Shown here: positions 1-64,000 of the stretch, in pieces
Numbering within the stretch: the stretch's first letter is position 1
Layout of the letters: each line of letters starts with the position of its first letter
Assembly: GCA_964106645.2 (NCBI GenBank)
Contig: OZ067047.1
Direction: 5' to 3' (one strand)
Length of the DNA: 64,000 bases
Source: Podarcis pityusensis
Lineage: Eukaryota
Made by a program: the position numbers and the translations under genes
The notes under the pieces: generated by a model
The model's input: only the letters and a program-made list of their open reading frames with translations
Told to the model about the DNA's origin: nothing
Database searches by the model: none

Positions 1-1657
1 AATGCACTTGATAGGTAATGTAAAATTCACTTGCCCCAAATTTGGCATGAACTCTGCCAGTACTAAAGCAGTACCAATTTCTGTTTTAACAGAACATGTT
101 CTTTACAGAATTAATCGTAGGGTAGCAAACAATTTGGACTGATGTGATACAGTTTTCCACCTGTGACAGAATACTTTTTGGGAAGTCTAGAGATGGTCTT
201 GGTAACCTTGCACAATGAAGGCAGCATTTGAGAAGTTTGATCCTTTTTTGAAATGTTGCTTGGTTTTTACTGTGTCCACTGCAACAAGATAGCAACCATT
301 CAAAACTGTGCCAATCAAAACTGTGTGCAGTGGATTCTGAACAAGTAGAAATGAGGCTACAGTTCTTTTCCTAAATGTTACTGTGGACCTGAAGCTGGGT
401 GGAAAATTGGGACTCCAGGATTTATGCCACATTGTGTGCAGAGAGACCCAAGCAAGGTCTGTCTCTTCAAAGAGGTTAGGATTATTTTATATATTAAAGC
501 AGCCACCTGGAGTTTGATGGCTGCTCCACAAGAGGCCCTAATCAGCATTAATTGCACAATAATAGATTGGCTCTATTGTGTAGTCTGTAAACAGTGTTTC
601 CGTGCACTCTGGCTTCCGACACAGTGTTCCACTGTGCCAGAAGTGGTTTAGTCATCTCCTGTACAGAATACCAGTGTATGGTTGCATTTCTTGTGGCCTG
701 CACTGAACTACCATAATGTATGGAATCACTTTTAGTATGAAATCAAAGGTCCTGTGTAGCTGGAAGTTTACTGTTAAGCATGCATGTTGAATGGCTGAAG
801 ATAGTGTCCCTACCCTGTGAAAAGTAGCTTTCCAGAGCTTAGCTTGGAAGCTTTCTTGAGAGACTGTTCCTAGACCCCGTTGCATTCCCCTTCAGTGTTC
901 TTACTAGGTTTTTATGGTGGGATTGATGTGGAGGGAAGAATGTGTCCAACCACAGGGCACATGAGTAGGCAGCAAAATGAGGAGTCTGGACACGGTGCAT
1001 CAAGGGAAAATGATGCACATAGGAAAATGCAGTGTTATGTGCTTTCAAAGTGAACCTCACTTTTGAATAGCTACAGGGAAGAAATGAAATGTAAAATTTA
1101 TACAATTGTTGGGGATCCACCATAAAATCCTGTTGAGAACACTTTTTTCCTGGGAGAGATGAAATTCCTTTCTCTTGTCCTTTCATCCCTTCTCAAACCT
1201 TGTAGATCATAGTGACTTGTATTGTTATTTGTATATATATATATATGCATTTCTTGAGGGATGATGTGAGTTATTCTGAGTATTTTCTTAAACAGAATGC
1301 AATATTACTTGTGTGTCAGCGAAAAATACCTTAAATCTCGTAAGAAACGGATTTTGGTTTTTTCCCTCCAAACTGGGGTGTGCTTAAATGCCCCCTATTT
1401 TGAAATGCAAAATCTGAGGGGAAAAAGTCCCCTGCTTGAGATTTAAGCTGTGGCTCAGGGAAGAATGGGAAATGTGCTCTGAAAAGCCTCACATCTCAAA
1501 CTTGAGATGTTGTACCCTTTTTTCATTTTGGTTTTCTTGCACTTACTGTGGTGGTGCAGAGTGTGCATTTGTGTTCAAATTCTGTAACTTTGGAACTCTT
1601 GTTGCTGTGAAAACAATACGTTTTTGTGCAAATGTTACCTCTTCACGTTAAAAAGGG

Positions 1658-1663
1658 AATAAA
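1658..1663 (+). terminator. Candidate intronic polyadenylation signal AATAAA
   Basis: AATAAA with upstream TGTA motifs and a T/GT-rich downstream run, ending about 1.7 kb with no repeat I recognise. Confidence 0.4.
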
Positions 1664-3734
1664 TTCCAAACAATCTTTCTGAGGTTTCAAAAGTTTCTGA
1701 GTTTTTCTTTTCTACTCCATTGTTTATCTCCTTTGATTCAAGCCTAAAGAGGTGGGAAATGAAGACTTCCTGGAGATGGAGTTTCTGCAGTTGGTCCATT
1801 AGATTGAAATTAAGTGTTGGCTAGTGCTAAGAAAAATATACTTTAGAGTAAGATTTGGCAGGACAAGGATTTGCTTAACATAATTCAGAGCTTGCATTTC
1901 CAGTTTATGGTTCTATAGTATGCATGGAGTCCCGAGGCAATAAGATGCCTTAAAGTAATACATTGGTTCTTCTTAGAGGAAAAATGAGAACTTTGACCAG
2001 CAGCCAAAAATTTGTCCAGTGATTTCAAGTCAATATATAAAATTCAGCCTCTGTCCCTGTTCTCTTCGACTTCTTGCACCCTGCTTCCCAATATCATGTC
2101 TTTAGGTCCCTCGCCTGTCCATTTCTGCTGCCAACAACACATGTATTTTCCTGTCATCAAGGCCCAAGATTGATAGGTTTTTTTCCTATGGTAACTATCT
2201 CTCTCTTTTCTGCTAAAGTGCATTGCTGCTAATGTTCTCATTGTTGCTAACAACATTCTTCTAAACAATTAGAATGTTTATGAACATCCTATTACCTCAC
2301 AAGCTCACCAAGTTTCTTACAGGAGAAGGTAGTGATAGCTGCTCATGCTCTAGCCCTCATACTGAGAAACAGAACCTAGTATGTAACTATACAGAAAGGG
2401 ACAATCTTGATTCTAAATAAATGGAGCAATGATAGCAAACGTGGTACAATCCAGATTTTGTTGCACTACGACTCGCAGTATTTTTGACCAGTGGCCATGC
2501 TGACTGGGGCTAATGGGGGTTGGAGTCTTAACAATATCAGGAAGACACTGTGTTGGCTAACCCTGAACTCCATCAAAGGTGTGGAGCAGATTTAACCTCT
2601 TCCTCAGTGTTCCCTGAGTGAACCCCCTTAATTCTAAATAAGTATGTAAGAACTATTCACTTCTATTGAGAGAAGTAAAGCACTGCACTAAGGGAGCCAA
2701 ACTTGTCCTCCACTATTGATACCTAATGAGCTGTTCCTCTAAAACTGGGGTTTTTCATGCAAGCCAAGTGTGGATTTGTGCACAAAGTACACAGCAATGT
2801 TTGTGCATGCACATGTACACAAATACACAATCCTTCCAGTGCACAAGCCCTCCCTTCATACTACTAAAGCGCTGGAACATGGAGACAAGTGGAAGAGAAC
2901 CCAAACTGTTAAATCCATATCAAAAAAAATTCCAGGGGTTGATTTTCAACTTTAAGAATACCCCACAGAAATAAATATGCATCCACTGTGTTTTGTTAAT
3001 ACCTGATCAGTGAGAATGATGTGTAGCTCTCTTGTTTGTGGTATATTTCTAATGTTGCTTCTGTACTGAATCTGTTGTCTCACCTTTATTCTGCAAAACA
3101 GATAATAATTTTATCACGGTGGCAACTCTATTTCTCAAACATGGCAAGGCTGCCAAAGTTCAGGAATGAACTCGTTTTGGCAGTGGTCAGCTTTGGAAGG
3201 GGTTTCTTTAAAATATTATTGGTTCAGCTCACTCTCGAGACAGTGGGAGAATTCCATAGTTCTACTTTTTCTTTGCAAATTTGCAAACTAATTAAATGAA
3301 CACTGAAAATCTTTTCTCTTTGTCATGCACTCCTTGTCACCGAAAGTAATAGCAATAAAAGGCACGTGGGAGGCCTTGAGAACACTGAACTCCTAAAACA
3401 CCTCTGGTCCTGGATGGTAAAGTAGTTTGCACCTTGAATAAATAGCATTGCTTTGCCAAGTGCTACAGAAGCCAGCAATAAAGCCAGATACTTTCTTCCT
3501 TCACTTCATCTGAATATTCAGCTAACAATTGGTGTTGATTAAATACTATACACTTAGCACTTGACTTGCTGAGTTTCATGGTAAACATTGACAGTGTGTA
3601 TCTCTGTTGTGCACAGAGTAGAATGTGGTGCGTTATCTCCTTTGCATCCGCAATCATATTAAAGATCCTCAGCACGTTGCGTAAAATTGTCTGTATACAA
3701 CTAGACCATAGCAGCATCCTTATGATAAATCAGA

Positions 3735-3912
3735 TCATAGAACTGATTGCAGAGTTGGATGTGATCCCAAGGGTCATCTTGTCCAACCCCTTGCAATGCA
3801 GGGATCTCAACTAAAGCATCCATGACAGAAAGCCATCCAACCTGTGCTTAAAAACCTCCAAGGAAGGGGAGTCCACACTGTCAAACAGCTCTTACTGTCA
3901 GAATATTCTTCC
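3735..3912 (-). mobile_element. CR1 LINE 3'-end fragment
   Basis: catagaa...gagttgga...agggtcatc..gtccaacccc..gcaatgcagg is the reverse complement of a CR1 3' end; similar to the copy starting at 18135. Confidence 0.8.
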
Positions 3913-3940
3913 AGATTATCTGGCTCAGTATTGCCTATAC

Positions 3941-4077
3941 CAGAGATGGGGAAAATGTGATCCTCCAAATGTTGCTGGACTCTCTTCCATGATCCCCACT
4001 CAGCATGGTCTGTGGTCAAGGATGATGGGAGCTGGAGTCCAGTAACATATGGAGGGCCTCAGGTTCCTCCATCCCTG
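3941..4077. mobile_element. About 135-bp palindromic MITE (hAT-like CAG...CTG ends); about 10 related copies in the window
   Basis: Self-complementary arms ccTCCAaATGTTgCTGGACT / AGTCCAGtAACATaTGGAgg. Related copies near 2430-2565, 8140-8263, 25670-25790, 27293-27403, 38397-38532, 39939-40070, 51616-51723, 57901-58035, 59527-59663. Confidence 0.75.
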
Positions 4078-4418
4078 TTATGTCTGTTTCATGTACAACA
4101 AACTTGGGAATTGGTCCAAAACTAACAAAATGAATTTCAATGTAAGGTTCTACACTTAGGCAGAAACAACCAGCATGCCCTATATAACATAGGCAAGTAG
4201 TCCAGCTTGCTAGCTTTCATTTCTTTCCCTCTCAGCTTTATAAGCTTACAGCCACCTCCATGGAACAGGGGCTTCGCAAGATAGAGCCACAACTATAGTT
4301 AGTGAATTCAGACAACATGCCAAACCACAGTTTGCTAAGCCCACCTCAAAACAGAGTTTGCAAACCCAACCCAAGCCATGGATTCTGATTCTGAGGGTGG
4401 GCAAGTTGCAAAACCAGA

Positions 4419-4598
4419 GGAATCTGCCTTATACCAGGTCAAGACTGTTTGTCCATCTAGCCCAGTATTGTATACTGTGGCTGGCAGTGACTCTCTGGGA
4501 GGTCTTGCCCATCACCTGCCATCTGATGTTTTTAAGTGGAGATGCCAGGAATTCTACATGCAAATCATGTTCTCTACCACTGAGCTATGGTGCTTCCC
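4419..4598 (-). mobile_element. tRNA-derived SINE (Squam3-like)
   Basis: Reversed tRNA-like head ...ctctaccactgagctatgg; related copies near 5720-5900, 9598-9795, 12190-12345 (-) and 19180-19365 (+). Confidence 0.6.
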
Positions 4599-5107
4599 AA
4601 TTCAACTTGAGCCAGTATGGAAATAAGTTTGCATTAGGCCTGCTTTAGTTGTTAATTTGAAAAATTAAACTTGCATGATGAACCATCAATGCTATTAGAA
4701 ATATATGGAATCCCCTTTTATTTAGCATTGTCAGCTTTTACAGCTTGTTCATGAGAGTGCCTAAGGCAAGATTTGAAACACACAAACTTCTATGAATAAA
4801 AATTAACTTTTGCTACAATCCTTCCTTGTCTCCTGCTTCCTCTCCCTTTTCTATCGTAAAAAGCCTAGTGATCCAAACAGAAGCTCTGGGATAACCTTCT
4901 AAACACATAACATATAAAGGGGAAAGATCTGCAGGTATTAAGAGAGATACATCACAAACCATAGGGAAGGCCTTTCACACTGTGGCACATAATCCTTTTC
5001 CTTGCAGCTGCATCCCTTGCTGCCACCATAAAATTTGAAATACAAGCACTACTTTCTCACCTCTTTAATGTGCTCTTCTGCAGTAAAGTGTGCAAGGAGC
5101 TCTATAC

Positions 5108-5357
5108 CAGGGGTCAGCACACTTTTTCAGCAGGGGGCCAGTCCACTGTCCCTCAGACCTTGTGGGAGGCCGGACTATATTTTGGGGGGGGGAAATGAAC
5201 GAATTCCTATGCCCCACAAATAACCCAGAGATGCATTTTAAATAAAAGGACACATTCTACTCATGTAAAAACACGCTGATTCCCAGACCGTCTGCAGCCA
5301 GATTTAGAAGGTGATTGGGCCAGATCCGGCCCCCGGGCCTTAGTTTGCCTACCCATG
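5108..5357. mobile_element. Non-autonomous hAT DNA transposon, 250 bp
   Basis: Imperfect TIRs CAGGGGTCAGCACACT / AGTTTGCCTACCCATG; perfect 8-bp TSD CTCTATAC at 5100-5107 and 5358-5365. Confidence 0.9.
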
Positions 5358-5719
5358 CTCTATACATTCAAATCAAAATGCACCCCACCATGAGGCAATG
5401 GTTTTATGTTTATAACATACTTCTCCTGCTTCGACATTTCAAAACATCTCGCCAGAAATATCAGCTTCGCCTAAAAAAAAAAAAAAAAAATGCAACCCAA
5501 AACCCGCCATAAAACATACAAAAAGAAGAGAAATAAAATCAGCAGCATGAGCAAAACACGTATCAGCCGCAAGTAACCTCTACCTCATCTGCAAACCCCC
5601 TGAAATAAAAGTTTTTACAGAACAGCAAGAGACCAAGAGTCAGGGAGCCAAATGAACATCCTGGGAAAGAGAATTCCAAAGCCTGACTCCCCTACATACA
5701 CACCCATCTAACTTGAGAA

Positions 5720-5900
5720 GAACATATATGAAGCTGCCTCATACTGAGTCAGACCATTCTTAGCTCCATCTAGCTCAGAATTTTCTGGCAATGCTACTGT
5801 ATGGTTGTAGATGGAGGTCTTTCCCAGTCTTACATATAAATGCCAGGGATTGAACCTGTAACCTTCTGTATGCCAGAGCTATGGCTGAGCCTATGGCCTC
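5720..5900 (-). mobile_element. tRNA-derived SINE (Squam3-like)
   Basis: gggattgaacct is a reversed B box; body similar to 4419-4598. Confidence 0.6.
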
Positions 5901-6810
5901 TCTGAAAAGGCAGCAGGACAGAGCTTGGGACTCAGCTGAAGACTAAGTGAGAAAGTAGGTTTCATATGTGCAAAGGCAGTTCTTAAGGTATCTTCCACCC
6001 CAGGTCATGTAAGGTTTCAAATGCACTTGGAATTGGGTTTATGTAAGGTTTATCAGCACTTGGAATTGGGCCCAGAAGCAATTATGGAGCCAGTTAAGTT
6101 AGTTTTGGAGTCCACATTCCTCCTATAGACAAGGCTGTTTTGATAACCTGCACCAGTATAAAAAATACATCCTGTGAATTAATACAGAAAAATGAATTAA
6201 TACAGTGAATTAAAACAACGAAGAAACAGCCATAGATAAAGGCTGTGTTTATCTAGAATATAGCAACTCCCCCGTGTTTCTAGTTTGTCACAAGTATGTG
6301 TGTGAACAGTCATATAAGTACTGTAGTTAATGAAGTAACACACACACACAATCTCAAGGATATAGACATGTATTATGGTGCAGGATATTTACTTTAAACT
6401 CTTTTAATATTTTAAAAAACTCAGAGCAACAATAAAGCAGTATCATAAAAAACGGATGCAAACATATAAACAGCAAAACAGTGCTGATGGCTTCCACTTC
6501 TCATAGTCTACTGAGGCTAAAGGGCTCGAGCCTGGGACTAGGCCAGAGGGAGAGAGCTGAACCAGCATAGGGTAGTTGCTAGGCAACTGGTGACATTCAT
6601 TCTCTAGTACTTCTCCCATGCTTTGTAAACAGGCCTTGTGCTAAACTGTTTCTGGGGAGACAAGGAATAGATAGGATAAGATGGGGGCAGAATGTAAAGG
6701 TTGCCAAGTACCTGGATATTTTTTTAAAAAATCTGGTGTCTAGAAACTCAACTCATCAATTTAAAGGTACAGACACTAGATTGCAAACTCTGCTTAAAGT
6801 AACTAATTGA

Positions 6811-6898
6811 CTCTGCAATCCTATATACATTTAACTGGGAATAAGCCAGATTTGACTCAGTGGAACTTACTTCTGAGTAGACATACATAGGGCTATGC
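6811..6898. repeat. Short (about 85 bp) degenerate palindromic interspersed repeat
   Basis: gcaatcctat...atagggctatgc ends; related copy near 30561-30650. Confidence 0.5.
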
Positions 6899-8554
6899 CG
6901 TTAGTATTACAACTGCTGAATGCCCTTCAGAGGGCGAGGGCACCAGAAGTTGAGACTTTTGACACACCTTCTCCATCTGGGGTAAGTGATAATGTAAACC
7001 AGGGGCATCCATTTTCTTCTGTTGAGCGTGGCATCTCATTCTGCAAAGGTTGGTCTGTAGGGGCCAGAGAGGTGTATAGCCACACAGGAGTCAGGATGAA
7101 TAATATAATTGCTGTCTTCTAGCACAGCGGTGGGCAGAATTATCTACTGGTAGATCTCTGGGTAATTTCAATCCGATCTTACTTCAACAACAAAAATGCT
7201 ACCCCCTGCTAAATTATACTGGTGAAATGGAGAAACTGTGTTGCAGGAGAGGGGATACTTTTGGGTGGAACGACTTATGACTCAGTCCAATTCTATCATC
7301 ATCACTATCATTTTATGTCATTAGGAAGTATTTGCCAAAATAAAAGCAATTACTGGAGAAAACATCTCTAAATGTCCAGAGTCTATGCAGCTCAGTCTTT
7401 TCATGGGAGAAAATATTAACTTACAGCTCAAACCTCTAATAAGTTCTCTTTTACTAGCATAGCAGACAGACTCATAATAACGAGATACTGGAAAAACTGA
7501 CTAACAAAATAAAATTGCACAAGGTTTGAAGCTCAAAGACTCATTTGCAACTGAATGGTACAGCTTTGTTATGTACATGTCTCCCCTCGCATTATAAAAC
7601 CTTCCAGTTAACATAAATTATTTATCACCTTCTATACAAATGGTAGTGTGGAATAAGAACTTATTATGTCATTTGGATGTTATTTTGCACGTATTGCCTA
7701 TACGCCATCTTCTGGACTCAGTCCAGTTCAAAACAAATTCCTGGGTTCAACATTTTTATTACAGTATTATTTTATTTTAGTGTATATATTTCACACGAGG
7801 CTTGGTGGATCTTGGGGTTCAAATAAAAATACAAAATATATAATGCAAGCCTGACATCAGCCTAGCCCTAGCTAGTCAAAAGACAGGATGATGATATAGC
7901 AAAGCAGTGCTGCACATAGACCCTCTTCAGATGTTCCTAAAATCTATCCATGTGGTGATGTGTGTGCTTCCCCTCCACACACACCTACTTACACTGAGTG
8001 GGAAGAAGAATTTCAGGAGAATTGTAAGTTTATTCAACTAAATGTGCTTGTTCCTCATTGTGATCAGGAACCCTGTGCCATCAGAATTCCCAATCACAGG
8101 GGCACAGTGGGATAGGGCCGCTGCCAGTAGCCCCTTTACCAAGAATGGAGAACTTGTGGCTCTCCAAATGATGTTAGATTACACCTTCCACTATCCCTTA
8201 CCACTGGGGCTAATGCGAGTTGTGGTACAACGAGATCTGGAGGCCACAAGTTCTCCTTCCCTGCACTACACAGATAGGCTTCAAGAAAACCCAAATAAGA
8301 CTTATGTGAAATGCACATGGCATCTCACATGTTCTGACAATCTTGCTCCTGGATGATTCTGTGGGTACCTGAAAGTAAAAGTGGTGTTTGTGTACACTAG
8401 GGGTCGGGGGGACATTTTTCAGCCCAAGTGTTACTTATCCTTCTAGTCAACCTTCTGCAAGTTATATGCCGGTGACCGGTGGAATCAGAAGCAAAAATGG
8501 ACAGAATAATTTTAACTAGACTAGGCAGCTAGACTGGTGACTGGAAGTGGCTGC

Positions 8555-8974
8555 TGAAACCTGAAAGACCTACATTGGCTCCCAGTACGTTTCCGAGCAC
8601 AATTCAAAGTGTTGGTGTTGATCTTTAAAGCCCTAAACAGCCTCAGCCCAGTATACCTGAAGGAGCGTCTCCACCCCCATCGTTCTGACCGGACGCTGAG
8701 GGCCTTCTGGCGGTTCCTTCACTGCGAGATGTGAGGTTACAGGGAACCAGGCAGAGGGCCTTTTTGGTGGTGGCGCCCACCCTGTGGAATGCCCTCCCAC
8801 CAGATGTCAAGGAAATAAACAACTACCTAACTTTTAGAAGACATCTGAAGGCAACCCTGTTTAGGGAAGTTTTTAATGTGTGATATTTTATTCTGTTTTT
8901 AATCTGTTGGCAGCTGCCCAGAGTGGCTGGGGAAACCCAGCCAGATAGGCGGGGTATAAATAAACAACAACAAC
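8555..8974 (+). mobile_element. L2-clade LINE, 5'-truncated 3' fragment
   Basis: Encodes LHWLPVRFRAQFKVLVLIFKALNSLSPVYL, typical of the L2 ORF2 C-terminus; 3' UTR gcccagagtggctgggg...ccagccagat and a short simple-repeat tail. Confidence 0.85.
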
Positions 8975-9597
8975 TTGGCACAGTAGTGTAGTTTTACACA
9001 CATCAAACACTCTTCTCCATCTGGGCAAATGAGTCATTATGAGAGTTTAACATACCAACCAGGTAAAAACATCCAAGAAAATTAAATGAGTTACAGGTGT
9101 GGTCTGGGGCGCGGGGGGGGGGGCGGGAAGGAGGAGAGAATGACTGAAGAAGAGATGGTGGGCTGGTCAGAGTTCCAAGAGCTATCTCTTGGTATTGTAC
9201 CTTCGTTGGGATTTGGCTCAGTTTTTTGAAATCACAAGATGATGAAGGTGACCTTTCTCAACAAAGCTTTGTTGATTTTTATGGAATTCAATATTTTCTG
9301 GATGCCTCTGGCAACCTTACAGAATAGAATTGTGCACACTGATATTTACTTAGCTGCTATGTGTTTAAAAAGTACAATGTATTCCTGACATCTATTGACC
9401 TTTTTTTAAAAAAGAACGCCTTATGTATTCTAATTAATCAAGGGATTGGAAGCTTCTATAATGTTTCTGATGTAAATGCAGCCATTGATAGTTTTATTTG
9501 GCAGCTGCCCTGATTGAATGCATTAGATTGGACACTTGTTGAAGCCAATGATTTGAAAGCAACATAACTTGACCGGAGTTTATCAGGTTATGATTTA

Positions 9598-9795
9598 GGA
9601 ACACATGTGGCTCCTTTGCCAGATCATTGGTCCCTTTTGCTTAGCACTGTCTCCTCTGACAGCATCTCTTCATGGTCACAGGCAAAAAACTTTCCCATCT
9701 CACCTGCTTTCTGATCCTTTAACTGAGGATGCCAGAGATTGACCCTGGAACCATCTGCATGTGAAGCATGTGTTTTATCACTGAGCTGTAGTCCT
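9598..9795 (-). mobile_element. tRNA-derived SINE (Squam3-like), degenerate
   Basis: gatgccagagattgaccctggaaccatctgcatg...cactgagctg reversed tRNA head. Confidence 0.55.
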
Positions 9796-12700
9796 TGTCA
9801 GCCATGGTAGAAACTGAAAAATGCTAGCCAGTTACGGAGGTGTTTTGAGAGAAAGGAATGGGGGAACAATCATACTGTTAATTGATGATTACAGCCAAAC
9901 AATGGATCACCAAGGAAAAATATGGAAGTTCCCTCTAACCCAAAGTATTTCCCCCTTCCCAATGGGTGGAAAGTAGTCAATACCAGAATTGTTTAGCACA
10001 GAACTGAACATCCTGACAATTTACTTCCAGCAGAACCTTTTGGGCTTCAAAGTATATGGGAAAAGAGCAGTGCTTGCAAAATATTGGATTCCAGAGGTGG
10101 GACTGAGCAGGATGCCCTGTGGTCAGTATTGTGGGGCTTCCGTTCCTGCACCCAGCAGCACAAACAAAACAAATAATTCAAAAGAAGGCAATATATGCAA
10201 ACTAATTGTGTTTGTGTATAGTTTTGCTCAGCACGGTACAAAATGATCCTTTTTTAAAAGCCCTGGTAGGTCTGATGTGGGAAAAGATCTAAGAAAATTC
10301 ATTTAAGAATTCTCTTAATAGTTTTTCTTGCTTTCCTGTGACCGATCTTCTATCAGACACAGTGGCCTGGACTGAAGCTGCAAAGATGCAGTTTGACCTG
10401 TTCACTTTGCAGTTCTGTGGCTAGTTTCTCTGACGGCTTGTTTTCTCTCAGTGGCTTCCACGTCAGATACTAAATGCTGATTTCTACTTCTGATTCCCAG
10501 ACTATAATGTATTCCCAGATTCCAAGTATAATGGCTAAAAGATTGAGCTGTGAAAAAGAATGTCCCTGGTTCCACCATGCAAGCCGCTACCTTCTCAGAT
10601 CTAGCCCCTACCCCACCTCCATGTCTACAATATATAGATAACACTGGCATATATTATAGATTTGTTGTAAGGATTAGAGAGAGAATGGCTAGGGTTAAAA
10701 GAAAGAAACACTTCAACCGAGCATGGGAAGTATTATGAGATCTACTTAAAAAAACAAAACCTGAAATGCTGAGTTCTGTCAACTGGAGCCAGGCATAAAA
10801 TAATCACTGAAGGGCAGAGCTAGAAACAAAATGGCAGAGCCAATTACCTACTTACCCACCCCAGACACTGGGGTAATTTGCATATGCAATTGACAATAGA
10901 CTTCTGAGTACAGGTCAGGGATTCTAATTGCCACCTTTGTGGGGTGGGAAACTTTTTGCTGTGGTTATTGAACAACTGGGAGTCATAAGCTCTTGCTGAT
11001 CTACAGCAAATTATCCAGTATTCCTCTTCCTACACTGTAGAAAACCATGTAGACTTCATTGTTTTTTTAAACAGCTAATTTTTGGGGGGCTATATTGCAA
11101 ATTGCTTTTGAACCCCCCCTTCTTATTCTCAAAAGCAGTTTATTGTGTTTCACATTCTACTGCCATTTACGAACAAGTGCTCAGCCCTTAAGATCCTGGA
11201 CAAAGTACATGAGGCCTCTAACACCGACTTCCCTAACCTGGCACTTTCCAGCTATTTTGGTCTACAACGCCCGTCAGCTTCAGCCAGCATAAAGTGTAGT
11301 ATAAATGCTTATGTATGTTCAGACTTTCTGCCCATCCTAATCCACGCACCTCACAGAAACAGTAGTTGCTGAGTAGCTTCCTACCCTCACTGCAGAACCA
11401 TTGCAAAGGAGGCAACAACCCAGTCAGTCCCTGATTTGTTTTGTCAAAATTGCAATGGGGAATGATGGTTGACTTTATGGGCGGGCGTGGTGTTCAGACA
11501 AATAGCTGTCAGTTTGCTTAATTTTTTAAAAAGTCACAGAAAATGGAGATTATTTTAGGAACATTCTATACAAGGGAAAAAGCCAAAGGACACGTCAGAG
11601 GAGTGATGTTATCTCTGTCCCTGGCATTCCTTCTACCAAGAAGTTGGCTCGGTCAAGGATTGAAATAAATAAATCTTCTGTCAGCTTTCACAAAACAGCT
11701 AAGCGGGCTGCACACTTATGAAAAACAGCTTCTTTTGGTTGATCTGTGTACTGCTCATTGCCAAATGCTTCCAAAACATAAAACTTGATGAATAAAACAC
11801 TTGTCTATTTAAGGATGTTTACATCTTACAACCAGATTTTTTTAACTGCCATATTAGCACATTTACCCATAAAATAATGCAGCAGGATAATAGAATTTTT
11901 AAGTGACGCATCTGTATGCAATACTGGTGTAATAGTGGTACTGTATCTGCTTGACTTTAATAGTAAATGTGCCAATTATTTAACTTCCTTTGGTGGTGGA
12001 TGGCTGGCTGGATAGTGAGGTTGTATACTGAATACTTTTTCATATAAAACTACTAAATACTGTCTTCTCAGTTTGCCTTTGCAACAACCCTGATAGGATG
12101 GTTGCTGTTGTAACTTGCCCAGAGTGCAAAACTTACGGTAGTCACTGGTATAAGACACATATAAATCTGTCTTACAACTAATCAGATTGGGCTAATGTTG
12201 CCCGCTCAGACTATCAGGATCTCTCCCAAGTTATTGGGACTTTCAGAAATCTGTTACAGTGGTCCTTTTAACTGGACATGTAGATTAAAACTGGAATCTT
12301 CAGCAAGCACAACATATGTTCTACCAGTGAGCTATGCCCTTCCCATTAAGTGTGTCACACTTTTAAACCATAAATGTCTTTTGGAATCAACTACACTATT
12401 CAGTATTGAAAGATTTATGTAAATCATAACTGGGTTATTTGGTATATGTTTGTTGTGGTAATGGAGCCTGAGTAAGATATAAGTGTCTACTATGTTGACA
12501 TCAAAAATCAATTCATATATTATGAAATTTTTTTTTAACACACACAAAAATAGCCATAGATTATAATATAAAAAGATCAACCTACAGACTAAGCCATCTT
12601 AGACAATCATGTTACCCTATTATAGAAATGTGATCCTAACTATAAGTATTTAACTCCAGTTATCAACAGTTAAACTTACCTTTATCAAATGAACATTAAC

Positions 12701-13352
12701 AGGACTATTTATCCAGTTTGTTTCTAAAACTAACCTCATTTCTTGCTAACCATCGTTGTGTTATGAACGTCTTAAACTTGAACTAATTATTGCTTCTTCC
12801 TGGAATGGTAAAAATACTCCAGTAACTACATATCCTGCCAACAGTCCCCTTTTTATGTGCTCTGGAAACAGGCACATAATTGCAGTGGGGTCATTGCAGT
12901 GCAGTACAGTTTTGCCAGGGCCCTAACACTTAACAAAATCTTGTATCATGTCCTATGCCTGTTGTCTTCCTGCTCTGAATTTTATAGTCCTGTTGCTAGA
13001 AACATGGAACAGATCAAAACAGAAGCAGTTGTTAAAATTTATATGCTAGTGCAAATGTGAACTTGGTCATTATGCAGTCTGTTTTGAAATGTCACATTAA
13101 TATTAAGCCCCTGAAAATTTGGGGACAGGAGTCGAGATTCACTGACTTTTAAAATCTTGGTTCCTGCATCACCCAATGCACTTTCATTACCCAAAATTCA
13201 TTTTGCATTTGCTACGTAAGCTAAGATTGATAGACCACATTTCCAGACTAGGCCTCCTGGCTCTATAAATTTGTGGTTGGGAGATGACAAAACTCGATTT
13301 TGGCAGAGTCTAGTTACGGTGGTGCTGACGATGGTGGTTTTTATCATCGTTA

Positions 13353-13510
13353 TGAGAGGTGGTGGACTCTCCTTTCTTAGAGTTTTTTTAAGCAGAGGTT
13401 AGATGACCATCTATCATGTATGATCTAGTTGAGATTCCTGCATAGTAGGGGATTGGACTATATGACCCTCATGGTCCCTTCTAACTCTACAATTCTATGG
13501 TTCTATGATT
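13353..13510 (+). mobile_element. CR1 LINE 3'-end fragment
   Basis: gttttttaagcagaggttagatg...ggtcccttctaactct followed by an ATTCTATG-type tail. Confidence 0.85.
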
Positions 13511-13884
13511 TTATTATTATTTACCCTTCATAGCTCTGGTGCAAATACCTACGAAAATGGACAAAAATATGAATAAGCTTTGATTGGTCATCTTTTTCAT
13601 AGTAAGGGTAGTTAATGATTCACTCAGTGCTCTGTTTAGAGTTGAAAAGGGGATTCTCATCCATGTTAATAAGTGAGAAACGAGGGAAGAAGTGATAGCA
13701 GTTCCGTATTTATTAACCCAAACTATGGTTACCAGATTTTTTAAAATTAATCTGGGGACCCTTTTTTTTTTGAAGCTGAGTAGCAACAGGGAGTCAGTAG
13801 TGGGGATGGTGAAGCAAAAGACCATGGGCCCAAGCACACATGCATATTGTATAAAGGTGTAAAGCCCTTCTTTTGCACCCTGTG

Positions 13885-14314
13885 AAACATAAATGCGCAG
13901 AGACTGGGCAACGGCGTTCCTCGTGCCCGTGACTCCGGAGCCTACCCTGATCTCCTTCCCCCTTCCCCCTTTGTTTTGACAGATCAGGGGAGGCTTGGGA
14001 GTCATGGGCGGGCGGCTGTTGCCAGGAGGTGCCAGCCTGGTAGTGCAGTTGGCTCTGGCTGGCTTCAGGAGCTGCTCGCTGTCGTGGTGCAGGAAAAATG
14101 GCGGGTGCCACGGCAGTGAGCAGCGAGCAGTTCCTGAAGCCAGCCAGAGCCAACTGCACTAAGAGACTGGCTCCAGGCTGCTGTGGCTGCCGCTGCCACG
14201 CTTCCCAGGGACGGATTTGCAAATCTGGGGATATTATGACGACGGATTTTGTTCGGGGACAGATTTGCAAATCCGGGGACTGTCCCCAAGAACCGCGGAT
14301 GTCTGGCAACCCTA
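13885..14314. mobile_element. GC/CpG-rich fragment of a hAT-like element with one TIR
   Basis: Ends in TCTGGCAACCCTA (reverse complement TAGGGTTGCCAGA, same TIR type as 15328 and 56267); subterminal repeats GGGACrGATTTGCAAATC; left boundary approximate. Confidence 0.6.
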
Positions 14315-14794
14315 ATCCAAACCAATGAGCATAAACATATATATGCATGCAACAGACTGAGGTGGGAGAGAAGACTTGTATACCATTTTTGAATGCTCCC
14401 CTAGGTTTAAAAAATACAGCAACAACAATTGAACTCTAGTAGGAAGAAATGCAGCATAGCAAAGAAAGGGGTTCTTCTTCAGTTTTCTCCTTGGAGGTGG
14501 TTGCTCTGACCAACAGTCTCCTCACTGGGCGACATGTGTGAATTAAGCCTACACCTCTTATGTTGTATTACTTGTCAATATAAGGTAGACATTTTCCAGA
14601 AACAAAGCAGAAATTCCCTCTTATTAGTTCTTTTCAAACCCTGCTTTTTAATAACAGTTTTCATGGTCAAATCTCTTATTAGGAGAATCAACCAGAATCA
14701 AATTTGGCTCATTGATGGAAACAAATACAATACTTTCACAGTCCGGATCAATGCTCATAATGCTCTTTTCCCCCTGTTAATTTTTGTTCCCCAG

Positions 14795-14990
14795 TTCCCA
14801 GTGTAAATGGCGTAGAGGAACCCAGCATTGCAAAGAGACTGCGTGGCACACCAGAGCGGATTGAACTGGAGAATTATCGTCTCTCGGTACAACGGGAAGA
14901 GGAGTTGGAAGAAGTCCCTGAGGAGACCTTGGCAGAGCACAACCTGAGCAGTGTGCTAGACAAAGGAACAGAAGAGGATGTACCCAGCAG
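14795..14990 (+). CDS. MICAL3: MICAL3 coding exon (PSVNGVEEPSIAKRLRGTPERIELENYRLSV...EEDVPS), phase 1 to 2
   Basis: Acceptor tttttgttccccag, donor AG|gttatt; 196 nt, open; not in the ORF track because it has no ATG. Confidence 0.93.
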
Positions 14991-15327
14991 GTTATTTTTC
15001 TTTTTTAAAAAGCCTTAATTTATTTAAAATATGACTTGGCTGCCTTTCTAAAGAATGCCTGTTCAAGGTGGCTTGAAAGAGTAGAAGTTTAAAAAAATGT
15101 CAATAATACAAAAAGGCTCAGAGTTTCCCCCTTAAAAACCAATAAGGCTTGTATCAAATGCAGTACAACGCTGAATAAGGATTCTCACATGCGCAACAGG
15201 ACTTTCTCCCCTCTCCTCCACCTGCATCTGCCGTATGCCCTCTCCAAATCTACTCTGGAGGGTTGGGGGACCCCCCAGAACAAATTTATGGGGTGCAGAG
15301 GAGAGAAGGGAGGAAGTCTCATTGTGC

Positions 15328-15568
15328 TAGGGTTGCCGTATTTCAAAAAGTGGAAATCTGGACACAAAAGTTGTTGAGCTTTTTCTTTTCCTTTTTTGCC
15401 AAAGTTTCTGAGCAACATTTAATGAAATTTGGAAAAATCTCCACTTCCAACATGGGCTGCCATATGTCCAGATTTTCACAGACGTTTCAGCGATTTTCTG
15501 CCCAAATGCTGTTTAAGAGAGCCGAATACCGGCTGTGTCTGGGAAATTCTGGAGGTATGGCAGCCCTA
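15328..15568. mobile_element. Non-autonomous hAT element (TAGGGTTGCC TIR type), 241 bp
   Basis: TIRs TAGGGTTGCCGTA / TATGGCAGCCCTA; 8-bp TSD CATTGTGC / CGTTGTGC (7 of 8 match). Confidence 0.85.
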
Positions 15569-17462
15569 CGTTGTGCAAGCAGGAATTCTTGTGCTTATGG
15601 GGCACTTAGCACTACATTAGACAGAAGCCAAAACATTCTCAGCCAGCTAGTTAAAATACATTTCACAGTTCTAACAACCACAAGCCAAGCCAAAAAGCAC
15701 TAAGCAGGAATAGACCAGTCAGAGAACAGATGACTTTCAAACCTTTTGAAAAGCTTGAAGTAAAACTTGCAGTAATACAAAGTGCAATGAAACAGAACAA
15801 AAAAAGGAAGAAGTTACTATTGAAATATCAACCATATCCATGCAAAATAATCAGATAAGACAAATTGCATCATAAGCCAGTTTGCAAGCCAAAGTGTGCT
15901 TGAAGGTGCCTAGTCCTGAGAGATGTGACTGGCTGGGCCTTGTTCTCTCCCCCTCCATCCACTGTGAGTGGAAAAGGAACTTGGGGAATATGATTTTTAG
16001 CTGAAGGGAAACTTTAGTTTATCATTTTTAAAGGCATTTACAGGTCATCTTTCTGGACAAAGTCCTCTCAAGGTGGAAAGGGGTTAAGCAGCTTCACCTC
16101 ACTTTTCTTCCACTTGAACGCAGCTTGCACTAGGATCCTTTCTGCTTTAAAAGAAATATTTTAGAAGAAAGAACCTGAATTCCACTTTTTTTTGTAATCT
16201 GAGCATGTGTTCTGCACTTTGACAGGGAGTTGCATACTATTTTTAAGTGTCAGTAAACATAAAACTGATTTTTTTTCTTCTTCCAACAAAGCAAAGCCAA
16301 CATTCCTCCTTGAGGGCCTAGCTATCTGTCAGGCAATGTACTGAAATAAAAAGCTGTTTTTAAAAAATAATTCTTAACACAAATGTTTGGAAAAACACAT
16401 TCTTAGGAGTTGAGAAAATCACAACGAACATTTCTTTGTCTAGATAAAATTCCCAAAAGGATTATGCATTTCTGAAGTTTGCCCATAATTTCACTTAACA
16501 GCCTGGTTTTAAAAAGTCGTGAAAAACCTGTTCCCACGTCTTTTGTGAAATGGCTAAGCAACAAATGGAAGGTTTCACAGTTTGTGTGAATAAAGACAGA
16601 ATCCCACTGCTATTCTTAATTGCAACAAAAGTAACAATATTTTTGCCAGGGAACAAACAAAAGAATAATGAGATAAATTTAGTGTATACTTTTGCTGCTA
16701 CAATTCTAAGTGAAATGAGTTGGAGATATGTACCTCCTAATCTTTTCAAATATTTTTTGGAGAATTTCCTGCTGGATTTTGTCCAATAAAAATGGATAGG
16801 GGGAAAGGGTAAAACATATGACAAAGAAAAGAAGGGTGAATTCCTGTTGATTTAGCCTCCAGGAGAGGAGGAGCTTGCTTTTCTAAGAGGAATATGTAAC
16901 AGGCCTATAAAGATTAAATGTTGTTTTCTTCTTCTAATGGGATAATTCCTTAGTAAGGCGTGTGCTGAAATGAAAGAGGCTGTCATTCCATTGACGCTGG
17001 TTGTGTCTGAGTGGGGGGGGGGGACTAATTACCTTCCTCTCATGACTGGCTCTTTTTGACTTCTTGGAATAAGGGACCACAGAGACCTCAAACTGGCTGC
17101 AAACTAGGAGTGGGGAATATGACCTCTTGACAATTGACACGTAGGTTGTGTTTCAGTGCTAAATTCTGATTCAATTCTGTTTTGAATGACCCCAATCTGT
17201 CATAGTCAAGAGCAGGGGTGGGGAACATGTGGCAATGGTTGTGGAAAAGTGGCCTCGTGGACTCGCTAGCAGGCCAAGATTGGTCTATGGGCTGAAAGTT
17301 GCCCACTCCTTGGATAGATGGACAAATATTCTGACCTGGTTTGAGGCAGTTTGTTTTGTTTTGTTGGCTATGGTTATTTTAAAACAATCATCTGCTTGTA
17401 CACACAGGGGGGGAAACCCTGCTGAAGTATCATCTACTAACTTTCCTGATTTTCCTCTGCAG

Positions 17463-17701
17463 TAGTTCAGAATCTGAGATGGAAGAAGAGGAGGAGGAGG
17501 AAGAAGAAGAACAGCCACAGCAGCCCACTTCTGACCTGGGTGGTGTGCCTTGGAAAGAGGCTGTGCGGATACATGCCATGCTGAAGGGCAAGAGTGAGGA
17601 AGAGCTGGACACAGAGAAGAATCATGACAATGAAGCAGAGGAGGAAGAGGAAGAAGAAGAGGAGGAGGAGGGGGAAGAAGAGGAAGAAGTCTCTAGTGAA
17701 G
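17463..17701 (+). CDS. MICAL3: MICAL3 coding exon, acidic poly-Glu (SSESEMEEEE...DLGGVPWKEAVRIHAMLKGKSEEEL...VSSE), phase 2 to 1
   Basis: Acceptor tttcctctgcag, donor G|gttagt; 239 nt; overlaps ORF 17479..17706. Confidence 0.94.
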
Positions 17702-18134
17702 GTTAGTAGATAGTTTCAATTGCTTCTCATGATATGGATTCAGATATGTATATTAATTTTATTTTTTCAAGGCTATTCAATTTATATCTTGCCATTGATC
17801 TTGAAGGAGCCCAGGCTGGCATATTGATCACAGATTGCCATCATACAGAATAGATAATCAAATATAAAGTGCATCTCCCATTTCTTTTGGAAAACTTGGA
17901 AGTCAGTGCAAAGACTAGAAACCTGCTGGAGACTCATGTTTACGGACTACTGGGAAGTCCCATGAAAAAGCTTTAGAAGAAGTATTTGGGCCCAAGGTGG
18001 TGGTCTTCATCAAGTTGGCAGTTATTAAAATTGTATTTTCTCTAACCTATCTTGCTCTCTCGCTCTCTCTGGTTTTCATCTCTGTAACACTGTTCCAGGT
18101 TTTCATTTTTCAGTCTGCAAATTTACGTCTGAGA

Positions 18135-19098
18135 ATCAACATAGAATTGGAAGGAACCCCAAGGGTCATCCGGCCCAACCCCCAGCAATGCAGGAGTTTC
18201 AGCTAGATCATACATGACAGATTGCCATCCAACCTCTGTTTAAACACCTCCAAGGAATAACAGTCCACCACCTCTTGTGAGAGTCTATTCCACTGTCAAA
18301 CAGCTCTTAACTGTCAGAAAGATCTTCCTGATGTTTAGTCAAAATCTCCTTTCTTGTAACTTGAATCCATTGGTTCAGGTCCTATCCTCCTGAGGAGAAG
18401 AAAACAAGCTTGCTCCATCCTCCATGTGACAGCCCTTTAGATATTTGAAGATGGTTATCATATCTCCTTTCAGTCTCTCTTTAGTAAGCTGAACATACCA
18501 CATGTCCTCAATCATTCCTTATAAGGCTTGGTTTCCAGACCCTTGATCACCTTAGTCACCATTTTCTGCACACGTTCCAACTTGTCAATATCCTTCTTAA
18601 ATTGTGGTGCCTAGAACTGGGCGCAGTATTTCAGGTGTGGTCTGACCAAAGCAGGACTAGTGACTTCCCTTGATCGGGACACTGTGCTTCTGTTGATGAA
18701 GCCTAGAATAGAAGTAGCTTTCTTCCTTTTTTGCTGCTGCATGTTGACTCCTCTGAAACTTGTGGTCTACTAAAACCCCTAGATCCTTTTCACATGTACT
18801 ATTTGCAGTCCAGGTGTCACCCATCTTACATTTGTGCACCTGGATCTTCCTGCCCAGGTGTAGAACTTTACATTTGTCCCTACTGAAATTCATTTTGTTA
18901 GTTATGGCCCAGGTCTGCAATCTGTTGAGGTCATCTGGAATCCCCATTCTGCCTTCTGCAGCATTGGCTGCCCCTCACAGTTTGGTGTCATCTGCAAATT
19001 GGATGAGTATCTCCTCCATACCTACATCCAAGTCATTCATAAAGATATTGAACAACACTGGGCCCAAGACAGAACCTTGCAGCATCCCAGTTGTCACA
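18135..19098 (-). mobile_element. CR1 LINE, about 1 kb 5'-truncated copy with degenerate reverse transcriptase
   Basis: Minus strand reads [17 protein letters not shown] and MNFSRDKCKVLHLG (ORF 18657..18947); CR1 3' end near 18135. Confidence 0.93.
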
Positions 19099-19179
19099 TG
19101 TTGCATTCAGGCTTAAAACAGAGTTATAATTTGAGGAGCCGGTTCAACAGGCAGGTACTCCTCCATAACAAAAGGCTTG

Positions 19180-19365
19180 GGGAAAGAGCCAAAGCTTAAT
19201 TGTACAATGCACGTTTTGCATTCAAAAACACTCTGGGCTCAATCCCCGGCAGTTTTGGGTAGGGCTTGGTGAGACCTGACTAAAACCCTGGAGAGCTACC
19301 ATCAGACAATGTAGGCTATACTGAGCTAGATGGATAAATGCTTTATAGGTAGCTTTTTATGATCC
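19180..19365 (+). mobile_element. tRNA-derived SINE (Squam3-like), degenerate
   Basis: B-box-like gggctcaatcccc; tail atactgagctagatgga complementary to the minus-strand copies. Confidence 0.5.
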
Positions 19366-20886
19366 CACATGATGGCAGCTGCGTGAGATCAAAGGTCCAT
19401 TGCCAGGGTTAGGGAAGTAATGAAAGATTGATTTGCCTGCAGGCCAAGGAAGTAGTTCAGTAGCAGGGTGAAGAGGCAAGTCAGGGCTGGAACTGTGATT
19501 CAGTAAATAGGTTAAGTGAAAAGTTTGGCATGTTTCTGTGGCTGTTGATGATGAAATGTTCAGAGGCTGTATTTATTTGGCTTGGATTTGTTTGCATAGG
19601 TTTAGAGTCTATCACAGCTCAGAACTAGGAGCCAGCAGCAAAGGCCTGTGAACAGCAGAAAGGTTGGACAAAGCTTTGCTTCCAGACCAGAAGGACCCCT
19701 GCTTTTAGTTATATAGGGGTCTGCACTTGGATCAGAAATTGGATTTTTTTTCTTCTTCTCAGCTCCTTTATGACTGCTTAAGACATGGATTAATTGGGGG
19801 TGGAAAACCACATGTCTGAACTAAGGTAGTTGGGAAATCAAGAGTGAGTCACAAAAAGTGTTATGTGTAGATATTCATGCTTGCATCTAATGGGAGCAGT
19901 TCTGCATTAACTGCTTAAGGGAATATCAGTTACAGATCAGAACAGGCAGGTGTCTCAGTTATTGAAAGGTTTGGGAACCATAAATCTGCATAATATTCAG
20001 TCTTCAGGGATTTCTAGGGTGTTGGCATTTTAAATTACTTTTGAGGATTGTTTGTGGAGATAGAAAGCCTTGCTGCTCAAGTCACTTTTTTGTTGTGGTG
20101 GCTGGTACCTGATCAGTTTCATCAGACATATATCTTGGGGGAGGGGGGCTCTTCCAAATGAGGAGTTCAGCTTTCAAAATGGGCCTCGTTTGCCAGAGAA
20201 CTCGCACATCTCTTGCAGCACCTGTTTAAGAACAAAGTGCCTTTTCAGTAAAGGCCATTGATGGGTTAAAGACAACAGAGATCAAGGCAGCTTCAATTGT
20301 GCTATGAAACAGACCAAGGAACTTGCTGTTGGAGCTATCACTACAAAATATTTCTGTACCTGAATATTGTAAAGTTGCATCTTGGAGACAGATAATCTGG
20401 CACCTTCTGCTTCAAACAGGTTTACAAACGTGAAGTTCTCAGAATTCCTTTACCACCAGCTCACTTAAATTTGTACATCAGAAAGAAATTTAGTTGATGA
20501 ATGCCTTGGAACAGAAGATCACTTCTTCTTTTTTCTAAACAGATATTGCTTTTTGGCAAGGAAATTACTTGTAACCCTATATACAGCTGTGATTAATTTA
20601 TATATACCTGTCATGAAGAAGGAAAGAGTTTTTTGCAACAGGCACACACAACAAACTAAACAGGTGTTCATCATATGGGGTGGTGTTCCTACACATTGCA
20701 TTTAATTCTGTACACGTAAGTGAAATCTGTGTAAGGTTTCTTATAGGTGAAGCAGTCCTGAACCTTTCTGGATTTCCCTAAAACATCGCTGTGTTCTTTC
20801 TGATTCTCTGTCCTTCTCTTTTTCTTTGTTCTGCTCTAATTTCTGTATCAATGCTATTTGTTGATGTGTGACTCCCCCTGCTGTAG

Positions 20887-20976
20887 AGGGAGAGTATTAC
20901 CCTTGGGAGAGAGAACTTCAGCAAGGCCTCTGGCTTCAACGTCTTTCAAATGAAGAGGACACGGGTACATTTAAAG
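20887..20976 (+). CDS. MICAL3: Probable MICAL3 cassette exon EGEYYPWERELQQGLWLQRLSNEEDTGTFK, phase 1 to 1
   Basis: About 130 nt AG-free pyrimidine-rich run ending ctgctgtag; donor AAG|gtaccc; 90 nt, no stop in the required phase. Confidence 0.72.
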
Positions 20977-22441
20977 GTACCCTCACATTGTCATCACCTC
21001 CCCTAAAGGGGGGTGGCATTTTACAAAGAGCAGGCTTCACATGAAGCAACATATTTTTTAAAAGTTGTTTCACCAAATTAGTTGTAATTTCAGAATTACT
21101 GTTAACTTCCAGATAAGGAGCGAACAAAACCTGTAAATTTACAGCTCAAATTCTGTTTGTTTGCTTTCTTGCATTAAATACAACATCTGTGTGTCTGATT
21201 AAAGACTTCTGTGATCAAAGAGAGGATGCCTCTGCCCATCTTCTGTTCCTATTTCTGTTTTGATTCTCTGGGAAGAGAGGTCAAGCCTGTGAAAGGTGCT
21301 GAGATGCCTACTTTATCTCATGAACCATATTCCTTTTGTTCCTTTTTTGCAGAATACATGATACACTGAAACATAAAACTTCAGTGCTTTATATGCAGTT
21401 TCAGTTATTATTGTACAAATCAGATAAAGGACACAGGAGTAATGACTGTTAACAAGGCCAATTAGCTGCCCTCAGATAAACATCTGTATCTCTCTCACAC
21501 ACACACACAAATTCCCATCGGAGAAATGTTCATTTAAGGTCTCTTAACTGGCCAAGTGAAATTGGGAATGGTGAAATGCATTCAGAATAAGAAGGTACAG
21601 TTTGGGATGATAGGGTGAGGCCTGCTCTTTGGAAGCCTTGCTAGGTTTCTATAAATTTCCCTTCTACTCTCAATTCTTGCTGGTTGAAACTCACCCTTCT
21701 AACTCCTAATGCTGTGTGATGTGGTATAAACACTAACTCTACTTACCCAAGGACTTGCATCAAGGGGACTTGACAGCACGAGGTGCCATGTGGCGACCAG
21801 GATTCATCACTCACATCTGAATAGCATTTTTCCTTCCACAGTTCAGTTTTATCACTCAATTTGTGTCAAATTAGAAAGGTATTAATTAAAAATAGGACAG
21901 TCATGTTACTTTTTGAAATGCTTTTGTGTAGAAAAGAAGGGGAACACAGAAGTCACTTTTTGTATTTAAATCATTCTGTAATGTCATCTTCCTGGGTTTT
22001 CTTAGTATTAAGCAAAGAATGCTAAAAAGTACAGGTTTGTGTACTTTTTCTGTGCACATGGATATCCAGTTACTAGCAGAATGTGACTTTTTCCTATAAT
22101 AATACTTAAAAGGAAAACTTAGAGATGGTGAATTCTTGATTAATAATATGCATCATTGAACCATTTTTGGCATGGAGTGGAATTTCCAAACTGCAATCCT
22201 GTCTGTGCATGTGTGGGAGAGGGCGAGTGAGTCTGGAGGGGAGCATATGCATGCATGATGCTGAATTTTACCTGTCTTCTTTTGCCAGCTGATCTCAGCA
22301 AGTAACTTCTTTCATTTTTCCCTCCCTTTCCCTGCATTTCTTTCCTATTGTGTGTGCTCCTTTTCCTTCCCTCTCTTTTTCCTCCCTTTTATCCCTTGCC
22401 ACTCCATCAACATGATCCACCATTGGCCTCTTGTCTGCTAG

Positions 22442-22579
22442 CTGGAAACCTGAGGCTGCAGCAGATAGTAAATCCGATTGATCCACTGGAGATCTTGGCA
22501 GATGTGCATTGGACACACATCCGTCAGAAAGAGGAGGAGGAAAAACTGGGCCCTACTTCTAAGTCCTCCACCTCCAGAG
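22442..22579 (+). CDS. MICAL3: MICAL3 coding exon AGNLRLQQIVNPIDPLEILADVHWTHIRQKEEEEKLGPTSKSSTSR, phase 1 to 1
   Basis: Acceptor tctgctag, donor AG|gtaaac; 138 nt; resembles the human DPLEIQADVHWTHIRE segment as recalled. Confidence 0.92.
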
Positions 22580-23843
22580 GTAAACGTGTCTGCTGCGTTG
22601 ACCCCTTCCATCACAAGGACATTTGTTCCCTATTGATTGTATCTCCAGGAAGGCCAACTCTCGAATGTCTTAATGTCACTTTTAGCAATGTTCATTTCAG
22701 GTTGGTCTCCATTGGTTGTTGCTTACAAAGGCCATCAAAAGGGAATCTTCCAGGCTTGCATCCCTGGTTACATTTGCGTTCTGATGCTCTCCTACTTATA
22801 AGGATCTAATTGTAGCAGGAGAAAGATCTGAATACAGGACTTGATAGACCCTTGGCATGGTTTAGCAGGAAGTCTTAGCGGAATTTTATTTAACTCTGAA
22901 AACAAATTGTTATTCTTTGTGTCCACGACTTAGAGCTGTGTGGACCCCAAATTTTGTCTAAAAGCAGGAAGTGCCAATTTTCTTAAGATAGTACAATGTT
23001 CTCCTGATTAAATTTGGCAGCTCCTTTTGTGAGAATACAGTTGGTATCTGATACGGTTTTGCTTAACATTAGGTAGGAAGGAGAAGATTTAAGTAACCCT
23101 ACTAGGTGCTAAGTGCCCTACTAGGCTCCAGGTACAGAGGAGGATATGAGAGCAGGAATTGTCTTGGTTTCCTCTTTCAACCAGCTTCAATATGAGCAGA
23201 AGTGTCTTAATCTTAAAGTGGACGGAATATAACAAAGGTGATCCCACCCTTGCTGAGGCTGAGTGGAAGAGAGGCTCATGGCACTTCCTGCTGTGTCTTA
23301 CTTTCCCCTGTGCTTAACAAGGATATCATAGCCAGAGATGGTCCTCTCTCTGAGAAGCTTGTTCAAGGAAGTTTTGGCACCTAGGCTTAGGAAGTGGCTT
23401 TTAACGAGCCTGAAAATATGCCATGGAATGGTGAAAAAGTATGAGAACAGGATTGCAATGATTGATGTCTGCTAGTATGCCTATGTGGGGTATAGTGGAA
23501 GGCAGTCCTTTGAGCAGGCCTGTAAGTGTTCTGGGCTTCCTAAAGCAGATAGAAGCAGTTCTATACTAGTGAGAGCTTGTGGTGACGGCTAATGCAAGAC
23601 AGAAATGTGAAAGCAAGTAAGTCCCTAAATATCAGGAGCAGAGAGGTGTAGAAAGTTACATAGAAAGGCCAATCTATTTTTTAAAAACCTCAGTACTGTG
23701 GAGACCTCAGTTGGAATTTGGGATCCAGAGTAGAATAACAAGAACAGTGAATGACCTAGAAGCCAAATTATGTCTGGAGAATCTGAAAGAGTTGAGTATA
23801 TTCATTGTGAAGAGGAAAGTTTTACTTTTGCATAACTACTGCG

Positions 23844-23935
23844 GGAGGCAGTGGAAGACAGAAGTGTCTGGTGTGCTCTGGTCCATGGGGTCACGAAGAG
23901 TCGGACACAACTAAATGACTAAACAACAACAACAA
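23844..23935 (+). mobile_element. RTE-BovB-type 3' end, extremely 5'-truncated
   Basis: gtccatggggtcacgaagagtcggacacaact plus (CAA)n tail; 13-bp TSD CATAACTACTGCG / CATATCTACTGCG. Confidence 0.85.
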
Positions 23936-26292
23936 CATATCTACTGCGTGACTGACTTGACTTCTTCTTGAAGAAGAATAGAGAATGCAGTGCTAAATAA
24001 TTAAGTTTTAAGAAGGTTGCTCTTTCTTAAACGTTAGGCGAAATGTCCTAAGTATAAGACAAATATTGCCTATGACAGTTCTGGATTCTTCTTCCTTTCA
24101 TAATTATTTTAAAAGCTGAAACTGAATGCTTTTAAGTATCTTGCCTGTAGCTAAAGAGGTGTTGCTCAATGCTCCTTATTCTATGCAGGATTTGCGGGGA
24201 AATCCATACAAAGCATTCTCTGTGGGCCTCGTTAACCAGAAAAAAGCAGGGCATGGAAACTTGAAAATTCTCTTGCATTGCCTCTGACTTCCTGTGCAAA
24301 GTAAACCTGTTGCTGTTGAGATAGTGGGCCCTTTCCTATGCTCAGAGCTCCCAGGAAATGCCTGCCTTTGCCACTGTCTGGAGCTGATGTTTGTTATGAC
24401 ATTCCAGTTCTGTGTTGCTAAGGTACTTCCCATAAAGTAATTGCTTTGCACAATAACTGTGCAGCTTGTTACTTTCCTCTTGCAGTGGGTTCCAGACTTC
24501 TCTCTAGGTAATTCTTCAGCTGCAGGGATTCATCATGTGCCTAGTATTCAGAGAGCAGTATGTTGCTGCTACAAAGTTGTCAAGATCTGCAGTCCGTTTA
24601 GGTTCAGTTTTGGTTATATTCTCCAAATGATTTGCAGTGTCTCGTCTTCCCTCTAATATAGAACTAACTTTTAATGGAGTAGGTCATGTGGACACTCTTT
24701 GCAAGAGAAAGGTTATCTTTTCACTTTCTACACATTTCAGATGTCAGGAAATGCCTAACCTTCAACTTCTGGCTGCATAATTTTCCCAGCCAGAATTCTC
24801 CTATTTTTTGGAAGCATCACATAGGTGCTGTTAGTCTTCAGCCATGCCTTTCATCATCCAACTGCATATTCGATCTGTCTGTCTCAGGAAGTCTCAAACT
24901 TTTTTTATAGCAAACCTCTTTAGGTCAAGGGAATTGTTATTTCCTGGTTCTAAAGTTACAGGGCCAAAACTGAGAAGGCCCAGTCCCAAACACCGAGATC
25001 TTATTTCTCAAAGTAAAATAAAATTAAAAATTGAACTTGGATTGCCAGTAAATATCAGGACCTAGGAAATTTTATAACAGAAGTAGATGTTTGTTTTTGC
25101 TTTATTCCACATGAGTGTGTTACATAAGCTTTCACTGGTGACCTAGAATCTGAATCTGTGTGCCCTTCTTGGAATCTTCTGAGTTTTCTTTCCTCTTATC
25201 CTAGTCACCATCTTGATTTTTATAAAGTGTAAGCTGCTTTTACTGTCCACAGATTAATTTAGTAGAAAAGTACTCTTCCTTGTCACATAAATAACAAATA
25301 CAAAAGAATGGTGAAAAGAGACTAGGGCTTGCTGAAGGAGTACCATACAGAAGATGGTAAATTAGACATAAAGTCACTCCTTTGTATTGTCTACAGTTCT
25401 ACAGGAAAAGCTTTGTCAGGTGTGAGAAGTAAGAACCTGATGACTTTGAAGGGCTATTAGGAAATAGGAAACAGCACTCTGGATAATGTAGGCATCAAAT
25501 GAGTCTGTAACAGATGTGCTTGGCAGAAGACACAGAGAATTGAAGAGCCTTTGGTATAAGGACACTGTTCTAAACCCAACAGTTAGGCATACATAAACCC
25601 AATGAAATCCTTGAGTTTAAGTATGCCAAACTCTGTGCTGGACTTAGGCCATTGACTACCTGACTGCACCTGGCACCCTCTAGATGTGTTCAGCTACAAG
25701 TCCCACAAACACTGGCCGTTTGCCACTGTGATGGAGCTGGTGGAAGTTGTGGTCCAAAATATTTGAAGGCACCAGTTTGGGAAAAGCTGATACAGCACTT
25801 CACACACTTTAATGCATTAAATGCGTGGGAATTGAAGAATCAGTTCAACCATCCAAGGGGAGGCGGGGACATAATACAGATAGGGAAAGGGATACATTTT
25901 GCAGGACTGTTGTGATCTGAATGAAAAGAAATGGCCAGCAGTAGTCTTAAGTGAGGCTTGATTGATCCAGAGCTCAGACAAGGATTCATCTGCTATCAGA
26001 AACGAACATCTTTGCACCACCTCTCCTTGCAGGTGGGTAGCAAAAACCACTGCAGCAATTACTCATGCTTCAAGGATTCATGCTTCATCTTTCTCCCCCC
26101 ACCCCCTGCCTTTCGGAGCAGGGGGTGGGACGACTTTTGAGTCTGGTCTTCTCTGTGTTTGGTGTCTCCTTGGTCTGTCTGCTCTTCTTGAAGTTTCCCT
26201 CCCTTGATGTTTCCGTTTCAGATGTTTTCACTTTCAAAGTATTTGTTTGGTTGCTTTGAAATTTATTATTATTTTATTTTATTTTAATTCAG

Positions 26293-26355
26293 CATCGGAC
26301 CTTCCCTCCATACGCCACGAGGCAGTGCAGGCGTGGCTGGAAGCAGTCCCAGGAG
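26293..26355 (+). CDS. MICAL3: Probable MICAL3 cassette exon ASDLPSIRHEAVQAWLEAVPG, phase 1 to 1
   Basis: Acceptor ttttaattcag, donor GAG|gtagtt; 63 nt; CpG-retaining coding-like island in AT-rich intron; three downstream TGCATG. Confidence 0.8.
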
Positions 26356-27896
26356 GTAGTTTTGCTGATGTTCTGTTTTACAGCTCACAAGTAACCCTGC
26401 CCGCCACTGCTGGTGCTACCACCTGCCCGGAATTTTAGTGTTCCAGCTGCTGGCCCTTTTTTAACCATGGAGCTATCTATGCCTTTGGTGCTACTGCATG
26501 CTGGGTTGGGGAGGAAGGAGAAGGGAGGAGGCTGCATGTCTCACTGAGATGGTTAATTCTTGCATGAACTAGGCTTCCACGTTAACCTCTCCCAAGGCAG
26601 GCCAAACAAAAAAGAGGTCCATGTGTATTATGAAGGAACTGCAGCTGTTTTTGAGGAGGAAACAGATTTTTCATTTGTGCAGTAGGAAATTAGGACCAAT
26701 TTAAATCTAACGTTTCTTGTATTTGGCACTTCAAAGAAGCTATGCAGATGCCTCTATGTTTTGAAGGTTGTTTTATGCAAATAATAAGGCCATTTATATA
26801 GAACTATATAGCATTATACAGCAAAGGTTTCAAGTTACTTCACATTTTTCTATCATTAATCTTTTTCTCATTAATCCTGTAAAATAGGTTAAGATTATTC
26901 CCGCATTGTAGATGTCAGCTCATTTTAAGAGATGATACCTAGCCTTATAGCTTCCTCTGAATTCATAGCAGAGGTGACATTTGGATTAGAGACATTTTCT
27001 TCACAGCCACTATGCTACAATAGCCCATGTGCATATGGCAGACATGAGCAGTGTGTAGTCCCAGGCACCTGGCTGGAAAATATCACAGCGACTTGGAAGC
27101 ATCATGTTTACAGTGGCCCCTAGTTGTGAATTTCTAAGTTCTTCTATTCCTGAGAGAGACCTGGGCACCCCCTGAATTTGGCATCATTTCAAAGAGGAGA
27201 AAACGCTTTAACAAACCGAAGCTTGTTGTAACCCTAAAATCTGAGAGAAAGGTGGAATATGTTAGCTGTTCTTGCCAGACCATCTTCTGGATCAGTGTTA
27301 GCCAACATGGCACTCTCCAGATGTTGTGGCCATTTAGCAATCTGTCTGGGACTGAAGGAAGCTGCAGTCTAAAATATCTGGAAAATGCCCTACTCCCTCC
27401 CTGCACTTATTATTCAGAATAACCCCCGTCGCTGAGGGCATTTTAGGAAAGAAGAACCAGGTTTTTACAAGCTAGAAACTTAATTTTGCGTAATAGAAAA
27501 GTGATTACCTGAGATTTGGCACCTGAGTTTTGCATGAATGTAGTTAGTGCATTTCTAAAACCTTTTGCTTCTGACAGCAGAGCTTACAGGACGGCTGCAT
27601 ACCGCCTTACCCAGTTGTGGCTGCTGACCAACTTGGACAAAATGTTGGCTCCATTTGTTTCTGGCTACAGTAGTGCATAGCTCACAAATTTTGGTGTGAC
27701 AGCTTTTATCCCTTTGCACTTCATCTTTAACTGCGTAGTGTGTGTAAATGCATACTTGTACAATAACTGTGAATAGGTACGTGTCTCCACCACACCAATA
27801 TATGTTTGCACTAACGTGTTCCCAATTTGTACCTCCATTCAACATGTCACTGACTTCTGAAGTCTTTCTTTTTATTCTGTGAATCGGCCTGAGATT

Positions 27897-27965
27897 ATTC
27901 TGTGAACCGCCCTTAGACCTCCGGGCATAGGGCGGTATATAAATTCAATAAATAAATAAATAAAA
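27897..27965 (+). mobile_element. L2-type LINE extreme 3' end with (TAAA)n tail
   Basis: tgtgaaccgccc...agggcggtatataaat stem-loop then aataaataaataa. Confidence 0.6.
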
Positions 27966-28552
27966 TATATCTTGATAATGTTAACAGGGCAGTCATGGGA
28001 AATTGCACAATAGGTTGGGCAATTACAAAATTTCATTTTTTAAAAAGAGGATTTTCCAAAACGTTGCATCACTTAGCGCCAATTCTTTTAGTCTCTGAGA
28101 TGCTATATTCCAGCTTACCCAACCAGTGCTTGCTTTGGATAGTTGAACAGACCAGCCAAAGTCTGGTAAACATATGCCAAATATAACTGTGCTTTGAAAC
28201 TACTGCTTTGCAAGACAAAATGCACCCAACAGAAAACAAATCTGGTGTCATAGACTTTCAGATAAGCGATTTCAGGGCAGAGATGGGTAAAGTGAACCTA
28301 TTAAAAGCATCTGTGAGCTGAGCTACATGATCAGTAGTGTAATATAGTGCAACTCAAGGTTGGCTTTACGATTTCAAATGCAAATAGGTTCAAATGCTTC
28401 CATGTTTTGTTTTGTTTAGTTTAGTTTTTTTTTAATTGTTCTATATAGTTTTCTCTCAGACATGCTAGGTTTAATAAGCAAAGTTTGGTTTTATGGGGGC
28501 AGCATACAAACATACAGCACACCTCACTTTTAACTAGTGTAATTTTTGTCTT

Positions 28553-28630
28553 TGTTGGAAACCGCCCAGAGTGGCTGGGGAAGCCCAGCCAGATGGATGG
28601 GGTACAAATAATAAATTATTGTTATTATTA
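28553..28630 (+). mobile_element. L2 LINE extreme 3' end, same family as 8555-8974
   Basis: gcccagagtggctggggaagcccagccagat...ggggtacaaataa plus (TAT)n. Confidence 0.75.
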
Positions 28631-28801
28631 GTGGTATAGTTCAGCAAAGTCTGCATCACATGATATTGCTGTTTCTGGCACTTAGATCTTCACACACAAA
28701 AGTGGACTTCTGAAGAGACCACAGTACACCTTAGAACTTGAACTTACGTGGATCTGTTTTCTCCCCTACCCCCGTTTCTTTATGTATCATATTTATTCTA
28801 G

Positions 28802-28894
28802 CCCTGTGTGAGGAGAACGACTATGAAGATGAGGCAGGCACCGAGCCTGCAGAAGCTCTTGAAGATGGGGACACGGGTGCAGAGTTGGATGATG
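28802..28894 (+). CDS. MICAL3: MICAL3 coding exon ALCEENDYEDEAGTEPAEALEDGDTGAELDD, phase 1 to 1
   Basis: Acceptor ttattctag, donor G|gtatgg; 93 nt; GDTGAELDD matches recalled MICAL3. Confidence 0.92.
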
Positions 28895-29485
28895 GTATGG
28901 GACCGTGAACTCCCTAGTGTGTCGTCAGACATAGTTTCTGTAGTACAAAGACATGTCTCAAACGGGTGCAGTGGTGGTATTTTGTGCAAGACTTAGCAAA
29001 CCCCGAAACATTTGAGCTCAGTGCATGTGCTGTTTTAGCAGTGTGTGAATGTGTGTGGAGACAGTTGTAATTACAATTGTAATGTTTTATTCATTTGAGG
29101 ATTAGCGGTGCTCAAGAAAGCTTCTGAGATGAGTGGAGAGAACCTATTGCTATCAATATTGACCTAGAGCTAGCCATATGCTAAATGGGTATACAAAAGT
29201 AATAAAGGATAAGTTAATTATTCAGAGAATGTGCCAAGTCCTTCACCAGCAGATTGTTTTAATGGGGGGCCATTTTGAGAATCAGATGCCAAAGGTGAGC
29301 CAGCCACCCTCCGTCCATCTGTTTGCCTTCAAATCTTACTGTCACAGCCACCATTTCCCTTCACTCATCTCTCTTGACTCTGGGTTGGCAAGGTGAAATC
29401 TTACCACGAAGACACTCTAGATTTGCATGTCAGATCCTTTAGTTTTTGTTCTTCTCCTTTCCTTGCAAAAAACAATGGGGAGCAG

Positions 29486-29623
29486 ATGACATCCCATCTG
29501 ATGCAGAAGCAGAGTGCCGCTTGCATCAAGAAGAGGCAGAAGAACTGGAGCTGAAAGTCTCTGAAAAAGAAGAAGCAGAAGAAGAAGAAGAAGAGATAGC
29601 TGCCCCTTCCGTTGAGACAGAAG
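29486..29623 (+). CDS. MICAL3: MICAL3 coding exon DDIPSDAEAECRLHQEEAEELELKVSEKEE...VETE, phase 1 to 1 (start could be 29483)
   Basis: First AGs after the pyrimidine tract are GAG|CAG| at 29480-29485; donor AAG|gtacca; 138 nt; in frame with ORF 29446..29637. Confidence 0.85.
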
Positions 29624-30481
29624 GTACCAAAATTTAATTATCAAGTCTGAAGCCCCAGGCAGTTTTGAGCAGTCTGCACTGCAGGCGGTACTGTATTCTA
29701 ACACAATACATCATTCTCATTATCATTAAGTAAATCTGTGGCCAAGTTGCCAGAGAACATTTGCTGCTCAGGGAATGCTTGCAGGTGGCTGCCATGAAGG
29801 TGTACACACGGAAAATGTTGTGTCAGGTTATGGAAATGATAGTCTTGCTTAAGTCTAGGCTGCCTTTTTAAAACCTGATTTGTCAAAAGCCCTAAAAGAA
29901 AAAGAATAAAAGGCCAAGGAATAATACTTGACATCTGACATTTTTATGGCAGCTGATCTTACTTGGATATTCAGGCTTCATAAGGGGGTACTAGCTGGAG
30001 CCATGTTCACATTGGGGAGTCTTCTCAGTATGGAATACCTCTGTGGTCCTAGTTTCCATCAGTGGCTTCCTTTCGGCTTTATAGAAGGAGGACTCCACGA
30101 CTTACAGCCAACCATCTTAGACTGGCATGAGTCTTGTGGAAGCTGTTTCTGCTGTCTTGCCTTTGGGGTTTGTTACTATCTTCCCTGGAAATGAAGGCTT
30201 CTCTTGTCATCTTCTGGCTTAATTTTCATCCTGCCCTTCTAGAATTTATGGAATTTGCTACCGCAAAATGTGGTGGTGACCACTAGCTTACGTGGCTTTG
30301 ACGCAATTAGGTAAATGCATGGAAGACAGGGTTATCAATGACTATAAGCTACAATTAGTCTCTGAATCCTTCTTGTCCACTTCTCAGAGGCATCTCAGAG
30401 GCCACTATGGGAAGCAGAATAGACTAGGATTGACTTTGTGTCTGGTCCAACTACCCTTTACTGCTAAACATATTTCTTTTT

Positions 30482-30536
30482 GACCTGTAATGAGCCACAC
30501 CTCTACAAGACCTGTAATGAGCCACACCTCTACAAG
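30482..30536. repeat. Perfect 27-bp tandem duplication
   Basis: GACCTGTAATGAGCCACACCTCTACAA twice. Confidence 0.95.
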
Positions 30537-30813
30537 CAGTGTAATATTTTAGCATCTAAAGCTACAATCCTGTGCATACCTATTTGTGAGTAATCTCCAC
30601 TCATTTTAATAGTACTTGCTGCCAAGTAATATGCATCACATCAGGCTGCACTGACCATAGCACTGTGACTGTCTTGTATAACTGGGTGGAATGGTAGTGT
30701 TCAAGTTAAGTACCAAGTTGACTATCTGGAAATAAGCAAGGAGGCAGTGGTAAACTCAATGCACTTCATTTGGTTTAAAATAGTTATGGACTTTTTTGTT
30801 GGTTTTTCTTCAG

Positions 30814-30905
30814 ACCCTTGCAAGCTCTGTCTGCCTGATCAGTCACCATGTGAGAAGGCTGCTCTGCCCACTCCAGCTGAAAACCACAAGGAAGAAGAAA
30901 AAGAA
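30814..30905 (+). CDS. MICAL3: MICAL3 coding exon DPCKLCLPDQSPCEKAALPTPAENHKEEEKE, phase 1 to 0
   Basis: Acceptor tttttcttcag, donor GAA|gtaaga; 92 nt; supplies the phase change needed to join the next exon. Confidence 0.85.
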
Positions 30906-33492
30906 GTAAGAAAAGGGATTGTGATTTTCTTCATAGCTAATGCTTACGTACCCAGCTGAGTAAAATGTTAAAAGAGAAACTTGATCATAACCCCTGATTC
31001 CATACACAAAATATTTGTAAGCTTATTTTAAATTTTTATTTAAATTTTTATAATAGATTGGCTTGCAACATAAATGCACGTGGAAGTGCTTCTCTCATTG
31101 AAACAGGACTGGCAAATAATTGGTTTGGAATCTCTGTATAAAAACAAGTTCCAAACATTCTGCCATTAATATGCTTAGAACAAAAATTGGTGAAAAATTA
31201 ATGGGAATGTGTTTTAAGAAATTAATTGAGGTAGCTGAAGCCACTGAATTTGTGAGAGTGCTGCCTACGTTATATTTGGTACTTGGGGAAAAAATTCCAG
31301 AATACAAAACAGAGACATCATTTGTGAACACTGTACTTTTGTACAAATAGTGGCTTTTAATAACAATATTTATTATTCATAAAGTGCCTCAGCAGTCTAA
31401 AGCATATTTCAAAAATGAAGACAGGCCCTTCCCCCACACTTAGAGTCCTAGGAACACAAACCTACCTATGGAGAAGGTGTGATCTCATCCCTGGTGGTGC
31501 TCTCATTTTTGCTGTTTTCGCAAGCAAAGCCCACAGTACATCCATATATTATTCTGTAAGGACACAGTGCGTGTGCATTTAGAAAACACTACTCTTCATT
31601 TGATTCACAAGAATGTATTTATTTATTGAAATATTTATATCACACCCATCAGCTACATGTCTATAGAACAACAGAAAATACACATCTTTCAAATGACTGC
31701 CCTGCCCCCACTGTAAATGCCTGAGTAAATAAAATCATTTTAAGCTAATTAAAGACGGGCCAGTGCAAGACAGGAGGCCAGCTGGGACACCATCACAGAG
31801 AAGGCTCTCGCGTCATGGGTACAATATGTGAGGCAGCTGACACCTTAGGTGAAGCCATGTTTTTCATTTGTGCCTCATGCTCTGGAGTTTTCTTAGCTTT
31901 TTGAAAAGCTGATTTACTTTGGACGTTAAGAAACAGCTTGCTAGTATCAAGCAGTACTTTTAATTGGCTATATTCTGTGACAAGGGGGGTGAGTGGTGGC
32001 GGAATGAGACTTTCTCCTTATTCTTTCCCATAGATTTGTAGGTAAAAGACTCATTTCCCAGAATCTTCTTTACTTCAGTCTTTTGCAGGAAAATTTTCCA
32101 ACTTATTCAGAGCTGAGTCAGTCATTCCTTGAGGATGTGTCAGAAGTCACCCAACAATCATCTTTGCTGGCACTTTGTGTGACTTGAACTAGTGTTATGA
32201 AATACAATCCACGTGCCTTGTGGTTTTTTTTTTAGCACAGCTGAAATGCTTAAATTCAAAAAACTACAGAACAAGAATGACAGTCATTAGTGACACAATG
32301 TCCAAAAAGTATACAGCGATCTAAATAGATATAAAAGTAATGCTATAATAATGCCTGAAGAAGGAATAACTCATATTGGCTAGTACTGTAGTCCTTATTC
32401 ATGGTCCTTATTCACCAGCTGTCTGTCTGTTCTGCCCTTAGATCTGCATCATACTACTGAATCTGTTGAGAGCTAGGGTTGTGAATTAAATTCTGACAGT
32501 GGAAAGTACCCAATGTTGCATGGGAATTCTTAGAAACAAAACCCTCCCTGATATTTATAACTGGAAAATGTGATTTGTTCCAAGGGCTGTGTATGCTCCC
32601 CAGTCCTGCGCCAAATCAATTCAGGAGGCTGGGTTAATATTTAGTTTGGTTCTTTTAGATCCTATGCAACTGGGACAGGGAAGGAGAAATTGTTTCTTCT
32701 TTCTTGCTCCCCCAGCTGCACTGCAGAATGCAGAAGGGTTCAGTCTTGCTGGGTTCTTCTTCACCAGCATGCTTCTTGCTGGGAACAGATCACTGTAGTC
32801 AGCGGAGCTTCACCCTTGGTGGGCGACTAGTGTATGTGCCAGTTCTGTTTGCCACCTTCCCTCTCCCATGTCAATGCCCCCAACGTGTCTTAGCTCAGTT
32901 TAGACCCAGGCGTCCCTGCTGCCGCGCCACCACCACCACCAAAGAATGCCACACCACTTTACTCTATGGCCACTTCTTACTCAGCTATTGTTGCTGTTGC
33001 CACCACCAGTATATTGCAGGCAGCGGCTGCCTGAGCTGGACCCACGTCCCTACCACCCCCACAAACAAACTTCTTCATCAGCCATCACCATGGGGGCCAT
33101 AACCAAGTATGAGAAACCAATCTGCAACATAGGGACAGTTCTTCTGTCCTCCTCTCCCCCACGGTTAGGTTCTCTTCCCACTTAGGACCTTTGCAGTCTT
33201 GGCCACCCATTTTTCAATCCTGCTTGGGTCTACTTGCCCAGTGCTTTCCCTGTAGGTGACACACTGGCAACCCAGATCCCTGCAGCCAGCAATATTGCAT
33301 CCTCTGGCCAGTTCCTCATATGAGGAGAGTGTGCACTCTACAATGTTTCCTAGAATTGCTCGTAACAATCTAGGGGTCTGTGGCAAGCATGGAGCAGCTG
33401 GTATATGTACAATGTTTGGAACTCCTTAGTCTAGAACCTGCTGATGGGTGTTTTGTTCCATTGATTATGCTCTGTGTTTTATATCTGTGTAG

Positions 33493-35350
33493 GACTCAAA
33501 GGAGCTTCTTGCAACAGCACCCTGCAAAGATGAATCCCCCGATGTACGGTTTTTCCCTGAACCGTTCCTCCCAGGAGAGGAAGCGCAAGTCAAGATCTGT
33601 GATGACCAAAAAGTCAAAAGCCCACCTGCACCACTCTCTCCAATACGGTCCCAGCCAGTTGCAATGCCTGAGACTATCACACCAACATCTCCTGCAAAAT
33701 CACAGCCAGCAACTCCTGCAGCACCTGCATCTCCACCTGCAACCCCCTTGCCTATTTGTTCACAGCCTTTACCCTCTGGTGAAGCATCCATTCAATCTCC
33801 AGGGGAACCTGTGTGTTTCCAGCCAGTCCCAGCCTTAACCTCCACTCCTTTGGCCAAGCTTGCCCTAAAAAATCAAGATGGAGAGATGGAAAAATTGGGG
33901 AGCCCTACCACAGCAGAAGAAGCTTTGAAAAGGAATAATCTTGTGGAGGAGTTCTGGATGAAGAGTGCTGAAATCCGGAGGAGTTTGGGTCTCACCCCTG
34001 TGAACAGAAGCAGGGGACCAGAGCCAAGCTTTACCATTTCCCCCCTTGAGTCTGCCCCCCTGAAAACATACACCCCTGAGCATATTTCAGAAGAGAAGGG
34101 GATCCACATTGTAAAACCTCAGTCAGCCCCAAAGAAGCCAGTCACAGCGAAGCTAGACAGTGAGCAGTTTTCTTTGCTGACTCCAAAATCCCCATCAGAG
34201 AGAGAGCTGAAAAATTTGAGTGATGTTAAGAGAGAGCTGTCCAGCAGTTCTGGACTGGGTCTTCAGGGCAGTTCATCAAACATGAGAACATTGGCCAGCC
34301 AGAGTTTCAACACTTCTGATTCCACCATGCTCACTCCTCCATCCAGCCCTCCGCCTCCACCACCTCAAAACGAAGAGCCAGCAACACTGCGGAGAAAAAG
34401 GCACCAGGCAACTTGGCAGAACGAGGCTGAGTCTAAGCCGGCTTCTATGCAAACACCTCACCCACCACCAGCAGTCAATGAAAGGATCCGGCCAGCCAGG
34501 GAGCCATCCCAGCCCTCCAGAGAGGAGGTACGGAAATCATTTGTGGAGAGTGTAGATGAGATACCATTTGCCGATGATGTGGAGGACACGTACGATGAGA
34601 GGACTGAGGATTCGAGCATCCATGAAAAATATTACACGCCCCCCAGTAGACCGAGGCCAGAGAAGTCTCTTCACCTACATTTTGTTAAAGAGAATGGTGG
34701 GCCACCATCAATGGAAGGGGGAAGCCAGCAAAAGAGAGGCCTCCCTCAAGTCTCTGCAGAAGCGAAGGAGCTAGCGGAGGAAAGAATGAGAGCCAGAGAG
34801 AAGTCCATCAAGAGCCAGGCCTTACGCGATGCCATGGCTAAGCAGCTATGCAAGATGAAAGAGCTGGAGATGGCCAATGCTGCTGGTGCTGCCAAGTTGC
34901 ACAAGGCATCTACCATGCCTTCAAAGACCAAAGAGCTGTATTTTGAATCCCAGAAGCATTTGGGTATGAAAGCTGGCGAAGGCCCCACCCTGAAACACGA
35001 GGCTAGTAGTGACAGGTTCTTTTCACCCTTTGCAGACACCAGTGGGCGTGATGGGTCAGTCACATCCTCAGAAGGCTCTGGAGGGAAGAGTAAGAAAAGG
35101 ACTTCTCTCTTCTCCCCCCGCAAGAACAAAAAGGAGAAGAAGTCCAAGAATGACAGCAAGCTCTCTGACAAATCCAGCAGTGCGGCTGAGGAAGCCACGA
35201 AGCCCAAATCACTGTGGAAGTCTGTGTTCTCTGGCTATAAGAAAGACAAGAAGAAAAAGACAGATGACAAATCCTGCCCTAGTACACCTTCCAGTGGGGC
35301 CACAGTGGATTCTGGGAAGCATAAGGTGTCTCCAATAGTTAGAGCAGCAG
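33493..35350 (+). CDS. MICAL3: MICAL3 large Pro/Ser-rich exon (DSKELLAT...SPIVRAA), phase 0 to 1
   Basis: Acceptor tctgtgtag, donor CAG|gtatag; 1858 nt; contains most of ORF 33664..35433. Confidence 0.96.
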
Positions 35351-37089
35351 GTATAGTGTCACTGACTGCATTCTTTAGTGATTCCACTGTACCTGAAAAT
35401 CTTTTGCAGATTTCTTCCATGCACAGAATATGAGCCCAAGAGATATTTGAGCAATGTAACCTGTGATTTGGGAGGTGATTAAGGGGGGAGGGGAGAGATA
35501 AGCATAAAAAGGCAGAAGAGGAACAAGGAAAGCATGAAAAAAATAGTATTTTACAAAAGCATGGGATTTCTAGTTTTAGCTCGAGGAATCGGAATATGTG
35601 TTCCTCTGGATGTTCATGTACCTCAGTTCCAAGCAGTCATGGATGGTATCTGGCGAACAACACACCACAAGCTCCCTTTGAAGTGATGTATGCAAGGCAC
35701 ACGTATATTTTCTGTGGGAGCTTTCAGAGACTCCTTCAATTCTTGCAACCTCTTTCTCTTTTAAAAACGAAATTGTTGAAACAGCTTTCTTGTGGGAGGC
35801 TGGATGGGGGGGGGGCAGTTGCTCTGATGATGATTGAGAATTAGTCCCCTACTCCTAAGCAGCATATTCACAGACATGCACATTTGGGGGAGGAGTACAC
35901 AGCTACCCAGTTCTATCACTGTTCCCTGCCTAACTGGGAGCAGCTGTTTTATCCAAGTGCTCCAAATGGGCTACAAAAAAATCCCATGTGTGGCCTAGTT
36001 TTGTGAGGCATGACTGGACACATCCATGAGTTTCCATTTTGCTGCAACACCCAGACTCTAGGGATATTTGTATCAGCAGCAGTGTTAGGCTTGATGTATG
36101 AGTCATCGTTTTCTCCCCCCAGTTCCCATCTCAAGCCTGGTGAAGTCAGTATGAACAGTCTGCTTCATTGTCAACCAGGCTTGGGACTTTAGGATTAGGT
36201 GCATCTGGACTGTGCCCTGCTCTTATTTTAAGCCACTTGGACAAATCCGTTTGAAGGATAGTGTTCTGAGTGATCTGATGGTTTTCTTTCTCATATATTG
36301 TCTGACTCAGTTTATAACTTTTAAAATAGCAGGTTGATTATCTGGAGAATAAGTAATAAAGGTGCCTCAGACGAAATCAGAAATATTCAGCAACTTTCAG
36401 CTTGAGGCCCAGCTCATAAACTTCCATTCCAGTTGCAATGGTATCGGCCTAATTGGTAGCATACCTTCCAGATAACTTGCTTGGCGTGGAAAGAGTAAGT
36501 CCCAGCTGTTCTTCAAGAAACATCTACACTGCTTTTTGAAGAGGAGTATTGAAGAAGTATAAATCAAGGCATCTGAGAAAGTTACTAGTGGAGGTGCAAA
36601 AAGGTCATACTCTTAGATCTTCCACAGATTATTATAATTAATACCAGCAGCACGATATCTCTTTCCCATGTCATAGAAGAGGAGGGATGTAGTCTCACTG
36701 TAGGTAAAACAGGGACAGATAAACCTGGTGTGTATTTGCTTTCTTCCAACGAACTCATAGATGCATAAACACACACTCCTTTTTATCTTCACAACAACAA
36801 CAACCTTGTGAGATAGGCTAGGTGAGTGATGTGGCTCTCAGTGATGTGGTTAGAAATAAATTTAGAAATAAATTTCTTCAACATTAAAGAAATTGAGCAC
36901 ACAGATGTCAAAGAACACCATTAAAAATGGGGAGGGGGAAATCACAAATGGGTAGCTGCTCTAGTCAATGTAGCAGCTGTGGGTGGTGTGTTATTTTTTT
37001 CAGACTTTAAGAGTCTCATCATCTAAGTTCATTATGATGCCAGCTGCTCCTCTGGCTGTGTCATCTGATTTGTTTCTTTACCATCTCAG

Positions 37090-37184
37090 ATTTGCAACTA
37101 CGTCGACACTTAAGCTTCTCTGAGGACTCTGACCTCTCCAACGATGACGTCTTAGAGCGCTCTTCACAGAGATCCAAGCGAGAG
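37090..37184 (+). CDS. MICAL3: MICAL3 coding exon DLQLRRHLSFSEDSDLSNDDVLERSSQRSKRE, phase 1 to 0
   Basis: Acceptor ccatctcag, donor GAG|gtaaga; 95 nt. Confidence 0.95.
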
Positions 37185-40100
37185 GTAAGATTAAACTGGG
37201 TGGGAAATGTTGAGCTAGCTGTGCTCTTTCAAAGCCAAGATAAATAATAAAACCTTAGGAAGCCGAAGTGATTAATGTTTAATATGTCCTATTAATTTAC
37301 TTTAGCTGGGCTGGAAGAAACCTGCAGACAAAAGCCCACTTTTGGATATTTCTGGGATTATACTGTAAAAACTCAGTGTTTATGAAGAACATTGCTTTTC
37401 ACATCTCTTAATAACTATATATGGTATCTACACAGGTCAAATGATCTGCCTATCTATACAAACACACTTTTAGCAAATGTAGGAACTGTGACATGCATAT
37501 TTAGCACACTGTCCACTTAATTGCTTTATATCAGTTGTCCATTGGGGTATAGAACAAACACATTGATCCAGACATATAGGTCCTCCTGAGGAATCCTCAT
37601 TTATGGCCTGAAATGCTGGATCTCTTTCCTAAATGATTCCACTGGCTATGTCTCAACCTCAGTTGTGTGATCTGTAGCATCAATTTATCATCTCACATTG
37701 CTCCTGTTGAGAATGAGATGCAGCTTGCAAAGCTGGTGCGTTTGTTCCAGTTGTTGTTCCTTCGATGTGTACTGGGAATGGCTTGTGCGGTTTACACCTC
37801 ATGACAAACATATCACTGGTTTAGGACTCAGTTTCCAAGCTTTATGGGAAAGTCACTACCTCATCAAAGAGGTGCTAAGTTCCTTGCACTGTTCAGCTTT
37901 ATGACAGTGAAGAACACTCTACAATCGCTGTTTCAAATGGCAAGATGGAGGTCTTATTTGCAAGTATGATTATTTGCATGTCGAGCAAATAATCTGTAGT
38001 TTTTCCTGCTAAAAGATCTGCTTGTGAGTAAGCACTCCAACTGGCCACTTTTATCTTGGATGATAAATTACAGCTCAGGCAGCTGTCCAAGGATGATGAT
38101 GTAAGCTTGTAAATGTGACTGTCTTTCATACTCAGACGCTGAGTTTCTTCTCATGTTTAACATACCTATATTTGAGCTGTTGTTGTTTTTTATTGGACCC
38201 TTCCCTGCCCCCCCCCCAACTTCCCACATGCTTGCCTTCAGGCTTTTCCTGGCAGGTTCCACATTACATCTGGGATGCAAAGGAAGGAGGAGGTACCTGG
38301 GGATGCTGGAAACAGCATCATGGGAGAGGGTAGTAGTAACAGTGTGGTGGGTTCTGATAAGTCATGAAGCAGTTACTTATTCATGTCTGCATAGTGCAGA
38401 AGTGGGAACCTGTGGCCTTCCAGATGTTGTGGGATTCCCACTTCTACCTTCCCCAGCCAACATAGGCAATAGACAGGGAGGGTGGGAGTTGCAGTCCAGC
38501 AACATCTGTAGGGCCTTGGTACCCAATCCCTAGCTTAGAGTCCTGAAGCTGCCTCAATGTTCATATAGCTGCTTAGCAGGGATTGGTTAGCACTTCTACC
38601 ACATCTGATTCACACAGGTAGCCAACATGTGATGAAGAGTGAGGATTACTTCACCTCTAAATAGCCATTGGGGTGCTTAATGGTTGTTCTGTTGTGTATT
38701 TTGAATATTGCAGACATTCCAGGTATCTTAATCCTCAGCAAAGAACTGTTATTAATATGCATTGAGAGTTGCATCAAGAAGGAATATGTACTGAAAGAGT
38801 AGAAGTAATTGGTCATTTTACCAATCTTGACTCCTCCAGTTACATGAATGAAAGGATGGTTAAACATTCCATGGACTAACTAATCCTCTCCAGTTCTGAT
38901 ATTGAGCTGGGATGCATAAAACAAAGCAGCTCCCTTACCTCAGTAGAGAGATCAGGAGCAGGCTGCAGGATTGTGTCAGTGACAATACATGGCTTGACTG
39001 CAATGAAGGAGAGAGGGGAGCAGCTGTGAGGAAGAAATACACAATTGCAGTCTGTTCCCCATTGCTTAGTTGTAGTTCATAGAGCCACCTTTGCTCTTCA
39101 CTGCCCCAGTGTGATGTTTTCCATGCTGGTGAGTTGTGAGAACAGAAATGGCAGGGTGTTGTGGGATGGTCTTAATTTGATTACTAATCTGGAATGCAAG
39201 GGCATGGTCTTGTGTGTACCTCCTGAGCCAGTATTTTCTTCTCTCTGCTACATGACCGATCATGAACTGCTTATAGACCAAAACCCAGCAGCTAGCGCTC
39301 TTGTTGCAATACCATATCCTCTTCCCAAAGGTTGCCTGTTTGATGTGGTTTACTGTAATGTTTGCGATTAGCTCTTTAGTTTTGTCTGCTGTCTAACACT
39401 AGAAGCAGCTTCTAAATAAATGCTGGTATAGCTTCCTGTGGGATATGTGCTTCTTGGAGCTTCGGTCAGTGTATGTGTGTATGTGCTGATCTTGTAAAAT
39501 ATTTGATATACTTAGTATCTGACTGTTTGTTCAAGAGTATATTTCCTTCTCTGGTAGCCTGCTGAAGGCTGAGGTTTTGTCTAAAGCAGGGGTCCGCAAC
39601 TGTCATAGCTGTTATGGTTATAGAGGACCCCTCCTAGTTACAAAACTTTTCTTTCCTTATGTTCTTATGCTAAGGGGGATGTTTGACACTGTGGGTGTCA
39701 TATTGGAGGTCCCAAAGTCTAAACTCTGGTTGCACTTCAGTTCTCCCTTTGTGTTTATGCATTTATTTAATGAAGATTAAGTGCACTATGAAAGTACTGA
39801 ATGAAAGGCAGAGTGACATGTGTGCTTTTAAGCAATTCCATAAAAGATACTATGCAACTGCAAAAAAAAACAAAAAACCTGGGCACAAAATTCAGTGTTC
39901 TGAAAAATCACATTTCATTTAAAAAAGAGCCTATGAAACAGAGATGGGGAAACTCTGGTTTACTAGCTGCTGCTGGACACCATTCATCCCTGTCCTTTGG
40001 CTGAGCTGCCTGGGACTGATGGGAGTTGTAGTCCAACAATTTCTGGAGGGCTGTAGTTCCCCCATTCCTGCTATAACACTTCTGAGATGGGTAATGCCTT

Positions 40101-41228
40101 GGGGAGGAGCAAGGTTTTCCAGGGTAATTGACCGGGCTTCAGTGGCCTGTTTGGCTCTTTGCCCTGCACAACTAACCAAACCAGCACCACGTGCAAATTT
40201 TCATTTGCAAAATTGTTTAACTGAGTGCTTTCCAGTGAAAACAGGGTGGAAGGATGCCTAGGTGCCCTGTGGAAAACCATAACATCTGTAAAGGTAAATC
40301 TCAATTCAAGTAGAAGATTGGAGTCAGAATTGAATGCCAGACTAGGCATTCATACACAGTTTCATTAGACAACAAATAGTTATGTGATTATTCCTCAGGG
40401 GAGAAGCACAGATACACATATGGGGGGTGGGTATGATCAGCTGCTTTCTCCCATGTAAACTTTGTCACTGCCATAGTTGTCTTTAAACTCCCTCCTTCCA
40501 CTATTCCTTCTGAATAGTGACAGAAGCTTTGCAGAACCCTTTTCTTCCAATCCACCTGTGCTGCAAACTTCCATTTGCTTCTGCCTTGGCCCAGGCAAGA
40601 ATGCAAGCAACAGAAGAGTGAAACAAGGAGAGGGCTCTGTGTAACCCTCTTTTTACTGTTCATGCAGGAGCAAAGAGAGTTAAGCTTCTGCATGCATTTA
40701 AGCTTATGATAGTGAATCAGTAGGCTGAGCAACAGTAATAACGTCTCTTAATTAAAAACAGCTGCTTTGTTGCTATGTTGTACCTAAATTGGTCTGGCCT
40801 GGACTTCCACAAGTTGTGATCCCTGCCATCTCCCAAGCTGAACAGTGCTCCCAAGCCATGTATATTAGTGCACCAAGAGTTTGATGAACCAACTCTTTCT
40901 GTTGCCTGTGACTACCAAAATTGGCAGCGGGGGTTGGGTAGGGGGTAGGGTTGTACATCGTGACAGGCTACAATACATGGCTTGTAGGTTGCTTATGGGT
41001 TTGGGTCACAGGCAGTGCAGGCCTGGTCAAGTATTTGTTTCCTGATTCTGAAGCATTCACCCTCATACATAGTGCCATGTTGCACTTTGAGCAACCTTTG
41101 TGTTTCTTACTGTTCATTTTGTTTTCAACGTTTTAATGTTTAACTGACTGTGCTCCATTTTATGTGTGTGGGTTTTATTATTTATTTATTTTTGCCTTTG
41201 CCATTCCTTTCCCCTCCCCCTTTTAAAG

Positions 41229-41279
41229 TCGATTTACGTCCCACACGCCTTGGCATTCAAGAGATCATACGCATCAAAG
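41229..41279 (+). CDS. MICAL3: MICAL3 51-nt cassette exon SIYVPHALAFKRSYASK, phase 0 to 0
   Basis: About 135 nt AG-free tract ending ttttaaag, donor AAG|gtagtg; peptide resembles an alternative MICAL3 segment I recall from other vertebrates. Confidence 0.87.
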
Positions 41280-41624
41280 GTAGTGTCTCCATTCTCATTG
41301 ACTGGCCACAGTTGCATGCATTCCCATTATTAACCTACCAGAACTATAGTCTATGTCCCATCTCCCTGCCTTTGTTTGTACTAATGTAATTCCTGACTGT
41401 GCATGTATGAAATGGTTAAAAAAAGGGGGGCAACCTGATCAAGGAAATGTCAAATCCTAAACCTTCATGCTCACTTGAAATGCATGCAGTATGTGCATCA
41501 AGGATCAACCAGAGAGAGAGAACCTGTTGATCTTGGTTTATTGCTTTTTAAAAAGGTTTTAAAGGGTATTTTGCTGGACATATTAGGTACTTACTTATAT
41601 CTGGTATAAACTTGAAATTATTTT

Positions 41625-41837
41625 ACTTTATTATTTATTGCATTTTTATTCTGCTCATCCTCCAAGGAGATCAAGGTGGCTTACAAGATTCGCCCATTTT
41701 ATCCTCACAACAACCCTGATAGGTAGGGTAAGCTGAGAGGAAGAGATCAGCTGAAGGTCACACAGTGAGCTGAATGGAGATTTGAGCTTGGATCTCCCCA
41801 GTTGTAGTCCTCTACTCTAATCACAGTAGCCTTGGCC
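41625..41837 (-). mobile_element. CORE/MIR-like SINE
   Basis: cattttatcctcacaacaaccctg..aggtagg...aaggtcacacagtgag...gatttga; weaker relatives near 10525-10700, 26850-27030, 36780-36830 and 53870-54090. Confidence 0.65.
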
Positions 41838-43343
41838 ATTATAATTTATTGATATGTTTATGTACACTCCATATGTCAGTGTAAAAATATAAGTATACAC
41901 ATAGGTAGAGTGCACAAAACAAGCATCATTTTAATAAAAACAACAACAACAACAACTTTTGCAAATACTTGTGTTCATTCCCACAGTTCTCCAAATCTTT
42001 TGGTTACTTCTGAATTATTGATAAAAGCTGGTTCCAAATTGCAGTCCAAGTAACATATTGTTTTAGGGGGTATCACAATATCACCTCAGTTGCCCCTCTT
42101 CCCATTCTAAGCACATTCACATCAGTGGCTGTAATTGGTTTTGTACCTGTTCCATTTCCCTAAGGAACTCTTGAGTTCTATGTGAGTGTGACCTAGATGT
42201 GTCAAACTGACTTCTCAGCAAGCTACAGTTCTCAAGATTCTTGGGAGAAACCAGTATCAAGTTTGTTGTGCAGCGATGCCTTCCAACTCTGCTCACAGGT
42301 TATATTCTCATGTTACTGTTTTGTGTGTTGAAATCTACACATCTGTGAAGGCTTGCACATTGTAATGTGAGAGTTGTCATCCAGGTGTGTTTTCTTCTTT
42401 TGGCCTAGTATATGCTTCAACTTCTTGATGCATACATTAAGCCAAATGGGAAAGAAATGTGCAAGCATTCTCAGCTTAGGAAATGCAGGTTTTCCTGCTG
42501 AAGTGTGGATTTTAACATATAAAAACGTAATATGAGAAAGTAGCACTTGGTTTCAGGTTGCAGTCTTGAATAAGAAAACAATGAAAGAGGCAATTCACGG
42601 ATTTGCTGTTCTCAGAGCAAACACATCACTTTTACACATTCTGTGGCCAAATACAAAATAAGCTACCAGTGAAACTGTTAGGTATGGGCTTAGTGGGGCT
42701 CCAAAGTGATCTTCCTGTGATTTAGCATCTTTTTAGCACTAATAAACTCTGGTAACTCTAATGACTTCCAATCTCTAATCTGACCAGGATTTCAGCCACC
42801 CAAATCTTGTTGACTTGATTTTTTAAAATGGCATAATAGGGGATGCTGGGATATTTGTGTCAATGGGGGGGCTGCTCTGAATTGTCAAGGGAGGATGATA
42901 TGTTAGGAAAGCACATGCTCCACACATCTTGTTACAACATAGATGTGAATTCTCAGCCCCAAAACAAGTCTGTAAGTTGTATGTCTATCTTGAAACTAGT
43001 TGTTTATATTAATGATTTTGACAAGATGTTTAAAAGACACTGGAGCATGTGTCCATAAAACTGGAAGACATAGGCAGCTTATAACCCCATAGAGCTAGTT
43101 CACACCACAAATTTATAGCTAAGTTGTATGATCAGCAGGCCCATGTGACACAACTGCTACTTGACCATTTAAGACTGCTGTTAGGGTGCTCTCACAGTTG
43201 TATGCTTGCCTAGAATGTTTTTATGTTAGCTGGAAGGATATTTGCATAGCTTTCCTCATCGCATTCTAGTTTTGTATGTGCTAAGAATTGACTTTTTAAT
43301 ATAGAATTCATATCGCCATTATTCCCAATTGCAGGTTGAAGTG

Positions 43344-43380
43344 ATTACATAGGCCTTTAGTGCATTACATAGGCCTTTAG
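43344..43380. repeat. Short tandem duplication, 20-bp period
   Basis: ATTACATAGGCCTTTAG twice, separated by TGC. Confidence 0.9.
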
Positions 43381-43936
43381 ATCATGAGTTTCCTCTATTG
43401 TTGCATTGAAAATGCAGGTTGAGTGGTTCCATGCCCTGCTGATTAAGTGACTGGGAGGAGTTGCAAATATGGTAGAAGTTGCAGCCTGGACTCATGGTAG
43501 CACAAGGAAATAGGCAGTATACCATGTGCTATAATCTACAACGAACTCTCAGCCTACTTCGTAAGATGATTTGGTCATGGGTTTATTTTTTTTACTTTGC
43601 CTAGGTCAAAAAGTAATACAATAGGCTCCCTTCTTTGTAAGAAAGTTGATGAAATCAGGGACACCTCCTATCTTTAGGGCAAGCCACAAGGAGAATTGAA
43701 GAGGATGCAGCTGTAACTGGAAGCTCTCTGTTAAATCACTGCTTTGCACCTGATTCATGCCTTTCTTTCACACCTTACTTCTGCACCAAGGCCCACGCAC
43801 TGCACTGTTAGCACTCAAATTGACAGTTTGCCCACTGAGAAGAAAGTCCAGCAAGTAGCACCTTCTGTTCCTACTTATTCAGGCTGACAGCTTTGTTGTA
43901 AGGGACTGAAATGCATTCCTCTCTTTATTGCTGCAG

Positions 43937-44044
43937 AAAGCATACACGGAGGATGAGCTCAACGCCAAACTGACCAGACGGGTGCAGAAAGCTGCTCGCC
44001 GTCAAGCCAAGCAGGAGGAGCTGAAGAGGTTACACAGGGCTCAG
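43937..44044 (+). CDS. MICAL3: MICAL3 coding exon KAYTEDELNAKLTRRVQKAARRQAKQEELKRLHRAQ, phase 0 to 0
   Basis: Acceptor ttgctgcag, donor CAG|gtaaag; 108 nt; start of the coiled-coil/bMERB region. Confidence 0.96.
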
Positions 44045-44660
44045 GTAAAGCCATAATTTTCATCCATAATTTCCAGGAAGAAAAAATCATGAGCCTTTAA
44101 GAAGATAACCTTCTTTGTGCACATCTTTGCAGTGTGCATCAGAAAACTGCATGTCTCGAGGAAGGTCACATTACATTGACCTGTCTGGTGGTATGATCCT
44201 GATGTTTTCCCATAATTTAACTGCACTTCCTACATGTAAGGTTTGACAACGGTACATATTACTCTCTTGTTGCTGCCTGGAGTGCTGCTTTTGTAAGACA
44301 CCTGTATGAGCAGCTGCAAGCAATATACCTATGTACACTTCTGCCTTGTACGGATCCAAAACAGTAGCTGGAGAATGTGTGACTTATCAATATCCTGAAG
44401 ACACTTCACACAGCAGCACAAACAAAAAGGCATATCCCTGCCCTGAGGAGCTTTCAGTCTAGATTTTGACCAAATGGAGACAAAGGAGAGGGAGGTGGAC
44501 ACTGGGGCAAGAGGAAGAATATACACAAATTCATATTACTCAAATATAGTAGGGGGTTATGGTAAAGAGATGTTGTGGAAGAGGTAGGATTTGATGAAAG
44601 ATTCCAAAATTATTTGAAGGTATTTTTGGGAAAGGTGTGTGAGTACTTCCCACATATCTA

Positions 44661-44865
44661 GGGCTTGTCCACACTTTGCTTGTCCCATGCCTAGAAAGCA
44701 TGTCTGAGAAGTTTTCTGTTTGCCCCGCTGCTTGCCTCATGAAAACCCACTCTTTGGCACTGAATCGGAGCAAAGTCAATCCATGGGAAACCTGATTGAG
44801 GTTTGCTCCGATTCAGTGCTAAAGAGTAGATTTCCCTGGAGGAAAGCAAAAGTGTAGACGAGCCC
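44661..44865. mobile_element. PIF/Harbinger-like MITE with internal hairpin
   Basis: TIRs GGGCTTGTCCACACTTT / AAAGTGTAGACGAGCCC; 3-bp flanks CTA / CTG; superfamily inferred from TIR style. Confidence 0.65.
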
Positions 44866-45182
44866 CTGGTCCCCATAGTGTGCACACACTGGATGCTTCA
44901 CCCACCATTTTTAAGGACACATGGAGAGCATGTTGCCCAACCAGGTACTTGGGGGGGAATTCCCAGATGGGCCACTGCTTGGAAAACATCCATGCTCTCT
45001 TTTCCCCCAGGAGTTGATCATCAGTTACAAAACCTTAAGGCCCCTCTGGTGTGAGCCTCTGGAACAGCTCTTAGGTGGCGCTGGTCTGCTTTGGAAGCAC
45101 TGGAGATTCTTGACATTAGTATCCTGCCATTTGAACACAGGAGAATGAGGACCTATGTGTCTGTTTCCCTCTTTTCCCATAG

Positions 45183-45276
45183 ATTATCCAACGACAGCTG
45201 GAGCAAGTAGAAGAGAAGCAAAGGCAGCTGGAGGAGAGGGGAGTTGCTGTTGAGAAGGCTCTTAGGGGAGAAGCAG
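45183..45276 (+). CDS. MICAL3: MICAL3 coding exon IIQRQLEQVEEKQRQLEERGVAVEKALRGEA (bMERB), phase 0 to 1
   Basis: Acceptor ttttcccatag, donor CAG|gtacct; 94 nt. Confidence 0.96.
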
Positions 45277-48200
45277 GTACCTTCCAGTCTTCCATCTTGT
45301 GTTTTTCTTTTCTTACTACATTTTTATGCAAAGGTTCATAACAACCTGTGAGCTAGCTTTACAGACTGGTCCCTTCCTAAGCTGCAAGTTCTTTTATTAA
45401 ATTATCTTTTTAAACAAATGAATTAAAATTCACCATTTCCCTTCTCTATCAGAACTTGGGCTTCTCTGCCTGTGAAGCTACCTAAATGGCAAGTTCCCTT
45501 AGCCGGGTTTCATTTGCTCTGAAAATACGTTTCACCTCTTCAGGACAAAGTTTTGTCCAATTATTGCAAAAAGGTGGTAATGCATATAGGTTACCCATCT
45601 GCCTAGCTTTCCTTTAGGAATAAAACTTGGTTGTGGCAAGGAAGCTTCCACTTTGCCCAGCAAGATGAAAAAGAGAAGAAAGTAATTGATATAAATTTGT
45701 GTTTTTTAATTCACTGTGCCTTGAATCAGCATTAGCACCCTCATAAGGGACCATCACAGAACAGCCCCAGCAAGTATCACATGCTCTCTGCAAAATCATG
45801 CGCAGCTTCAAGGCGTGTGAAACAGAAATTCAATACAATATGTGAAACAGTTGTTGTCATCGTCATCTGCTGTTAATGGAATGAACCTCTACACTTGATG
45901 GCCTGGTCTAATGAATGGTACTTGGAATTAACATAGATGAAAGACATTAAGAGCAGAACTAGATGTTACTGCACACACAGGACTGCTACTGAAAACCCAA
46001 AACTCTGCATGTAGTCTTCTGCCCACACACCCTTCTTAATGCCCAGTGAAAATTGCTGTGCAACGTGATGTCGTCACTCTTGACTTTCCCTGCCTCCATC
46101 CTTCTTCATTGGGTGCCGAGGTGAGAGAATTCACTGCAAGACATTGCATGGTGAGTTTCACTAGACCTTACGAGGGAGGAAGAAGTAGTAATGAGAATAC
46201 TGTTTTACCTGTAGCCCTGTGTCTGCCATAATGTCTAGTTCACCCGTGGGAGAGAACATAGTTAGATGATGATTTCCTCACTTGACATATTCTGTCACTC
46301 CTTCCTTGAGAAACAAGTAGAGGCAAATACACAAAAGCCCAGGTTATTTCACATGATCCATTTACCAGAGGTGTAAGAGGCAACCTACTTGGTGAAAATG
46401 AATTTAACTTAATTTTGAGAATATGTAAAGACGAGTAACATTTTGTTATACTGACCTTAAGTTTGGGAGGGAAATGTAACTAAATTGACTTTCCTCAAAA
46501 CAGCCTGGAAGAATTGTTTTTCTGCTTTGTTTGAAGCTTGGATTGACACACTGAAATTTCCAATAGGAATGCGGTAGGATTATCAGTGACCGGACAATCA
46601 GTGCACTAAGAACAGATACTACCTGAACATTACACTTAATTATTACAATGTATTTCTTTTTATTATGATGTATATCCTGCCCTATTCTGAAATCTCCTGG
46701 TAAATAACATCCTATTTGAGACAGATTTAACAATATCAAAGGCAACACAGGATGAATTAAATTTTAATCCCTTGTGTGCTGTCCTTGACCACCAAATGCC
46801 ACCCCAGTTACAGGAGACTTTCCCTACCTGTGTTAGATACCCCGGTTTTGGCAAATCTTAAAAGATTAGGAATTCCATAATTGTGGATTAGCCCTCGGGA
46901 AGTCTCATGTATCCTTATAGTTGAAAATTACTTTGCAGAGAGTGGCCTACAGTGATCTTGGCACCTGCAAGGGAGCCCCAGGGAGGGAACTGTGTGGGAC
47001 TTAATCTCTTTAAGATTGAAACCAGCAACATCTAGTGCACCACAATCACAAACTGAGCATCATACCTTCTCCTTATTTTCAAAGGCAGTCTTCCCTAAAG
47101 CTTACATACAGATATTAACATTTTTGAGTTAATGAGTACACTTTGATAGTGCCATCACCACTAGCTGCCCAAACTTGCTTATTTTATCCTGCAGTTGACT
47201 CTGGTTTAAAATGCTTTTTTCAGGCTTTCAGAGTCATTCTTGTTGCATCATAGAGAATTTGATTGCCTCCAACTTGAAAGGGAGAGAATCTATTGAGAAT
47301 ATGTTTTGGTAGGACTGCAGAGTGCAGCTTTTTGCTAGTGGTAGCTCACAGCATCAGCTGGGGCCAAATCATGTACTCAGTCGAACTTAATCCCTGGAAT
47401 ACTTTTACAACTATTTAAATATTGTTGTTTAAATTGTTTCATAAAATGAATGCAGGTATATAGTTTTAAAAGAATAGAAAGAATTATGCACCTCTACATT
47501 CAACAGTCTACAGCCATCTCAAACTCTTTTCTTTTTTTTGTCACCTGACATTCATTTCATTGTCCCCCAGCATCCTTATAGGTGGTGTCATCAGAATTTG
47601 AGGAGCTTTGCAAACAACTGAGGGCTTTACTTGCCACACTTCATGGGCAGTGGTGGTGCTTTGGCAAGCAGAAAATTATTAGAGATGGCTTTAGATATCT
47701 AAAATGTGATGGGGAAGTGGAGAGGGAGAGACAAATGAAAAGGTTGGCTTCTTTTGGGGCCTCACAGGTGTGCCTATGAGTATTAATAATTGCCTTTTGA
47801 ATTCAGGATTTATAGCTGAAAGATGTCCATATTCAGTAATCCCATGAAAAATGTACTGTTAATGGGGCATGCTCTTGTTTCATGAGATGAGAGAATTATT
47901 AATTTTTTAGATTTTCATGTGCCTTAAAACCTCTTTTTCCTTACACACCTTCAATATCAGCAGTAACTTATTTCTGTATACTGTCCAAACAACCTTGACT
48001 GCCTTATGCAGTGTATATAGTATTGGCCAAACTGATATGCCTTGCAGACTACAGTTACAAAGCCTTATTCTCTTAATGGCTAGTAATAGGTTTGCTGGAA
48101 AAGGAGCTTCTGCTTTGGTAATGCAGATGGGAAGAGAACACCTTCCCCAAACTACCCATTCTTTATTGTTAAAACAGCTTCCTTGTGTATGAGTTAATTA

Positions 48201-48579
48201 GAATTTTGTGTCCATTTCACGCAAGACTTATTCTACATTGATACTGCTTCTATTGTTAGGAGCATTGCATGCACACTTTAACATGGGACAAATACACAAA
48301 AGCTCTCCTACTATGTGCACTTGTGGTGAAACAGACATGGTATGTGCTCATCATGTTGTAATAAACACACAGCATACATGCCCTTGCCGTATGTAGACGG
48401 CATAGACACTGTACATAGGAAGTGATTTTCTGCCTGGAGCACTTTTGTACACTTTCTATGCTACTTTATATATTGAAAACTAAAGTTCATCTTATTGTGT
48501 GATGTGTCAAAGGAACATACTTTGTGCATTCCATAAACAGCCCAATGCACTTTGGTATTCCAGGCAGAAAATCCAAGTA

Positions 48580-48830
48580 CAGTCGTACCTTGGAAGTCGA
48601 ATGGAATCTGTTCCAGAAGTCTGTTCGACTTCCAAAACATTTGGAAACCAAAGCGCAGCTTCTGATTGGCTGCAGGAAGCTCCTGCAGCCAATCAGAAGC
48701 TGTGGAAGCCCCATCAGATGTTCGGATTCCAAAAGAACGTTCGCAAACCAGAACAATCACTTCTGAGTTTGTGGCGTTCGGGAGCCAAAAAGTCTGAGTT
48801 CCAGGGCATTCAGGATCCAAGGTACGACTG
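48580..48830. mobile_element. Tc1/mariner (Tigger/pogo-like) MITE, 251 bp
   Basis: Perfect 15-bp TIR CAGTCGTACCTTGGA; flanks TA / TG; internal perfect 22-bp inverted repeat 48656-48702. Confidence 0.88.
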
Positions 48831-50284
48831 TGGTCCCCTTTACTACTTGGTAGTAATAATAATTAATTATAGTTCGGTGGCCTTTAATGGTTTTCCCCAA
48901 AATATCTGGCACCTGAGGCCAACTGGCTCAGTTTGCATAATAGAAGGTCCAAACCTGTCTTGACCCAAGTGAAATTTTTGAGCATTGGAACAACTCTGAC
49001 ACCAATTTTCTTGAGTCTGTCATGGTGCTTCCTTCTTAGGGGTTGAAACTAAAGTAACAATTGACATTTTATTTCTGATTAGAAATAAATTAATTTGAAA
49101 AGTGTTATCCTGGAAACACAAGGAAACCCTTTATGATGAGCAGTTCAGAGGATTTAAATCTTCCATACATATTTTTGTTCTCTTAAGTTAAGTGACCCTA
49201 AAGTCTGTTGCATACATCATTACTGCTTTAATAAGGCTCTTCATAGTTTACCAGAATGTATAAAGATTTCCAAATGTTATATACTCCCAGCAGACATTGA
49301 CATGATTATTAGGCATACTGGATGCCCTATTTAAACTGGAGGGGTTTTCGTTTGGGTCAGAATGGAGACTCTTTGTAGAACATAGTTATTTTAGGGGAAG
49401 AACCCTTACATTCTGCAGAAGGGGCACGGCAACTGCTTAGTTTTTCTTAGCTATATGGTGTTGAGTTCCTTGCCCAAATCCACACACCCCCGGCCCATGT
49501 GGCCATTTCATGTTTCCTACTTCTGACAACACATCCTATAAAACAGTATCTGCCATTTATGGAAAGTGATTGCAGGAATGTAGATGTGTGAGAAAAGTTA
49601 CCAAAGAATTGGCTATGCCCTTAGCCTTCCCAAGACCAATCTTACATGCAAGATCCCAGATTCCATTGGGCTTGTTTATGGATTTACCCCGGAGGTGAAA
49701 AAACTTACCAAAAAGAAGCTGCAAGAGTGAAGACCCTAGTACTTTTCTGGTTGCTTAGCCGACACAAAACAATGTAGCTGAATAAAAAGAAGGATGAAAT
49801 GAGAAGACCCAGCCCAACATCTTCCCCAGCTCTCTTGAATGGAGATGTATCCTTCCCCAAATTCCCTTCCTACTGGAGAATGCTTGTGGGTCCTTCCTTA
49901 ATGTCCCCCAAAATAACAGTGCAGTGTCTCATCTTGATACAAACCAGTATAGGTGACAAATCCTCATACAGAATCCAGCCTGCTCTCCTTCTCTGCCTGG
50001 AAATCCATGCCTGCCTGTCCTCCCTGCCTATTTACCAGGGAATACTTTATCCTCCCCCTGTCTTTACAGTATATACTGTATATATGTATGTGTATATATT
50101 TATTATAGAGTTGCATGATTTCTTGTTTCTTCTGTTTCTGTCTCTCTCTTTCCCTGTCTTGCTTCTCTTATGTATGCAATTTCTCTTACAGAGTGATTTG
50201 AATCCTGGGCAGGGAGTGGGGAGGGCTAGCAGGGGTGGGTACTTGAACCAATAACTCTCTCTCTTCACCGATTCCTTGTTGTAG

Positions 50285-50335
50285 ACTATTGGGGAGAGTC
50301 TTATTACAGTGACCTCATCGACTTGCACCTGGGTG
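50285..50335 (+). CDS. MICAL3: MICAL3 51-nt cassette exon DYWGESYYSDLIDLHLG, phase 1 to 1
   Basis: Acceptor ccttgttgtag, donor GTG|gtatgt; open in the required phase; ACTAAC at 50364. Confidence 0.85.
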
Positions 50336-50540
50336 GTATGTATGGCAGAACCTCTTTGCTGGCACTAACCCTGCTGACACCTGCTCCCGCCACCCTCTCC
50401 CTCCACCTACTTCTTTCCATCCCTGGCTCCTCACAAGCAATGAGAAGAAACCAGTCTTGCACCTAATTGATTGGCTAGGGCACAACCCCTTTTCCAGCTC
50501 GGAGGAGAACTAGCAGTCCTTAATGAGCAGTGTTTTGGAG

Positions 50541-50694
50541 TCGTAGAATCTCACAATTGCAGAGTTGGCAGGGACCCTGAGGGTCATCTGGTCCAACGCC
50601 CTGCAATGCAGGAATCCTGCTCACAGCCTTCCCAGGGTGGGCTCGAACCACCAGCCGTCTAGTTAGCAGTCAGATGCACAATTGGGCCATGTCA
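50541..50694 (-). mobile_element. SINE with tRNA-Asn-like head and CR1-derived tail
   Basis: Minus strand ...gactgctaactagacggcTGGTGGTTCGAGCCCACCCtggga, then a CR1 3' end. Confidence 0.75.
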
Positions 50695-53395
50695 CATGAA
50701 GTCTAGGTTTTTTGCAAAACACCCCAGTGACACGGGGCGGCGGGAATGGTTTCCATTGTGGTTTCCTGTAGGGAAAAAAAACAGGAATGAAAGTGGAAGA
50801 GATGTGCAGAAGTGCAGAGAATTTATTTCTCATCACTTTTTGAATATTAAACCCCTTCTCAAGGGTTGATTTTTTTACTCTTTTTTTCCACCAGGATAAA
50901 CCTCTGCAACAACTTAAAATAACCTTTACTGAGAAAGAAGTTTAATACTCAAAATTTGTTTGGCAACAAATTGTCTTTTGTACACATTTTGAATTTTTTC
51001 CTTTTTTATTCTGGGATTCACTGGAGGCCTGATCCAAAGTGTCACGTGCTGAGTTCTGTGCATGCACAGGGGACTCTCTTGTAAGCTGAGTGCCTTCTTT
51101 TTCCTCCAACACAATAATACTGGAGAAACCATTTCTGAAACATGGAGGTAAAAAACCCTGAGTCATCTCCTCCTCCTCTCTCCATTGGTGACATTTAAGA
51201 ATTTCAGTCCATGAAAGGTTATGCCATAAAAATGTGTTAGTATTTAAGGTGCCGCAAGACTATGTTTTTGCCGCAGTGTTCTAATTTGACTATCCTTCTG
51301 GCATTTAAAAATGTGTAGTGCCACATTCTTGTGGCAGCCAATGAAATGGAGGGGGACAAGGAAGTGCAATATTATATGTTGCATGTTTTTAATTTCTAAG
51401 CATTGCAGGGGATCCAGGAAGAGGAGAAAGAGAGACATGCGATTGCTGCTCTTGCCAGTGGTCAGCGTCTGCTGTGAAAAGTAGTTGTAGCTTGAATGTA
51501 GTTTCAGGTGGTGGTGCTGTAATGAAAAACAGAGGGACCTCTGGGGTACATGTACAAGACTTTAGCTAAAGGAGCTCTCTGGATCATGGCCTCTTTTCAA
51601 ACTTCATAATTTAACCTGGGGTAGCTAACCTTTGAGATGTTGTTGAACTACAGCTCTCATTAGCCCTGACTGTTGGCCATGCTGTTTGGGACTGATTGAG
51701 GGCCATAGGCTAGCCACGTCCAGTTTAGCCCCTAAACTTAGTTGTGCCATGCATTTTATTGATAAGTAAATCCAAGCTATTGATTAGATTTTTCTTCCCA
51801 AAGATAATCTAGCATTTATATACTTTATTCTCCCTCAAGGATTGTTCCCAACCCTCAAAGCAGTGACAGCTGCCCCCTCAACACACTTTGTTACACTTTA
51901 TAAGGACTATATTTTCTTTTTAAATTCTATGCTTCTTTAAATACTGTTACCTGTTATTGTAGGGGAAGTTGTACAGATTATCACACTTAATCTGCACTGC
52001 CAAACTACAATTTGAGTGCTAGAGTTCCTACAAATGGAAGGGTGGCCAGAAGAGTACACAAATGTTACACATGCCCTGTCATTTCTGAAATTAAAAAAGA
52101 GTTTGAACAAGCCCTCAGATGGTATTCACAGGCTCTTTCTCTTTCCTTGTGTAAAGTTCATCCTCAAAGATCACCACAACATGATATAGTTCCTATTCTT
52201 TTCTCTTTTTTTGTCTTTCTTCCCCCCACCCCCATATATAGTGACTTTTTTATGAATAACACCCCCCGCTCTGCAGTAATATTACAACTTTAACACAGGC
52301 CAGCACAAATTGTGTCCCATCAAGCTCACTGGTCATGTATTATGACATTGCAGGTACTTGATAGCCTTCCTGTTTTTGCAGTCTGGGGCAAAACAAAACA
52401 TCAGATGTTGCTTGAAACCCTGGTGGGCTACATTTGACATGGTGGGTTACCAGTCATGCAGGACTGATTCAACACATCTTTGGTACTACAGCTGTTTTCC
52501 AAGGTGTCTTAAATTCTGGTCCTTACTCCTTGGGAGTTGGTGACAGAAGGATGTATTGCCAAGTCTCCTTAAGGTGACTTTTGTATATCACTAATGTTTT
52601 TGAACTATAGCTGCGTCACTTCCATAAAAATCAAGCAAGCTACCCGTGTTCTTCAGACTGGCAGTTTGCAGGTTAAGGAGATCAACAGTGTTTTGTGGTT
52701 TCAACCCTCATAGTTTAGAAATAGGTAAGTGGTAGCCCAGGAGGTTATAGGCCCCCAGGAATTTCCTAACCTGGGCCTATCATAGTCCCAAATCTCAAAG
52801 GATCCCCCTTTCCTTATTTTGCACCTTTCCTCCATGCAAATGAGACATAGACCCTTTCTTCCCCATTGTGAGCAGCAAAATGCTCTGCCAGTTTTCTCCC
52901 TCCATACTTCAGTAGCCTAATACAGAGGTCAGTTTGGAGAGTTAAGTGCCTGAGGTCCTCGGCCACCAAACTATTTCTTGTTTTAACATGTTGTGGGAGA
53001 TAACAGAAAGATTTAAGCCCTTTCTCCATGCCTCCACTCACCTAGAGTCAATCAGTAGGTGGAGCAAATGCTGTTGGCTCTCCAGCCCTTGCTCAAAGCA
53101 AAATGACACATCCCTGCTAGAAAGAGTTGCTGGCTCCTCTCTGGAGACCAGTGCTCTGCCTATGTGGGGTTTCTTTCCAAGTGTGCCGCTAGGGGGCATT
53201 GTGTGCCCACAGACAGAGCTGTAAAAGGGTTAATGCAAAGTTACACCTAACAGGTCCTGCTCCTAGCTGATGCAGCTCCCACACTTCCTTCTCCCTCTCC
53301 CCTCCCCCCTTCCCTTCCTAATTCTCTCTTGAAGGCAGCAGTCTTGTCATTTTTGCTAACAGTGGCTTTAAAAAGTAGTCATCGGAGTCATTTAA

Positions 53396-53740
53396 AGGGA
53401 CACTGTCGTTTTTCACGTTAACTAACCTCACTTTCTGTCATAAAGAACTAGCATAAGTAAATTAATAAATCTTATTTGCTTCTCACGATTATATCCTTTT
53501 GTTCCCTACATTTCCTGTTTGGATAAATGTCTGCAATATTAGCTATAGTTACTTCTTCCTTACACTTTTGGGGTTTTAAAAGCATTTTTATTTTTTTATT
53601 TTTGCTAGTTTCAACTCCAGCCCAGATAGCGGTAATAATTCACAATTCCAAATGGAAGATCATTATTATTTTAATCTGTCTTGATTTCTTTCCTTTTTTT
53701 TAATCCCCAGCAGAAAACTTCACTACTTGGCAGTATCCCT
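53396..53740. mobile_element. Kolobok/T2-type MITE-like element
   Basis: TTAA-AGGGACACTGTC ... GGCAGTATCCCT-TTAA; 10 of 12 TIR match with TTAA on both sides; AT-rich interior. Confidence 0.6.
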
Positions 53741-55815
53741 TTAAATAAAATGCAGTGTTATGTGCAGAAAAAGACACACGTGGCTTTGTAGTGTTAGTTC
53801 TTTTTATACTCCTCTGTGACTGGTGTTTGTTCAGTACTTCCTCACAGGGCTGCCAGAGTGCTCAAGAGTCACTGTAGCATAGGGGCTAAGAGGCTGAACT
53901 GCGAGCTAGGGAATCCCTGGTTCAAACCTCACCTCTGCTGTTCTCACTGAGCCACCTTGGGGAAGTATGGGCTTAATAATGGCTGCCTTAAATGGTTGCA
54001 TATAATGTGTTTCTATGCCTGTTGTAATAGATATAATAGGATGATTGGTTTGAATAGCCAAGGCACTTCACAAAGCACCGTATAAATGCTAAAATTTATA
54101 TATACTTCTAAAGGCAGTGACAGAAAGTCCTCTCCTTCCTCTTGCCAGTAAATGTAACCAGTGGGTCTCAACCTGAATTGACTTCTGCATTCACAATGGG
54201 TTCTGCTCAAGATAAAGGAGGAAACATGTTCCAACCACGTTCTTGCCATTCCCTGGGCATATGTTCCTTTGTGAACCGGCTACTAAATGCTCTTGCTTTG
54301 ATACGAGAGAGATTCAGCGTGCAGGTGTATTCTTACGACCCCTACAGAAACAGTTGCTATGTATGTCAGAGATATATGCCACACCCGTGAATGCCTGCGC
54401 ATGTTCTTGTATGGCATATGCATGGCCTAAGAAATGTTCAGCAGTCATGGCTTGATTACCTGGTGAGTACAGGAGAAGGATGTTGTGCTGAGAAGGGGCT
54501 CAGTTCAGGCATTTCCTTCTCATCACTTTAGGTGTTCAGCGCCATCAGCAATTTCGGGTGCTGGCATGAAGGTGTCTCCCATTATTCTTGGTTTGGACTC
54601 CAATATCCATCATTGGAAGCGAAATTCCAGTGGTTTACATTCAGGGCTATCGGTGCTAAGCTCCAAACCCTTTGGTCAGACTCATACTCCAGCTGGGTCA
54701 GTGGGTTAGATGGAGGCAGATTGCACAATAAAGCCCAGCCATGGTATCACCAGACCTTAGCAAGGGGAGTCCGGAAAGCTGTGCCAGGATCAAACCAAGG
54801 TCAGAAGGGATCCGTCTAGTCCAAAAGTAATCCAGGGCAGCATTGGTAAGCTTGGGTTCAGCAACTGATGAACTCTAAGAAGGAAGCAGGGGGAGGCAAA
54901 GGAGTCAGGTTCAGAAGTAAGGAGCTGGATGGTGGATTGTCTTCAACAAGCAGCAGACTCCAAATGAAGCCTGATATAGCCTAGACTCCCAAACCATGCC
55001 ATCACCAGCTTCTGGTGCCGTAAGAGCCTTTGCTCTTGAGTTTTGTTAGCTACAATGAGCCTTTGACTCAATAATTACACAGCAACACTGCACTTCCAAG
55101 TGTGCATGCGCTCACTGACTAACTGCCTGGGCTGGATCTTCTGGCCCCAATGTCTTGGAAGCCTGAGGGGTTGATTCAGCCTCCCCCTTTGACTTTGCCT
55201 GGGCTTCTCTGCCAGGGGTGGCTCAGGAACACACTGCAAGGTCCTTTCAGAGCATCCCCTAGTAGTAAGCCTAGGCAGAGGCCTTCTGGTATACCAGGGA
55301 CTTCAGAACTGTCATTATGGAGGTGGGGGAAAATATTTCCGATCAGGAGGTCTTGATGATATTGGGTTGAATGCATGTTGTTTTTATCCTTAGCTTGTAC
55401 AGCAAATTAATTTTTAATTTTATTGTGTAATAGTAAAATGTATCCAGTAGCCAGAATCTTTTTGGATGTCTCTAAGTGATATTGGAATAATTATTTTTAA
55501 GCACTAGCAAACCAGGGCAAAAGAAGGCAGTGGTGTAGCCAACAGTATCAAGGAGTGTAGAGGCAGTACTGGTCTCTTGGCATGTAAGGAGTCAGTTCCA
55601 AGGACTCTGTAGCAGGTGGAAAACATGGTTATCAGCATTTGATGCCAATGCCAGGCTTATGGCTGAGTAATCCTGCACTGGAAGAAAGGGGAGGTATAAT
55701 TGATTATAAAACAGAGTTGATCAGAGATGGTGATCAGAACAGAGTTGATGCAGAGAGTCAAACACGGCTCAAATAGAAATTTATACTTCCCCACTTCTCT
55801 CTGGATTCACCTTAC

Positions 55816-55838
55816 CCAGATGGGCGGGGTACAAATAA

Positions 55839-55873
<35 letters not shown>
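55816..55873 (+). mobile_element. L2 terminal stub with (TAT)n microsatellite tail
   Basis: ccagatgggcggggtacaaataaat then about 11 TAT repeats; explains the poly-Y and poly-N ORFs. Confidence 0.75.
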
Positions 55874-55876
<3 letters not shown>

Positions 55877-56266
55877 ATGGTTCAGCAGTCACCCTTGCTT
55901 CAGTTCCCTGACTTGACTTTTTTGCCTGGTGATGCATAATGCAGGACACCCTTCTCCAGCTCTTGAGTGAATTCTTGAGTTTTGGAACATCTGATGCCAA
56001 GCTTAAGTGATCATATGATGCTATTATGCATGCTGATTTGAATACATCACACTTATTGGCTGATTATCAATATCCAGTGAAAAGGGGGGAAGGGGTGCTT
56101 CATATTTATTATATATCGCATACGGTATCATATGCAGAAGACTAACTGCAGCCAAATGTATGGAATTTGGGTTTGTATCCAGTGTTAGCATCCAGTGCAC
56201 ATATGTGTGCATGCATTTGTACAGTGGGTTTATCTGTTTTAAAGTTATTTTAGTGCTGCAATAATC

Positions 56267-56355
56267 TAGGGTTACCATATTTCAAAAACCAGGAGCTGGT
56301 TACAAAAATGCCAAAACAACGTGGTGTCCATGAAATCCAGACATACGGAACCCTA
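56267..56355. mobile_element. Minimal hAT MITE, 89 bp (TAGGGTT TIR type)
   Basis: TAGGGTTACCATAT ... ATACGGAACCCTA; perfect 8-bp TSD CAATAATC. Confidence 0.85.
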
Positions 56356-56484
56356 CAATAATCCACTGTAAGCTGTAGATGTACCTGTACCTAGTGCTTA
56401 AACAAAAGGGAGACATTTATAGTAATAAAGTAACATCTTTGGGTCTCATGCGTCTTACTGTCAACTTTTTTTGCTATAGTAATA

Positions 56485-56692
56485 CAGTTGTACCTTGGAC
56501 CCCAAACACCCTGGAACTCAGATGTTTTGGCTTCCGAATGCCACAAACCTGGAAGTGATTGTTTCGAATGCCACAAACCTGGAAGTGATTGTTTCGAATT
56601 GGCTTCCTGCAGCCAATCAGAATCTGCACTTTGGTTTTGGAAGTTGAACAGACTTCTAGAATGGATTCCATTCAACTTCCAAGATACAACTG
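56485..56692. mobile_element. Tc1/mariner MITE, same family as 48580-48830 in opposite orientation, with an internal 30-bp tandem duplication
   Basis: TA-CAGTTGTACCTTGGA ... TCCAAGATACAACTG-TA; CGAATGCCACAAACCTGGAAGTGATTGTTT twice at 56535-56594. Confidence 0.88.
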
Positions 56693-59600
56693 TAGTTCAG
56701 TTAATGCAAGATGACTGTGCATTGCATCAGAACTTAGGCACCTGTACTTCCAAGCAAACATGCATAGAACTGGATTCCAAGATTCATTTAGCTTGGGCAT
56801 GTTTGGGAAACATACACTAAATAATGATCTTTTGCTGGATGTATTCTTTGTGTTGGAACTCTGCAAGTATCTGAGCTACATAAGATCTATTTCAGTTCAT
56901 GTCCTAAGCAAAACAAAAAGGATGGTGTGATCATGTTCAAGTTTGATGCCTTGCTGCATGGTACTTGAAGGCATTTCTTGACCAAACCCAAAGTGAGTTG
57001 AGTTGCCGCTTGATCCTAGTTGGCCTAGCAAAAAGTTGATCAGGATCAGTCTAGTTTTTCAATAAGATATGTATTTCATAAATTGCTGCAGGCTTTTAAA
57101 TAGTCTCTCACTAGTCAGTTACCAGTGGTGAATCATCATCTGTTGGCAATGGGAGCTTTTATAAATTGTTAGACATTTTGTTCTGAGTGTACTTTCAGGC
57201 GGTCTGTGTGCTACACATAACTTGCTAATATAGGCATTTGCTGACGAGCAATAGAAATGTTTGCTGTCTAGTAGCCTTTGTGATCTTTTTTTGCTTTAAG
57301 TTCAGTGATGCGGAGAAAGGATTTATCCATTTATATTACTGAATTATCTGTATACATAATGGACTATTCAACACATCTTTACTAATCAGATGCTATGAAT
57401 ATTCTCTGAGGATTATCCATGGAGTTGGATAAGACATTCTATTGATGGTCCAGCTTCTGCTGCAGGTACTGTTGGGAAAAACATTGTAGCTATTGGATAT
57501 AGGTTTATTGACAACAGTAGCAAGAGGCCTGCCTACCGATGTGGTGGAATAAGCCCAAGAACCTCTACCCTCCATAGTTGATATTTCAGTCTGCCTTATC
57601 TCTTGAAACCCGTCTCTGCTTACTCCAGTATCAGACTCTGGGAGCAAGGGTATCCTGTGGTTCCAACTGACTTAGTTACACCCATAGATGGAGGGGATTG
57701 TCGGGGGGCTCCATGGAGACACTTAAGATATTATGTCAAACCATGCTTCGTACTAGCAGTGGTTTTGCCTCCAAGCTCAATTTACTCTTATCTCACCTGG
57801 AAAGCTTCAGGTGAGATCCCATGCAATGGCCTTCAAAATTGGGAGCTGGTCTGTGCTTGCATAGAGGTACTGTTATGTGAACTGGCATGTGCATGTGGGG
57901 CAGGAATGGGAAACCTGTGGCCTTCCAGATCTTGTGGGATTACAGATCCCATCAGCCCTAGCTAGCATGTGTAGTGGTCAGGAGTGATAGGAATTGCAGC
58001 CCAACGTCATCTGGAGGGCCACAGGTTCCCACCACTCATTCAGAATCTGTATCGCTGAGTGTGGCAGCTAGAACTAGGCTGCTGCAACCATGGAAGTGGT
58101 AGTAACTCCATATATAGCCTTGATACACACTGAATCTGCATAGAAGCCTGGTCTAGTTGCAGCCCAGTACACCATGGAATCCACCCAGTTCAAAGCAAAA
58201 CATAAAGGTCATCTTAACCTTAATCATGACTGAGGAAGAACTTCGGCAAATGCAAGAATATTCAGAGAGTATTTCCTTTGGTGTACAGCTTGACTGTGCA
58301 TTTTAGAACTATTTAATCCAATCAACCCACTTGTATTCTTGTATTTTTTACACATACTAAGAATGGAATATCTAAGACTAGGCCTTGAAGGAGACCTGTG
58401 AAGTAAAAACAAAGCACCATTGCATTGCCACTTTAAAGAAAAACCTGTGTGCATTGTTACACTACATGGATTTTCATGGATCTCTTTCCCAAGTGACAAA
58501 AATACTTTTAAGGCATTCAATTTGTTGGTTGTTTGGTTTTGTTGGAGGGGGGGGGAGAGAAAAAAGTTGTCTGGGAATACTATGGAATGTCTTCAAACAA
58601 GATGAGTCTTCACATACAGATGGGCACCATGTAACATGTATATGTGATGTACTTTTAACCCTTTTCACACTGAGTATACATGTTTCTTCCTGTTGAGAGA
58701 TTCACATTGCTCATTCACACACTATTTGCAAACTGATGTGCCTCCTCCCTTTTAACTTTGGTCTGTCCTGTGTGTTACTGCTCTAGTTCTGTGATGGTCC
58801 CTTCTAAAAGCTGTTCCCTTCCCAGACCTTATCTTCGTAAATGAGAACTGAGGCTTTCCCTCTCCATTATATGTGCATGTAGATCTGATTCCAGTGGGTT
58901 ATAAATGTCCTCTTTTTTATAAATTCAGTCACTCCTTATTACACAGTGGCATTTTTCTTTTACTTCCATTCTACTCACAGACTAGTCAATGGGCCACAGG
59001 TCTTTCTGTAATATATAGATCACTGGGGGTTAACAAAGCACCATGAACTGCACTACTCAAGCCCCAGTGATCAGCTGGTTGCTGGGACTTCTGTACACAG
59101 CAGCACCCAGTTCCTCATCCCTATTCTATAAGATTATTCATCTCTTTATGTATAATCTACCGCAATAATTCCCAAACCGAGGAATTCATTGGATAATTGA
59201 TGGTTCCCATAAGTGCCAACCCATAGGAAGAGGCTAGTCTCTGCATCAGAGTGTGTAAATTTGAGAAGTATTCCTGCCATTTTATTAATTTTTAAAACAA
59301 ACTACCTCTTTTATCAGAAATTTGGGAAATGTTAATTTACTTTGTTATATCTAATTAATTGCCACATACTCAAACTTCTCCCCCCCCCCATCAAACAAAC
59401 AAACAAAACAAACATACCAGTGGGGCATAGTCCTCAACTTTCTGTCTACCCTTGATATTGGCAGGGCCAGAAATACAAACTATGCATGAATATGTGTAAA
59501 ATACTGGTCAAGGCTTTGGTTAGACCCAGGATAGGGGAACATTTGGCCTTCCAGAAGTTGCTGGACTACAGCTCTCATCACCCTGACTGTTGGCCATGTT

Positions 59601-60284
59601 GACTGGGGTGAATGAGAATCCAAAAACCTTTGGGTCAGGGGGACAACAGTTTCTGTATCCCTGGTTTAGTCTAGGTTTGTTTGCCCATCATAGGCAGTCA
59701 TTCCTGTTTTGCGCCATGATCTGCCTTTGTTTACTAAACACATAATACTTGCCACTGTCAACCTACTTCCTTGGACAATGTCACAAAAAAACCACATGGA
59801 ATGTGCCAAGCTAATTTTCAAGATGGCCTTTTAAAACCTATTTGCTCTCCTGGTCTTTTAGAAACTTAATGTTGTCCACCCTCCTCTTAGTGCTTTTATC
59901 TCTTAACTGCACCATGTGACCTGGAGGGTGAAAAGTCACCAAGCACAAGAAATGTCAAATGTTGGCATTTCCCCATTATCCCAGTAACTTTTGTGGCCCA
60001 CACTGTTTCCCCTCCCAGTGCCACAGTCTGCTCTTCTCCATTATTCGTGTTGACAAAGGATGTTCCATCTGTAGACTGTTCCCCTTGTTTCTGCTTCTCC
60101 ATTTCTTGTATTATTATTTTCTTTTCTACTTCTTCTTGTTGTTTCCTTTCTTTCTCACTCTTGTGCTTTTTTGTCCTTTTGCTTGTCTGTTTATTTTCAC
60201 CCTGTTTCTCCTCCTCTCTTCCTCTCCACTTCCAACTTCCTCTTCCCTTCCTTTCTTCCTCTCCCATCTTTGGTTCTATTGAAG

Positions 60285-60350
60285 TTGAGCCCAATGCCGG
60301 GACACCACGCCGTAGACCTCTCTCCTTCTGCCCTTGCTGTGCCCATGAAG
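60285..60350 (+). CDS. MICAL3: MICAL3 66-nt cassette exon VEPNAGTPRRRPLSFCPCCAHE, phase 1 to 1
   Basis: About 208 nt AG-free pyrimidine tract ending ttgaag, strong donor AAG|gtaatg; within ORF 59993..60427. Confidence 0.87.
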
Positions 60351-62194
60351 GTAATGTAATTTCTTGCATTCCCTCCATTCCGTTCCCAAACCGCCATTGG
60401 ATTGGTGTAGAGACACTAGTGAGCTAGCAACAATATCAAGTGGCTCACCGCCAAACTTTTCTTTCCTTCAATCTCAAAGAAACCCTCTATAACAACCTTG
60501 TTATGAAGTGTGTCTGGCAGGATCGTAAAGGTACAGTATCCTTTTTTCAGCTGTGCATTGTGGGGATAAGGATAGTCTTGAAGTTTATTGGCGCAATTGA
60601 TCAGAAATGACTGAGGTGGCATCAGTTTCATGCCTTAAGGGTTCTGTTTGGCATGTTGGATGAACTTGCAGGGGAGTGCGGGGTGAGTCTACTTCCTTTT
60701 TAAAAAAAATACACATGGGTTAAAGGCATACTGTCTTTTGTAATGACTGGTTTCCCCAACAACCCTTGACTTTGAAAAGGCACCCTCCTGATCTGCCATA
60801 ATCCAGACTGGTCTCCTGCAGTCCGTATCTTGCTAAGCATCTTCTTTATCCCAAGTGGAACCAGATTCCCACTGAAGTGTTTCCATTTCCTAAGGCATGG
60901 GGGAAAAGGGGTGGAATGTGACCGCCATGTATAACTTCGGCTAACCACTCTCTCTGCTTTTCATGGTGTGCTTTCATCAAGTGTTCATCTTTCCTCCCCA
61001 CCCCTGCCTCTCCCTCTGCTCATTGGCTGTCTAAAAATAATAATAATAAAATATATCTACATCCCACAAATGAACAAAAGTTTCCATAGGTCAGTGTTGA
61101 GATGTATTTGGCTGTTTTGTGCAGAAGTTTCTTTTCTGATTATCCTCACAGTGGAAAGGGTGGGGAGATTCCCCAGTGCTTCTCATGGCTCCAATGCACT
61201 GGGCATCTGCATGTGTAAGCTTCTTCTCTCTTTCCACCATGGCTATGAGGGCACCTTGTGCAGAGATGCTCAGAGAGGCTTAATTGGGACCAAGCAATGG
61301 ATAGGTATAGCTATCCACAGCCATGATTGGCTAGGGTGAGATTTTCGTACTGTGTATGTTTGCTTCTTGTGTTCTGGAGCTGTGTTGGTGGTTTTGGAAG
61401 AGGAGGAGAATTCTCGTTACCTGAGAATAAGTGGTAGGAACAGGGCCACCAAGAACCTCTGGACCACTTTGTTTTCTTGACCGTGATGGGAAATAATGTC
61501 TTGCTGCATAACGACATCCTCAGTTACAAATGACGCATTAGTCAGTACCATCCAGTACTGATAAGCACTACCAGGAACAGATAATAATGCTTTGGTAGCT
61601 GGATCTGACTTGGTAGCTGACCATCCCCATTCTAGAGTGTCTCCCTTGGGCTTCCATAACCCCATGAGTCTGCATTTTTGAATAATTAGAATAGTGTCTA
61701 ATACAAATATTTTGCCATTTGCACATAAGTAGGCACAAATTTTGCATCATATTTTCCTTAGAATAGATGTTCCAATTAGTTTTATATGAGATGAGAACTC
61801 ATCTATGGTATGGATGAGAAACAGGAGTTAACCCTGTCTGCAACTTGACTGTGTTCTTTCCATATACTAGTTTCCTAAACTATTGACACCTCTGATAGGA
61901 TGGTGAAATCTGATAGGGACAGGAAACAGCTGGAATCCCTCTGGGCCTACAGTGGTTAGGCCAAGACCCTGATCATCTGGAGCACATAACCAGGGCTTCA
62001 CTTGCTTCCAAACTGATTTTTAGGATCTGAATCCAAACAGCTACCCATAAAGAGCTGCATATTTCATTACTAGATATGGGTTGTGGATGTAGCTCTCTAA
62101 AATAACATAAAATGGCTATGCTGTTTATTTCATCTCAGGCTTTGCTACTGGGTCTACTAGCTTGGTTTTCATTGATTAAGCTTTTATTGAAATA

Positions 62195-62427
62195 CAGTCA
62201 TACCTCGGGTTGTGAGCGCTGCGGGTTGCGTGTTTTCGGGTTGCGGACCGCGCCAAACCCGGAAGTACCGGAGCGGGTTACTTCCAGGTTTCAGTGCATG
62301 CACAGAAGCGCAAAATGATCCCATGCGCAGAAGCGCTGAATTGCTTTACATGCGTGCGCAGATGCGGCATTGTGGGTTGCAAACGTGCCTCCCGCACAGA
62401 TCACATTCACAACCCGAGGTATGACTA
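62195..62427. mobile_element. Tc1/mariner (Tigger-like) MITE, CpG-rich, 233 bp
   Basis: TIR CAGTCATACCTCGGGTTGTGA matching 20 of 21; TA on both sides. Confidence 0.88.
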
Positions 62428-63249
62428 TACCTGGGAAGGTACCATGCTTCCTCTTCCTTTTTATGTGAACAGATTTTCTTCTTGTGCTTTTCTACCATGA
62501 ACTAGTGGTCTTGAGCTGGTGAACTTCAACTGATTGAACCTGTATTTATGCCACACATTCTGTGTTTTTTGTTTAAGTGAGGGATCTCAAGCAGACACAT
62601 TGAGGCAGATCTGCCTGGTGTGACTGATGAAGCCAAGAGGAAGGGAAATTATTGATAGCAGTGGTCAGGAACTGGTTGCTTTCAGTCATTAAGTTAATGC
62701 AGGTGGCTTGAAAAGGGGAGAGCACAGCACGTAAGACTTCAATACTGGTAGGAGCCAGAATCAACTCTGAAACAGCCCACCAAGGAACTGTTCACTAATC
62801 GCTCTATAGTTATATGTAAAGTGGACAAATGGGTGTTGAGTAAGGTGTGAGTGAGAAAACATGGCTTGAAACAGGTAGGCTTTGTTGGAAAGTGTTGAAA
62901 AGTGTCAGACCTATGTTTGAAAGTGTCCAAATTGAAAAGGGCAACAGAAGAAAAATACTGAAAATTATGGCTATTGGTTTGGCGGGAGATGTGATGGGGA
63001 AGGTAGATTCAGGGCACATGGATCCAGTGGGTTTTTTTTTTGTTTCTTTTACTGGAGGTGACCCTCCTTCCTGTGTGCCATAGACAAACTAAACAAGCAG
63101 ATCTGACAAGAGTGCTCTGGCAGCATCTAGCTCAGCTTTCTTTGCACATTTTGCCCCACTCCCATTTTTGTTCCTGCCTGCCTGCCTGCTGGATTTATGG
63201 AAATGGCGGGAATCTTTCTCCAAGCTGACCTAAACTGTTCTCTTGGCAG

Positions 63250-63349
63250 GCATGGGGAAGAAGGACGACCCCAAGCTGATGCAGGAGTGGTTCAAGCTGG
63301 TGCAAGAGAAGAATGCCTTAGTGCGCTATGAGTCGGAGCTCATGATATT
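63250..63349 (+). CDS. MICAL3: MICAL3 coding exon [33 protein letters not shown] (bMERB), phase 1 to 2
   Basis: Acceptor tctcttggcag, donor TT|gtgagt; 100 nt. Confidence 0.97.
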
Positions 63350-63947
63350 GTGAGTAAGGAGAGAAATTTCTGCATGCTTGGTCCACGCAGAGAAGGGGAA
63401 AGACGAGGCAACTATCCCCAGGCAGAGATATGTTATGGAACCTGTTTCTGTCTTCACCTTTGCTGTGATGACAATGTACAGATGGGAATCCTGTTGCTCT
63501 GGAGACCCATAGGCGCCCCAAGTAAAATAAAATTTTATAAAATTGATGAAGTGATCTGCTGCTGAGACCTGGTTCTCTTAGCATTTCCTTCGCATTCATG
63601 ATTCCAAATAAGGTCAATGTAAGAAGGAAGATCTTGTCCCTTGCAGCTCAGCCCTGATGTGCAGTGGGCAGTAGGGGCCAGATGGAGTGACTTGGCATTT
63701 TCCTGTTATTTTCTTATCTGCCTTTCTGACCATTCCGCAACATGGGTTTAGGTGAAAAACCAACATGTATGTTCATCAAAGGAGATTGTTCTGAACAAGG
63801 TTCTTAGTACAACTGAAGGGTTGCCTTACAATCAGTACTGAAAGGGAACACTTTACTACCTGAGCATGTTAGATTTTTAAGCCAGTATCTTAGACTGCTG
63901 CTGAAACAACCCAAACCAGACATTTGCCTATTCTTCTCTCCTTGCAG

Positions 63948-64000
63948 CGCTCGGGAGTTGGAGCTGGAGGACAGGCAAAGCCGACTACAGCAAGAACTTC
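63948..64000 (+). CDS. MICAL3: MICAL3 coding exon (F)ARELELEDRQSRLQQEL, truncated by the window end
   Basis: Acceptor ctctccttgcag; phase 2 start; bMERB ELELED motif. Confidence 0.96.

Follow-up and report, generated by a model that had tools for sequence, protein, structure and literature searches.

Ancient optional exons in the bMERB hairpin loop of MICAL3 as possible tuners of its off-switch and location

What might be gained by making part of the bMERB domain of MICAL3 optional? The question is raised by the window analyzed here, a stretch of 64,000 nucleotides from the lizard Podarcis pityusensis (assembly GCA_964106645.2, contig OZ067047.1), in which an intron of about 18 kb, starting at 45277 and read on the plus strand like every feature below, separates two exons of this domain and holds several small cassette exons. 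The gene, for an enzyme that dismantles actin, is MICAL3 of a lacertid lizard: a single exon of 619 codons (33496-35352) encodes a peptide 99% identical to MICAL3 of Podarcis raffonei and 97-98% identical to that of Zootoca vivipara, and orthology is further borne out by the listing of PF12130 and by an agreeing exon order. Upstream MICAL3 exons lie at 14788-29622, and lacertid MICAL3 models span 2014 to 2317 amino acids, which suggests that the long linker holds more optional exons. In the sections consulted, a review of the family only notes that splice forms exist (PMC9982024), and the MICAL3 regulatory-domain biochemistry and structures that we consulted used the insert-free form (PMC5026484; PMC11315924). 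In the literature searched, which covered few subscription papers, the function of inserts in this bMERB loop of MICAL3 is not the subject of any study found, and exon B (below) is nowhere mentioned; supplements may still list these exons.

The interval is bounded by two constitutive exons, exon U (45183-45276, 94 nt), which encodes the end of bMERB helix 1 and ends in phase 1, and exon D (63250-63349, 100 nt), which encodes the loop end and the first half of helix 2. Between them lie three cassettes: exon A (50285-50335; 51 nt, 17 amino acids, acidic and aromatic), exon B (60285-60350; 66 nt, 22 amino acids with an Arg cluster, a Ser and three Cys), and, 129 nt past B, exon C (60480-60530; 51 nt, 17 amino acids, one Cys). 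A preliminary description of this DNA had proposed A and B and missed C. For the two exons that it named, the coordinates, splice ends and reading frame all hold, and their peptides and those of both flanks translate where it had placed them in the 18-kb phase-1 interval. On inspection, AG acceptors and GT donors are found on U, A, B, C, and D; each cassette is stop-free, has a length divisible by three and carries equal phase on both sides, and the reading frame stays open in all eight combinations tested. A crude scan of the intron for open, frame-keeping segments between AG and GT returned 20 candidates including A, B, and C, and we therefore rejected such a scan as proof of exons. The reality of A and B is accepted because they are conserved and annotated; their splice signals by themselves would not set them apart. 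Exon A is acidic and aromatic as described (net charge -4, four aromatic residues), while exon B had been called basic and Cys-rich: its three Cys are present, but with three Arg and a net charge of +1 it is basic only locally.

Both exons are already known to annotation. Among 120 MICAL3 proteins listed, 119 contain both flanks, and between these flanks 35 have no insert, 23 have A, 12 B, 37 A+B, nine B+C, and three A+B+C. In a wider set of 389 proteins the flank pattern was matched by 217 (the other 172 being fragments, paralogues, or proteins with other ends), with A+B in 69, no insert in 47, A in 45, B in 36, B+C in 14, A+B+C in five, and another arrangement in one. Inclusion and skipping are annotated within one species in both P. 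raffonei and Zootoca vivipara, and the 10 P. raffonei RefSeq models examined (XP_053261183-196) comprise insert-free (two), A (one), B (one), A+B (one), and A+B+C (five) forms. This isoform evidence consists mostly of predicted gene models rather than direct reads; the RefSeq isoforms of the two lacertids come from the same gene and have inserts identical to those of the window, but they are predicted models with no tissue pattern or function attached. The four combinations foreseen in the preliminary description (none, A, B, A+B) thus all exist as P. raffonei models, and its insert sizes of 0, 17, 22, and 39 residues are real but incomplete, with the models adding a second 39-residue form (B+C) and one of 56. 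It had called the exons the most system-like signal in the window; they do not constitute a new system, since the isoforms are RefSeq models already. Exons A and B are real and annotated, cassettes of a well-known type at a position that hints at a mechanism, and their value lies in the sharp and cheap test that they offer.

That similar exons would be predicted in other vertebrates is borne out as far as the jawless fishes. One lamprey MICAL3 has homologues of both A and B, four of five hagfish models have an 18-residue A, one or both exons occur in teleosts and sturgeon, and homologues of B span lamprey to primates. The exon A peptide of the lizard recurs unchanged in turtles, a bird and the orangutan; its identity to the lizard is 17/17 in these amniotes, 11/17 in catfish, 9/17 in smelt, and 5/17 in lamprey, with the first three residues kept as far as lamprey and hagfish. 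All nine distinct variants of exon B share two Cys (the first and second), the Ser, and an Arg at -3, and eight of them also have the third Cys, giving an invariant motif R-x-L/I-S-F/L-C-x-C. The complete identity of A from lizard to orangutan and the persistence of the B motif since lamprey indicate purifying selection. Other MICAL-like representatives, judged from their sequences to be paralogues or invertebrate forms, have short loops with no such inserts. The teleost-type mical3 representatives (P0225, P0227, P0228, P0230, P0235, P0365-P0370) all have a homologue of A and none shows B, and in some fish paralogues exon A may be included almost constitutively.

The position of the inserts is given by the structure of the human Mical-3 bMERB domain (PDB 5SZG; PMC5026484), which is the same domain with the same fold but was solved and titrated without any insert. 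The exon U peptide matches residues 15-44 of its chain (E 1.3e-9) and the exon D peptide residues 45-77 (E 4e-17), so that the two abut at residues 44/45, seven to eight residues short of helix 2 by the boundaries that the source gives (PMC5026484). Predicted models of homologues agree. In a python MICAL3 with B, helices are predicted at 675-734, 766-814, and 823-870, the insert lies in a loop predicted with low confidence (block pLDDT about 55), and the model superposes on 5SZG with a TM-score of 0.91 and an rmsd of 1.6 Å; in a teleost-like protein with a homologue of A, the helices are likewise predicted intact, with two short helices within the insert (pLDDT 64-73). By these chain matches and models, which keep the three-helix bMERB fold in the presence of inserts, insertions of 17-56 residues fall in the loop that joins helix 1 to helix 2, as the preliminary description had proposed.

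What this loop does is known from insert-free proteins. Two-site binding of Rab8-family GTPases has been demonstrated for the human domain: site 1, of low affinity (KD 4.4 uM in Mical-3), is made of helix 1 along with helix 2's first half, and the high-affinity site 2 of the second half of helix 2 and helix 3 (PMC5026484). In MICAL1, site 1 is formed by L956, E964, and V971-V985, with the loop glutamate E964 contacting Arg70 of the Rab (PMC5026484). The CH and LIM domains of MICAL1 dock in a groove formed by L945/V950/L952/L956 and L974/V978, which hides site 1; a second Rab bound at site 1 turns helix 1 away from the catalytic domain, and interface mutants of MICAL3 behave like those of MICAL1 (PMC11315924). 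Under a gapless mapping, which assumes no gap across the loop, the insert falls between the equivalents of MICAL1 residues 960 and 961, placing it by this mapping four residues from a leucine that contacts both CH/LIM and Rab. The loop belongs to the N-terminal Rab site, that of low affinity, and to the groove where CH and LIM dock; the high-affinity site is left untouched.

We therefore consider, as the best of the readings weighed and one to which we give somewhat less than an even chance, that these ancient optional exons of MICAL3 are plug-in tags which tune its off-switch and its location and not its choice of Rab. The loop would form the tip of a hairpin on which CH and LIM dock while the enzyme is closed and to which the second, low-affinity Rab binds to free the catalytic domain, so that an insert at this tip would shift the activation threshold. 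Exon A could contribute a small stretch of acidic and aromatic character that modifies site 1 or brings in a partner, and exon B could supply a cluster of S-acylatable Cys, gated by phosphorylation of the neighboring Ser, as a membrane anchor. Two exons conserved since the earliest vertebrates would then be placed at the hinge governing autoinhibition and binding of the second Rab; should they fix the activation threshold or provide a lipid anchor, splicing that differs by tissue would control where actin is oxidized. Against such tuning, both predicted models keep their three helices unchanged, and the loop may be passive.

The unaltered helices also suit an account in which the inserts dock tissue-specific partners while autoinhibition and Rab binding stay as they are. 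Such docking is in keeping with the prediction of the inserts as exposed loop or short helices and with the invariance of exon A across amniotes, its first three residues extending to lamprey and hagfish as a binding motif would; the proximity of the mapped site to the leucine shared by CH/LIM and Rab speaks against leaving those contacts unaffected, and we regard this account as unlikely, though worth keeping in view. The preliminary description had suggested that splicing may reprogram Rab selectivity, localization or redox sensitivity. Part of the first survives, in that the loop is within Rab site 1, where E964 of MICAL1 meets Arg70 of the Rab, and exon A is acidic, but the high-affinity site and the contacts that determine subfamily preference in Mical-cL lie outside the loop, and site 1 of MICAL3 is weak (PMC5026484). 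With the high-affinity site elsewhere, a shift in activation threshold or localization is a likelier outcome than a switch of Rab, and a change in selectivity seems to us improbable.

The proposal that the inserts tune location is most specific for exon B. In all nine of its variants, basic residues and a Ser of the basophilic-kinase consensus type stand beside clustered Cys; the Arg cluster and the hydrophobic neighbors fit acylation sites. A precedent is the STREX insert of the BK channel, which is also spliced in, is conserved in vertebrates, and unites clustered Cys with basic residues and a Ser targeted by a kinase, the basic residues and the Ser preceding palmitoylated Cys (PMC3256903). 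STREX and exon B are unrelated in sequence and protein, and acylation is demonstrated for the former and putative for the latter; moreover, STREX has 11 basic residues of 21 where exon B has three Arg and a net charge of +1, which falls short of an extended polybasic domain (PMC3256903). The motif of exon B thus resembles a phospho-gated S-acylation cassette in its possible manner of working only. Carried further, exon B would be a splice-in lipid anchor that predates the split of lampreys and jawed vertebrates, undergoes S-acylation gated by phosphorylation of the adjacent Ser, tethers MICAL3 to membranes and props open the hairpin that keeps the enzyme shut, with exon C adding a fourth Cys; we hold this specific form to be rather unlikely. 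If it were true, cells that include exon B would oxidize actin with less or no Rab input, and the loop would still be recruiting exons, lacertid C among them. In the parts of four palmitoyl-proteome supplements that were covered, no exon B peptide was seen; two of the four have no Mical3 row in those parts and the others show the canonical entries Q8CJ19 and Q7RTP6, which are likely insert-free. Searches confined to supplements (PMC4801060; PMC5498535; PMC5468251; PMC12874130; PMC13380729) gave nothing assignable in the portions covered.

The same Cys might instead form a redox or metal sensor (disulfide or zinc) and not a lipidation site. Three clustered Cys retained since lamprey would be apt on an NADPH-consuming oxidase, but the trailing His is missing in primates, lamprey, and two teleosts and the hake has Trp at the third Cys, so that no constant metal site is retained, and the Arg cluster with its hydrophobic neighbors fits acylation sites. 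A zinc site including this His was rejected for the lack of conservation, and we doubt the sensor strongly. Readings of exon B as a cyclin-, PP1-, or CDK-type motif were set aside as of low specificity and partly unconserved.

Exon C follows B in all 19 proteins that contain it. A search with the B-C region found 14 proteins among 1278 candidates, of which 12 have C, all from Zootoca or P. raffonei, the remaining two being macaque forms with B only; within this annotation-limited material, neither the 14 proteins nor 17 shorter hits include C outside lacertids. Its peptide is identical in the two genera, and C is probably a recent addition to B within lacertids.

Signals for regulated splicing differ between the exons. 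Directly after exon A, at 50357-50405, lies a cluster of four YGCY, one ACTAAY, and three CAC pairs, all less than 70 nt downstream; these are motif matches only, which we take to be candidate MBNL, QK, and RBPMS sites, and TGCATG does not occur within 300 nt downstream of the exon. Exon B is preceded by a pyrimidine-rich, AG-free zone of 208 nt (60075-60282), compared with 23-50 nt at U, A, C, and D, and a similar pyrimidine tract is seen in genomic read-through ORFs of other species; the zone likely reflects a distant branch point and PTB-type control. In rat cells, a 51-nt Mical3 exon flanked by exons of 94 and 100 nt is recorded, with a PSI of 0.14/0.14/0.06 that falls to 0.03/0/0 on RBPMS overexpression (PMC6613909, supplementary file 3). 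The introns around it measure 4409 and 10007 nt vs. 5008 and 12914 in the window, and from the flank sizes we infer that it is the orthologue of exon A, alternatively included (PMC6613909). Its low PSI, the loop length of 8-18 residues among distant MICALs, the confinement of exon C to models of two lacertid species, and the lack of any insert in all five UniRef models of P. muralis would suit tolerated loop insertions of little effect on the protein, with C a low-level or artefactual model exon, but purifying selection on A (17/17 from lizard to orangutan) and on the B motif since lamprey, together with the identity of the C peptide in two genera, makes this very unlikely.

A further exon complicates the literature. 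Exon X (41229-41279), which the preliminary description also missed, is a 51-nt, phase-0 cassette just upstream of bMERB that is present in 125 of 195 proteins scored; TGCATG follows it at +34, +121, and +202 (0.2 are expected per 300 nt), and it has a 135-nt AG-free zone and one ACTAAY. A smooth-muscle Mical3 exon, likewise of 51 nt and 17 amino acids, has been reported to adjoin the coiled coil and to be activated by RBPMS, RBFOX2, MBNL, and QK, with the speculation that it modulates autoinhibition (PMC12721327). As three TGCATG lie downstream of X and none after A, we judge that this exon is probably X, which fits better than A; it matches A in length and differs from it by its coiled-coil adjacency (PMC12721327). 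Two observations count against X: it is absent from the three Mical3 rows seen in the RBPMS table of PMC6613909, and the flank of exon A carries motifs of the RBPMS, QK, and MBNL types. Were the smooth-muscle exon A after all, the autoinhibition idea for A would already be in print (PMC12721327). Up to three different 51-nt MICAL3 exons (A, C, and X) thus lie near bMERB and may be confused in the literature. The Mical3 exons of the PTBP2 and CELF1/ELAVL1 papers are given no coordinates in the parts consulted and are not assignable (PMC3896118; bioRxiv 10.1101/373704), nor are the MICAL3 events in the consulted parts of PMC4465641 and PMC13059153, which are other or unlocatable; the three files covered of a mouse tissue splicing supplement gave no hits.

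Finally, some models end within the interval. Those of macaque and Rhineura end after B, and one orangutan model ends after A. In the window, over 60351-61050, read-through from exon B meets 25 open codons before a stop; AATAAA/ATTAAA occurs just once between B and D, at 61045. Use of B or A as a terminal exon, which is possible, would delete helices 2 and 3.
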